A stretch of DNA of 32,949 nucleotides from Desulfobacterales bacterium (GTDB lineage: Bacteria; Desulfobacterota; Desulfobacteria; Desulfobacterales; JAHEIW01): the NCBI GenBank assembly GCA_037388985.1, contig JARRJQ010000059.1, positions 1 to 32,949 of the forward strand, written 5' to 3'. This document shows positions 1-32,949 of the stretch, one piece after another. The first letter of the stretch is position 1. The number at the start of each line of letters is the position of its first letter. The notes below the pieces were generated by a model. The model saw only the letters and a list, made by a program, of their open reading frames with translations, did no database searches and had not been told where the DNA came from. The translations under genes and the position numbers were made by a program.

Positions 1-1326
1 AATCGAGTCGTTTCGATCAATTAAAAGTTTGATAAAGGAAAAATTACCCGGCAGAAAGAACACCGGCAACGCCGCCATCATGAAAAAAACATTGCGGTAG
101 TTCAATGCTCGAATGAGCTCGTAAGAAATCGGCAAATTGCTCAGCGTGAACATGTTCGCTAAAAATCCGATTCCTTGAGAGAGGCTTTCTGCACGGAAAA
201 TTACCCAACCGACCACAACGATGATCATCGTCACGAACCGCCGGATGACGAAATGTTTCTGCGGGGGTAGGTCACGGACACGGGTAACCCGTTCGCTGAT
301 TAAAAATAGGCCATGATAAATGCCCCACACTAGAAATGTCCAGTTTGCTCCATGCCAGAGTCCGCATAGGACACTGACCACGGCCGTATTGAGACAGGCT
401 CTGGCGGTCCCCCGGCGGTTGCCACCCAGGGGAATATAGAGATAGTCTCTAAACCAGCGGCTCAGTGTCATGTGCCAGCGACGCCAAAAATCGGTAATGC
501 AAACGGCAGAATAGGGACGATTGAAATTTTCCGGAATTGAAAAACCAAACAGCATTCCCAGGCCGATGGCCATATCGGAATACGCGGAAAAATCGAAATA
601 AATCTGAAGCGTATAGGCAATTGCACCGAGCCAGGCGGTTTTTGTATCAAGCAGATGCGGGTTGAGGCCGAAAATAACGTCTGTGATCTGTCCGCAGGAA
701 TTGGCAATGATCACTTTTTTTGCCAGGCCCCAGCAAAAGCGCATCGTTCCGTTAAAGAAATTATCCCACGATTCCCGGCGCTGCGTGAGCTGACGTCTGA
801 TCTGGCTGAAACGGACGATCGGCCCGGCGATTAACTGGGGAAACATGGCGATATAAAGGGCGAAGTCCACAGCGTTTTCAAGCGCGCGGCTTTTTCCGCG
901 ATAAACGTCGATAATATAGCTGAGCTTTTGAAATGTGAAAAATGAAATCCCGATGGGCAGAATAACTGCATTCCATTCGATTGAAGCAATTTTCAGCCCT
1001 GAAAGGAAACTATTTAACTGACCGATAAAAAAATTGGCGTACTTAAAATAGGCCAGAAGACCCAGATTAAGCAGCAGCGAAAGACAGAGCCACAGTGTCT
1101 TGTATTGGATTTTGCGGTCGATCAGGAGCCCCAGCACATAATCGGCCAACGTGGACAGGATTAGAATCAGAAGAAAACCGGCGGCTCCGTATAAATAAAA
1201 TAGGTAGCTGAAGAAAAGAAGAACTGCATTGCGCAGCTTGTTGGCAACTAAGAATTGCTGTCCAAAATAAAAAATGATAACAGCCGGTAGAAAGGCGAAA
1301 AGAAAAATAGTGCTTGAAAATACCAT
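1..1326 (-). CDS. MBOAT-family membrane O-acyltransferase (AlgI/PatA/DltB-like); C-terminus runs off the window
   Basis: Absent from the ORF track because it has no in-window stop. Manual translation of the minus strand from the ATG at 1326-1324 gives an uninterrupted 442-codon frame down to position 1: MVFSSTIFLFAFLPAVIIFYFGQ...FQKLSYIIDVYRG...FPQLIAGPIVRF...ITDFWRRWHMTLSRWFRDYLYIPLGGNR...LWHGANW. FWRRWHM(T/S)LS and the following WHG histidine are MBOAT hallmarks. Track ORFs 468..707 and 1067..1339 are out-of-frame shadows. Confidence 0.85.
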   Translation of the reverse strand, partial: MVFSSTIFLFAFLPAVIIFYFGQQFLVANKLRNAVLLFFSYLFYLYGAAGFLLILILSTLADYVLGLLIDRKIQYKTLWLCLSLLLNLGLLAYFKYANFFIGQLNSFLSGLKIASIEWNAVILPIGISFFTFQKLSYIIDVYRGKSRALENAVDFALYIAMFPQLIAGPIVRFSQIRRQLTQRRESWDNFFNGTMRFCWGLAKKVIIANSCGQITDVIFGLNPHLLDTKTAWLGAIAYTLQIYFDFSAYSDMAIGLGMLFGFSIPENFNRPYSAVCITDFWRRWHMTLSRWFRDYLYIPLGGNRRGTARACLNTAVVSVLCGLWHGANWTFLVWGIYHGLFLISERVTRVRDLPPQKHFVIRRFVTMIIVVVGWVIFRAESLSQGIGFLANMFTLSNLPISYELIRALNYRNVFFMMAALPVFFLPGNFSFIKLLIDRNDSI

Positions 1327-1338
1327 ATATCCATATCA

Positions 1339-2280
1339 TCAGGGCTGGTGCAATGCAAAAACGTGTTCGTTGCCCTTGCGCCCTTTAATCGAGACGGTTC
1401 CAAGGTCCTTCAGCGCGAGGGCGTTGCGCACCAGTTCGGCTGTCTGCGAGCAGATCACTATTTTTTCGGGTAGTTCTTTATTGGCCATACCGGATAAACG
1501 GAAGGCCAGATTGGTGCAATCACCGACCAGTGCGAGGTCCGTTGCACGGGAGCCATAATGGGACAGGGTAACCTTGCCGGTTGTTATCCCCCATCCCATC
1601 TGCAAATTATCAGCTGCCATATTTTTGCCGGATAATTTGGTCCGTATCTGGTCGATGGTTTGGGTCTGTTCGATTGCGGCCTGACAGGCCAGAACCGCCT
1701 GCTGGTTTATCGGTTCAATATGATGATCCCAAAAGGCGTAAACAGCGTCTCCGGCATAATCTTTAATCGTGCCCTTAAATCGATATACGATGGTGTTAAA
1801 CGCATCGATTATCTCCTTCATCAGCGCATATACATCTGATGACGCTTGGGCCTGGGAGAAAGTTGAAAACCCCCTGACATCCGCAACCACATTGGTAACG
1901 ACTACCTCCGTTGGGGTCACCATTGTTCCATCGGTTAAGATGGCCCGATCCCGACCAACGGTCACATCTGTCGAGGCAAACACCTTAAAGGAAATCCCTC
2001 CTAAACTAATAATGTCTTGATTGACCAGTTCACAGGATGCACCGGCTGCCAAACGGATTCCGTTTATCCAGGTACCGTTTTTACTCATATCCTTAATTTT
2101 AATCGCTTTATCATGGCGACTTATGACCGCATGATCTCTGGACACCTGGGCATTGCGCACCAGAATCCTTTTTTGAGGATCCACACCTTTGCAGCTTCTC
2201 CCAATAAAGATTTTATCGATAATTGTCAAACGTTGGATGTGTTGGTTTTCATCCATCCATTCCAAATAAGGGTCTGACAT
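1339..2280 (-). CDS. FHA domain fused to class III adenylate/guanylate cyclase catalytic domain
   Basis: The N-terminal ~100 aa carry FHA signatures (FIGRS...VSRDHAVIS...DMSKNGTWINGIRL). The C-terminal half carries cyclase signatures (VVADVRGFSTF, YAGDAVYAFW, LVGDCTNLAFRLSGMA with Asn/Arg). Confidence 0.85.
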   Translation of the reverse strand: MSDPYLEWMDENQHIQRLTIIDKIFIGRSCKGVDPQKRILVRNAQVSRDHAVISRHDKAIKIKDMSKNGTWINGIRLAAGASCELVNQDIISLGGISFKVFASTDVTVGRDRAILTDGTMVTPTEVVVTNVVADVRGFSTFSQAQASSDVYALMKEIIDAFNTIVYRFKGTIKDYAGDAVYAFWDHHIEPINQQAVLACQAAIEQTQTIDQIRTKLSGKNMAADNLQMGWGITTGKVTLSHYGSRATDLALVGDCTNLAFRLSGMANKELPEKIVICSQTAELVRNALALKDLGTVSIKGRKGNEHVFALHQP

Positions 2281-2392
2281 ATGTTGGCCTTAGATGTTCG
2301 GTGTTTTAGCCAAATTCGAACGTACCGGAAAAACCGATGCACACCCATTATTTCCGGGAATGTGAACGTCATAGGCGGTTTTTAGGACGGCT

Positions 2393-3121
2393 TCAAATGA
2401 TGGCAACCAAAACGACGGTAATATTATCGTATCCGCCGGCCGCTTTGGCTTTCTCGATCAGTTCTTCGGCTTTGCTTTGGATGTGGATATCGGCGCTCAC
2501 GATACTTTGGATCTGATCATCTGATATCATATCGGTCAGACCGTCTGAACAGAGTAGAAACAGATCTTCCGGGTACGTTTTTCCCGTTAACAGATCGATG
2601 GTCAACTCTTCTTTTATGCCAACTGCACGGAGGATGAGATTGCGCATCGGGTGATGTTTGATTTGGTCTGCAGATATCAGACCCTCTTGCAGCTGCTGCT
2701 GAACGAACGTATGGTCCTGGGTGAGTTGCTTGAGCTGTCCATCCCTTAACCGATAGGTGCGGCTGTCCCCGATATGACCGAGAATGAAACCCTCATCAAA
2801 GAATGCCAGAAGTTCAGCGGTACAGCCCATCCCCTGGTGATCCGGATGGTAAGCGACATGTTCTAGAATTTTTTGATTGGCGTGGCTATAGGCTTTGTGA
2901 ACCCGATATAAGATTTCCTTTTCCGAGCGGCTGGTATTATTTGAAAAAATTTCAAAAGCTGCCTCAGCAAAAATTTTGCTGGCGACCTCGCCTGCGGCTG
3001 CGCCACCCATGCCGTCGGCGGCAAGGTAGAAATCCAGCTCGGGATTCAGGGAAAATTCATCCTCATTATTTTCACGTTTGAGCCCGGTATCGGTTTTGCC
3101 GGCGAAAATTTTATGGGGCAT
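2393..3121 (-). CDS. PP2C-family Ser/Thr protein phosphatase
   Basis: Motifs GKTDTGLKRENNEDEF, AADGMGG, LLCSDGLTD and GGYDNITVV. RBS AGAGGAG lies upstream of the ATG at 3121. Confidence 0.9.
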   Translation of the reverse strand: MPHKIFAGKTDTGLKRENNEDEFSLNPELDFYLAADGMGGAAAGEVASKIFAEAAFEIFSNNTSRSEKEILYRVHKAYSHANQKILEHVAYHPDHQGMGCTAELLAFFDEGFILGHIGDSRTYRLRDGQLKQLTQDHTFVQQQLQEGLISADQIKHHPMRNLILRAVGIKEELTIDLLTGKTYPEDLFLLCSDGLTDMISDDQIQSIVSADIHIQSKAEELIEKAKAAGGYDNITVVLVAII

Positions 3122-3144
3122 TTTAAACTCCTCTGGTTTGCATC

Positions 3145-4794
3145 CTACTTTATCTGAGAGGAGTTGTTATTGGCCTTAAAGCTTTTTTTCATGAAATCCG
3201 CCAGATCGGTAGCGTCAAAGACTATTTTTTGCTCTTTCTTGAACGTCGCCAGATCCGTGTATACGGCCCCAGCGCTCTGATATCTCAAATTTTTCTGTTT
3301 CTCCAGGCATTTCATGACAATGCGATTTAATTCCTCCGGAATATCAGATATTAAATTGCACAGCGGTTCGATATCCATTTGCGGGATCATGCGAATCGCC
3401 TCGACATCGCTGCTAAAGGGGTACACTCTTTTTCCGCTAAGTGTTTCATAAAAAACCAGTCCGAGGGCATAAATATCGGCTCTATGGTCAATAGACTCGC
3501 CCAACGCCTGTTCGGGCGACAGATAAGCCAGCTTGCCCTTGACGACACCGGCCTGGGTTAAACTCGGTTCGGACCTTGCTTTTGAAATTCCAAAATCGCT
3601 TATTTTGACTTCGCCCTGATATGAAATAAGCAGGTTTTGAGGGCTGATATCACGGTGAACGATCTTAAAGGGCTCTCCGGTATTTTCGTCCTTCTTATTA
3701 TGCGAATAATCAAGCCCCTTGCATATTTGTGAGATAATAAAAATGGCTCGTTCAATCGATAGGCCATGTTTCAATGTCGAGAGAATTTCTCCCAGACTTT
3801 TGCCATCTATATATTCCATAGCAATGAAATACGCATTTTCAATGTTTCCGTAATCAAATATCTGGACGATATTCGGATGCTGCAAAAGTGCGGCAACCCG
3901 GGCTTCGCGGGTAAACATTTTGACAAAATCCGGGTTTCCGGCGAGGTGAGGTAAAATTCGTTTAACCGCCACCTTCCTGCGAAAGCCGTCTTCACGCACA
4001 TAATCGGCCAAAAACAACTCGGCCATCCCGCCGCGGGCTATCTTTCGATGTAAAACGTAAGGACCGATCCGGTCCATTTTTTCGATATTCTCTCTGAGCT
4101 TAATTGCCTTGACCTTGCTGCTGTGATTCAACCAGAATATAGCAACGCCCAGCAAAATGAGCGTGAGGATTATCCCGGATATATAGAACGCCCGCAATCG
4201 ACTCAGGTCGCTATTCAACTGAGCCGTTGAAAGCGCAAGGCAAACCTTTCCAATTTCGACATCTGAAAAAACAATTTTTTTCAAAAATGCGAAAACCGCT
4301 GTCTTGTCCGGTAAAATCCCTGAAGTAATCCTGATGCCATCCACGGTGTCGATGAGTTTTTCGTGCTGCAAAGGATCTAATGGCTGATTGATCATTTCCG
4401 TGTTTGTATGAGCCAGTATAATATTTTTATGATCAGCAATTGCAGCGAACTTGAAATTTTTTATATGGCTCAATTCTTTGATGGCGACATTGAGCGATAA
4501 GATATCTTTTTCTAGAACAAAGGGTCCGCTTTTGGATTCAAGGTTGTTGGCTTCGGAAAGTCCCAGCTGGAAAAATGCATTGCTTTGGCGTTCAACTGTG
4601 GTGTGATAAAATAACCACCCGGCAAAATTGATCAGCAGCCAAATAACTAGAAAAATGACGAGTTGATTCCGGTTGCGCTCGATAAATTGTATCTTCGTAA
4701 TGCGCTTCATTCTCCGCGCTACTTTAGTAAATGTACTCGTTGAAATTTCTTTTACTTTCAGCGCAGTCATCGTAGCTATATTACTGACAAGCAT
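3145..4794 (-). CDS. Membrane Ser/Thr protein kinase with an N-terminal TM / periplasmic sensor-like domain / TM and a C-terminal Hanks-type kinase domain
   Basis: Kinase motifs IARGGMAELF (G-loop), VAVKRI, HRDISPQNLL, ISDFGISK and AYLSPEQ. Two hydrophobic segments (LVIFLVIWLLINFAGWLF and ISGIILTLILLGVAIFWL) bracket a ~150-aa domain. A strong RBS (AAGGAGGG) lies 5-6 nt before the ATG at 4794. Confidence 0.9.
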   Translation of the reverse strand: MLVSNIATMTALKVKEISTSTFTKVARRMKRITKIQFIERNRNQLVIFLVIWLLINFAGWLFYHTTVERQSNAFFQLGLSEANNLESKSGPFVLEKDILSLNVAIKELSHIKNFKFAAIADHKNIILAHTNTEMINQPLDPLQHEKLIDTVDGIRITSGILPDKTAVFAFLKKIVFSDVEIGKVCLALSTAQLNSDLSRLRAFYISGIILTLILLGVAIFWLNHSSKVKAIKLRENIEKMDRIGPYVLHRKIARGGMAELFLADYVREDGFRRKVAVKRILPHLAGNPDFVKMFTREARVAALLQHPNIVQIFDYGNIENAYFIAMEYIDGKSLGEILSTLKHGLSIERAIFIISQICKGLDYSHNKKDENTGEPFKIVHRDISPQNLLISYQGEVKISDFGISKARSEPSLTQAGVVKGKLAYLSPEQALGESIDHRADIYALGLVFYETLSGKRVYPFSSDVEAIRMIPQMDIEPLCNLISDIPEELNRIVMKCLEKQKNLRYQSAGAVYTDLATFKKEQKIVFDATDLADFMKKSFKANNNSSQIK

Positions 4795-4824
4795 GGATCC
4801 CTCCTTGCACCTCGCTATTGATTA

Positions 4825-5700
4825 TCAGGTGGCCAGTTTGCTGATTATTGCGGCGCAGCGCAATATGACCTGGCGTCTAATAGATGAGAAATCCTTTGTT
4901 TTTGCGGGTTTTTGCAAATCTTTTTTTGGGGAATCAATGACGTCCACATGATGCGGCCCCTGTTTCGAAACCCCGCTTTTTAAAAATTTATCCAAATTTG
5001 ATGCACTGAATAGTCTGGCAGATTGCGATTTCTGGGAGCCGCAAAGTGGACAAATGACCAGGGCTTTTTTTGAGTTGGACATGTTTCCGGCATTTGCATG
5101 CTTTAAATCAAAATACCGAACAAGCCAGGTCTTGATCGACGCGTAGCGCAAAAATACAATCAGTACCAATAACAGGATAGAGCTGCAGACGGCTACAATT
5201 GTGAATTGCTTTCGGGTCTGAAACGATTGGGGAGTAGATAAGCCAATGAAAATCTCTCCGATTTTTGTGCCGGCGTAAATTATGTCTGACGCAAAGTTAA
5301 GAATTTTAGCATGGCTTGCAAAGCCTCCCTCCCAAATCGACACTTTTTCCACAGAACGGGTCGTATCGGTCATATCCGGCATAAGATGACCGGTTCCGGT
5401 AAATGCGACAACCTTATTGCGATGATCAACCACCGAGGCATAAACGACATTGGCTTGATTGGCGGCGTCGGTCAGCAAGTTGTGAATTGACTGGGAATTT
5501 TTTTCGAGAAGCGGCAGGCTGACGCGGCTGGAAAAGGTATTTGTAATTTCAACTCCTGATTTTCTTAACTGGTCTTTGAGGTGATTTACGCGCAGGGTGA
5601 TAATCGAGTAAACGATCAGCATTGCAAGCCACCAGAAAACCAGAATGAGAATCAAGTTGCGGTCGCTTAAACGTTTGCTTAATCGCTGGATCAAATCCAT
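4825..5700 (-). CDS. Membrane protein whose TM-bracketed sensor-like domain is paralogous to the N-terminal half of the adjacent kinase; cytoplasmic tail contains CPLCG
   Basis: TM segments LILVFWWLAMLIVYSIITL and IVAVCSSILLLVLIVFL. Internal similarity to the kinase ectodomain: NVVYASVVDHRNKVVAFTG / KFAAIADHKNIILAHTN, and KIGEIFIGLSTPQ / EIGKVCLALSTAQ. No recognisable enzymatic output domain. Confidence 0.6.
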   Translation of the reverse strand: MDLIQRLSKRLSDRNLILILVFWWLAMLIVYSIITLRVNHLKDQLRKSGVEITNTFSSRVSLPLLEKNSQSIHNLLTDAANQANVVYASVVDHRNKVVAFTGTGHLMPDMTDTTRSVEKVSIWEGGFASHAKILNFASDIIYAGTKIGEIFIGLSTPQSFQTRKQFTIVAVCSSILLLVLIVFLRYASIKTWLVRYFDLKHANAGNMSNSKKALVICPLCGSQKSQSARLFSASNLDKFLKSGVSKQGPHHVDVIDSPKKDLQKPAKTKDFSSIRRQVILRCAAIISKLAT

Positions 5701-5941
5701 TTGATAGTTTGCCCCCTTAGTTTAAAAGGCAATCGTTCACTGATTGCCGGCACAAATAAGCGGCTGAAGCCGATGGGTTTGATAAGCGCAGCTTTAGCTT
5801 TAAATTTTAACGATTTTAAATTATTATGGTCAAGTACCAAAGTCAAGCAAATTAACTGCCGGAAATTTTTATGATTTGCGGGTTTGAAGCGTCAAAAGCG
5901 CTTCAGGGCTTCAAAAGCTGGCGCTAAATTCGATATTTGAA

Positions 5942-5971
5942 TTGACAAGCACCCAAAAATCAGCTTTTAAT
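5942..5971 (+). promoter_or_regulatory. Candidate sigma70 promoter for the deacetylase/LysM-TPR operon
   Basis: TTGACA (5942-5947), an 18-nt spacer, then TTTAAT (5966-5971). It lies about 100 nt upstream of the RBS-supported start at 6072. Confidence 0.3.
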
Positions 5972-6071
5972 GATGGTTATTCGAATTATTCAGCACAGAT
6001 TGGTGGATTTCTGCGCGCACCTTTTTCGACAAATGGTGATTTTTCGGCTCATCTCATATCCGAGGACGATT

Positions 6072-7121
6072 ATGTACCCTGGCCTTATTTCTCTACCTCT
6101 GACCGATCGGTGCTCAAATATCCATAAAATTTTATTTCTTATTATGCTCTTTGTCATAGGATCAACAGCTTTTTGGTCGTGTGCACCGACCCGAGCAGTT
6201 ACTGAACCTTCAGCGGAAAGGCTTTTTCGTTCCAAAGACTATGTTGTTTATCAACTGCAGGACAATGAGACATCGGCTGAGCTTGCTGAAAGATTTTTGG
6301 GGGGCAACAGCCAATCATGGATAATCGAAGAAGCCAATCCGGGGATTATTTTTAAAAGAGGCGCTGCGATCGTGATTCCGCTGAAAGATAGAAACAGAGC
6401 AGGGCTGAGCCCGGAAGGATTTCAGACCATACCGGTACTGACCTATCATCGGTTTGCAGAAAATTGCGACTCTCCGCTCTGTATGCCGGCAGCTACATTT
6501 GAGCTTCAAATGCAATATCTGAAGAACAATGGGTATCACGCGATTACAGCCGAGCAATTGCTTGCCTTTCTCGAATACCGTGAGAGACTGCCGGAAAAAT
6601 CTGTGCTCATCACTATGGATGACGGATATCGTTCCGTATATGAAATCGCATATCCGATTCTCAAAAAATACGGGTTTACCGCAACCCTGTTTATCTATAC
6701 GAGTTTTGTAGGTGCTTCACGAATGGCGATCACCTGGGAGCAACTTAAAGAGATGCAGAGGAGCGGATTTACGATTGGCTCTCATTCCATTTATCACAGC
6801 GACCTCACCCGGCTAAAAGAAGGAGAAACGGAACAGGAATATCTTGCGCGGATCAAAGAGGAACTTTATGGATCTAAAAAAATTATCGATCAAAAATTGG
6901 GCCAGAACACATATATTTTTGCGTATCCGTTTGGCTATTATGATCAAAGATCGATCCAAACCGCTCGAGAAGCGGGCTATAAAATTGCAATGTCAGTAAA
7001 AAGGGGCGGTAACCCTTTTTTCGCCAATCCTTTGACATTAAGAAGAGACCAGATCCTGAAAAAGGATATGCAAACTTTTATCTCCAGACTGAAAACTTTT
7101 AACGCTCTTTCTTTAAAGTGA
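6072..7121 (+). CDS. LysM-domain polysaccharide deacetylase (NodB/CE4 family), probable lipoprotein
   Basis: The track ORF starts at 5970, but GAGGA (6062-6066) precedes the ATG at 6072. This gives a signal-peptide-like N-terminus ending AFWSC. A LysM-like segment is present (YVVYQLQDNETSAELAERFLG...GAAIVIP). CE4 motifs are TMDDGY and SHSIYHSD. Confidence 0.8.
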   Translation: MYPGLISLPLTDRCSNIHKILFLIMLFVIGSTAFWSCAPTRAVTEPSAERLFRSKDYVVYQLQDNETSAELAERFLGGNSQSWIIEEANPGIIFKRGAAIVIPLKDRNRAGLSPEGFQTIPVLTYHRFAENCDSPLCMPAATFELQMQYLKNNGYHAITAEQLLAFLEYRERLPEKSVLITMDDGYRSVYEIAYPILKKYGFTATLFIYTSFVGASRMAITWEQLKEMQRSGFTIGSHSIYHSDLTRLKEGETEQEYLARIKEELYGSKKIIDQKLGQNTYIFAYPFGYYDQRSIQTAREAGYKIAMSVKRGGNPFFANPLTLRRDQILKKDMQTFISRLKTFNALSLK

Positions 7122-7128
7122 GAAAACA

Positions 7129-8814
7129 ATGAAAACTAAAGCAGGAATTGTCGGCATCATCATCTTGTTTGTCTGGGCAGGCGGGTGCGCGACATTCGGC
7201 ACCAAGTCGCCGAAACAGCTTGCCGACGAATATACGGCAAAAGCACAGCAATACGAAGCAAAAAGTGATCTTGTTGCGGCCTTAGAGCAATACAAACTCG
7301 TTCTGACGGTTGATCCTGAAAATCAATTGGCCCAGCAAAAAAGAAAAGCGATCGAGCCGCAACTCAACAAGCTGGCCGAGGAGCACTATCAAGCCGGGTT
7401 AAAGTTCTATCGCCAGGGCCAATACCGTCCGGCACGCAAAGAGTTTCTGACTGCACTGCGATATAATCCGGATCACAAGCAGGCCAAAGACATTTTGACC
7501 GGCACAAAAAAAGAGCTGGAGCACGTCAACAGGTATATTGTGCATACCATTCAAGGGGATGAAACCATCTCAACTTTAGCTGAACGGTATTACGGAGACT
7601 ATCGAAAGTTTCATCTCATTGCTGAGTACAATGAACTGGAGGATGCCACCAAGGTTACCGTCGGTGAGCAGATTAAGATTCCCGTTATTGAAGGAATGCC
7701 GATCATTGCGAATCCGGCAGATATTCAGACCGTTAGCCCTGCGCCGGCTAGCGCCGTGCCCGGTGAAGTTATCATCGCAAAAAGATTCATCACTCACATC
7801 GTTCAGCCGGAAGAGAGTCTTTCAAAACTGGCCTTGATGTATTATGGCGACTACAGCAAGTATGATCTCATCGCCAAATTCAACGACATCAAAAACGATA
7901 GCAGCCTGAGGGTCGGACAGGAGATTAAAATACCTGAAGTCGAGGGGCTGCCCTTTTTGGCCGGTAAAAACGTACAGGAGGCGAAAACGGCCGAAGTATC
8001 TAAAGAATTGACGGCACCTGCGGCGGTAACTGAACAAGCCAAAGAAAAAGAAGCCCTCCAGCCGCAAATGACAGCAGAAGATCAGATGGTTAACTATCGG
8101 GAGCTGGGTATTGAACTTTACAAAGATAAGGAATACGTGGATGCGATCAACGAATTCAATAAGGTTTTAAATGTAAACCCGACCGACTCGATTGCCCTCA
8201 ATTATATGGCGCTTGCTTATTTTGAAAAAGGGCGGAGTTCGTTCGAAAACAAAGCTTACTCTCAGGCGCAGACAGAATTTGAAACTTCCCTTAAATACAA
8301 CAAGACTTGCCCGGAATGCCGGCAATACATTGATAAGATTGAGGAAAAAAACCGCATCAGTCTTCGTGAAGATGCGATCGCTTTATACAATAAAAAAGAA
8401 TTCAAAGATGCGATCGTTAAGTTAGAAGCAGTTGCTCAAGAAAATCCCAAAGATGCTCAAATACAGGACTACCTTGCCAAGTCCCATTTCCAACAGGGAT
8501 TGATTCTATTCGGCAAAGAAGACTATCTAGCCGCCAGAGACCAATTCAAAGCTTCCCTGAAATACGATAAAAAATGTGACCAATGTGAAAAAAATATACA
8601 GAAATGCGAAAATACTTATAAAGAGGTTCATTACGATAAAGGACTGGCAAACTTCGGGGATCAAAAATTAGCCGAAGCTATTGCTGAATGGGAGTCTGTT
8701 TCAGCACTCGATCCGGATTTCAAAGATGTAAAAAAGAATCTAACAAAGGCTAGAGATCTTTTAGAGCGTCTTGAAAGCATCAGACGCAGCAAGACAGAAG
8801 AAAACAAAAATTAG
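7129..8814 (+). CDS. Lipoprotein with two LysM domains and multiple TPR-like repeats, including a duplicated TPR-CxxC module
   Basis: Signal peptide with lipobox (IIILFVWAGGC). Two LysM copies: YIVHTIQGDETISTLAERYYGDYRKFHLIAEYN...GEQIKIP and FITHIVQPEESLSKLALMYYGDYSKYDLIAKFN...GQEIKIP. Repeated helical modules end in SLKYNKTCPECRQYIDKIEE and SLKYDKKCDQCEKNIQKCE. Confidence 0.8.
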   Translation: MKTKAGIVGIIILFVWAGGCATFGTKSPKQLADEYTAKAQQYEAKSDLVAALEQYKLVLTVDPENQLAQQKRKAIEPQLNKLAEEHYQAGLKFYRQGQYRPARKEFLTALRYNPDHKQAKDILTGTKKELEHVNRYIVHTIQGDETISTLAERYYGDYRKFHLIAEYNELEDATKVTVGEQIKIPVIEGMPIIANPADIQTVSPAPASAVPGEVIIAKRFITHIVQPEESLSKLALMYYGDYSKYDLIAKFNDIKNDSSLRVGQEIKIPEVEGLPFLAGKNVQEAKTAEVSKELTAPAAVTEQAKEKEALQPQMTAEDQMVNYRELGIELYKDKEYVDAINEFNKVLNVNPTDSIALNYMALAYFEKGRSSFENKAYSQAQTEFETSLKYNKTCPECRQYIDKIEEKNRISLREDAIALYNKKEFKDAIVKLEAVAQENPKDAQIQDYLAKSHFQQGLILFGKEDYLAARDQFKASLKYDKKCDQCEKNIQKCENTYKEVHYDKGLANFGDQKLAEAIAEWESVSALDPDFKDVKKNLTKARDLLERLESIRRSKTEENKN

Positions 8815-8843
8815 AAGCGGTTTTTAAACCGCTTCTAATTTTT
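8811..8843. terminator. Bidirectional intrinsic terminator between convergent genes
   Basis: A perfect 13-bp stem, TTAGAAGCGGTTT (8811-8823) pairing with AAACCGCTTCTAA (8826-8838). It is followed by TTTTT (8839-8843) and preceded by AAAACAAAAA (8801-8810), which is a U-run on the other strand. Confidence 0.8.
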
Positions 8844-8844
8844 A

Positions 8845-10827
8845 TTACTTTGTAAAGTTAGCCGGCCTCTTTTCCAGAAATGCCGAAATTCCTTCTTTGG
8901 CCGCCTCCGTGCAGGCGATTTTTCCGAACCCCTTATAGCCGATTTCAAGGGCATCGGCCTGGCTTTCGGCTGCGGCGCCATCCTGGATCTTGGGTTCAGC
9001 AGGGATATTGATTTCAGGAATCGCCACTTTACCTTCCGGGATGCGGCTTGTCTTTCCCTGTAGATCATTGACCGCTTTAATGCTGGCGGCGATTAATGAC
9101 GGATAATCATCTACGATTTCAGTCAGCATGCCGACATCAGCGGCTTCTTTGGCTTTAAGCGAACGGCCCGCGCAAATCATCTCGTGAAATACCTGGGCGC
9201 CCCGAGGCCATTTGCGATAAGGGATCACGCAGCCGCCGATTCCCGGCAAAATGCCAAGGGTAATCTCGGGAAATTGGAAACTGGCATTATTCGTAGCCAC
9301 GATGCCGTGGCAGCGAATGGCGAGTTCCAGGCCACCCCCAAGGGCAAAACCGTTGACCGCAGCCACAACGGGTTTTGCCATCTGATCCATAAAGACCTGG
9401 ACTTTGGCACAATCTCTGGCATACTGGGCCGAAGCTTGGGCATCACCGAGCATTTGCGGAAATTTGCCGATGTCCGCTCCGGCCGAAAAGGCGGAATTCC
9501 CGTAGCCGGTGATGACAAAACCCTTCACCGACGGCTCATTTTCAAACTCTTTTAACACAGACAAGATCTCATCGGTCAGTTCATCATTGAGCGCATTCAT
9601 CGCCTGAGGGCGCCGGATGGTAATGACTTTGACGCCGGCAACGTCATCGACCAGAATATAGCGCTTAAAATCCTGATAGAACTTAAAGGGCTGTTTCGGC
9701 ATCGGAAAGCCCGGTCGTTCCGTTTGAAATTTCTCCATGATACGCTTGACTTCATCCTCGCCGATATCGCGCATCAAATCCAGAGGCCCCTTGCGGAATC
9801 CCAGCGCCACCTGGCAGCCAAAGTTCAGATCCTGGCGGGTTCCGATTCCACGGTCGATAATATCGAAAGATTGCGAAAAAAGAATGCCCAGCAGACGATC
9901 CCGCACGGCGGCTTTTGTCTTGTCGGGAACCTCCACCGGGATTCCCGGCCTCTGGGTCAGCCACCGATCCACGGACGATAGGATGGACGCAGGTCTATAA
10001 TGCTCACCTTCTAGCATCTGAAGTGTGTTGGTTTCAATAATAATCGGATTTCCATTTGTTAGATTTAAGACGAAAAAGGGCCCAGCAAAGACAAATTCTT
10101 CGGCGACTTTGTCGATCTGGCTGGCGCTTGCCTGGTTTAATAAAAAAGCAGATTCATTGCACCAGTTGTCAAAGATGCGGTTCAACATAAAGCAGATAGC
10201 GTTATCGGTAATAATAGGCGATTTGCCGGTCTTGGCAAAAAACCAGAACAGATAATCCAGAGTGTCTTGGCTTTCCTTATCCCAGGCAATGATTTCAACC
10301 GGAAGGCTGCGCCAGGCCGGGGCAAAAAAATGGGTGATGGATGTGCGTTCCGGCTTTTTCACCTTTTGAAAAATGCGGTCGGCCGGAATCGAAGAAGTGT
10401 TGGATGTGATAAGGGTATCATCGCCGACGATATTTTCAACTGTTTCAAATATTTTTTGCTTCAGCGTTACGGCTTCCGTGGCCGCCTCGATGACCAGCTG
10501 GCAATTTTTAATCCGCGCATAGTCCGTTGTGTAGACGATGTTTTCTAAAACGGCAGCGGCTTTCTCCGGTTTCATCATTTTTTTCTCGATTGCTTTTTTA
10601 GCATATCCCTCAATGCGCTGTTGCGCTTGCTTGAGTGGTTTTTCGACCACATCCACCAGGAAAAGCTTGCTTGCCGGCATCGCGCTTTTTAAATAATAAC
10701 CGATATCCGGACCGATGGTACCGGCTCCGATGACGGCGACCTCATCGGACAGGGGCCGGGCGGATTGAATCAGCAAAGGATTAAAAGCCGTACGATAGAG
10801 GTTTTTGGCTGCGTCCATTTGAACCAT
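8845..10827 (-). CDS. Fused 3-hydroxyacyl-CoA dehydrogenase (N-terminal) / enoyl-CoA hydratase (C-terminal)
   Basis: N-terminal Rossmann motif VAVIGAGTIGPDIG and 3HCDH-like core (TSNTSS, ITHFFAP). C-terminal crotonase fold with both catalytic Glu contexts (ALGGGLELAIRCH and FQFPEITLGILPGIGG). Confidence 0.85.
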   Translation of the reverse strand: MVQMDAAKNLYRTAFNPLLIQSARPLSDEVAVIGAGTIGPDIGYYLKSAMPASKLFLVDVVEKPLKQAQQRIEGYAKKAIEKKMMKPEKAAAVLENIVYTTDYARIKNCQLVIEAATEAVTLKQKIFETVENIVGDDTLITSNTSSIPADRIFQKVKKPERTSITHFFAPAWRSLPVEIIAWDKESQDTLDYLFWFFAKTGKSPIITDNAICFMLNRIFDNWCNESAFLLNQASASQIDKVAEEFVFAGPFFVLNLTNGNPIIIETNTLQMLEGEHYRPASILSSVDRWLTQRPGIPVEVPDKTKAAVRDRLLGILFSQSFDIIDRGIGTRQDLNFGCQVALGFRKGPLDLMRDIGEDEVKRIMEKFQTERPGFPMPKQPFKFYQDFKRYILVDDVAGVKVITIRRPQAMNALNDELTDEILSVLKEFENEPSVKGFVITGYGNSAFSAGADIGKFPQMLGDAQASAQYARDCAKVQVFMDQMAKPVVAAVNGFALGGGLELAIRCHGIVATNNASFQFPEITLGILPGIGGCVIPYRKWPRGAQVFHEMICAGRSLKAKEAADVGMLTEIVDDYPSLIAASIKAVNDLQGKTSRIPEGKVAIPEINIPAEPKIQDGAAAESQADALEIGYKGFGKIACTEAAKEGISAFLEKRPANFTK

Positions 10828-10908
10828 CTTTTCTGTTTTTTTGGGGATCGGATTTTATCTCGATGAATTTAGTTGGGTTAATAGACTGCAAAAAGCCAGG
10901 GATAATTT

Positions 10909-10951
10909 GCTTGACACATTTTTGTATACCGTATACAAAATCCTGTCAAGC
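10909..10951. promoter_or_regulatory. 43-bp near-perfect palindrome: core operator TTTTGTATAC-C-GTATACAAAA flanked by TTGACA on both strands (divergent promoters sharing one operator)
   Basis: The arms 10909-10929 and 10931-10951 are reverse complements at 18 of 21 positions, centred on 10930. TTGACA lies at 10911-10916 (+) and as the complement of 10944-10949 (-). -10-like TACAAA/TATACA sequences sit inside the core on each strand. The site lies between the divergent HAD/ECH and serA genes. Confidence 0.55.
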
Positions 10952-11147
10952 CAGCAGAAACACTCATTTGCAAAAAGATGCCGGATGCAAAAACCACCTT
11001 GGCCTTTTACTAGCTTTAAGGGTGATCGGGTCAAAATGATTTCGGTGAAATAAGGCTCCGCCAGATGCTAAAAACCCATTCTTATTACTTCATTCAAAAT
11101 CCGCAAAAAGATATCTTCATAGATATTTGAAATCAGGGGGGGACATC

Positions 11148-12728
11148 ATGAAAGTTCTGGTCAGCGACAATCTCGGGGAAGCAGGCATTAAAATGTTTGA
11201 AAAGGAGTCTGACATCGATGTGGATGAAAAAACCGGCCTGAAACCCGATGAGTTGGTAAAAATCATTGGCGACTATGATGCGCTGGTGATTCGAAGTGCC
11301 ACCAAAGTCAGCGAAGAACTTTTGACGGCAGCCAAAAAGCTCAAAGTCATCGGAAGGGCAGGGATCGGCCTTGACAATGTTGACATACCGGCAGCCACCA
11401 AACGGGGTATATTGGTCATGAATACGCCTACTGGAAATGTGATCACGACCGCCGAGCACACCATCGCCATGATGATGGCCCTGACGCGCAATATTCCCTG
11501 GGGCACCTCAACACTGAAGGACGGCAAATGGGAAAAGAAAAAGCTGCAGGGCAGAGAAGTCTACAACAAAGTGCTTGGCATTATCGGGTTTGGCAAAATC
11601 GGATCAATTGTTGCCGACCGTGCCCGGGGGTTGAAGATGCAGGTGATTGTCCACGATCCTTTTATTCCAGATGAGCAAATTGAAAAGGCCGACTTTGAGG
11701 CTGTGGGGCTGGAAGATTTATACCAACGCTCGGATTACATCACGGTGCACGTTCCCAAACTTAAAGATACTCTGGGATTACTCAATAAGAAGGCATTCGA
11801 TCAAATGAAAGACGGTGTGATGATTATCAACTGTGCCCGTGGCGGTATCGTCGATGAGGCTGATCTGAATGAAGCCTTGAGATCCGGCAGGGTTGCCGGG
11901 GCAGCCCTGGATGTGTTTGAAAACGAGCCCCCCGGCGTTTGCCCCCTTTTTGAAATAGACCGGGTAATTTGCACCCCACACCTCGGGGCCTCAACATTGG
12001 AAGCTCAGACCAATGTAGCGGTTCAGGTGGCGGAGCAAATCATTGCCTACCTCAAAAACGGAACCGTGATCAATGCAGTCAATGTTCCACCGGTCAGCGG
12101 CGAGCTGCTTGAAAAACTGAATCCGTATTTGATGCTGGGTGATCGGATGGGCTGCTTGCTGACCCAGTTATCTGAAAGACCGATTAAAGAGATCTTGATC
12201 GAATATGCGGGTGAATTTGGCGTGCTGGATCTTTCTCCGATCACCACCGCGGTTTTAAAGGGTCTGATGACTCCCATGGTCAAAGACGAAGTTAACTTTG
12301 TCAATGCGCAGGTTCTCGCAAAGGATAGGGGGATTAAAATAACGGAAGCCAAGATTGCGGAGCCTGCAGAATATGTCAACTTGATGACTGTCAGAGCCAT
12401 CTCTGATGAAGGTCAAAATAAGGTGGCCGGGACAATTTTCGGCCGGAAAAATCCGCGCGTGGTCAATATTAACAATTTCCGTCTCGAATTGGAGCCGCTC
12501 GACAGCTTCATATTGATCCACAACCATGACAAGCCCGGTGCAATCGGTAGTATCGGGACCCTTCTGGGCGATCATAAGATCAATATCAGCCGCATGCGTG
12601 TGGGCCAGGAAGAGGGTTCGGATAAGACCATGATTTACCTGCGGACTGACACACCGATTCCGGAAAATGTGATGGATAAAATGCGAAAATTGCCGCTGAT
12701 GATCAGTGTCCGGGCTTTCGAGCTTTAA
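11148..12728 (+). CDS. serA: D-3-phosphoglycerate dehydrogenase, long form with a C-terminal regulatory (ACT-like) domain
   Basis: MKVLVSDNLGEAGI..., NAD motif GIIGFGKIGSIVA, catalytic-region motifs NCARGG and TPHLGAST, and a C-terminal HNHDKPGAIGSIGTLLGDHKINISRM segment. The ATG at 11148 is preceded by a G-rich RBS. The track's TTG at 11127 is less likely. Confidence 0.85.
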   Translation: MKVLVSDNLGEAGIKMFEKESDIDVDEKTGLKPDELVKIIGDYDALVIRSATKVSEELLTAAKKLKVIGRAGIGLDNVDIPAATKRGILVMNTPTGNVITTAEHTIAMMMALTRNIPWGTSTLKDGKWEKKKLQGREVYNKVLGIIGFGKIGSIVADRARGLKMQVIVHDPFIPDEQIEKADFEAVGLEDLYQRSDYITVHVPKLKDTLGLLNKKAFDQMKDGVMIINCARGGIVDEADLNEALRSGRVAGAALDVFENEPPGVCPLFEIDRVICTPHLGASTLEAQTNVAVQVAEQIIAYLKNGTVINAVNVPPVSGELLEKLNPYLMLGDRMGCLLTQLSERPIKEILIEYAGEFGVLDLSPITTAVLKGLMTPMVKDEVNFVNAQVLAKDRGIKITEAKIAEPAEYVNLMTVRAISDEGQNKVAGTIFGRKNPRVVNINNFRLELEPLDSFILIHNHDKPGAIGSIGTLLGDHKINISRMRVGQEEGSDKTMIYLRTDTPIPENVMDKMRKLPLMISVRAFEL

Positions 12729-12793
12729 TTGAAACGACTGGATTTGGGTGGTTACCACAGAACACACAGAGTACACATGAAGAAAGGAAAATA

Positions 12794-14483
12794 GTGAGTA
12801 AGAGAAGATTATTGCTGGGAAATGAAGCAATTGCGCGTGGCTTGATCGAAAACGGATGCACCATTGCAACCTCTTATCCGGGAACACCGGCCTCGGAGAT
12901 CCTTGCGGGCGTAGCCTCTTTCCAGAACGAAGAATCACTGTCCATGCATACCCAATGGGCCGTTAATGAAAAGGTTGCTTTTGAGATTGCGTATGCCGGG
13001 TGCCAGACCGGCTTACGGACGGCTGTAAGCATGAAACAGGTCGGTTTGAATGTAGCTTCCGATCCGTTGATGAGTGCCGCCTATATGGGCGTAAAAGGCG
13101 GTTTTGTTCTAATCAGCGCGGATGACCCCGGACCCCATTCCTCACAAACCGAACAAGACAGCCGGTTGATGGCCATGTTGGCCAGGATACCTGTGCTGGA
13201 TCCGGACTCCCCCCGTCAGGCCAAAGAATTAATGGGGGTTGCCTATGAACTGTCTGAATCCTTCAACACTCCCGTTATGGTGCGCCCGACCACCCGGGTA
13301 TGCCACTCGCGGCAGGATATTGAACTGGGAGCCATAGCGAAAAACACACGCGAGGTGAAGTTCGAAAAAGATGCGACCCGCTGGGCGGCGACACCCAAAT
13401 TTCGATTGCAGCTGCACGGGGAACTGGAAAATCTGGTCAAAGATTCCTTTCTATCAGGTCATTCAGCCTTTTCCTCTGCATCGCAGGTTCATTGAGCATG
13501 TTCTTGCTACCTATGAAACGGTTTTGGTTATCGAAGAGACCATGGCTGTGATTGAGATGCAACTGGCTGACCGTTACCGTGTCAAAGGCAAGCTTTCCAA
13601 GACGGTCCCGAAGGTCGGCGAACTCAGTCCCGAAAAGATTCAGGAAATCGTTTGTCAGTTTACCGGTCTCAAATCAGAGACGGTTACCATCAAATCGCCT
13701 CCGGGAAGACGTCCGACGCTCTGTCCGGGTTGCCCGCACCGTGCAAGCTTTTTTGCCATTAAAAAAGCCGCGCCCAGAGGCATTTATACCAGTGATATCG
13801 GTTGCTATACGCTGGGCCTTAATCTCGGGGCTGTCGATACCGTACTTTGCATGGGCGCTGCGATAAGCCAAGCGTGCGGATTTTATCATGCGTATAAAAA
13901 TCAAGAGAAGCGACCGGATATCATCGCCACCATCGGCGACTCGACTTTTTTTCATGCCGGGGTTCCGGCTCTCATCGATGCGGTGGTCCAAAAAGTGGGA
14001 TTTGTGCTGGTGATCCTTGATAACCGCACAACCGCCATGACCGGTAATCAGCCCACACCGGCCACCGGGCACGGCGCCGGCGGTGTGCCCACTGAAATCG
14101 TTGAAATTGAGGCCCTGGTTAAGGGATGCGGTGTAAAATTTATCCGTGAAGGAAATCCCTATGACCTCAAAGCGTTCATTCCGCTTATGAAGGAAGCGGT
14201 AAACTACAGCCGGAATCACGGACCGGCGGTTGTGATCTCAAGATATCCATGCGTGATTTACCGGGCTAGAAAGGGCGAAGCCGGGGAGTATATACCGGTA
14301 GAAGTGAATGAAAACTGCGACGGTTGCGGTTATTGCATCAAGCACTTTGAATGTCCGGCCCTGATCTTGCAAGAAAACGAGAAAGACAAGTACGTCAGCA
14401 TTGATCCGATTCTATGCACAGCATGCGGGGTTTGTCTGAATGTCTGCCCCAAAGGGGCGATTGTAGCAACGAATAGCAGATAA
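12794..14483 (+). pseudogene. iorA: Indolepyruvate:ferredoxin oxidoreductase alpha subunit, interrupted by a frame change near 13445-13452
   Basis: ORF 12794..13495 reads IorA-like N-terminal sequence (LLLGNEAIARGLIENGC...SYPGTPASEI) up to ...GELENLVKDS, then unrelated residues and a stop. The +1 frame (track ORF 13371..14483) resumes IorA-like sequence at about 13452 (YQVIQPFPLHRRFIEHVLATYETVLVIEE), with a TPP region (GDSTFFHAG) and two 4Fe-4S motifs (CDGCGYCIKHFECP and CTACGVCLNVCP). Confidence 0.7.
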
Positions 14484-14500
14484 ATATATATGAGGCAGTT

Positions 14501-15031
14501 ATGAGCAAGGCGATTAAACAGCAAATCCTGATCAGTGGGCTCGGCGGTCAGGGGGTTTTGTTCATCACGAGCCTTCTGGCGGAGGCTGCAATAAACAAAG
14601 GGTTGCCGGTGTTTACCTCGGATTTCAAGGTCGGTGATTTTTCAAGCCCGTTGATTCGGCCGTTTCAGGCAGACGGATTGCTGATCTTAAAAGATGAAAA
14701 TATCACCCAACACGGTTTCTTTTTAAAAAAAGAGGGCTGGGCTGTCGTAAACAGCAGTAATGATACAAATAGGGTGAAAATATCCCCAACAAATGTTATT
14801 GATGCGGACAGGCTTGCGCAGGAAATCTCAAATCCGAAGTCGGTTAATCTGATTGTACTGGGTTTTGCGCTGTTCAGGGCTGATCAAAACACAAAAGATA
14901 AAATAAATCTGTTTTGTTCGTTGACCGACATTAAAAAGGTTTTGAGAAAAAGATTCAACAGCCGCAAGAAACTGCTGGGCGCCTCGCTGCTGGCATTGGA
15001 AACGGGTTATAGACAAATTGTCCGTGGATAG
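14501..15031 (+). CDS. iorB: Indolepyruvate:ferredoxin oxidoreductase beta subunit-like, short and possibly defective
   Basis: N-terminus ILISGLGGQGVLFITSLLAEAAINKGLPV is typical of IorB / POR-gamma. The protein is 176 aa. From my recollection of the family, the segment normally carrying an HGM(A/S)QRGG-type motif is absent between ...VFTS and DFKVGDFSSPLI. Confidence 0.65.
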   Translation: MSKAIKQQILISGLGGQGVLFITSLLAEAAINKGLPVFTSDFKVGDFSSPLIRPFQADGLLILKDENITQHGFFLKKEGWAVVNSSNDTNRVKISPTNVIDADRLAQEISNPKSVNLIVLGFALFRADQNTKDKINLFCSLTDIKKVLRKRFNSRKKLLGASLLALETGYRQIVRG

Positions 15032-15084
15032 TTGCAGGTTGTCTGTTGCTGAAAGTGGGAAGGTGATGTGAGTTTGTGCATATT

Positions 15085-16233
15085 TTATAGTTTGCCCAGA
15101 ACTTCACGCGAAATGATTATTTTTTCGATTTCCTTGGCGCCTTCATAAATTTCCAGTACTTTTGCCGCGCGGTAAAATCGTTCAATATCATAGTCGTTAA
15201 AGTAGCCGTAACCACCGTGCAACTGCAGGGCTTCATCAACGACTTCAACTGCAACATGGCAGGCATACATCTTGGCCATGGCGGTCAATTTCGTGTCCGG
15301 TTTGCCCTGATCAAGTAACCAGGCGGATCTGTAAACCATATTGCGGGCTGTTTCGACCTTGGTGGCCATTTCGGCTATTTTAAACTGAGTGCTCTGAAAC
15401 GCGGCAAGCGGACGTCCGAATTGCTGCCTGCCCTTAACATGTTTGACAGCCATATCCAGTGCACCTTGCGCCAGGCCCACACCGTGGGCGGCGACATATG
15501 CCCGGGAATGATCGAAAAATTTCATCAGTTGGATGAAACCATTGCCTTCCACACCGATCAGATTTTGCCTGGGGACGCGGCAATTATTAAGATAAATCGC
15601 GGCCGTATCCGACGCCCTGAGCCCCATCTTGCCATGCATAGGGTCGGCCTTATACCCGTCACGATCTGTCTCCACCATAATAATGCTGTGCCGGCCGGTC
15701 TTGGATTGGGCATCGGGATTGGTGAGGCAGTAAACCAGCATATGGGTTCCCACCGTTCCGTTTCCAATCATCACCTTGCTGCCGTTGATGACATAGTCAT
15801 CGCCATCTTTAACGGCAGAAGTGGTCGCTGAAGCCGTATCACTGCCGGCATCCGGCTCGGTAATGGCAAAGCCCAAGATGCCATTCCCATTGAAGATCGG
15901 AGGCAGGTATTGCTTTTTTTGTTCTTCGGTGCCGAAAAGCAATAACTCCTCGGCGCCGAATGAGATCGAATTAAGCTGTTGCCCGATCCCCGGATCCACC
16001 TTCCAAAACTCTTCCAGCACCAGGGCATGTTCGAAATAGCCGAGTCCGGGCCCACCGTATTCTTCGGGAATAAAAAGCCCGACAAGATCCAGTTCGCGCG
16101 CCTTATTCAGAATTTCGACCGGAATTGTTTCATTGATGTCACATTCACGGGCCACATCCGGAAATTCACCCTTTGCAAATTCGCGGGCTGCTTTTTGAAT
16201 AGACTGCTGTTCTTTGCTCAGATCGTAATCCAT
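15085..16233 (-). CDS. Acyl-CoA dehydrogenase
   Basis: 382 aa. The layout is typical of ACADs: MDYDLSKEQQ...REFAKGEF, FAITEPDAGSD, and C-terminal RFYRAAKVLEIYEGAKEIEKIIISREVL. Confidence 0.9.
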   Translation of the reverse strand: MDYDLSKEQQSIQKAAREFAKGEFPDVARECDINETIPVEILNKARELDLVGLFIPEEYGGPGLGYFEHALVLEEFWKVDPGIGQQLNSISFGAEELLLFGTEEQKKQYLPPIFNGNGILGFAITEPDAGSDTASATTSAVKDGDDYVINGSKVMIGNGTVGTHMLVYCLTNPDAQSKTGRHSIIMVETDRDGYKADPMHGKMGLRASDTAAIYLNNCRVPRQNLIGVEGNGFIQLMKFFDHSRAYVAAHGVGLAQGALDMAVKHVKGRQQFGRPLAAFQSTQFKIAEMATKVETARNMVYRSAWLLDQGKPDTKLTAMAKMYACHVAVEVVDEALQLHGGYGYFNDYDIERFYRAAKVLEIYEGAKEIEKIIISREVLGKL

Positions 16234-16312
16234 ATTTCATCCTTTCCTGATTCATCTTTGTACATAGATTTTTTAGCTATGGCGACTCAGGCTTGCTGCG
16301 CATTAAAAGAAT

Positions 16313-16479
16313 AAATACGAAATCCGAATATCGAAATTCGAAACAATCTAAAATGAACAAAATTCAAATGACCAAAACTTGATCATTTTTACGCGTAACA
16401 AACGACCTCTGTCTTTTGGGGCTTTGCAAATTCGGATTTAGAATTTGTTTCGGATTTCGGATTTCGAACTTCGGATTTG
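16313..16479. repeat. MITE/REP-like element bounded by inverted arrays of CGAAAT/CGGATTT heptamer-type repeats
   Basis: Left arm AAATACGAAATCCGAATATCGAAATTCGAAACAATCTAAA (16313-16352). Right arm TTTAGAATTTGTTTCGGATTTCGGATTTCGAACTTCGGATTTG (about 16437-16479). The interior shares CATTTGAATTT...TTGTTTCG with the element at 31830-31959, in the opposite orientation. Confidence 0.6.
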
Positions 16480-16541
16480 ATTTTTCAATTAATTTGATTC
16501 GTATCGCAAACAGGCATTTTAATTGTAAAGAGCCTTGATTC

Positions 16542-18104
16542 CTACAAAGGGATGTTGCCATGTCTCTTGTTCGGTGCAGGACGTTGTTTGTTGCGCAGCA
16601 TACGCAACGCCATGATCAACTGGGGCCGCGTCTCTTTGGGCTTGATCACCGTATCAACCAGCATGTTGGATGCGGCATGGTAAGGATTCGAATATTTATA
16701 ATCATAGGCTTCAATTTTTTGCTGACGAAGTTCTTCCGGATTTTCTGCTGCTTCAATTTCCCTGCGAAATATCAAATTCACCGCTGCCGTTGTGTCTAGT
16801 ACAACCAGCTGGGCAATGGGCCAGGCCAGCATGAGGTCAACTCCCATGCCCACACAACACATCGCCATCACTGCACCACCGTATTCTTTGCGCAATGCCA
16901 GAGTAATTTTGGGTACGGTTGCTTCTGAATAAGCGTAAAGCATTTTGGCTCCGTGACGAATAATACCGGCATGTTCCTGGGCCACCCCGGGGAAATAGCC
17001 GGGTACATCAACGAAATTGATCAAGGGGATATTAAAGGCGTCGCAAAATCGGATAAACCGGGCGGCTTTGTCAGACGCATTTACGTCCAGACAACCGGCT
17101 TTTATTCGTGGCTGATTGGCTATGATCCCGACGGTATGGCCATCCATGCGAGCAAAACCGATGATAATATTTAAGGCATATCGTCGCAGAACTTCAAAAA
17201 ACGTTCCTTGATCCACAACCCGTTCGATGACCTCATGCATGTCATAGGATTTTTTAAAATCAGCGGGAACGATCTCCTTGAGTTTTCGATCGATCCGTCC
17301 GGGGTCATCACCGGTTTCCACCACCGGCGGGTCTTCAGCATTGTTTGAAGGCAGATAGCCCAGTAATTTTTTAATAATTCCGATGCATTCCTCGTCACTG
17401 TCGGCAACAAAATGAGCTGTTCCGGTTATTTCGCTATGGACTTTGGCTCCGCCGAGTTCTTCCAGGCTGATGTCTTCGCCGGTTACCGACTTGATGATGC
17501 CCGGGCCGGTAATCACCATATGGCTTTTGCCTCTGATCATTACAATAAAATCGGTCAGCGCAGGCGAATATACGGCGACTCCAGCGCTGGAGCCCATCAT
17601 TCCCGTAATCTGAGGGATAAGCCCCGATGCAGCCGTATTGCGATAGAACATGCCGGCTACCCCTTTTGATGCGAAAAAACCTTCGTGCAGCCTGCCGCCG
17701 CCGGAATCATTTAATGCGACCAGGGGAGCTTTGACTTTGATGGCCTCGTCCATGATACGGCAAATTTTTTGTCCATGGATCGTGCCCACCGATCCGCCGA
17801 GAACCGTGACATCCTGCGAATAGGCAAATACTCGTCGGCCGTCAATGGTGCCATAGCCGGTTACCACACCATCGCCGGGCACCTTCTTTTCCTGCATTCC
17901 AAAGTCGACACACTGACTTTCGGCCAATTTGTTGACCTCTACAAAGCTGCCCGGGTCGAAAAGCAGATTTAAGCGCTCTCTGGCGGTCAATTTGCCTCTT
18001 TCATGGTGGCGATCGACTGTTTTTTGACCGCCGCCGATTTCGGCCTGTTGTTCAAGAGCCGCCAGTCTGTCCAGTTCACTTCGATGTGTTTTGCCTTCTG
18101 TCAT
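16542..18104 (-). CDS. Acyl-CoA carboxylase carboxyltransferase subunit (propionyl-CoA carboxylase beta / methylmalonyl-CoA decarboxylase alpha / transcarboxylase 12S family)
   Basis: 520 aa. Typical motifs: GGGQKTVDRHHERGKLTARERL, DFGMQEKKVPGDGVVTGYG, DSGGGRLHEG, and GIIANQP...GCLDVNASDKAARFIRFCDAFNIPL. Confidence 0.9.
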   Translation of the reverse strand: MTEGKTHRSELDRLAALEQQAEIGGGQKTVDRHHERGKLTARERLNLLFDPGSFVEVNKLAESQCVDFGMQEKKVPGDGVVTGYGTIDGRRVFAYSQDVTVLGGSVGTIHGQKICRIMDEAIKVKAPLVALNDSGGGRLHEGFFASKGVAGMFYRNTAASGLIPQITGMMGSSAGVAVYSPALTDFIVMIRGKSHMVITGPGIIKSVTGEDISLEELGGAKVHSEITGTAHFVADSDEECIGIIKKLLGYLPSNNAEDPPVVETGDDPGRIDRKLKEIVPADFKKSYDMHEVIERVVDQGTFFEVLRRYALNIIIGFARMDGHTVGIIANQPRIKAGCLDVNASDKAARFIRFCDAFNIPLINFVDVPGYFPGVAQEHAGIIRHGAKMLYAYSEATVPKITLALRKEYGGAVMAMCCVGMGVDLMLAWPIAQLVVLDTTAAVNLIFRREIEAAENPEELRQQKIEAYDYKYSNPYHAASNMLVDTVIKPKETRPQLIMALRMLRNKQRPAPNKRHGNIPL

Positions 18105-18215
18105 GATCGTTTATCCTGGCACGAATCGTTAATGGTTAATCGGGGGTTCAGACAAAGAAACAAAGCGATGTATTTCTTGTCATCTTTTAGCGGTATGCCA
18201 GCTTTACGTGCACCT

Positions 18216-18245
18216 TGTATACTGTATACAGGATAAAACTGTCAA
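18216..18245 (-). promoter_or_regulatory. Minus-strand promoter TTGACA-N18-TATACA overlapped by the palindrome TGTATAC-T-GTATACA
   Basis: The palindrome spans 18216-18230. The -35 is the complement of 18240-18245 and the -10 is the complement of 18216-18221. It lies about 110 nt upstream of the carboxyltransferase start (18104). The architecture is identical to the site at 21804-21835. Confidence 0.5.
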
Positions 18246-18340
18246 TTGTTTACTTCAAGAATCATTGCCTTTTTTGAAGGGATGCAGACGCTCTTTGTCG
18301 ATTTATGATCTTTGCAATCTATAAATTAAATAAAATTCAG

Positions 18341-18369
18341 TTGATTGTCAGACCACACTTCCTTATAAA
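18341..18369 (+). promoter_or_regulatory. Candidate sigma70 promoter for the crotonase gene
   Basis: TTGATT (18341-18346), a 17-nt spacer, then TATAAA (18364-18369). It lies about 40 nt upstream of the GGAGG RBS and the GTG start at 18410. Confidence 0.35.
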
Positions 18370-18409
18370 TGCATGACTTTTAAATTTTTTAACAACCTGG
18401 AGGTATTCT

Positions 18410-19207
18410 GTGGCAAAAAAGTTCCTGCTAACAAAGATCGAAAATCATATCTGTACCCTGACCCTCAGCCGGCCGGAAAAGAAGAATTCGCTTTCTCTCG
18501 ATTTGATCAAGCTGCTTCAATTAACTTTGCACGAAATAGCTGAAGACGATGGTGTACGAGTAGTTATTCTGCGCGGGGCAGGGGATGAGGCCTTTTGTTC
18601 GGGCTTTGATATCGGCTCGCTGCCCACAAAATCCAAAGAAGATGCAGATCAAAGATTAAAATCACTGGATCAGGTTGAGTCGTTATTACAAGTACTGATA
18701 CGCTTTCCATGCCCGGTGATTGCCATGCTGAATGGCTTTGCGTTCGGTCTGGGATGTGAGCTGGCGATGTGTTGCGACATTCGTATTGGTGCCGAGCACA
18801 TTCGCATGGGAGTGCCGCCGGCAAGGCTTGGCTTGGTTTACCCATGGACCGGATTGCAGCGTTTTATTCAGCGCATCGGGTTGCAAAGCACCAAAGAAAT
18901 ATTTTTTACCGGACGCACCTATGCCGGTCAGCGAATCAAAGAGCTTGGGTTGGTAGATTATCTTGTACCCGGCAATGAGCTGGAAGAATTTACCTATCGC
19001 TTAGCTGAGGAAATTGCTGGCAATGCACCGCTGGCGCTAAAAGGCATTAAAAAGGTCATCAATTTGCTAACCCAATCTGAGCGTCTGGATCAAACCCGGT
19101 CGAAAGAAGCACAGGCGATCTTCAAAGCATCCCTGTTGAGTGAAGATATGCGGGAAGGCCAGGCTGCCTTTCTGGAGAAACGCCAGCCACGCTTTAAGGG
19201 AAAATAA
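18410..19207 (+). CDS. Crotonase-superfamily protein lacking the second catalytic Glu (decarboxylase/isomerase-like rather than a canonical hydratase)
   Basis: Crotonase fold (VVILRGAGDEAFCSGFDI, GFAFGLGCELAMCCD, AFLEKRQPRF). Canonical hydratases have ...PE..G at the second catalytic position; this protein reads RMGVPPARLGLVYP. Confidence 0.8.
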   Translation: MAKKFLLTKIENHICTLTLSRPEKKNSLSLDLIKLLQLTLHEIAEDDGVRVVILRGAGDEAFCSGFDIGSLPTKSKEDADQRLKSLDQVESLLQVLIRFPCPVIAMLNGFAFGLGCELAMCCDIRIGAEHIRMGVPPARLGLVYPWTGLQRFIQRIGLQSTKEIFFTGRTYAGQRIKELGLVDYLVPGNELEEFTYRLAEEIAGNAPLALKGIKKVINLLTQSERLDQTRSKEAQAIFKASLLSEDMREGQAAFLEKRQPRFKGK

Positions 19208-19566
19208 CTTTTAGCATGCGTAAAGTGCCCGTATGACTTTAAATTATTAAATTTTAAATTTAATGAATTATATTTATTCAACTGAATTTATTAATAAATT
19301 GTATAAATATCATCACGTAAACCGATCGGTTTTACGAATTGCAGAGGGGCAAAAGCAATTAAAGTAATCCGATAAAGAATCCGATATAATTTTGAGAACC
19401 CGTTTCTTGGACTTTTTAATCCGGGGTGCAATTGAATGACTGACCTAGTGTGCCGTCCCAGAAATAATTTACAAAATTTAAGCCGGTCATGTCATTTCCT
19501 CAAAGGCGATCTGAATTCTAAGTTGCCTGGGACACGATACTAGTATTTTAAAGGACGAATACCTGC

Positions 19567-20007
19567 ATGAAAATTTCAGAAAATTCATTGAAAAGATATA
19601 ATGTGGTTATTCCAAAATTATTTCAGATCATTTTAAATTTACCTGAAGAAAAGCAACTCATTCTATTACAATATGCTGAAGAACTTTTGATAAAAGAAAG
19701 ACGTGCGTTTATCCGAAAAAAATGCTCGATTCCAGTCAGTTATGCAACCTATGATCGCGTTTATTCCAACATCATCAAAAATATCAGTCAAAAAGGGGTG
19801 TTTATCCAAACCCAGCGCCCGCTATTTGTCGGAGAAGAACTCATTTTATCGTTTACGGTTGCCGGTTTTGGCACCCCCTTGAAAATTAAGGGCGAAATCG
19901 TCCAAGTTTCGCGGAACGGAATCGGCGTTGAATTTAAAAATATGAGTCCTTATATTAAAGAGATGCTCGGTACGCTTATCGAACGGATAAAAGAAACAAT
20001 TGATTAA
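19567..20007 (+). CDS. Single-domain PilZ protein (candidate c-di-GMP receptor)
   Basis: RRxxxR motif (ERRAFIRKK) and (D/N)xSxxG motif (NISQKGVFI) with appropriate spacing. 146 aa. Confidence 0.75.
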   Translation: MKISENSLKRYNVVIPKLFQIILNLPEEKQLILLQYAEELLIKERRAFIRKKCSIPVSYATYDRVYSNIIKNISQKGVFIQTQRPLFVGEELILSFTVAGFGTPLKIKGEIVQVSRNGIGVEFKNMSPYIKEMLGTLIERIKETID

Positions 20008-20053
20008 TTTATTTTAATTACAAAAACTTATATCATTATCTTTAACCAGATTA

Positions 20054-20521
20054 TTAAGTTAAATTCCTTCCGATTTCATAGGTCATAAAACATACACAAA
20101 ACGGTAAATGGCTGAATTCCTTTGTTTCGCCTTCTTTAAAACCGATCTTCTGATACCACATTTTTAAGTCCGTTTGTTCGGCAATAATACCAATGCTGAT
20201 CGATTTTGTTCCCCATGCCCTCGCTGTGTCCAAAACCTGATGAGCGAGCTGATTGCCAAAACCCTTGCATCTTTTTTCCGGCAATACCGCCAACCGTTCA
20301 AGATAACAAAGATCATTGGTGGCCTTTTCGATCGCCACGCATCCTACCGGCAGGCCGTTTAGTTCGTCATCCGTGCAGTTTGAGGGATGCTTGGGACAAT
20401 TTTCGGGAGTAAGTCCAAATTTAACGGCCACATCGCGAAAAGATTTACGAATAATGGAGGATAAAAGCGCGATATCTGCAGAATTAGCCTTGCGGATTCT
20501 AATGAAATGATGTGCGATCAC
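20054..20521 (-). CDS. GNAT-family N-acetyltransferase
   Basis: Acetyl-CoA binding region LERLAVLPEKRCKGFGNQLAHQVLDTA, and the C-terminal segment WYQKIGFKEGE. Confidence 0.8.
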   Translation of the reverse strand: MIAHHFIRIRKANSADIALLSSIIRKSFRDVAVKFGLTPENCPKHPSNCTDDELNGLPVGCVAIEKATNDLCYLERLAVLPEKRCKGFGNQLAHQVLDTARAWGTKSISIGIIAEQTDLKMWYQKIGFKEGETKEFSHLPFCVCFMTYEIGRNLT

Positions 20522-20561
20522 TTAAAAGCTACCTCACTCGCATTTGTTTTGCCCAACACCC

Positions 20562-21077
20562 TCATGCTTTATCATTTTGCTGATTCCAGGGCCGAAGCCG
20601 AGGGATCCAGCGGGGCACATGGGCTTTATATTTACGGTAGCTATCGCCGAATCTTTTTTCCAGACCCTTTTCCTCGATAAGGGGAAAGTAGATTGAGTTA
20701 CCCATAAAAAAGATTACCATCCACAATGATATGGGCCAGGATTGAAACAGCATGGCTTCGGCCAGGAGCATGAGCACAGCGCCGGTAATCATCGGGTTTC
20801 TCACATGGCGGTAAGGGCCCCGAATGACCAGTTTTTTGGGGGGATCCCACGGAGCGGGGGTGCCATCGCCAAAATTCACAAACAATTTCACTGTCCAGAC
20901 AGCCAGTCCCAGGCCGGCACCAGCCGGCAAAAGCGCCAGCCAGAATAAAACCTGATGCGGTGTTAAAAGCTGATAAGAAAAATTTGAGTTATCGGCGATG
21001 GCTAAAATAATTGCCGGCACTAAAACGAGCGCTGTTCCGGGTAAAATGATGATGGTTTTAACAACTCTTCGGTTCAT
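20562..21077 (-). CDS. Isoprenylcysteine carboxyl / phospholipid methyltransferase-family membrane protein
   Basis: Multi-TM protein with LVIRGPYRHVRNPMITGAVLMLL and EEKGLEKRFGDSYRKYKAHVPRWIP, typical of the ICMT/PEMT family. Confidence 0.75.
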   Translation of the reverse strand: MNRRVVKTIIILPGTALVLVPAIILAIADNSNFSYQLLTPHQVLFWLALLPAGAGLGLAVWTVKLFVNFGDGTPAPWDPPKKLVIRGPYRHVRNPMITGAVLMLLAEAMLFQSWPISLWMVIFFMGNSIYFPLIEEKGLEKRFGDSYRKYKAHVPRWIPRLRPWNQQNDKA

Positions 21078-21123
21078 ATCGAGTTACGTCCCTCAGTCCA
21101 GTAGAACAACTGCGATGCCCGAT

Positions 21124-21615
21124 TTAAATTTTTTTAAATGCTTCGATTGTATCGGTTATTTGATCCAGATGATTTTCCAGATGCCTCAGATAATCTACCA
21201 TTAAATCGAAAAGCGTAACACTGGTTTGTGCACCAGATTCCCAGACATGCATAAGGCAGGTTGGATCTACCGAGCGGATGATATGGGCCAATTGGTTATT
21301 GAAATGACGCCACAGGCCTAATAAATCTTCCCATCTTCTATTCTGGTAGTTTTGTATTCTGACCCAGTGGATGTTGTCCTGTCCGTAGTCAGGGAAGTTG
21401 AGATGTTTCACCAGCTGAAGACGCACAAAGCGCTGGTGGTTGTTGGAGGCCGAATCGATCAAGTGACCGATGATTTCTTTGGCTGACCAGGCGTGTTCAG
21501 ATGGGCGAAATGTCAATGTTTTATCAGGCAAGCGATGCCAGCGCTCAACCGCGGCCTTGACCTGCTGTTCGATTTTGTTTGCAACATTATTGAGTTTGCC
21601 AATTTTCTGATTCAT
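21124..21615 (-). CDS. DinB-family protein
   Basis: WSAKEIIGHLIDSASNNHQRFVR and the C-terminal histidines DYLRHLENHLDQI fit the DinB four-helix metal-binding family. Confidence 0.8.
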   Translation of the reverse strand: MNQKIGKLNNVANKIEQQVKAAVERWHRLPDKTLTFRPSEHAWSAKEIIGHLIDSASNNHQRFVRLQLVKHLNFPDYGQDNIHWVRIQNYQNRRWEDLLGLWRHFNNQLAHIIRSVDPTCLMHVWESGAQTSVTLFDLMVDYLRHLENHLDQITDTIEAFKKI

Positions 21616-21803
21616 ACCTAACTCCTTTACCCTCGGCGCTGCATAACAAAGCCAGAAGTAATTTCACGAAAATCTACCGTAAAACTCAGGGCGATTTTAA
21701 AATTCTGCGGGTATCAAAAGCAAGCAAAAATTCCGATGATGCCTGCACTGTTCAACTCATCAGTCTTAACTAAAGAAAAATATCTTTCTTCTTAAAACAT
21801 TGC

Positions 21804-21835
21804 TTGACATCTGTACTTTGTATACCGTATACAAA
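21804..21835 (+). promoter_or_regulatory. Promoter TTGACA-N18-TATACA overlapped by the palindrome TTTGTATAC-C-GTATACAAA
   Basis: TTGACA at 21804-21809, palindrome at 21817-21835, TATACA at 21828-21833. The preceding context TTGCTTGACA is identical to the site at 10907-10916. It lies about 90 nt upstream of the CoA-transferase start. Confidence 0.55.
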
Positions 21836-21924
21836 ATTGAATTCACACCTTATTTTGTCGATGATTCTGAAGCAAAAGACCTCACAATCTTTAACCCCCA
21901 ACTTTGATGCATATGGAGAGCCAC

Positions 21925-23115
21925 ATGGATTTTTTCAACGACCTCACCGTGCTTTCCCTGGAACAGGCGACTGTGCTGCCATATTTAACCTATCGACTGG
22001 CGCATGATGGCATGAATGTCATTCGGCTGGAACATCCCGTTTACGGGGATCCGAATCGATTTATCGGTGAAAATGTCCTCAATGAAAAACGGATGAACGC
22101 CTATTTTTTGTGTATCAATGCAGGTAAACAAGCGTTAACTTTAAATCTTGCTGAAGATGAGGGAGGCAAGATTTTTCGTTCTTTGATCAAAGAGCTTAAT
22201 GTGGACATCTTCGCAACCAATCAGCTGCCCAAAAATTACCAGAAACTGGGAATCGATTACGACAGTCTCAAGGCTTTGCGGCCGGACATCATCTGGCTGG
22301 GAGTAACGGGTTTCGGTCCCGACAGCAATGAAGCAGCCTACGACCCGATATTGCAGGCCCGATCCGGTTTGATGGAGCTGACTGGTGAAGCTGATGGAGA
22401 TCCTCAGATTATGGGCATCCCCTTGCCGGATATGGGCACCAGCGAGCATGCTTATGGTTTGCTGATGAAAGCCCTTTATAAACGTAAGGTCACCGGGGAA
22501 GGCAGCTGCATTAATCTGGCGATGTTCGAATCCACGGTATCTTGGCTGACCGTGCCGATTACCTTAACCGGCAGTTTCGGCAAAAGGATCAGCCGCCGGG
22601 GCAATACGCACGAATTTTTTGCGCCGGTCTCTGTCTATAAGACGCAAAACGGGTTTGTTTATCTGGCGGTTGGCAACGATCGTCAATGGAAAGCAATTGT
22701 ATCCCAGAAAATATTTAAAATCCTGGACAAGCAAGCGTATGAAAAAAATGAGGGCCGCATAAAAGATGTTAAAAATTTAAACCAGGCGATCAATGAAATT
22801 ACACGAAATCACAATTCCGAGGATCTAATCGAATTGTTCACCGCGATTACGGTTCCTATCAGCAAAATTCAAGCTGTCAACGAAGTTATCAAAGATCCGT
22901 TGGTTAAACGCAGGCTGTTGTTCGCCGAGGATCCAGTGACCGGCATGCGCATTACGCTGGCACCACCACCGAATATGACACCATTTCTTGAACGATCCAA
23001 TCGCATGCTTTCTTTCCCACCGCGATTCGGAGAACACAATGCAAAAATATACGGCAGCCGGCTGGGATATTCTGCTGATGATCTTGTCCGCTTGAAAGAA
23101 AATAGCATTATTTAA
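21925..23115 (+). CDS. Family III (CaiB/BaiF/Frc-type) CoA-transferase
   Basis: MDFFNDLTVLSLEQATVLPYLTYRLAHDGMNVIRLEHPVYGDPNR... and the active-site Asp region GIPLPDMGTSEHAYGLLMKAL. The start is uncertain: TTG 21904, ATG 21907, ATG 21913 and ATG 21925 are all in frame. 21925 is chosen because GGAG (21914-21917) precedes it. Confidence 0.85.
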   Translation: MDFFNDLTVLSLEQATVLPYLTYRLAHDGMNVIRLEHPVYGDPNRFIGENVLNEKRMNAYFLCINAGKQALTLNLAEDEGGKIFRSLIKELNVDIFATNQLPKNYQKLGIDYDSLKALRPDIIWLGVTGFGPDSNEAAYDPILQARSGLMELTGEADGDPQIMGIPLPDMGTSEHAYGLLMKALYKRKVTGEGSCINLAMFESTVSWLTVPITLTGSFGKRISRRGNTHEFFAPVSVYKTQNGFVYLAVGNDRQWKAIVSQKIFKILDKQAYEKNEGRIKDVKNLNQAINEITRNHNSEDLIELFTAITVPISKIQAVNEVIKDPLVKRRLLFAEDPVTGMRITLAPPPNMTPFLERSNRMLSFPPRFGEHNAKIYGSRLGYSADDLVRLKENSII

Positions 23116-23147
23116 GCCATGATTTAATTGAATTTAAGGCAGTTATT

Positions 23148-23753
23148 ATGAAAAAAAGGGCCTCGTTAAATGATCTTGATTTTGGGCCGCTTCAGGCCTT
23201 TCAAGAGCGAAAATCCTTAGGTGAGCATGTTTTTGAGAGCCTAAAACAGGCGATTATCAGAGGCAAAATATCCGCTAATGAATGGCTGGTCGAAAGTCAC
23301 ATTGCTGAAACCCTTGGAATCAGCCGGACACCCGTACGCGAGGCTATTCACAAACTTGAACGCGAAGGGCTCATCGAGCGACAACCTCGTGGCGGGTTTA
23401 CCGTGCTAGGGCTGAATCGAAATGACATCGAAGAAACTTTCGGCCTTCGTAGTTTACTGGAGGGCTATGCTGCAAGGCTCGCCGCCGTTAAACATAAACC
23501 GTTCGAACTGAAATCATTGGAGAAGAAAAGTGATCAAATTTATCGATATAGAGAGATGATTCTTAAAGAGCAAGAATTTGCCTCGACCAGCAATTTGGAC
23601 CACAAAAAGATGTTGAAATATATTCGGAAGCGGGATGCTAAAGGTGCAGAGCGAGCAGTAAAGGATCATATTTTAAGGGGGCAGGAAATGGTTTTGAAAG
23701 AATATGACAAACAACGATTGGATCAAGCCGAGCAAGTATTGAGGAACGATTGA
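23148..23753 (+). CDS. GntR-family transcriptional regulator (FadR/FCD-like C-terminal domain)
   Basis: Winged-HTH segment LVESHIAETLGISRTPVREAIHKLEREGLIE, followed by an all-helical C-terminal domain. Its stop (23751-23753) abuts the ATG of the next gene at 23755. Confidence 0.85.
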   Translation: MKKRASLNDLDFGPLQAFQERKSLGEHVFESLKQAIIRGKISANEWLVESHIAETLGISRTPVREAIHKLEREGLIERQPRGGFTVLGLNRNDIEETFGLRSLLEGYAARLAAVKHKPFELKSLEKKSDQIYRYREMILKEQEFASTSNLDHKKMLKYIRKRDAKGAERAVKDHILRGQEMVLKEYDKQRLDQAEQVLRND

Positions 23754-23754
23754 A

Positions 23755-24150
23755 ATGGCGGAAAAGAAAATAAAAATATTGATCGGTAAACCCGGGCTGG
23801 ACGGGCATGATCGCGGAGCCAAAGTAATCGCTCTAGCTTTGAGGGATGCCGGCATGGAAGTTATTTATACAGGGCTGCACCAGACAGTTGAGCAGATTGT
23901 TAAAGCCGCTATGCAGGAAGCGGTTGATATTGTCGGATTGAGCATCATGTCCGGCGCTCATCTTCCGATCTGCCGCAAGATTTTACAGATGATGAAAAGA
24001 GAAGGCATTCAAGAAATCCCGGTTGTGGTCGGCGGGGTCATTCCCAAACAGGATATTCCCAAGTTGAAGAAAGTGGGAATCGCCGCAGTTTTTCCCGGTG
24101 GAACGGCTTTTGATGAAATCGTTAGCGGCATCAAAAAAGTCGTTAAGTAA
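23755..24150 (+). CDS. B12-binding small subunit of an acyl-CoA mutase
   Basis: IGKPGLDGHDRGAKVIALALRDAGMEVIY (DxHxxG cobalamin motif), GLSIMSGAH, and VVVGGVIP. Confidence 0.9.
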   Translation: MAEKKIKILIGKPGLDGHDRGAKVIALALRDAGMEVIYTGLHQTVEQIVKAAMQEAVDIVGLSIMSGAHLPICRKILQMMKREGIQEIPVVVGGVIPKQDIPKLKKVGIAAVFPGGTAFDEIVSGIKKVVK

Positions 24151-24154
24151 ATAC

Positions 24155-24271
24155 AAAATGCCTAAAATTGAGGAATCCTGTCCATTTTAGTAAAGTTAAT
24201 AAAAAGAATGGAGCTTCGCGACACCATAACTTTAGGCACTTTAGCTCATTTTAGTTCATTTTAGGCATTTT
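24155..24271. repeat. 14-bp inverted repeat pair enclosing ~10-bp-phased CAYTTTAG repeats, in the spacer between the mutase subunits
   Basis: AAAATGCCTAAAAT (24155-24168) and its exact reverse complement ATTTTAGGCATTTT (24258-24271). CACTTTAG/CATTTTAG/CATTTTAG/CATTTTAA begin at 24237, 24247, 24257 and 24266, with a further CATTTTAG at 24183. Confidence 0.5.
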
Positions 24272-24301
24272 AATTTTTAGAGCTTTTTTTAAGGAGCAAA
24301 C

Positions 24302-25936
24302 ATGGGAGTAGCAAAATACGTTAAAGATGAAAAAGACGCCATCAAAGAGGTTATCTATCAATCCGGAATCAAGGTAAAGCCGGTTTATACCCCTGAAGAT
24401 CTCGAAAAAATCGGCTTTGATTATGAAAATGATTTAGGCGATCCCGGGGAATATCCGTTCACCCGCAACTTGCATCCACAAGGGTATCGATCCCGTGCTT
24501 GGACGACTCGCCAGTATACGGGTTTTGGCACCCCTCAGGAAACCAATGAGCGATTCAAGTTAATGATTTCGCACGGACAAACGGGCCTGAATGTGGCCTT
24601 CGATTTACCGACTCAGATGGGATATGATTCGGATACTCCCGAAGCTTTGGGGGAAGTCGGCCGGGTGGGTATGGCCGTCGATTCACTGCGCGATTTTGAA
24701 ATTGCATTCCAAGACATTCCGCTGGATCGCATCGGGTCGGGACTAACGATCAATGCGGTTGCATCGATTATGCTGGCAATGTATCAGACCGTGGCGGAAA
24801 AATTCGGTTACCCGAAAGAAAGGATCAGCGCGACACCGCAAAACGACATTCTTAAAGAAATGATCGGACGCGGGGCCTGGATATTTCCGGTAGAGCATGC
24901 TGTGAGGCTGGTGGGTGACAGCATTGAATATTCGGTTAAAGAGCTTCCGCGATGCAATCCGGTCAGCATCTGCGGCTATCACATCCGGGAATCCGGAGCG
25001 AACCCGGCTCAGGAAATTGCCTGCGCTTTCGAAATCGCCAAAACCTATATCGATAATGTCAAAGCCAGGGGGATGGCAGTCGAAGATTTCGTCGGAAGTT
25101 TTTCTTTTAACCTCAATGTATTCGGCAACCTGAGGGAACAAATCGCTAAATTTCGGGCCGCTCGCAAGCTCTGGGCGAAAATGCTCAAAGAAGAATATGG
25201 CGTTCAGGATAAAAAAATGCTCTTTCTGAGTGGACTTTTCGGTGGTGGCGGCAGCGGATTGACCAAAAGTCAGCCGGAAAACAACATCATGCGTGGCGCG
25301 TTTTATGCCCTGGGAGCTGCGCTGAGCGGTGCACAGACCATCGCCCTTTGTTCTATTGACGAAGCTTACACAATTCCGACACCCCGGGCAGCCTTGCTGT
25401 CTTTACGCACTCTGGAAATCATCATGGATGAGGTCGGGTTGCGCGACACGGTGGATCCGCTGGCAGGTTCCTACTTTATTGAGACTCTGACCAAACAGAT
25501 GGAAGGAAAGATCCTGGATGAAATGAAACAAATTCAGCAGGTCGGGGGTATGGTTCACGCCGTTGCTACCGGCTTTATCCAGCGAAAAGTTGCCCAACAG
25601 GCCTATGAATACGAAAAAGGGCTTCAAAAAGGCGAGTACATAAAAGTCGGCGTCAACAAATATACTGATGGGACAGAAGATCAAACCGATGTCGAACTTC
25701 ACGAATACAATGATCAATGGGCCGATAAACAGGTTGCGGGCCTAAAAGAGCTTCGTAAAACCCGTGATAATCGCGAAGTGTCACGGTTGCTGAAAGAATT
25801 GGAAAAGACAGCACGCAGCCAAAAAAATGTAATGCCTATTCTGGCGGATTGTTGCCGAGCATATGCAACAGTGGGAGAAATGGCCGGCGTGTTTCGAAAT
25901 GCCTTCGGCGAATGGCAAGAACCCAGCATTTTCTGA
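24302..25936 (+). CDS. Acyl-CoA mutase large (catalytic) subunit, divergent member of the methylmalonyl-CoA mutase family
   Basis: YPFTRNLHPQGYRSRAWTTRQYTGFGT, GQTGLNVAFDLPTQMGYDSD, PQNDILKEMIGRGAWIFP, ICGYHIRESGA, and C-terminal ATVGEMAGVF. RBS AAGGAG lies upstream of the ATG at 24302. Confidence 0.9.
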   Translation: MGVAKYVKDEKDAIKEVIYQSGIKVKPVYTPEDLEKIGFDYENDLGDPGEYPFTRNLHPQGYRSRAWTTRQYTGFGTPQETNERFKLMISHGQTGLNVAFDLPTQMGYDSDTPEALGEVGRVGMAVDSLRDFEIAFQDIPLDRIGSGLTINAVASIMLAMYQTVAEKFGYPKERISATPQNDILKEMIGRGAWIFPVEHAVRLVGDSIEYSVKELPRCNPVSICGYHIRESGANPAQEIACAFEIAKTYIDNVKARGMAVEDFVGSFSFNLNVFGNLREQIAKFRAARKLWAKMLKEEYGVQDKKMLFLSGLFGGGGSGLTKSQPENNIMRGAFYALGAALSGAQTIALCSIDEAYTIPTPRAALLSLRTLEIIMDEVGLRDTVDPLAGSYFIETLTKQMEGKILDEMKQIQQVGGMVHAVATGFIQRKVAQQAYEYEKGLQKGEYIKVGVNKYTDGTEDQTDVELHEYNDQWADKQVAGLKELRKTRDNREVSRLLKELEKTARSQKNVMPILADCCRAYATVGEMAGVFRNAFGEWQEPSIF

Positions 25937-25941
25937 AGCGG

Positions 25942-26367
25942 GAATTCGGAATGCGGAATGCGGAATATAGAAGGCGGAATACGGAAGGAAGAATAATGCC
26001 TGATAAAGATTTGAAAGAAAGAACAAAGAAGTTCGCCCTAAAAATAATAAAACTGGCTGCATCTCCTCCTCGTACAAGGGAAGCTGATATTATCGGCAGA
26101 CAATTGTTAAAAGCAGGAACCTCCGTTGGTGCTAATTATAGAGAAGCCAACCGCGCCAGGTCAAAAGCAGAATTTAGAGCCAAAATTGGCATAGTTGAGC
26201 AAGAATCGGATGAATCCCTTTATTGGTTAGAATTATTGAAAGAGTCCGGAATTACAAAAGGCAGACTTTTAGAGGAACTATTGATAGAAGCTGACGAATT
26301 AGTAGCAATATTCACAACAATCGGCAAACAATCAAAATTATATTTCCGCATTCCGAGTTCCGAATTC
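25942..26367. mobile_element. Inverted-repeat-bounded cassette carrying a four-helix-bundle gene (intervening-sequence-like insertion)
   Basis: IR-L is GAATTCGGAATGCGGAATGCGGAA (25942-25965). IR-R is TTCCGCATTCCGAGTTCCGAATTC (26344-26367). They are reverse complements at 22 of 24 positions. IR-L is the start of a run of about seven CGGAATG-type heptamers (25947-25995) that also supplies the RBS. Confidence 0.5.
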
Positions 26368-26415
26368 ATGAGAGGAGGAGCGATTGAGCGACGGATCCTA
26401 TCGTCTGGGTTGTGA
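25996..26415 (+). CDS. Four-helix-bundle protein (TIGR02436; 23S rRNA intervening-sequence protein / Avd-like family)
   Basis: MPDKDLKERTKKFALKIIKL...IGRQLLKAGTSVGANYREANRARSKAEF..KIGIVEQESDESLYWLELL is characteristic of this family. The track ORF (from 25849) overlaps the mutase gene. The ATG at 25996 follows GGAAGGA. The 3' tail (RIPSSEF...) is encoded by the repeat and overlaps the hyuA start. Confidence 0.8.
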   Translation: MPDKDLKERTKKFALKIIKLAASPPRTREADIIGRQLLKAGTSVGANYREANRARSKAEFRAKIGIVEQESDESLYWLELLKESGITKGRLLEELLIEADELVAIFTTIGKQSKLYFRIPSSEFMRGGAIERRILSSGL

Positions 26416-28498
26416 TATCGGCGGAACTTTTACGGATTTTGTTCTGGTCAATGATGAAACCGGAGAATTTCAGATCAATAAATGTCTGACCACTCCCAAA
26501 GACCCGTCGGATGCGGTCGAAGAGGGCATCCGGGGCTTGCTGGAACGCCTTCCTGGATTCGTTCCCCAAATAGATGAATTTATTCATGGCACGACCCTGG
26601 TGATCAACGCTATTATCGAAAGAAAGGGAGCCAAAACCGGATTGATCACCACCAGAGGATTTCGGGATGTGCTGGAGCTTGGCCGGGAGATTCGATATGA
26701 TGCTTATGATATTTTTGCCGAATACCCTAAACCCCTCGTTCCCCGATCACTTCGCACAGAGGTATTCGAACGGATCACCGCTGACGGGCGCGTGATTGTG
26801 CAGCTGAAACCTGAAGAGGTCAGCGAGGTGCTCAATGAAATTCGTCAATTGGGAATCGAATCTTTGGCGGTCTGCCTGATTCACTCTTACGAGAATCCGA
26901 TACACGAAATGCAGATAAAGGAAATCGTGAACAAAGAAGCCCCTGGCCTATCCTTGTCGATTTCCTACGAGGTGCTCCCCCAGATCCGTGAATATGAAAG
27001 AAGCTGCACCACGGCAACCAATGCGTATGTCAAACCGATTACCGCCAGGTATCTGGCCAAGCTTTCAGCCAGATTGGAATCCCTTGGTTTTAAGGGCAAG
27101 CTTTTTATCATGCTTTCCAGCGGTGGAATCACATCCGTAGAAACCGCACGCGAATATCCGGTCAGAATCATAGAATCAGGACCCACAGCCGCAGTGATTG
27201 CTTCACAGCATTACGGCAAGATGTTTCAGATCAAAGATATGTTTTGCTTCGACATGGGAGGTACTACCGCAAAATCCTGCCTGATCCAGAAAGGGCAGGC
27301 AGGGCTGGTATCCACCTTTGAAGTCGGCCGTATTCAACGCTTCAAGAAAGGTAGTGGTCTGCCTATCCAGGTGCCGGTGGTTGATTTGATGGAAATTGGT
27401 GCCGGTGGGGGTAGCATTGCCCGCATGAGCAAAATGGGTCTCTTGCAGGTCGGCCCTGAAAGCGCCGGAGCCGACCCTGGGCCGGCCTGTTACGGTCGCG
27501 GCGGTAAGGATCCAACCGTGACGGATGCGGATTTGATGCTGGGATATTTGGATCCGAATTATTTTCTCGGTGGGAGCATGCCGCTGAACCGGGCGGCGGC
27601 CGAACAAGCGATTGAAAAAAAGCTCGCTCAACCTCTTGGAACCTCTGCAACTGAAGCCGCTTTCGGCATTCATGATCTGATCAATGAGACCATGGCGGCA
27701 GCGGCTAAAACCCATATTGCCGAAAAAGGCGGCAATCCGAATATCGTCACCATTTCTGCATTTGGGGGGGCAGGGCCGGTGCATGCATATGGGCTGGCCA
27801 AAAAAATCGGAGCACCCCGCATCCTCGTTCCGCCGCTTGCCGGAGTCGGCTCCGCACTTGGTTTTTTTACCGCACCAGTGGCATTTGACCTGAGTCGAAG
27901 TCATCGGGTCAGTTTGGAAGAGGCCGATTTCGAGCAGATCGAAGGGTTGTTTAAAGAACTGGAGCAGGAAGGGGCTGCCGTTCTGCAGGCAGCGAAGAAA
28001 AATCAGAAAATAAAATTTGAGCGCACCTTGATGATGCGTTTTGTGGGCCAAGGAGCCGAAACCGATCTTGCCCTTAAAAACAGACCATTTGATCAATTGG
28101 AAAAAGGGCAGGTTAGAAAATTGTTTGATGAAGTTTATCAGAAGCTCTATGGTCGGACTTATGCGGAAACGCCGGTTGAATTCGTCACCTTTAAAGTCCG
28201 CGCCAGTTTGCCGCAACGACCTTTCCAGATTCCACCGTTAAAAAATGCAGGGAAAACCATTGCCGATTGCAAAAAAGGCGAACGCCTGGCCTTTTCTCTT
28301 GTAAAAAGACAATACATGCCTTTTGCGGTATACGATCGTTTTAGTCTTTTTCCCGGTGCAACGCTCGGCGGCCCGGCCATTATCGAAGAAAAAGAGTCAA
28401 CGATTATTATGGGAGAAGACGCCAGTGCATCGGTTGATGAATATGGATTTGTTTGGATCAATTTGAATGGCGAAGTCGGAATGGGGAATGCGGAATGA
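26384..28498 (+). CDS. hyuA: Hydantoinase A / oxoprolinase A-family ATP-dependent subunit
   Basis: YRLGCDIGGTFTDFVL, GTTLVINAIIERKGAKTGLITTRGFRDVLE, FDMGGTTAKS, and GADPGPACYGRGG. TTG start at 26384 with AGGAGG (26373-26378) 5 nt upstream. Confidence 0.9.
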   Translation: MSDGSYRLGCDIGGTFTDFVLVNDETGEFQINKCLTTPKDPSDAVEEGIRGLLERLPGFVPQIDEFIHGTTLVINAIIERKGAKTGLITTRGFRDVLELGREIRYDAYDIFAEYPKPLVPRSLRTEVFERITADGRVIVQLKPEEVSEVLNEIRQLGIESLAVCLIHSYENPIHEMQIKEIVNKEAPGLSLSISYEVLPQIREYERSCTTATNAYVKPITARYLAKLSARLESLGFKGKLFIMLSSGGITSVETAREYPVRIIESGPTAAVIASQHYGKMFQIKDMFCFDMGGTTAKSCLIQKGQAGLVSTFEVGRIQRFKKGSGLPIQVPVVDLMEIGAGGGSIARMSKMGLLQVGPESAGADPGPACYGRGGKDPTVTDADLMLGYLDPNYFLGGSMPLNRAAAEQAIEKKLAQPLGTSATEAAFGIHDLINETMAAAAKTHIAEKGGNPNIVTISAFGGAGPVHAYGLAKKIGAPRILVPPLAGVGSALGFFTAPVAFDLSRSHRVSLEEADFEQIEGLFKELEQEGAAVLQAAKKNQKIKFERTLMMRFVGQGAETDLALKNRPFDQLEKGQVRKLFDEVYQKLYGRTYAETPVEFVTFKVRASLPQRPFQIPPLKNAGKTIADCKKGERLAFSLVKRQYMPFAVYDRFSLFPGATLGGPAIIEEKESTIIMGEDASASVDEYGFVWINLNGEVGMGNAE

Positions 28499-28534
28499 TT
28501 TGAATGGGGAAGGTGAGATGTGGAATGCGGAATA
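28477..28534. repeat. Array of degenerate CGGAATG heptamers spanning the hyuA stop codon
   Basis: CGGAATG GGGAATG CGGAATG ... GGGAAGG TGAGATG TGGAATG CGGAATA. The hyuA stop TGA (28496-28498) lies inside a unit. An inverted, related array lies at 28628-28664. Confidence 0.55.
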
Positions 28535-28597
28535 ATTTAAAAATCCTTTTCATTTACCCAAAGTTTATAGGTTTAATTCTAAGGAGACTTATAAAGT

Positions 28598-30376
28598 ATG
28601 CAAAAAAACGGTAACGGCAAGGATGATCCGAATTCCGGTTTCCGAATTTCGAATTCACGCTTCGATCCGATAACGCTGGAAATTTTTTGGCGCCGTTTAA
28701 TCTCTATCGTTGATGAAGCGGATGCCTCTGTGGCCAGAACCGCCTTTTCAAGTCTCTTGCGCGATGCGCATGACTATACCTGTATGTTTACCGACAGCCG
28801 GGGACAGGAACTGGTTCAGGGAACTTTCTGTACGCCGGGTCAGGCCGGAGCCATGGCTTTGGGCATTAAAAACATCATTCGTTCGATTCCATTAGAACAG
28901 TATCGGCCGGGAGACGTATTTATTGTCAATGACCCCTGGTTGCTGGCCGGCCATCTAAACGATGTCTGCGTGTTGAGTCCTATATTTTATAAAGAAAAAC
29001 CGATTGCCTTTACCGCCTGCGTCTTTCATCATTCAGACATCGGGGGGCGGGTGGCTTCCGATAACCGGCAGGTCTACGAAGAAGGGCTGTTCATCCCGCC
29101 GATTAAACTGTATGATGCCGGTGTGCTGAATGAGTCGGTATTGAGAATGATACGCTGGAATGTCAGGACCCCCGAAGAAGTGACGGGGGATATCCGCTCC
29201 CAGGTGGCCGCTAACCACGTATGCTCGCAAAAAGTCATCGAAATGCTGGCAGACGAGGGCCTGGATACTCTGGATGATCTGGCGGAAGAAATTATTGAGC
29301 GAACTGAAAAGAGCATGCGAACTGCCATCGCTAAAATACCTGATGGGATATACCCTTATGAAGGCCTTATTGAAGGAGCCGGCAAGCGAAAAGATATTTC
29401 CATCAAATTAAGCGTGCAGGTCAAGGGCAGCGATATCCAGATCGATTTTGAAGGAACATCTCCTCAGGTCGATTGGGGTGGGAATGTCGTCTATAATTTC
29501 ACATATGCGTATGTTTTTATGGCGATTAAGAGTGCGTTTGATCCGGATATTCCCATCAATGAAGGCGCTATTCGGCCCGTAAAAATGAGTGCACCAGAAG
29601 GCAGCGTGGTCAATTGCAGATTTCCGGCCGCGGTTGCCGCCCGCATGCAGATCGGCCATTTTATGACCGAGATGGTGTTTAAAGCTTTATCAGGAGCAAC
29701 ACCGGATAACATCATTGCCGAAAGTGGGGGAACACCGGCTCAAACCAATATTTTTTACGGAAAACGCTTCAACGGAAAGCCATGGTTGACCATGATTATT
29801 CGGGGCGGCGGAATGGGCGCCAGCAGTAAAATGGATGGGCACCATTGCGCCATCTTTCCGGCCAACGGCGCCAACACGCCTGTGGAAATTTTTGAAAGCG
29901 ATACCCCCTTGATTGTACAGGAGCGCAGTCTGTTATGCGATTCTGGCGGTCCGGGCAAAAAGCGCGGCGGACTCGGAAGAAAATTTGTCATCCGGATCCC
30001 GGACGATGAATTTGCTCCTCTGCCACCGACGACAATTGCCATTCAGGCTGGCAGATTTCGATACCCTCCCGGAGGTTTGTTCAAAGGTGGCAGCGGAAAC
30101 AAAGCTCAATTCCTTGTCAATACTGACGAGGGGGATCCCAGCGGATTGACCCTTTGTGAATCCGGAGATGTCATTCATTTTCACAGTGCCGGCGGAGGCG
30201 GATTCGGCGATCCGCTGGAACGAGAGCCGGCAGCTGTTGAACAGGATGTTATCAACGAATATGTGAGTATTGAACAAGCGCGGCGTCACTACGGTGTGGT
30301 CATCGATCCGCAAACGCTGAAAGTTGATTCGGGGAAAACTCAAAAGCTGCGCACATCGCGGAAGCAAAAAGGATAG
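28598..30376 (+). CDS. hyuB: Hydantoinase B / oxoprolinase B-family subunit
   Basis: DPITLEIFWRRLISIVDEA, RDAHDYTCMFTD, NDPWLLAGHLNDV, and GGGGFGDPLEREP. The N-terminal ~24 aa (MQKNGNGKDDPNSGFRISNSRF) precede the usual family N-terminus and are partly encoded by repeat sequence. Confidence 0.9.
   Translation: MQKNGNGKDDPNSGFRISNSRFDPITLEIFWRRLISIVDEADASVARTAFSSLLRDAHDYTCMFTDSRGQELVQGTFCTPGQAGAMALGIKNIIRSIPLEQYRPGDVFIVNDPWLLAGHLNDVCVLSPIFYKEKPIAFTACVFHHSDIGGRVASDNRQVYEEGLFIPPIKLYDAGVLNESVLRMIRWNVRTPEEVTGDIRSQVAANHVCSQKVIEMLADEGLDTLDDLAEEIIERTEKSMRTAIAKIPDGIYPYEGLIEGAGKRKDISIKLSVQVKGSDIQIDFEGTSPQVDWGGNVVYNFTYAYVFMAIKSAFDPDIPINEGAIRPVKMSAPEGSVVNCRFPAAVAARMQIGHFMTEMVFKALSGATPDNIIAESGGTPAQTNIFYGKRFNGKPWLTMIIRGGGMGASSKMDGHHCAIFPANGANTPVEIFESDTPLIVQERSLLCDSGGPGKKRGGLGRKFVIRIPDDEFAPLPPTTIAIQAGRFRYPPGGLFKGGSGNKAQFLVNTDEGDPSGLTLCESGDVIHFHSAGGGGFGDPLEREPAAVEQDVINEYVSIEQARRHYGVVIDPQTLKVDSGKTQKLRTSRKQKG
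28628..28664. repeat. Inverted heptamer array inside the 5' end of hyuB
   Basis: CCGAATTCCGGTTTCCGAATTTCGAATTCACGCTTCG. Its reverse complement reads CGAAGCG..CGAAATT CGGAAAC CGGAATT CGG, so it is an imperfect inverted partner of 28477-28534. Confidence 0.5.
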
Positions 30377-30473
30377 ATGTCGCCGGAGCCGTTTTAAATG
30401 AGTAGCCCTTGATTGAGCCAGCCCAATGGCAAAACGTTTAAACCATTTCAGAAGTTTTTGAGGGAGACAGATT

Positions 30474-31766
30474 ATGTCCCAAACCTTTATGCCGTCATTT
30501 CAAAATATGGATCAGCTCAAAGCACACCAGTTAAAAGGCCTTCAGTGGACAGTTAATCATGCCTATCAGGGCTCTCGTTTCTATCGGCAAAGTCTGGATG
30601 CTTCCGGCGTAAGACCAGACATGATCCGATCCCTGGAAGATATCCAGAGACTGCCCTTTACCAAAGCCGATGACCTGCGGGACGGGTATCCCTTTCCATT
30701 GTTATCAGTTCCTCAATCCCAGGTGGTGCGGATTCACGCTTCTTCAGGGACGACGGGTAAACGAAAGATCCTGTCCTATACGCAGAAAGATATCGATGAT
30801 TGGATTTATTTTTTTGCCCGCTGCTATGAAATGGCCGGTCTCACACGCGAAGACCGGGTACAGATTGCCGTAGGATATGGGATTTGGACTGCCGGCGCGG
30901 GATTTCAGCTTGGCTGTGAAAAATTCGGCGCCATGGCCGTTCCGGTCGGCCCCGGCAATGTGGACATGCAATGCCAGTTTCTGGTGGACTTGCAATCCAC
31001 TGCCATGTGCTGCACTGCATCGATGGGTCTATTGATGGCTGAAGAAGTCCAGCGCAGGGGTCTAAAGGATAAAATCACCCTTAAAAAAATGATTTTCGGT
31101 TCAGAACGCAGCAGTGATGCCATGCGCAAACGGATAAAAGATCTGTTAGGTCTGGAAGACATGTTCGACATTCCCGGTTTGACGGAGCTTTACGGACCGG
31201 GTACCGGACTGGATTGCTATAAGCATGAAGGCGTTCATTACTGGGCCGATTACTATATCATCGAAATTCTTGATCCGGCTACCCTCGAATCCGTGCCGGC
31301 AGGTGAAACCGGTGAAATGGTAGTCACAACCTTGTGTAAAGAGGCCGCTCCTTTGATCCGCTATCGCACCCGGGATCTGACGCGTTTGATCGATCATCCA
31401 TGTTCATGCGGCAATATTTTGCCGATGCACGACAGAATTTTGGGGCGGTCCGATGATATGATCATTTTCCGGGCCGTTAACATATACCCCGGGCAGATCG
31501 ATCAAGTGCTCTCAAGCGTTGCGGATGCCGGTTGTGAATACCAGATTCATCTGGATCGCAAAACAGATGGAAAAGATTACATGACTGTGCGGCTCGAATG
31601 CAGCGAAAAGTTCGATGCTTCCGGCAAAACTGAGCTGGCCAAAAAAGTCAGTCAAGAAATTAAGAATAAAGTTATGGTCAGTGCTCAAGTCGAAGTAGTG
31701 GATTACGGTTCGCTGCCAAGATCGGAAAGGAAGACGAAACGGTTTTTCGATAATCGACCTCAATAA
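30474..31766 (+). CDS. paaK: Phenylacetate-CoA ligase-like adenylate-forming enzyme (PaaK / F390 synthetase family)
   Basis: LPFTKADDLRDGYPFPLLSVP...VRIHASSGTTGKRKILSYTQKDIDDW, and RYRTRDLTR. 430 aa, the typical PaaK size. The actual substrate is unknown. Confidence 0.8.
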   Translation: MSQTFMPSFQNMDQLKAHQLKGLQWTVNHAYQGSRFYRQSLDASGVRPDMIRSLEDIQRLPFTKADDLRDGYPFPLLSVPQSQVVRIHASSGTTGKRKILSYTQKDIDDWIYFFARCYEMAGLTREDRVQIAVGYGIWTAGAGFQLGCEKFGAMAVPVGPGNVDMQCQFLVDLQSTAMCCTASMGLLMAEEVQRRGLKDKITLKKMIFGSERSSDAMRKRIKDLLGLEDMFDIPGLTELYGPGTGLDCYKHEGVHYWADYYIIEILDPATLESVPAGETGEMVVTTLCKEAAPLIRYRTRDLTRLIDHPCSCGNILPMHDRILGRSDDMIIFRAVNIYPGQIDQVLSSVADAGCEYQIHLDRKTDGKDYMTVRLECSEKFDASGKTELAKKVSQEIKNKVMVSAQVEVVDYGSLPRSERKTKRFFDNRPQ

Positions 31767-31829
31767 CGATTCTATGACTCTAGAATTAAATAATGACTTC
31801 GTCTGGACAAAGAGCGATAAATTACAAAT

Positions 31830-31959
31830 AAATTCGAAATTCGAATATCGAAACGCGAAACAAATCCGAATATCGAATGATTTAAATCCAAAAGTTCTGA
31901 GCATTTGAATTTAGAATTTTTGACATTGTTTCGTATTTCGAAATTCGTGCTTCGAATTT
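31830..31959. repeat. MITE/REP-like element bounded by inverted CGAAAT-type repeat arms
   Basis: Left arm AAATTCGAAATTCGAATATCGAAACGCGAAACAA (31830-31863). Right arm TTGTTTCGTATTTCGAAATTCGTGCTTCGAATTT (31927-31959). The interior is related to 16313-16479 in reverse orientation. Confidence 0.6.
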
Positions 31960-32049
31960 AACGGATTGGTAAAACTTTTGTTTAAAACAATCATAAATAT
32001 TTAAACTCGTGTTCACTTAGTATAGGAACAGAAGAAGGAGGATGTTGAG

Positions 32050-32949
32050 ATGTTGGAAAAAGCGTATATACCCTATGGAGGATACTACAGTTCGCCTTTT
32101 TGCCGCTGGCAGGGAAGTCTGGCCAATGAAAACGCAATTACCTTGGGAGCCGCCACCGCCAAACGTTGGATGGCTCACAAGAAATGGGATCCGAAAATAA
32201 TCGATTATCTCGTTTTCGGAATTACCATTCATCAGCCGCATGGTTTTTACGGAAGCACATGGGCGGCGGCTATGATGGGATGTGCAGATATTCCGGGAAT
32301 ACTCATCAGTCAAGCCTGCACCACCTCCACGACCTGCATCTGGCAGGCAAGCATGGGCGTTGAAACGGGCCTCTTTGAAAATTGCTTCTGCCTGATGACT
32401 GACCGCTGTTCAAACGGCCCGCACGCGATATGGCCAAACCCGCTGGGGCCCGGCGGCCAGGTTATCTATGAAGATTGGCTGATGGACAATTTCGGCAAAG
32501 ATCCCTGGGCCGGAGGGGCTATGATTCAAACTGCGGAAAATGTTGCCAAAGAAGCCGGCATCACGCGCAAACAGTGCGATGCGCTTACCCTGCGGCGGTA
32601 CCAGCAGTACCAGGATTCTTTGGCCGACGACCGTGCCTTTCAAAAGCGGTATATGTTTCCGGTGGAGATCGCGGTTTCGAAAATAAAGACTATCCTGGTG
32701 GAAGAAGACGAAGGCATCATCGAAAGCACTGCCGAAGGATTGGCCGGACTGAAACCGGTCATTCCCGAGGGTGTGCACACTTACGGAGCGCAATCGCATC
32801 CGGCTGACGGAAACTGCGCAGTGGCTGTCACAACCCGTGAAAAGGCGAGGCAGTTGAGTTCCGACCCGAATATCGAAATTCAGGTGATTTCTTACGGCTA
32901 TGCGCGGGCCAAAAAAGCTTTCATGGCGGCAGCGGTTTACCCCGCCGTG
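32050..32949 (+). CDS. Thiolase-family protein (acetyl-CoA C-acyltransferase-like); 3' end runs off the window
   Basis: Absent from the ORF track because it has no in-window stop. The ATG at 32050 is preceded by GAAGGAGGA (32034-32042). 300 uninterrupted codons: MLEKAYIPYGGYYSSPFCRWQGSLANENAITLGAATAKRW...ILISQACTTSTTCIWQA (nucleophile Cys context)...YGAQSHPADGNCAVAVTTREKA. Confidence 0.8.
   Translation, partial: MLEKAYIPYGGYYSSPFCRWQGSLANENAITLGAATAKRWMAHKKWDPKIIDYLVFGITIHQPHGFYGSTWAAAMMGCADIPGILISQACTTSTTCIWQASMGVETGLFENCFCLMTDRCSNGPHAIWPNPLGPGGQVIYEDWLMDNFGKDPWAGGAMIQTAENVAKEAGITRKQCDALTLRRYQQYQDSLADDRAFQKRYMFPVEIAVSKIKTILVEEDEGIIESTAEGLAGLKPVIPEGVHTYGAQSHPADGNCAVAVTTREKARQLSSDPNIEIQVISYGYARAKKAFMAAAVYPAV

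Follow-up and report, generated by a model that had tools for sequence, protein, structure and literature searches.

Systems in which a membrane Ser/Thr kinase with an extracytoplasmic sensor is encoded together with its cognate PP2C phosphatase and an FHA reader include PpkA-PppA-Fha1 of the Pseudomonas aeruginosa H1-T6SS, PknB-PstP-FhaA/GarA of mycobacteria and the PASTA kinases of cell wall control, and the locus described here shares this composition. It also contains a pair of the MBOAT-SGNH type. Descriptions of the known MBOAT-SGNH systems present their enzyme pairs as constitutive, and how glycan O-acetylation is regulated among Gram-negative bacteria is, to our knowledge, largely unknown. 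In PatA/PatB(/Ape1), AlgI/AlgJ/AlgX, WssH/WssI and PatA1/PatB1, the MBOAT protein carries the conserved His that is also found here (PMC12148441, PMC4148444). The acyl-shuttle motif of the MBOAT C terminus, FxYxxF, reads FIYANF in N. gonorrhoeae PatA and FIYYRF in the protein described here (PMC12148441). In the literature searched on FHA-cyclase fusions and on kinase control of O-acetylation, the arrangement reported below was not described.

The window is the complete 32,949-nucleotide stretch of Desulfobacterales DNA that was analyzed. Its positions 1 to 5700 hold five minus-strand genes encoding, in operon order, a sensor paralog, a Hanks kinase with a putative Cache sensor, a PP2C phosphatase, an FHA-class III cyclase fusion and an MBOAT protein. 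The initial annotation had separated these genes by 30, 23, 112 and 12 nt (5' to 3' in the operon), and the ORF calls confirmed both the coordinates and the gaps. The features of the locus are as follows.

4825 to 5700, minus strand: sensor paralog (291-aa ORF)
3145 to 4794, minus strand: membrane Hanks-type Ser/Thr kinase (549-aa ORF)
2393 to 3121, minus strand: PP2C Ser/Thr phosphatase, Stp1/IreP family (242-aa ORF)
2281 to 2392, minus strand: PP2C-cyclase spacer, 112 nt (folding and promoter/terminator scan)
1339 to 2280, minus strand: FHA plus class III nucleotidyl cyclase (313-aa ORF)
1327 to 1338, minus strand: cyclase-MBOAT junction, 12 nt; GATATGGATAT precedes the ATG
1 to 1326, minus strand: MBOAT O-acyltransferase (residues 1-442 of 475; the contig end cuts the ORF)
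5701 to 5969, no strand assigned: candidate divergent promoter region separating the kinase and deacetylase operons (consensus matches only)
5970 to 7121, plus strand: CE4 polysaccharide deacetylase lipoprotein (PF01522)
7129 to 8814, plus strand: TPR/2xLysM lipoprotein (TPR and LysM matches; same direction as the deacetylase)

The kinase domain (Pkinase, E 2e-41; residues 247-507) lies behind a two-TM N-terminal region in which a periplasmic Cache/PDC-like domain is bounded by TM segments at residues 43-65 and 199-226. All of the Hanks motifs are present (VAVK278, HRD380, DFG400 and SPE426), the Thr residues T19 and T413 are conserved, and a match to sCache_3_2 (E 4e-4) is subthreshold, at 20.9-25.4 bits versus a Pfam cut-off of 28.4. 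The sensor paralog, for which there were zero Pfam matches over its 291 aa, aligns with kinase residues 29-220 (BLASTP; 21% identity, E 1e-10) and has the same TM-periplasmic-TM topology with a PDC-like periplasmic domain; the kinase domain is absent, and the cytoplasmic tail of about 100 aa contains a CPLC motif and a residue, C282, that are invariant in the alignment of orthologs. It has only 90 cluster representatives among 1.84 billion proteins. The top fold matches of its structural model (pLDDT 60.6) were to the PDC sensor domains of WalK/YycG, CdgS9 and CitA. The best match of the predicted periplasmic domain was to the extracellular single-Cache domain of WalK (YycG), the sensor kinase of Firmicutes cell wall homeostasis (Foldseek E 1e-4 to 1e-5; target-normalized TM 0.55-0.6), and the sensor locus described here likewise adjoins glycan-modifying enzymes. 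However, WalK is a histidine kinase, what is matched is a generic PDC fold in a model of medium confidence, and a sequence-level relationship is absent.

The phosphatase scored 243.5 bits against NF033484, above the equivalog cut-off of 230, which places it in the Stp1/IreP family. The cyclase gene encodes an FHA domain (PF00498, E 8e-14; residues ~25-94) followed by a cyclase domain (Guanylate_cyc, PF00211, E 3e-13; residues ~128-311). The FHA domain, a predicted phosphothreonine (pThr) reader, has the pThr-binding residues (GR, SRDH and NG), with GR..SRDH found in 33 of 34 FHA-cyclase orthologs and SRNH in the remaining one, and the cyclase motifs ADVRGF, KDYAGD and TNLAFRL are conserved across the 34. 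The closest PDB structure to the cyclase domain is that of CyaB (3r5g, E 2.6e-13), a soluble class III adenylate cyclase of P. aeruginosa, to which both metal-binding Asp residues and the transition-state Asn and Arg can be aligned (ADVRGF, AGDAV and TNLAFRL) and with which the adenine-type Asp is shared. The cyclase differs from CyaB in having FHA as its regulatory domain and in the replacement of the substrate Lys by Asp. Asp also occupies the second position, so that neither the Lys/Asp pair canonical for ATP nor the Glu/Cys pair canonical for GTP is present; KDYAGD aligns with DKFVGD of CyaB, with the Lys one residue earlier, and KDYxGD is invariant. With Asp in the substrate-Lys position, the product is uncertain and nucleotide specificity is not predictable. 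The domain logic first proposed, in which the kinase and its PP2C antagonist would write and erase pThr and the FHA domain would read it, is coherent; the motifs of the kinase, of PP2C and of the FHA domain are intact, as are most of the catalytic motifs of the cyclase.

The MBOAT protein (PF03062, E 1e-27; closest solved structure, DltB 6bug, E 3.6e-24) has its catalytic His in an LWHG motif, and every ortholog has the WHG His at 324/325. It is not DltB itself, as it scored 171.9 bits against TIGR04091 versus a cut-off of 375 and zero Dlt genes (DltA/C/D/X) lie nearby. Its last ~33 residues are found on contig C457, which begins ...GPFIYYRF*, and the C-terminal FxYxxF tail (FIYYRF) is invariant in 21 orthologs. 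A partner gene had been predicted just left of the window, and an SGNH partner is indeed encoded on C457, as it is in every relative; its ATG follows the MBOAT stop by 4 nt on C457 and by 4-6 nt when relatives are included. The partner is a bipartite, periplasmic, membrane-anchored protein of 977-1164 aa composed of AlgX and SASA domains. The SASA domain retains a predicted catalytic Ser, and its motifs CLGQSNM and WIQGEADA show almost no variation. The Asp-x-His dyad of AlgJ is lost: TDTHW of AlgJ aligns with TRTNW in the relative L052, and the orthologs carry C/S/G/H/R at the Asp position and N/Y/C/H/F/D at the His position.

Divergent from the kinase operon, the CE4 deacetylase (PF01522, E 2e-28; best NCBIfam matches PgaB/IcaB, below the cut-off) has TMDD and HSIYH motifs, an FWSC lipobox and a LysM-like N-terminal region. 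Its relatives are 349 aa long, and the real start is therefore probably near position 6072. The TPR/2xLysM protein has an AGGC lipobox and adjoins the deacetylase in all families examined. In a sample of 301 Desulfobacterales genomes, with all genomes compared being uncultured MAGs, these two genes, divergent from the sensor paralog and kinase, form a hub present in nine GTDB families. About 20 contigs, counted at the genus level, show the full arrangement. In at least four GTDB families the kinase operon closes with the MBOAT-partner pair, and two of these families lack any FHA-cyclase. What lies between the kinase and the pair varies: nothing in genomes G145 and G274; PP2C in G313; PP2C and the FHA-cyclase in the window's family and in G034/G244; PP2C, a 2xFHA-TPR protein and a lipoprotein in G023; and PP2C, the FHA-cyclase, a 312-aa protein and SulP-STAS-cNMP in G024. 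Orthologous MBOAT genes were present in 14 of 24 sensor-positive genomes versus 4 of 277 sensor-negative ones (family-level sensor/MBOAT table, 5/5/1/78; Fisher p 3e-5). The conserved tie is that of the sensor-kinase pair with the CE4 deacetylase/LysM pair, joined in some families by the MBOAT pair.

We put at roughly 0.55 the probability that the locus is a conserved, kinase-linked unit of the Desulfobacterales that would acetylate and deacetylate an envelope glycan and so set its acetylation state. The observed basis for such a unit is its gene content, gene order, conservation and intact catalytic motifs and the MBOAT FIYYRF tail. The glycan would most simply be peptidoglycan, or otherwise a GlcNAc-containing exopolysaccharide.

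The initial annotation had also described the MBOAT gene as transcriptionally fused to the signaling genes, and this part of the claim has a narrower reach. The MBOAT ATG (1324-1326) lies 12 nt past the cyclase TGA, and zero terminator-like hairpins were found in the four gaps, as had been stated; co-transcription of cyclase and MBOAT is therefore likely in the window's genome. Minus-strand hairpin matches all lie within coding sequence, and the total of 13 is not above that of shuffled sequences (8.4 +/- 3.4). The 112-nt PP2C-cyclase spacer had no promoter or terminator match on the minus strand and folded no better than shuffles (z -0.30). Upstream of the operon, a candidate minus-strand promoter, TTGACC-18-TAAAAT, at 5833-5804 matches the consensus at 10 of 12 positions, and candidate plus-strand promoters, also consensus matches, lie at 5779-5827. 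The junction is 9 nt in L048 and L050 and 12 nt in L052-L054, which are independent metagenome assemblies of close relatives; because these share the tight junction, an assembly artifact is ruled out. Junctions of 9-12 nt are limited to the closest relatives (83-96% identity), whereas the spacer is 97-460 nt in every relative whose cyclase is at most 78% identical. Conserved sigma-70-like boxes occur in this spacer in 10 of 12 aligned relatives, in which the MBOAT pair therefore probably has its own promoter. Hairpins in the relatives' spacers were only weak, either AT-rich or REP-like, and a search for regulatory RNA found zero Rfam families in the loci of six relatives. The 12-nt junction is, on this comparison, a derived, compressed form of the longer spacer, and the fusion is shallow and confined to the closest relatives. 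Adjacency itself is more widespread, two families together having at least 14 genomes, counted at the species level, in which cyclase and MBOAT are neighbors.

As most relatives have a promoter-like region for the MBOAT pair, the architecture does not require co-regulation. The signaling genes and the MBOAT pair could be neighbors by descent, functionally independent of each other, with the 12-nt junction a neutral deletion. The long spacers with their own promoter-like boxes fit such an account, as do the standing of the MBOAT-partner pair alone in family f29, the occurrence of more distant MBOAT homologs in unrelated contexts, where a plain AlgX protein is their partner, and the lack of orthologous MBOAT in ten sensor-positive genomes. 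However, the pair still closes the kinase operon at its 3' end even though the intervening genes differ, the genes flanking the cluster are not conserved, and the co-occurrence of sensor and MBOAT is strong even at the family level. We consider descent alone a doubtful explanation and prefer that of a glycan acetylation unit.

The proposal that the cyclase is a link in a glycan operon fared less well, as G145 and G313 have the sensor, kinase, MBOAT and partner genes and zero FHA-cyclases genome-wide. The kinase may be tied to the glycan enzymes with the FHA-cyclase as a later insert whose cNMP acts on unrelated targets (e.g., a SulP-STAS-cNMP transporter) rather than on acylation. The two genomes that keep the kinase-MBOAT cluster without the cyclase point this way, as do the relocation of the cyclase in G023, G274 and G022 and the cNMP-binding proteins that adjoin its ortholog in two separate contexts, one the transporter and the other a zinc-ribbon protein. 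Six genomes that lack any MBOAT homolog also have FHA-cyclase orthologs. Against it, the cyclase lies between PP2C and MBOAT in the window's family, G034/G244 and L046, and where it has moved (G023, G141 and G227), it is still ~5-13 kb from the kinase and deacetylase genes; we regard cyclase output directed wholly elsewhere as improbable. No cNMP receptor is encoded within the locus; with at least 12 cNMP-binding proteins in the genome (13 matches, 0 of them on C59 or C457) and 17 cyclase matches, the output of the cyclase is not traceable. The distribution suggests that the cyclase is an optional insert and that both it and the tight MBOAT fusion are recent, lineage-specific additions to the acetylation unit.

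It is very improbable that the locus is a T6SS-style Thr phosphorylation pathway (PpkA/PppA/Fha) governing a contractile or secretion apparatus instead of a glycan: the FHA domain has a weak TagH match (TIGR03354, 30.6 bits versus a cut-off of 120) and the G023 cluster includes a VipA/VipB-like protein and extra FHA proteins, but sheath, baseplate and Hcp/VgrG genes are absent from the window and most relatives and the VipA/B-like gene occurs in that one genome only. Least probable of all is an anti-phage defense module with a Pycsar-like cyclase or PD-T4-6-like kinase, since the PADLOC matches (PycC for the cyclase, E 5e-12; PD-T4-6 for the kinase, E 1e-77) are generic and domain level, with an effector gene absent and zero matches for the MBOAT, sensor paralog, deacetylase or LysM proteins, and the cluster is stable, chromosomal and vertically conserved over nine families.

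If the locus is a kinase-linked acetylation unit, the putative Cache domains of the kinase and its paralog may sense a glycan-related cue in the periplasm. Autophosphorylation of the kinase would be on Thr, the conserved candidates being T413 of the activation loop and T19 of the N-terminal tail; the FHA domain would then dock the cyclase on the phosphorylated kinase, so that cyclic nucleotide is made at the membrane, and PP2C would reset the switch. The cNMP-binding neighbors of the cyclase ortholog in two separate contexts fit such a cyclic-nucleotide output. Acetyl from acetyl-CoA would be loaded by the MBOAT protein onto the Tyr at its C terminus and passed to the SASA-type SGNH domain of the partner, which would O-acetylate the glycan, while the CE4 enzyme would take N-acetyl groups off. 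In the window's subclade, a deletion may have removed the promoter region of the MBOAT pair, such that its expression rides on the kinase operon transcript. More tentatively, and as a possibility to which we give less weight than to the unit itself, the Cache-kinase and sensor paralog may form a dedicated periplasmic monitor of glycan (probably peptidoglycan) acetylation that directly controls MBOAT/SASA-SGNH and CE4 via pThr, with conversion to a cyclic-nucleotide signal by the FHA-cyclase in the window's family. Such a monitor would be an undescribed Gram-negative envelope homeostasis circuit, and its MBOAT partner would represent a new class, of SASA type.

The arrangement of a deacetylase/LysM pair opposite a Hanks kinase operon with an MBOAT pair as its last genes, in about nine families of one order, is a concrete, testable candidate for the regulation of O-acetylation. 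The natural series of architectures (kinase alone, with PP2C, and with the FHA-cyclase) lets the contribution of each signaling part be dissected, and the MBOAT partner with its degenerate AlgJ-like but conserved SASA-type SGNH domain is a second point of interest. The hosts are uncultured sediment Desulfobacterales, and the near-term value of the locus lies in mechanism and annotation, not in application.

The locus is a new variant built from known parts. As in MBOAT-SGNH pairs, the MBOAT gene is directly followed by that of a membrane-anchored periplasmic SGNH-type protein, and as in PatA/PatB-type systems, a polymer synthase is absent from the locus. It differs from the latter in that the partner is a 977-1164-aa fusion whose AlgJ-like domain lacks the catalytic Asp/His, in that the domain conserved in the partner, which looks catalytic, belongs to the SASA (sialate O-acetylesterase) type and in that the pair closes a Hanks kinase operon, a placement undescribed for such systems in the papers searched. 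With the Hanks kinase/PP2C/FHA triads it shares an envelope-related context. It departs from them in the fusion of the FHA reader to a nucleotide cyclase, with PP2C and FHA missing in several families; in the kinase-less sensor paralog, which is always present; and in the sensor of the kinase, a Cache/PDC-like domain N-terminal to the kinase domain in a histidine-kinase-like topology instead of PASTA or vWA.

The constant element of this locus is the kinase pair, consisting of a transmembrane kinase and, directly before it, a sensor paralogue that is a kinase-less copy of the kinase sensor region. The most faithful neighbor of this pair is a deacetylase/LysM pair, and a frequent neighbor is the MBOAT pair (the O-acyltransferase and the periplasmic partner encoded directly after it). 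Two further layers, the PP2C and the FHA-cyclase, are optional. In the window, five of these genes lie on the minus strand:

5700-4825, minus strand: sensor paralogue (ORF call; 291 aa)
4794-3145, minus strand: kinase (ORF call, Pfam/NCBIfam)
3121-2393, minus strand: PP2C (ORF call, Pfam/NCBIfam)
2280-1339, minus strand: FHA-cyclase (ORF call, Pfam/NCBIfam)
1326-1, minus strand: MBOAT (ORF call, Pfam/NCBIfam)

The gaps between them are, in order, 30, 23, 112, and 12 nt. ORF positions and spacings match those of the initial annotation exactly, and every one of its domain calls is backed by Pfam and NCBIfam. Its statement that no terminator separates the genes also holds, as none of the four gaps contains a terminator-like hairpin; across the region, terminator-like matches are not more common than in shuffled sequence. 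The top promoter-like match for the operon (5833-5804) lies in the divergent region, 269 nt long, that precedes the sensor paralogue. For the deacetylase ORF (listed at 383 aa), the true start probably lies about 34 codons further in (window 5970-6071), since 349 aa is the called length in relatives and an FWSC lipoprotein signal follows an internal Met.

Homologs were surveyed across 301 genomes of the Desulfobacterales. The sensor paralogue was matched in 24 genomes (10 families), the FHA-cyclase orthologue in 18 (8 families), and the MBOAT at orthologue tier (57% identity or more) in 17 to 18 (6 families). A hub in which the CE4 deacetylase and a TPR/LysM lipoprotein diverge from the sensor paralogue and kinase was found in nine families (f1, f11, f24, f30, f50, f58, f59, f68, and f79). 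The sensor paralogue and the orthologous MBOAT tend strongly to occur together (14 genomes with both, 10 with the sensor only, 4 with the MBOAT only, and 273 with neither; by family 5/5/1/78, P = 3e-5 by Fisher test), figures that are only indicative because the genomes are not independent.

Across the arrangements compared, the MBOAT-partner pair closes the kinase operon at its 3' end and the intervening genes differ. Nothing intervenes in genomes G145 and G274, PP2C alone intervenes in G313, and PP2C plus FHA-cyclase do so in the window's family and G034/G244. In G024 the PP2C and FHA-cyclase are followed by a 312-aa protein and a SulP-STAS-cNMP-binding transporter, and in G023 the PP2C is followed by a 2xFHA-TPR protein and a lipoprotein, with the FHA-cyclase ending the divergent deacetylase operon. 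The FHA-cyclase and the MBOAT are uncoupled in several cases: G145 and G313 contain no FHA-cyclase orthologue anywhere in their genomes, six genomes with the orthologue lack any MBOAT homolog, and family f29 has the MBOAT pair by itself. In G141 and G227, where the MBOAT is absent, the cyclase lies about 5 to 9 kb from the sensor-kinase-deacetylase hub. Distant MBOAT homologs (37 to 50% identity) occur in unrelated contexts, with a plain AlgX-domain protein as partner.

Several loci showed further variations. The rearranged G023 cluster (L021:11108-13555, L055:5191-8537) also encodes a fused sheath-domain protein resembling VipA/VipB, two further proteins with double FHA domains, and a lipoprotein that is GNA1162-like and carries a beta-helix domain. 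Contig C170 of G016, of the same genus (L023:1958-8004), carries a second FHA-cyclase paralogue (53% identical) upstream of a 191-aa protein and a 1,476-aa kinase-nSTAND-WD40 protein. In G022 (L022:7689-10964, L056), only 2 nt separate the FHA-cyclase orthologue from a preceding Bac_transf sugar transferase gene, which in turn follows Poly_export, PBP2, and MreBC genes; at another site in that genome a PP2C orthologue adjoins a truncated MBOAT fragment in what looks like a decayed cluster.

The short cyclase-MBOAT junction is real, since spacings of 9 or 12 nt recur in independent assemblies whose cyclases are 87 to 95% identical to that of the window. The cyclase-MBOAT fusion is not general, as all 12 relatives with cyclases 70 to 78% identical have spacers of 97 to 460 nt. 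Ten of these contain conserved sigma-70-promoter-like blocks, either TTGATT-17-TA(A/G)AAT (7 spacers) or TTGA(C/T)A-18-TATTA(T/A) ending 6 nt before the ATG (3 spacers); no Rfam family matched the relatives' loci containing the spacers. Because all less similar relatives have long spacers, mostly with such blocks, the compressed junction is a derived deletion in a shallow subclade; outside it, transcription of the MBOAT pair probably starts from a separate promoter. An element of about 60 nt with an internal inverted repeat (TATACCGC...GCGGTATA), resembling a REP/MITE-type repeat, occurs twice in the spacer of one relative (about L036:11000-11290) and once in that of another (L035).

Position 1 of the window coincides with the end of contig C59 in a MAG of 570 contigs. 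An SGNH-type MBOAT partner had been predicted to the left, and it was found on a 2,832-bp contig (C457) whose reverse complement opens with the missing MBOAT C terminus (last ~28 residues, ...GPFIYYRF*), followed 4 nt past the stop by most of a large secreted AlgX/SASA partner gene; no overlapping sequence was detected between the two contigs. In relatives the partner (977 to 1,164 aa) combines an AlgX/AlgJ-type domain (PF16822) at the N terminus with a SASA-type SGNH domain (PF03629) at the C terminus. The MBOAT tail FIYYRF conforms to the FxYxxF acyl-shuttle motif, invariant in 21 orthologues, in which the Tyr of PatA carries acetyl to PatB (PMC12148441). In contrast to AlgJ, the AlgJ-like domain of the partner is degenerate at the catalytic Asp-x-His, the aligned positions being variable and never Asp, whereas CLGQSNM and WIQGEADA in the SASA domain hardly vary; catalytic competence therefore probably resides in the SASA-type SGNH domain.

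Among the signaling proteins, the kinase has the full set of VAVK, HRD, DFG, and SPE motifs, with T413 and T19 as predicted autophosphorylation sites, the PP2C scores above the NCBIfam Stp1-family cutoff, and the FHA domain retains its phosphothreonine-binding residues. The FHA-cyclase aligns best with CyaB (3r5g) and shares with it both metal Asp residues, the Asn, and the Arg. Unlike canonical class III cyclases, it has Asp at the substrate Lys position and Lys one residue earlier (KDYxGD), a signature invariant among orthologues of 50 to 100% identity. It is plausibly an active enzyme, with a nucleotide product that is not assignable from sequence. The sensor paralogue has no Pfam or NCBIfam family match; its alignment is with the two-TM sensor region at the kinase N terminus (E = 1e-10), whose topology it shares. 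Its medium-confidence predicted structure (pLDDT 60.6) has a putative periplasmic domain of PDC/Cache type, for which the WalK/YycG, CdgS9, and CitA sensor domains are the best solved-structure matches, and its family is small (90 cluster representatives among 1.84 billion proteins).

The conserved gene set contains no glycan synthase or exporter. The LysM domains, the CE4 enzyme, and a G274 fusion protein (L071:15517-17010, encoded after the TPR/LysM gene) in which a cytoplasmic FHA domain is joined with an SLT lytic transglycosylase domain point towards peptidoglycan as the target, and the fusion hints that phosphothreonine signaling extends to peptidoglycan-cleaving enzymes. Exopolysaccharide is possible, given an AlgE-like porin in G227 and PgaB/IcaB-like CE4 matches. 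No cNMP receptor linked to the locus was found in the window's genome. cNMP-binding proteins adjoin the cyclase in G024/L043 and in G141, which suggests that classical cNMP-binding domains read its product. In G024 (L040:3285-6460) and L043 (1630-3852) the FHA-cyclase is followed by the 312-aa protein, which has no family match, and then by a 740-aa SulP/BicA-like transporter with STAS and cNMP-binding domains, a candidate receptor. In G141 (L072:1781-3703) the orthologue directly precedes a 212-aa zinc-ribbon and cNMP-binding protein, and an ABC-ATPase fused to a GGDEF domain also follows.

How the locus works is inferred here rather than shown. The conserved neighborhood around the kinase pair supports the earlier idea of an undescribed envelope-modification control circuit, but the phosphothreonine-to-cNMP relay and the transcriptional fusion are lineage-specific elaborations rather than its core logic. 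In the literature searched, there was no description of a Cache-kinase operon linked with both an MBOAT pair and a deacetylase/LysM pair, of a two-part partner whose AlgJ-like domain is degenerate and whose SASA-type domain is conserved, or of an FHA-cyclase with the KDYxGD signature. The component parts are of kinds already known, namely MBOAT-SGNH pairs, Hanks kinase/PP2C/FHA triads, and class III cyclases.

Follow-up and report, generated by a model that had tools for sequence, protein, structure and literature searches.

Which compound is degraded by an operon that joins a family III CoA-transferase, a B12 mutase, hydantoinase-type subunits, a CoA ligase and a thiolase? Such an operon starts at about position 21804 of the window (the whole analyzed stretch of 32,949 nucleotides from a Desulfobacterales contig) and continues past its end. 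We suggest that it is probably the 5´ two-thirds of an operon of roughly 14 genes that serves to break down indole-3-acetate (auxin) anaerobically, a Desulfobacterales version of the iaa pathway. The argument draws directly on gene homology, synteny, mutase signatures, an operator with its conservation and the absence of IaaF and ETF from the locus; indoleacetate is the predicted substrate.

The operon and its counterparts

The part of the operon within the window contains:

21804-21834, plus strand: promoter-like TTGACA (21804-21809) followed by a 17-nt palindromic operator, TTGTATACCGTATACAA (21818-21834), 5´ of the operon
21913-23115, plus strand: family III CoA-transferase, IaaL-like (phenylsuccinyl-CoA transferase type; Pfam CoA_transf_3, E = 2e-74)
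23148-23753, plus strand: GntR/FCD regulator (Pfam GntR and FCD)
23755-24150, plus strand: B12-binding small subunit of the mutase, IaaH-like (Pfam B12-binding; 45% identity to A. evansii IaaH)
24302-25936, plus strand: large subunit of the mutase, IaaG-type (Pfam MM_CoA_mutase)
25942-26415, plus strand: inserted element with a 139-aa 23S_rRNA_IVP four-helix-bundle ORF at 25997-26415 (Pfam), in the mutase-HyuA junction
26384-28498, plus strand: hydantoinase/oxoprolinase A subunit, HyuA (Pfam Hydantoinase A)
28598-30376, plus strand: hydantoinase B subunit, HyuB, putative lactamase beta (Pfam Hydantoinase B)
30474-31766, plus strand: PaaK-type aryl-acetate CoA ligase (Pfam AMP-binding and AMP-binding_C_2)
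31829-31960: AU-rich palindromic repeat element in the ligase-thiolase junction (RNA fold -43 kcal/mol, z = -3.7)
32050-32949, plus strand: N-terminal part of a thiolase truncated by the window end (Pfam Thiolase_N)

All genes from the CoA-transferase to the thiolase are co-directional, and a single nucleotide separates gntR from the B12-binding gene, both as the first-pass annotation had stated. The start codon of the CoA-transferase is ambiguous (21904, 21913 or 21925).

The iaa operon of Aromatoleum and the roles of IaaB, IaaL, IaaGH and IaaF were described by Schühle et al. (PMC8360864), and HyuAB-type enzymes have been described as 2-oxoindoleacetyl-CoA gamma-lactamases (PMC5214803). This published pathway explains the gene set, so that the pathway cannot be called undescribed, as was initially claimed. 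Orthologues are found in the A. evansii iaa locus (L084), which holds the same families as the window. The operon of metagenome locus L166, whose proteins are mostly 76-79% identical, includes a bona fide IaaF. The families matching the iaa cluster are the IaaGH B12 mutase, HyuAB, IaaL, the thiolase, a HAD/ECH fusion and the GntR/FCD regulator. Like the window type, the operon of A. aromaticum and A. evansii further comprises a CoA ligase step, a split mutase with identical active-site motifs, a three-subunit molybdenum hydroxylase, a flanking position of the HAD/ECH fusion and a solute-uptake system. It is reportedly also the subject of work by Ebenau-Jehle in 2012 and Schühle in 2016.

The two systems differ in several respects. 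Gene order is not the same; the ligase is PaaK-type (430 aa) in the window and ANL-type IaaB (510 aa) in Aromatoleum; HyuAB belong to another sub-lineage; uptake is by a TRAP transporter and not by an ABC system with its periplasmic binding protein; and the window operon is interspersed with MITE-like repeats and a mobile IVP element (four-helix bundle). The new aspect is that iaaF and etfBA are absent, and a carboxyltransferase, an acyl-CoA dehydrogenase (ACAD) with the ordinary YEG motif and a crotonase-like protein are tied in by a common operator instead.

For sulfate reducers, including Desulfatiglans anilini, iaa operons with IaaF and ETF have been predicted only (PMC8360864). This type is represented here by L166 and L005. 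The window type and L166 have in common the order CoA-transferase ... gntR, B12 subunit, mutase, hyuA, hyuB, PaaK-type ligase, Mo-hydroxylase. Identity is 76-79% for the CoA-transferase (76%), mutase large subunit, HyuA, HyuB (78%) and ligase (77%), and 47-68% for the other shared genes (B12 subunit 63%, GntR 47%). L166 likewise has HAD/ECH, 2-hydroxyacid dehydrogenase and IorA genes nearby. Only in L166 is the CoA-transferase gene separated from gntR by etfB-etfA-iaaF, the IaaF having the GGG motif, whereas the window type has its thiolase gene within the operon.

Mutase, lactamase and ligase

The large mutase subunit is 53% identical to A. evansii IaaG, whereas mutases of loci that lack iaa-type neighbors reach about 45% at most. 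It contains the IaaG-clade motifs GGGG(S/G)GLT, ALCSxDEAYTIP and CGYHIRESGA, common only to mutases of iaa clusters, and retains Tyr89, Arg207, Tyr243 and His244. Every genome locus with a mutase at least 52% identical, counting loci that span more than the mutase gene alone, also has the B12 subunit together with a family III CoA-transferase and/or HyuA-HyuB. In L005, L010, L011 and L012 the mutase adjoins GGG-type (IaaF-type) ACADs, whose closest relatives in the database bear the name benzylmalonyl-CoA dehydrogenase of Aromatoleum. The sequence thus assigns the window enzyme to the (2-aminophenyl)succinyl-CoA/(2-aminobenzyl)malonyl-CoA mutase type.

In anaerobic alkane degradation, a B12 mutase yields a 2-substituted malonyl-CoA, and a carboxyltransferase-type enzyme is thought to decarboxylate it before beta-oxidation. 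The IaaF-less variant that we propose would share this mutase-then-decarboxylation logic, a likeness of function that is drawn from literature context. The alkane route leads from (1-methylalkyl)succinyl-CoA through (2-methylalkyl)malonyl-CoA to acyl-CoA (Wilkes 2002, cited in PMC8360864). It might be imagined that the window, too, handles alkyl- or arylsuccinyl-CoA made by fumarate addition during anaerobic hydrocarbon degradation, as initially offered for the locus, and the pairing of mutase and carboxyltransferase does resemble the proposed route via alkylmalonyl-CoA (PMC8360864). We regard this as highly improbable: the mutase signature is that of IaaG, a fumarate-addition route has no use for the Mo-hydroxylase or the lactamase, and neither the window nor the gene calls and family matches of the related loci examined revealed a glycyl-radical enzyme. 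In the window the substrate would arise by lactam ring opening.

HyuA is predicted to be the alpha subunit of an ATP-dependent 2-oxoindoleacetyl-CoA gamma-lactamase. It is 36% identical to A. evansii IaaC and HyuB 29% to IaaE, but 61% and 59%, respectively, to their counterparts in the otherwise Aromatoleum-type iaa cluster L011. The best NCBIfam model for HyuA is caprolactamase alpha, i.e. a lactam hydrolase. This bears on the proposal of an undescribed pathway in which HyuAB, acting like acetone or acetophenone carboxylase, carboxylate a ketone at the expense of ATP before rearrangement by the mutase. HyuAB match acetophenone carboxylase models weakly; however, subunit sizes and gene order agree with the two-subunit amidohydrolase type (PMC5214803), the gamma subunit is missing, and the iaa pathway accounts for the whole gene set. 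The orthology results largely refute ketone carboxylation, which we consider extremely unlikely. The remaining chemical logic of the first-pass annotation was largely right: HyuAB open a lactam, ligase and CoA-transferase provide CoA activation, a carboxylated acyl-CoA is rearranged with the help of B12, and decarboxylation is followed by beta-oxidation with thiolysis. Its statement that glycyl-radical enzymes, MeaB/ArgK and an acetone-carboxylase gamma subunit are absent agrees with Pfam searches of window ORFs of at least 100 aa.

The CoA-transferase is 36% identical to A. evansii IaaL. The ligase does not match the ANL-type IaaB of A. evansii and is 88% identical to that of L003; it is not an orthologue of Aromatoleum IaaB but would be its functional counterpart. 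The thiolase is whole in L001 (396 aa), and its window part shares 45% identity with the thiolase encoded at the A. evansii iaa locus. In contigs that are near-identical or related (L001, L003, L173 and L174), the thiolase is followed on its 3´ side by genes for a Mo-hydroxylase of three subunits and for a TRAP transporter.

The type of ligase and the distinct HyuAB sub-lineage could also point to a related substrate, as could the conserved proximity of IorAB and a 2-hydroxyacid dehydrogenase. It might be a different aryl-acetate or lactam of the oxindole type; alternatively, indolepyruvate or indolelactate derived from tryptophan might be fed in, with the oxidoreductase as the sole point of entry. 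Such a shift seems unlikely to us. The characterized iaa cluster likewise has all of the Mo-hydroxylase, lactamase, CoA-transferase, mutase and beta-oxidation genes, active-site motifs of the mutase are identical to the iaa type, and HyuAB of the window type occur in L011 as well.

A common operator

Outside the operon, the following features are relevant:

8845-10827, minus strand: 3-hydroxyacyl-CoA dehydrogenase/enoyl-CoA hydratase (HAD/ECH) fusion (Pfam)
10922-10938: exact operator copy separating the HAD/ECH and PGDH-like genes, with TTGACA in front of it (10911-10916)
11127-15031, plus strand: 2-hydroxyacid (PGDH-like) dehydrogenase and IorA/IorB-type 2-oxoacid:ferredoxin oxidoreductase (Pfam)
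15085-16233, minus strand: acyl-CoA dehydrogenase of Bcd/CarC type with canonical YEG motif, not IaaF
16542-18104, minus strand: carboxyltransferase of PccB/MmdA/12S type (Pfam Carboxyl_trans)
18215-18231: operator copy (2 mismatches) in the gap that separates the divergent carboxyltransferase and ECH genes
18410-19207, plus strand: crotonase-family protein (Pfam ECH_1) with VPPARLG where hydratases have PE

The suspected regulatory tie was borne out. The palindrome occurs in three copies (0.02 expected by chance; this count was reached in 0 of 100 shuffles) and connects the operon with the carboxyltransferase/ACAD/ECH unit and with the HAD-ECH unit. It also lies about 100-170 nt 5´ of the CoA-transferase gene in L003, L173, L174 and L166. 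Over 89 distinct contexts the operator core is at least 90% conserved, the flanks 30-40%; the 10922-10938 copy is conserved in relatives, and the three-site arrangement, together with the carboxyltransferase module, is conserved in about 30 related loci. The GntR/FCD protein is the probable binder. Encoded by the operon itself, it would act as a repressor at three promoter regions by way of the GTATAC-N-GTATAC palindrome.

The HAD/ECH fusion shows 59% identity to a fusion gene beside the A. evansii iaa locus and 68% identity to its L166 counterpart. The PGDH-like and Ior genes, homologues of which flank L166, possibly feed the pathway by converting indolepyruvate to indoleacetyl-CoA. The window copy of IorA has a frameshift, whereas near-identical contigs encode it as an uninterrupted ORF of 601 aa, and the regulator lacks 43 aa of its FCD domain through an in-frame 129-nt deletion relative to contigs 99.9% identical. 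Because of these deletions, the window copy may be partly defective or mis-assembled.

A proposed substitute for IaaF

Members of the IaaF family have GGG at the position of YEG in ordinary ACADs (PMC8360864). Neither a GGG-type ACAD nor an IaaF-linked ETF is present in the window or in 80 carboxyltransferase-centered loci, among which the sole ETF pair (L090) stands beside an ordinary YEG ACAD; etfBA-iaaF is equally absent from L003, L173 and L174. Relatives of the window ACAD include Bcd and the caffeyl-CoA reductase CarC. The carboxyltransferase scores 631 bits against PDB 1vrg, versus 116 bits against glutaconyl-CoA decarboxylase, and 733 bits against TIGR01117 (mmdA), under the model cutoff. 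These scores place it in the alkylmalonyl-CoA type, with a 2-substituted malonyl-CoA as predicted substrate, and not in the glutaconyl type. The crotonase-like protein, in which by our reading against the rat ECH consensus the second catalytic Glu is missing, is a candidate decarboxylase or atypical hydratase.

We infer that the operator-linked carboxyltransferase (or the crotonase-like protein) and the YEG-type ACAD stand in for IaaF and ETF, non-oxidative decarboxylation coming first and dehydrogenation second. As anticipated, the window encodes no biotin carrier (no biotinyl-lysine motif in any frame), and the partner of the carboxyltransferase would therefore have to be encoded elsewhere.

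It is possible, though we think it less than probable, that the operon is iaa-type while the module works outside the benzylmalonyl-CoA step, with IaaF and ETF elsewhere in the genome. The module would then have another co-regulated task, e.g. propionyl-/methylmalonyl-CoA-type side products or a parallel substrate via IorAB. High scores against generic PccB/MmdA structures, the lack of a biotin carrier gene near the carboxyltransferase and the situation in L173, where the module is absent from the 1.3 kb 5´ of the operon and does not directly adjoin it, speak for this; the loci were viewed over about 10 kb on each side only. Against it, the operator position between the carboxyltransferase and ECH genes (18215-18231) is kept in many relatives, and the distribution is complementary: L166 and L005 have IaaF/ETF and no module in range, whereas module loci show no IaaF.

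Proposed pathway

Substitution of IaaF by the module would fit into the following scheme, the order of which is presumed from the Aromatoleum model. Indoleacetate would be taken up by the TRAP transporter (its gene, 3´ of the window, is present in L003, L173 and L174) and converted to indoleacetyl-CoA by the PaaK-type ligase, IorAB being a possible second source from indolepyruvate. The three-subunit molybdenum hydroxylase, encoded just beyond the window end, would oxidize C2 to give 2-oxoindoleacetyl-CoA. ATP-dependent opening of the gamma-lactam by HyuAB would yield (2-aminophenyl)succinyl-CoA, the CoA-transferase would shift CoA from one carboxyl to the other, and the B12 mutase would produce (2-aminobenzyl)malonyl-CoA. 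Carboxyl removal and side-chain oxidation would then result in 2-aminocinnamoyl-CoA, from which HAD/ECH and thiolase would release 2-aminobenzoyl-CoA and acetyl-CoA.

Junctions and inserted elements

The operon junctions contain repeats and, as was also claimed, no clear terminators: the search turned up no intergenic site resembling a terminator, with counts equal to those of shuffled sequence. That description is incomplete for the mutase-HyuA junction, which also holds the IVP ORF. The ORF is surrounded by 24-nt inverted repeats (25942-25965 and 26344-26367), and the element is missing in L003. A copy related to the repeat element of the ligase-thiolase junction lies at 16310-16480.

Operon organization

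Both the ORF listing and Pfam bear out the gene set given in the first-pass annotation and its co-direction, every operon gene lying on the forward strand.

Genes of the operon (ORF listing and Pfam)
21904/21913/21925-23115, forward strand, family III CoA-transferase
23148-23753, forward strand, GntR/FCD regulator
23755-24150, forward strand, B12-binding subunit of the mutase
24302-25936, forward strand, mutase large subunit
26384-28498, forward strand, Hydantoinase A (HyuA), directly downstream of the mutase
28598-30376, forward strand, Hydantoinase B (HyuB)
30474-31766, forward strand, PaaK-type ligase
32050 onwards, forward strand, thiolase, cut by the window end

As was also noted there, a gap of 1 nt separates gntR from the B12-subunit gene (23753 to 23755), repeats are present at the operon junctions (repeat search of the window) and clear terminators are missing from them, the terminator scan finding zero intergenic terminator-like sites. 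Because promoter and terminator scans of the window returned the same counts as shuffled sequences, they are uninformative on operon boundaries. The Rfam scan of the whole window gave 0 matches, including none to a cobalamin riboswitch.

The operon extends beyond the window: the thiolase gene is followed by those of three Mo-hydroxylase subunits and then of the TRAP transporter DctPQM, about 14 genes in total. This full arrangement was read from contigs L001 and L169-L172 (~99.9% identical to the window) and from the related loci L003, L173 and L174 (ligase 81-88% identical). In L173 (8166-9892) two ORFs of 257 and 318 aa stand in place of one HyuB gene, probably through a frameshift or sequencing error. 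A 7.2-Mb Desulfobacterales MAG (L002, CP070771.1) contains at 4518-12890 homologues of HyuB, the PaaK-type ligase and the thiolase (76-83% identical) among GntR, SDR and ABC transporter genes; HyuA, mutase and CoA-transferase are absent, and the locus is related to the operon but rearranged or degenerate.

Relation to indoleacetate degradation clusters

We consider it highly probable that the operon is an iaa-type cluster for anaerobic degradation of indoleacetate. The early steps of this pathway are hydroxylation and lactam opening. Its known components include IaaB (indoleacetate-CoA ligase), IaaL (phenylsuccinyl-CoA transferase), IaaGH (B12 mutase) and the decarboxylating benzylmalonyl-CoA dehydrogenase IaaF, whose hallmark is GGG replacing the YEG motif; among sulfate reducers, predicted iaa operons have an ETF beside iaaF (PMC8360864). 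The HyuAB-type enzymes of the pathway are 2-oxoindoleacetyl-CoA gamma-lactamases (PMC5214803). For the operon described here, synteny, homology, the signatures of the mutase, the operator and the missing IaaF are direct observations, and we infer both substrate and step order from the Aromatoleum model. No enzyme scored as high as the cutoff of any NCBIfam equivalog model, and that library thus provides no direct functional name.

The genome scan with the mutase alignment yielded two tiers among the matches listed, Aromatoleum not being one of these: L004-L006 (71-79% identical) and L007-L012 (52-58%). Loci at ~45% identity or less, again among the matches listed, are without iaa-type neighbours. 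Wherever the contig of a tier 1 or tier 2 locus is longer than the mutase gene, it encodes the small B12 subunit along with a family III CoA-transferase and/or HyuA-HyuB, and several of these loci also have a Mo-hydroxylase. An acyl-CoA dehydrogenase (ACAD) with GGG adjoins the mutase in L005, L010, L011 and L012. A profile of these GGG ACADs led to proteins named benzylmalonyl-CoA dehydrogenase in Aromatoleum species, and through one of them the iaa locus of Aromatoleum evansii (L084) was reached. Its gene order is HAD/ECH (3-hydroxyacyl-CoA dehydrogenase/enoyl-CoA hydratase fusion), TetR, GntR/FCD, thiolase, ANL-type ligase, HyuA, HyuB, IaaF, IaaH, IaaG, Mo-hydroxylase (FAD, FeS and Mo subunits), IaaL and binding protein.

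Window proteins compared with the A. evansii locus (identity)
Mutase large subunit, 53% (to IaaG)
B12 small subunit, 45% (to IaaH)
Thiolase, 45%
HAD/ECH, 59%
CoA-transferase, 36% (to IaaL, over 397 aa, 265 bits)
HyuA, 36% (to IaaC)
HyuB, 29% (to IaaE)
GntR, N-terminal domain, 37%
PaaK-type ligase, no match

The mutase falls into the IaaGH clade. It retains Tyr89, Arg207, Tyr243 and His244 (P. shermanii MCM numbering), Arg207 being the residue that binds the substrate carboxylate. Three motifs are common to it and to every iaa-cluster mutase and are absent from MCM, HcmA and two aligned mutases from non-iaa loci: GGGG(S/G)GLT (in place of HxQTxGW), ALCSxDEAYTIP (in place of LHTNSxDEA) and CGYHIRESGA. 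The enzyme is not methylmalonyl-CoA mutase proper, the MCM segments H-x-Q-T-x-G-W and LHTNS being replaced by GGGGSGLT and ALCS, and model NF006944 giving 436 bits vs a cutoff of 876.

Further features of an iaa cluster are present. The CoA-transferase scores higher with IaaL than with its best solved structure (167 bits). HyuA and HyuB, homologous to IaaC and IaaE, constitute a predicted two-subunit, ATP-dependent gamma-lactamase of hydantoinase type, although strict orthology of the two pairs is uncertain. The three-subunit Mo-hydroxylase lies past the window end, where L001 has the FAD subunit after the thiolase and L003, L173 and L174 have all three subunits; comparison of the L003 large subunit with those of Aromatoleum type (L011) gives ~49% identity. 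Beta-oxidation genes (HAD/ECH, thiolase) and a GntR/FCD regulator are located in or beside the cluster. The CoA ligase of the operon may be a counterpart of IaaB, but it is of PaaK type, and no similarity to the A. evansii ANL-type ligase was detected. The IaaF-containing operon L166 has the same PaaK-type ligase.

The HyuAB sub-lineage of the window is also found in the Aromatoleum-type cluster L011 (61% and 59% identity), which is why the two lactamase lineages appear interchangeable in iaa clusters. This proteobacterial locus (2919-6704) is otherwise Aromatoleum-like (IaaF 73%, IaaG 75%, IaaL 65%) and encodes its HyuAB on the opposite strand.

Acetone and acetophenone carboxylases are recognized by a gamma subunit, longer alpha/beta subunits and acxABC or apc gene order (PMC5214803). 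The gamma subunit, already reported missing in the first-pass annotation, is not found in the window by Pfam, which argues against HyuAB being either carboxylase. The Apc models further contradict the acetophenone carboxylase reading, as their scores fall far short of the cutoffs and are lower than that of the caprolactamase model.

Since most of the features that define an iaa cluster are found, with homologues in the A. evansii locus, the operon represents a variant of a known pathway. The first-pass annotation was right about the chemistry and the regulon and wrong in calling the pathway undescribed; the core assignment is ordinary and no new pathway is involved.

A shared operator

The shared operator proposed to tie units of the window together is confirmed. 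Exact copies of the 17-nt palindrome TTGTATACCGTATACAA lie at 10922-10938 and 21818-21834, and a third copy at 18215-18231 has two mismatches, three sites vs 0.02 matches expected by chance. A TTGACA hexamer lies upstream of the operator at 21804 and at 10911.

A metagenome scan on the carboxyltransferase gave 80 loci of 75-95% identity. The longer ones share the arrangement HAD/ECH <> 2-hydroxyacid dehydrogenase-IorA-IorB ... ACAD-carboxyltransferase <> ECH ... CoA-transferase-gntR-B12 subunit-mutase, and in them the palindrome takes three intergenic positions matching those of the window (for example 2543, 9889 and 19484 in L101; 2075, 2134 and 11205 in L165). The GTATAC-N-GTATAC core shows at least 90% conservation over 89 distinct sequence contexts, the flanks 30-40%. 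Conservation of the core and not of the flanks, at three recurring sites across relatives, supports a single GntR/FCD regulon, and the conserved operator provides a clean definition of the regulon of one such regulator.

Between two operator copies (11127-15031) lie genes for a PGDH-like 2-hydroxyacid dehydrogenase (ACT domain) and an IorA/IorB-type 2-oxoacid:ferredoxin oxidoreductase, towards which the TTGACA-plus-operator arrangement points. Their homologues flank L166, IorAB and the 2-hydroxyacid dehydrogenase being conserved neighbours in operons with and without IaaF. The Flavobacteriales locus L010 has a fused Ior-like gene (1123 aa, 12792-16163) after IaaL.

The operator-linked module and the absence of IaaF

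IaaF is missing from the window, whose sole ACAD has YEG. The operator-linked units upstream of the operon were confirmed by Pfam as first described:

Operator-linked genes upstream of the operon
8845-10827, reverse strand, HAD/ECH fusion
15085-16233, reverse strand, ACAD
16542-18104, reverse strand, carboxyltransferase
18410-19207, forward strand, crotonase-family gene

No GGG-type ACAD was found in the window, L001, L003, L006, L173, L174 or the 80 carboxyltransferase-centred loci, and no IaaF-linked ETF in the window or these 80 loci; the ACADs of the window and the 80 loci all have YEG or VEG. An ETF pair is present in L090, where it adjoins an ordinary YEG ACAD. Such ACAD-ETF pairs (L090, L138 and other loci) might be taken for a divergent IaaF, but all of them have YEG or VEG and thus are not IaaF.

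Operon L166, located through its IaaF, has the gene order of the window with etfB-etfA-iaaF (GGG) added between the CoA-transferase gene and gntR. Identity to the window is 76-79% for its CoA-transferase (76%), mutase large subunit, HyuA, HyuB and ligase, 63% for the B12 subunit and 47% for GntR; the palindrome lies upstream of the CoA-transferase gene in both. As the difference in gene order is confined to etfB-etfA-iaaF, the operon of the window corresponds to a sulfate-reducer-type iaa operon without etfBA-iaaF.

The carboxyltransferase is of PccB/MmdA/12S type, which acts on 2-substituted malonyl-CoA (631 bits to 1vrg), and the ACAD is Bcd-like and related to the caffeyl-CoA reductase CarC. 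In our reading of its sequence, the crotonase-family protein lacks the second catalytic Glu, which canonical enoyl-CoA hydratases have (PE) in the position of its VPPARLG. Decarboxylase, isomerase and atypical hydratase are all candidate functions for it. No biotinyl-lysine motif occurs in any of the six frames of the window, and no biotin carrier is encoded there. The module could alternatively belong to the lower benzoyl-CoA pathway, with the carboxyltransferase as glutaconyl-CoA decarboxylase and the ACAD as non-decarboxylating glutaryl-CoA dehydrogenase. We rejected this on the carboxyltransferase scores (631 bits for PccB/MmdA vs 116 for GcdA) and on the 293 bits of the ACAD vs a GlutCoADH_Des cutoff of 470.

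From the co-regulation, and from the pattern that where one of the two gene sets is present the other is absent, we suggest, at slightly under even chances, that non-oxidative decarboxylation and an ordinary ACAD replace IaaF/ETF. In the corresponding model, (2-aminobenzyl)malonyl-CoA would be decarboxylated non-oxidatively by the PccB/MmdA-type carboxyltransferase or by the crotonase-type decarboxylase. The carboxyltransferase might be coupled to a biotin carrier, resulting in energy conservation or transcarboxylation. The product would then be oxidised by the Bcd/CarC-type ACAD. We further speculate that IorAB, with the 2-hydroxyacid dehydrogenase, could feed indoleacetyl-CoA from indolepyruvate; if indolepyruvate:ferredoxin oxidoreductase is in the regulon, tryptophan-derived indolepyruvate could enter directly as indoleacetyl-CoA. 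Taken as a whole, the scheme is tentative and rather less probable than not: a widespread lineage of Desulfobacterales may have swapped the unusual decarboxylating dehydrogenase IaaF and its dedicated ETF for an alkane-pathway-like solution, within one GntR/FCD regulon that includes this oxidoreductase.

We found no paper in the open-access literature on an IaaF-less variant with the carboxyltransferase module. Re-oxidation of IaaF and the benzylmalonyl-CoA step in strict anaerobes were left open by PMC8360864. A lineage lacking IaaF and ETF, in which a carboxyltransferase is co-regulated with an ordinary ACAD, is a natural experiment on the benzylmalonyl-CoA step and offers testable alternative chemistry for it. 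Ligases at least 80% identical to that of the window are found in >120 protein clusters of marine and estuarine metagenomes. Given this abundance of the operon, Desulfobacterales may well account for significant anaerobic consumption of indoleacetate. Sediments and rhizospheres commonly contain auxin and other indoles derived from tryptophan.

Inserted elements and possible deletions

A 23S_rRNA_IVP (four-helix-bundle) gene of 139 aa is inserted between the mutase gene and hyuA (25942-26415), flanked by 24-nt inverted repeats of GAATTCGGAATGCGGAA-type. The mutase-hyuA spacer of L003 (ligase 88% identical) measures just 225 nt and has no IVP gene. Repeats of a related GGAATG kind occupy the HyuA-HyuB junction (28447-28534). 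An AU-rich palindromic, MITE-like TTCGAAATTCGAATATCGAAA-type element is present in two copies, at 16310-16480 in the ACAD-carboxyltransferase junction and at 31827-31960 in the ligase-thiolase junction. The latter folds into a long AU-rich hairpin (-43 kcal/mol, z = -3.7); the former junction is 308 nt long in the window vs 161 nt in near-identical contigs.

The window is matched at 99.7-100% identity by four independent metagenome contigs (L169-L172, L001). Compared with them, five stretches are missing from the window, with microhomology of 1-12 nt at the junctions.

Stretches missing from the window
~8989, ~51 nt, inside HAD/ECH
~13430, ~134 nt, inside IorA; the frameshift splits a 601-aa ORF
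~14620, ~42 nt, inside IorB
20365/20366, ~45 nt, inside a GNAT gene
~23535, ~129 nt, inside the GntR/FCD regulator, which loses 43 aa from its effector domain (201 aa instead of 244)

They are either real micro-deletions of the strain or assembly artefacts. Elsewhere in the window, the reverse-strand genes at 1339-4794 encode an FHA-domain adenylate/guanylate cyclase, a PP2C phosphatase and a Ser/Thr protein kinase with a Cache-like N-terminal region, a signalling set that appears unrelated to the catabolic regulon.

Follow-up and report, generated by a model that had tools for sequence, protein, structure and literature searches.

The window, by which we mean the whole 32,949-nt stretch of Desulfobacterales DNA analyzed here, contains a four-helix-bundle (4HB) gene that lies between inverted heptamer arrays at the junction of a mutase gene and a hyuA-like gene in a catabolic operon. 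Comparison with related genomes supported the view that cassettes of this type behave as mobile cassettes with no known mobility enzyme. In what follows, G000 denotes the genome holding the window, other G-numbers denote related genomes, and L-numbers denote loci or contigs of relatives.

Results

A discrete gene cassette at the mutase-hyuA junction

The cassette was found to sit precisely between the mutase stop codon and the hyuA ribosome-binding site (RBS), in the orientation of the operon. The mutase gene (24302-25936, plus strand, as are all genes, arms and signals of this junction) encodes a methylmalonyl-CoA-mutase-type large subunit (PF01642, E 5.6e-172; TIGR00641), and the left arm of the cassette begins 5 nt beyond its TGA. 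This 24-nt arm, GAATTCGGAATGCGGAATGCGGAA (25942-25965), would form the 5' half of a stem and belongs to a tandem array of 6.6 GGAATGC units (25941-25986; Tandem Repeats Finder, period 7; a direct-repeat family) that decays toward the ORF. The right arm, TTCCGCATTCCGAGTTCCGAATTC (26344-26367, 24 nt), would form the 3' half and carries 3.4 GCATTCC-type units. An earlier note had described 24-bp inverted repeats around the gene, and we confirmed them at these coordinates: the arms are complementary at 22 of 24 positions (92%) and are spaced 378 nt apart. The hyuA RBS, GAGAGGAGGAG (26370-26380; 26370-26386 with the TTG start, read off the sequence), is located outside the stem, 3 nt past its end, and the hyuA-like gene itself (26384-28498) encodes a hydantoinase/oxoprolinase A-type subunit (PF01968, PF05378, PF19278). 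The cassette is ~430 bp long and the 4HB gene (25996-26415, 139 aa) is its sole ORF. An SD-like element, GGAAGGAAG (25983-25991), read off the sequence 5-13 nt ahead of the ATG, is built from the degenerate inner heptamers of the left array, as the same note had proposed; the orthologous cassette in L012 has AGGAGG at the matching position. The cassette is a discrete unit, bounded by the outermost edges of the arrays.

We then compared these features with chance expectation. The 18-mer GGAATGCGGAATGCGGAA occurred seven times in the window with up to three mismatches, where 0.05 occurrences were expected. When 600 random 320-nt segments were drawn from this genome, none had a flanking inverted repeat scoring 18, the value of the window cassette. 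We found no intrinsic terminator (a G+C-rich stem followed by a T run) at 25900-26420, where ATGAGAGGAGGAG comes after the right arm, and in the sense direction a promoter or terminator of the cassette's own was not above shuffle expectation. An Rfam scan of 21000-32949 returned no family, rRNA included, at E values up to 1. A transposon or MITE with terminal inverted repeats was considered and rejected, since no transposase or other movement enzyme was found for the cassette and there was no target-site duplication at its ends; the ends of the L110/L113 pair also lacked one, and no insertion motif was defined.

The window ORF crosses the right arm and enters hyuA by 32 nt. The earlier note had treated this frame, which runs over the hyuA RBS and TTG start, as part of the cassette's geometry. 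The frame is present but it is not part of the design. Codon 115 of the window ORF is TTA (26338-26340), while six relatives of the same type (L010, L204, L205, L207, L211 and L124) have TAA instead, right before the right arm; in L012, L206, L208 and L209 the ORF likewise closes with TAA right before the right arm, L012 being one residue longer. Since these ten relatives all carry TAA at codon 115 or adjacent to it, the read-through is a local, lineage-specific stop loss, and residues 115-139 are the tail that resulted from the TAA-to-TTA change.

The 4HB protein and the selection acting on the cassette

Profile searches bore out the assignment of the gene to the TIGR02436 type: residues 7-112 matched both PF05635 (E 3e-16, 60 bits; cut-off 33.8) and TIGR02436 (81.7 bits; cut-off 24). 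No Pfam domain besides PF05635 and no recognized catalytic motif was found in the protein. An AlphaFold model (pLDDT 93) placed helices at residues 3-21, 28-52, 57-84 and 90-115 and matched the fold of 2RLD (TM 0.82-0.88; phmmer E 3.8e-15) and 2GSC (TM 0.82). The Avd structures 4DWL and 8UB7 were also similar to the model (TM ~0.72), with a sequence identity of just 13-17%. Structures of 2RLD, 2GSC and Avd are all deposited as five-chain assemblies, and the 4HB protein most likely forms a pentameric ring like these solved relatives. The family motif GxxRxxxSxxxNxxE, as it appears in passages of PMC3936711, is represented by the core S43-x3-N47-x2-E50, with the R replaced by K39. N47, E50 and the G45-A51 block were invariant among 30 homologues, and S43 was conserved in at least 90%.

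The dN/dS of the ORF was ~0.06 against orthologous cassettes and 0.04-0.09 wherever dS was measurable. By this measure, strong purifying selection maintains the 4HB ORF. Relative to L012, nucleotide identity was 80.6% for the ORF and 78.2% for hyuA. The right arm was kept in L010, L012, L204-L209 and L124 despite saturated synonymous sites, and the alignments thus establish that conservation of the arms far exceeds that of synonymous sites.

The structural similarity raises the possibility that the protein is an Avd-like accessory which brings a reverse transcriptase (RT) to a hairpin-bounded RNA, the unit then spreading through cDNA; a stem-bounded RNA would make a defined template. We give this almost no credence. 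A PF00078 search detected no RT in G000 or in 13 of the 25 related genomes, and one of the genomes lacking PF00078, G006, is a congener that is 97% complete and has six 4HB genes. The searched operon ORFs (21904-32949) contained no RT domain, there was no template or variable repeat near the cassette, and the low sequence identity also argues against such a role. Thus, of the relation to Avd and diversity-generating retroelements that had been suggested for this family, the structural likeness held, while a retroelement role is largely refuted by the absence of PF00078 from G000 and G006.

Filled, arms-only and bare alleles of the junction

We examined the mutase-hyuA junction in relatives for the empty sites that a mobile cassette should leave, and such sites were found in congeners. 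The junction was filled in the window and in about seven other loci or contigs, including L012 and L010. L011 had only 48 nt, consisting of window-type arms without an ORF, and L022 had a bare 12-nt spacer, AGGAG RBS included. In the filled and arms-only alleles the right arm was followed by an identical hyuA RBS block. Other hairpins also occupied this junction: GCGGATT-type hairpins in seven genomes and CGAAATY-type arrays in eight, of which five were ~305-315 nt long or cut by the contig end and three were partial. The junction states were scattered on the hyuA tree and were linked to flanking sequence over less than 90 nt. Since linkage does not extend further, this site alone does not separate allele shuffling from repeated insertion, and the polymorphism could reflect old alleles shuffled by recombination.

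The same cassette type at other junctions

Window-type cassettes (83-93% amino acid identity, same arms) occurred in at least two further gene junctions. Besides mutase-hyuA loci (L204, L205, L206 and L209), they were located at a coxM-like/coxS-like junction (L207, L208 and L211) and at a third site (L124). The closest pair of all, L208 and L209 (dS 0.24), is from different junctions. The coxM-coxS junction displayed a decay series, in which intact cassettes (L207, L208) are followed by the metagenome contig L211, whose ORF is half deleted from the 5' side and has an internal stop, and then by contig C346 of G000, an arms-only hairpin with a 43-nt loop. In G019, two 4HB copies were homologous from array to array over ~625 nt and not at all outside. 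Together with the empty and arms-only alleles, the further junctions and the cross-junction pair support the mobile-cassette reading of the earlier note. The comparisons demonstrate that, at the timescale of species within a genus, the unit has been gained, copied, gutted to arms-only hairpins and lost, and that ORF type and arm unit move jointly among unrelated gene junctions. Gene conversion between two long-resident copies, rather than new insertion, could also account for the cross-junction similarity.

Association of arms with 4HB genes

Across the 25 related genomes, 52 of 81 4HB genes (64%) had a flanking inverted-repeat score of at least 14, as against 2 of 600 random control segments (0.3%), indicating that the association of arms with 4HB genes is not due to chance. 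Sharing of arm 10-mers across contexts rose with protein identity, from 5% below 50% identity through 25% and 74% to 94% at 80% identity or more. A period of 7 was seen in 125 of 180 arms, with a median of 4.4 units per arm. All but one of 50 armed cassettes were co-directional with the upstream gene, and the left arm began a median of ~7 nt past the stop codon of that gene. One expectation, that every 4HB copy of the genome would be flanked by the same repeats, was not borne out in G000, where two other 4HB genes had different inverted arrays of their own and one had no arrays.

Heptamer arrays without an ORF

Arrays lacking an ORF were also identified in the window. At the preceding junction of the same operon, a hairpin (24155-24271) has the arms AAAATGCCTAAAAT and ATTTTAGGCATTTT (14/14 paired) around an 89-nt loop. 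Its unit family differs from that of the cassette, and its arm words flank 4HB genes elsewhere, in L082, L086 and L101. Direct GGAATG(C/G) arrays of the cassette-arm unit family (28460-28538, plus strand) span the hyuA stop and the hyuA-hyuB spacer. The junction of a paaK-like gene and a thiolase gene contains a hairpin of AAATTCG-type units with 35-nt arms and a 62-nt loop (31829-31960), and a hairpin of CGAAATY and TTTCGGA units with 31-nt arms and a 111-nt loop (16313-16485) lies amid two minus-strand genes. Genome-wide, G000 had 45 period-7 arrays versus 0-8 for periods 5, 6 and 8-11. Of the 19 heptamer units in its ORF-less arrays, 12 recurred in cassette arms of relatives, compared with 2.2 of 19 for shuffled units. 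GGAATGC arrays were present in all 25 related genomes and were commonest in genus g2 (64-240 hits), in whose fragmented genomes no GGAATGC-armed 4HB gene was seen among the loci examined. At the loci examined, the GGAATGC array count per genome does not track whether that genome has a 4HB gene with GGAATGC arms. Derivation of the ORF-less loops from full cassettes by internal deletion was rejected, as only the arms align, and no ORF remnant was recognizable in the loops of 24155-24271 and C346.

The presence of heptamer-type arrays at several operon junctions and at 16313-16485, the specific enrichment of period 7 and the occurrence of heptamer arrays without a 4HB gene in other bacteria (PMC4679880, PMC2700814) are what one would expect if the arrays were the genome's intercistronic, REP/BIME-like mRNA stabilizers or decouplers, with an ordinary 4HB gene tolerated in some loops. 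We consider this quite improbable. The bare 12-nt spacer works in the congener L022, and the hairpin is thus dispensable. Moreover, the arm unit is predictable from the ORF type over unrelated contexts, the homology of same-genome copies reaches from one array to the other, armed 4HB genes far exceed the controls, and arms are conserved where synonymous sites are saturated.

Predicted RNA stem and possible processing

When the full cassette was folded, the MFE and centroid structures were alike closed by the terminal stem. The energy of the whole-cassette fold was unexceptional relative to shuffled sequences (z -1.15), and only the terminal stem stood out. G000 encodes an RNase III (248 bits), and processing of the cassette stem by this enzyme is plausible. 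Among the mismatches in 52 arm pairs, 23 were G.U and 20 were A.C. This lack of an RNA-specific G.U excess does not indicate that pairing was selected in RNA over DNA.

A rival reading, with which the lack of a G.U excess over A.C agrees, is an element that acts at the level of DNA. Here the arrays would serve as single-stranded hairpins or cruciforms in replication, or as homology blocks, and the unit would spread into same-unit "landing pads" through strand switching or through homologous recombination, the RNA stem being a by-product. Several observations fit: the cassette ends exactly at its arrays with no target duplication, like elements that use hairpin ends; same-unit arms-only hairpins occur at the same junctions and elsewhere in the genome; the array repertoire overlaps that of the cassette arms; and linkage to the flanks is gone within 90 nt. 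On the other hand, the position of 49 of 50 armed cassettes, co-directional with and directly past the upstream stop, suggests that sense transcription is required. The ORF of L211 is being deleted from an arm inward, and thus at least some arms-only hairpins are remnants, not landing pads. In addition, at 20-50 nt the arms offer little length for recombination of the RecA type. On balance we think a purely DNA-level element unlikely, though it deserves more weight than host hairpins with a passenger gene.

Discussion

We regard it as probable that the armed 4HB cassette is an operon-transcribed, stem-bounded unit that is cut by an RNase III-type activity, encodes an arm-reading protein and is copied without a transposase or RT. 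The cassette would be transcribed within the operon mRNA, given that promoter and terminator signals inside it do not exceed chance expectation. In that mRNA, the arms are predicted to pair as a 22-of-24 stem around the ORF and to leave the hyuA RBS free. The stem would be the type of duplex that RNase III cuts in ORF-bearing 23S rRNA intervening sequences (IVS), and cleavage there would divide the operon mRNA in two at the junction. Judging from covariation and unit number, the 4HB protein may recognize the heptamer arrays that form the arms of its cassette, and through this recognition the unit may be maintained or copied. No transposase or reverse transcriptase would be needed for copying, which might most simply proceed by recombination, or by template switching, from one array to another of the same unit.

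We also put forward, tentatively and with more doubt than confidence, a broader reading in which 4HB cassettes represent the autonomous members of a very widespread class of elements and the ORF-less heptamer arrays, inverted or solitary, of intergenic spacers (STRR-like, in many phyla) are gutted remnants. A pentamer would read the arms of its own cassette, each subunit taking roughly one unit, and drive or protect copying between transcribed junctions, rRNA helices included, again with no transposase or RT. If this were true, it would provide the first function for both the S23p/IVS family and bacterial heptamer repeats. In this way the cassette would tie together, and open to testing, two old puzzles, the role of the "S23p" IVS proteins and the origin of bacterial intergenic heptanucleotide repeats. 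It also offers a clean natural series, since within one genus a single junction is filled, arms-only, bare or occupied by other hairpins, and a second junction adds a copied cassette, one copy with half its ORF deleted and a hairpin reduced to its arms. The gene-plus-hairpin unit persists under strong selection and appears to move with no recognized mobility enzyme. For annotation and operon biology, such inserts separate co-transcribed metabolic genes by an extended duplex, probably an RNase III target, and heptamer-hairpin inserts interrupt metagenome assemblies where they sit.

The layout of the cassette, in which inverted copies of a repeat enclose a small gene and gene-less copies are scattered elsewhere, resembles that of a REPtron. 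In a REPtron, one small RAYT gene is flanked by inverted short repeats that also occur dispersed and gene-less, with a repeat type for each gene type. RAYTs are HUH tyrosine transposases with known DNA-cleaving chemistry; the cassette protein is a four-helix bundle, and identity with a REPtron was rejected for this reason. The repeats also differ, being tandem heptamer arrays in the 4HB cassette and single palindromes in REP, and array counts do not follow the cognate 4HB gene. Avd, which is part of a ribonucleoprotein, shares with the cassette protein the four-helix-bundle fold and with 2RLD and 2GSC the five-chain assembly, whereas the cassette lacks the RT, template repeat and variable repeat. 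PF05635 genes wedged between neighboring genes of unrelated operons have a precedent in the 23S_rRNA_IVP genes located between cas genes, e.g. cmr3 and cmr2, in passages of Zhang et al. 2013 (PMC3936711). These were read as having a possible Cas-associated function, and flanking inverted arrays or cassette behavior are not mentioned in those passages.

The cassette arrays have much in common with intergenic heptamer repeats, namely the period of 7, 2-6 units, a location in spacers near start or stop codons, several unit families per genome and a patchy phylogeny. G-rich heptamers have reportedly been described in Xanthomonas and Nostoc. TAACTGA repeats occur in Beggiatoaceae, Cyanobacteria and Bacteroidetes (PMC4679880), and GGACCGG and MTYCTGA arrays in Geobacter metallireducens (PMC2700814). 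Both studies tied the arrays to no gene, and neither mentions four-helix-bundle or S23 proteins. In contrast, the cassette arrays are inverted pairs around one gene family, and ORF-less arrays in the present genomes can be traced to junctions and units of gene-bearing cassettes.

The closest parallel is the 23S rRNA IVS, to which the earlier note had likened the cassette. The IVS in helix 45 of Coxiella burnetii encodes "S23p" and has a 28-bp stem, GACAGAT heptamers and RNase III cleavage (PMC4990558); an ORF-bearing IVS is also known from Leptospira (Ralph and McClelland 1993, as cited in PMC4990558). The likeness holds in form. In both cases a PF05635-family ORF lies inside terminal inverted repeats with a stem of more than 20 bp, tandem heptamers are found just 5' of the ORF (GACAGAT in Coxiella, GGAATGC in the window cassette), and the unit measures ~430-490 nt, has no mobility enzyme and is patchily distributed, mobility having long been suspected. 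It does not extend to the site, which here is the intercistronic spacer of a protein-coding operon rather than an rRNA helix. RNase III excision has been demonstrated for the IVS and is predicted for the window cassette. For the Coxiella ORF, decay and a probable lack of translation have been reported (PMC4990558), whereas the window ORF is under strong selection. Finally, what sets window-type cassettes apart from the 23S IVS is that they display filled, arms-only and bare alleles, together with copying between junctions.

Anatomy of the window cassette

The four-helix-bundle (4HB) gene of the window and its inverted heptamer arms form a discrete gene-plus-arms unit with a selected ORF and conserved arms. 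The unit lies between hyuA and a mutase gene (24302-25936; PF01642) that ends with TGA. A left tandem array of 6.6 GGAATGC heptamers (25941-25986) starts 5 bases past this stop, and its beginning is the 24-nt left arm (25942-25965), which is complementary to the right arm (26344-26367) at 22 of 24 positions. Between the arms is the 4HB ORF (25996-26415), encoding 139 amino acids from an ATG preceded by the SD-like GGAAGGAAG. The hyuA RBS, GAGAGGAGGAG, follows 3 bases past the right arm and leads to a TTG start at 26384. The earlier note had described this layout of repeats, gene and hyuA RBS and start, and the sequence bore it out. A profile search matched both PF05635 and TIGR02436 to residues 7-112 of the ORF, well over the cut-offs. 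The inverted repeat is not due to chance; an 18-mer of the arms occurred 7 times in the window (0.05 expected), and none of 600 random 320-nt segments of the same genome equaled its flanking complementarity.

When the full cassette (25925-26400) was folded as RNA, a check proposed in the earlier note, the MFE and centroid structures alike had a long terminal stem closing it, with an unremarkable total fold energy (z -1.15). The cassette region gave no conspicuous match to Rfam families, terminators or sense promoters. A strong sigma-70-like match was seen in antisense within the ORF (26164-26135, minus strand; TTGACC, 18 nt, TATAAT; 11/12), which may be a chance match since the count of promoter-like sites in the region did not exceed the shuffle expectation.

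The ORF ended with TAA directly ahead of the right arm in 10 of 10 relatives of the window cassette type, and in six of them (L010, L204, L205, L207, L211 and L124) this TAA aligned exactly with a TTA in the window (26338-26340). A local stop loss therefore accounts for the 25-residue tail, which runs through the right arm and on into the hyuA gene. The frame noted earlier as crossing the right repeat and the hyuA start is thus real, but it is not a design feature.

The mutase-hyuA junction in related genomes

We took the spacer from mutase stop to hyuA start from each of the 34 of 61 related genomes that had a hyuA orthologue. An empty site, which the earlier note had proposed to look for in relatives, was found in a genome of the same genus (G006) as a bare 12-nt spacer, AGGAGAAGTTGA. 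In G003, also of the genus, the spacer was arms-only (48 nt, AGTGGGAATTCGGAATGCGGACTTCCGAATTCCTGAGAGGAGGAGTGA), made up of the arms and RBS seen in the window plus a loop of 7 nt, and lacked an ORF. G016 had the spacer filled with a 4HB orthologue, as did G017, where the contig end cut it, and a metagenome scan added four filled alleles (L204, L205, L206 and L209). Seven genomes of the genus carried GCGGATT inverted arrays around a ~100-nt loop, and eight carried CGAAATY arrays, some of them partial.

These states were dispersed across the hyuA tree and closest neighbors were unlike each other; L009 (GCGGATT arms) and L012 (filled) are only ~0.035 substitutions per site apart. Linkage of spacer type to flanking sequence was confined to the first 90 nt of hyuA. 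The filled allele is old. At the nucleotide level, the window ORF was 80.6% identical to that of L012, similar to the 78.2% of hyuA, with an ORF dS of 1.2 (near saturation) and a dN of 0.07, and the arms and the RBS block after them were still recognizably alike despite the near-saturated synonymous sites.

In the seven congeners with the GCGGATT/AATCCGC hairpin (L007, L009, L013, L015, L016, L019 and L025), the hairpin loop holds a GTG with an RBS, and the right array shares the reading frame of hyuA; it therefore seems that the heptamers are translated, extending the hyuA product at its N terminus (…NLQSAIRNPQS…). Their hyuA frames were 719-730 aa long, versus 697-708 in G003, G004, G005, G016 and G017.

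4HB cassettes across the family and beyond

The TIGR02436 profile found 2-9 copies per genome in 24 of 25 genomes; all genomes compared are fragmented MAGs with frequent contig breaks in arrays. Of 81 full-length copies retrieved together with flanking sequence, 52 had a flanking inverted repeat score of at least 14, a level reached by no shuffle and by 2 of 600 random genomic segments. Tandem arrays made up 180 of 196 arms, with a period of 7 in 125 of the 180 and of 9 in 26, and a median of 4.4 units per arm. Among 5' arms, 73 of 87 were G-rich; among 3' arms, 81 of 86 were C-rich. Nearly all armed cassettes (49 of 50) pointed the same way as the upstream gene, and 40 of 47 the same way as both neighbors, their left arm starting a median of ~7 nt past the upstream stop codon; this placement implies that the cassettes are transcribed in the sense direction from the host operon. 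Homologues of the window protein at 50-65% identity were mostly armed too, in Verrucomicrobiota, Bacteroidota, Acidobacteriota, Chloroflexota and others.

Arm units varied by copy (GGTGTCA, CAGAGGA, GGACTGA, GATTTTG, GTGTTTA, CTAAAATG and others). The homologues in the window's genome (G000), for which the earlier note had proposed to test whether each has the same repeats, do not share them: the copies on contigs C206 and C555 have their own, different arms, and the C28 copy (C28:15762-16082) belongs to a distinct subfamily without flanking inverted arrays (scores 6-11). Most of the family's genomes have orthologues of this unarmed subfamily (L002, L055, L056, L074, L078, L098, L102 and others), and the cassette-borne state is not universal among 4HB proteins. 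We compared armed pairs in different contexts, defined by no tblastx similarity in the ~600-nt flanks. The fraction of pairs with arm 10-mers in common rose from 5% at protein identities below 50% to 25% at 50-65%, 74% at 65-80% and 94% at 80% or more, showing that ORF type and arm unit co-vary.

Copying and decay of the cassette

The earlier note had proposed a mobile cassette as one of two readings, and our comparisons agree with it, showing that at two junctions the unit has been gained, lost and decayed, and that it has been copied between junctions. The window type recurred elsewhere at 83-93% amino-acid identity with GGAATGC/GGAAGTG arms, at a coxM-like/coxS-like junction in L207, L208 and L211 and ahead of an unrelated 194-aa gene in L124. 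The most similar pair of all was L208 (coxM-coxS) and L209 (mutase-hyuA), with a dS of 0.24 and three amino-acid differences; same-junction cassettes in other species ranged from a dS of 0.44 (L012 vs L204) up to saturation. With the closest pair spanning two junctions, the unit recently underwent copying, or conversion, from one to the other. Both contigs, from one metagenome (Ga0209536), begin within the cassette at an identical base and run on into different downstream genes; the assembler evidently broke them at a repeat common to two junctions of one population. In G019, two copies with 91% identity (L110 and L113) were homologous over ~625 nt, from outer array end to outer array end, with zero homology past the arrays and no target duplication seen.

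At the coxM-coxS junction the cassette was intact in L207 and L208, while in L211, a single metagenome contig, the first 38 codons were gone from the left arm inward and an internal stop was present. The same junction in G000 (C346:3940-4093, outside the window) had arms only, which form a GGAAGTT/GGAATGC hairpin (43-nt loop) immediately ahead of the coxS-like [2Fe-2S] subunit gene, and the contig terminates in a second copy of the arm. From this decay series it can be argued that ORF-less heptamer hairpins are, in at least some cases, cassettes that have been gutted. In G023 (C1:85600-85776), a GGAATGC-type array adjoins a partial 4HB frame (profile positions 2-55) that resembles one more copy in decay; the partial hyuA homologue of G023 lies ~5 kb away.

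Heptamer arrays without a gene

Period-7 arrays were specifically enriched in G000, with 45 versus 0-8 for periods 5, 6 and 8-11. ORF-less inverted arrays were found at several other window junctions (16313-16485, 24155-24271 and 31829-31960). The hairpin at 24155-24271, where the mutase gene follows the gene for the B12-binding subunit, has arms AAAATGCCTAAAAT and ATTTTAGGCATTTT, complementary at 14 of 14 positions around an 89-nt loop. Its arm words also flank 4HB genes of relatives L082, L086 and L101, at a different locus. Heptamer units of ORF-less arrays recurred in 4HB cassette arms of the other 24 genomes in 12 of 19 cases (2.2 when letter-shuffled). A simple relation in which a master gene predicts array number was not supported when arrays and genes were compared.

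GGAATG(C/G) arrays at 28460-28538 overlap the final codons and stop of hyuA, and related TTCCG words lie inside the first hyuB codons (28625-28660), so that repeat words add coding sequence on both sides of the hyuA-hyuB junction. A 34-nt CGGAATG/CGGAATT array in G000 (C214:4518-4551) sits inside a 470-codon frame on the minus strand that stays open; these heptamers lie either in coding sequence or at a junction that has fused.

Protein fold and putative transcript processing

An AlphaFold model of the window 4HB protein, built with 30 homologues as input, had four helices and a pLDDT of 93. Its closest structural matches were the two solved family members, 2RLD (TM 0.82-0.88) and 2GSC (0.82), followed by Avd, the accessory protein of diversity-generating retroelements (TM 0.72). 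A reverse-transcriptase (RT) route was not supported, since neither G000 nor G006 (97% complete, with six 4HB copies) had an RT. From the covariation, arm conservation, unit number and pentameric relatives, we infer that the 4HB protein recognizes its own heptamers.

In the Coxiella 23S rRNA intervening sequence (IVS), a 28-bp stem is cut by RNase III and heptamers lie upstream of the ORF (PMC4990558). With this precedent and an RNase III gene in G000, the mRNA stem of the cassette would probably be cut as well. Such a cut at the predicted stem would separate the two halves of the operon transcript and leave the hyuA RBS free. Arm mismatches did not support an RNA-specific pairing signature (23 G.U vs 20 A.C).

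Comparison with known systems

A literature search on family names and heptamer repeats found no description of 4HB genes that lie in protein-coding operons within inverted heptamer arrays and no report of 4HB cassette behavior. Intergenic heptamer arrays have been described without a gene link in PMC4679880 and PMC2700814, whose texts make no mention of the 4HB family, and in the abstract of PMC4692102. PF05635 genes have been observed between cas genes (PMC3936711). The closest described kind is the ORF-bearing rRNA IVS (PMC4990558).
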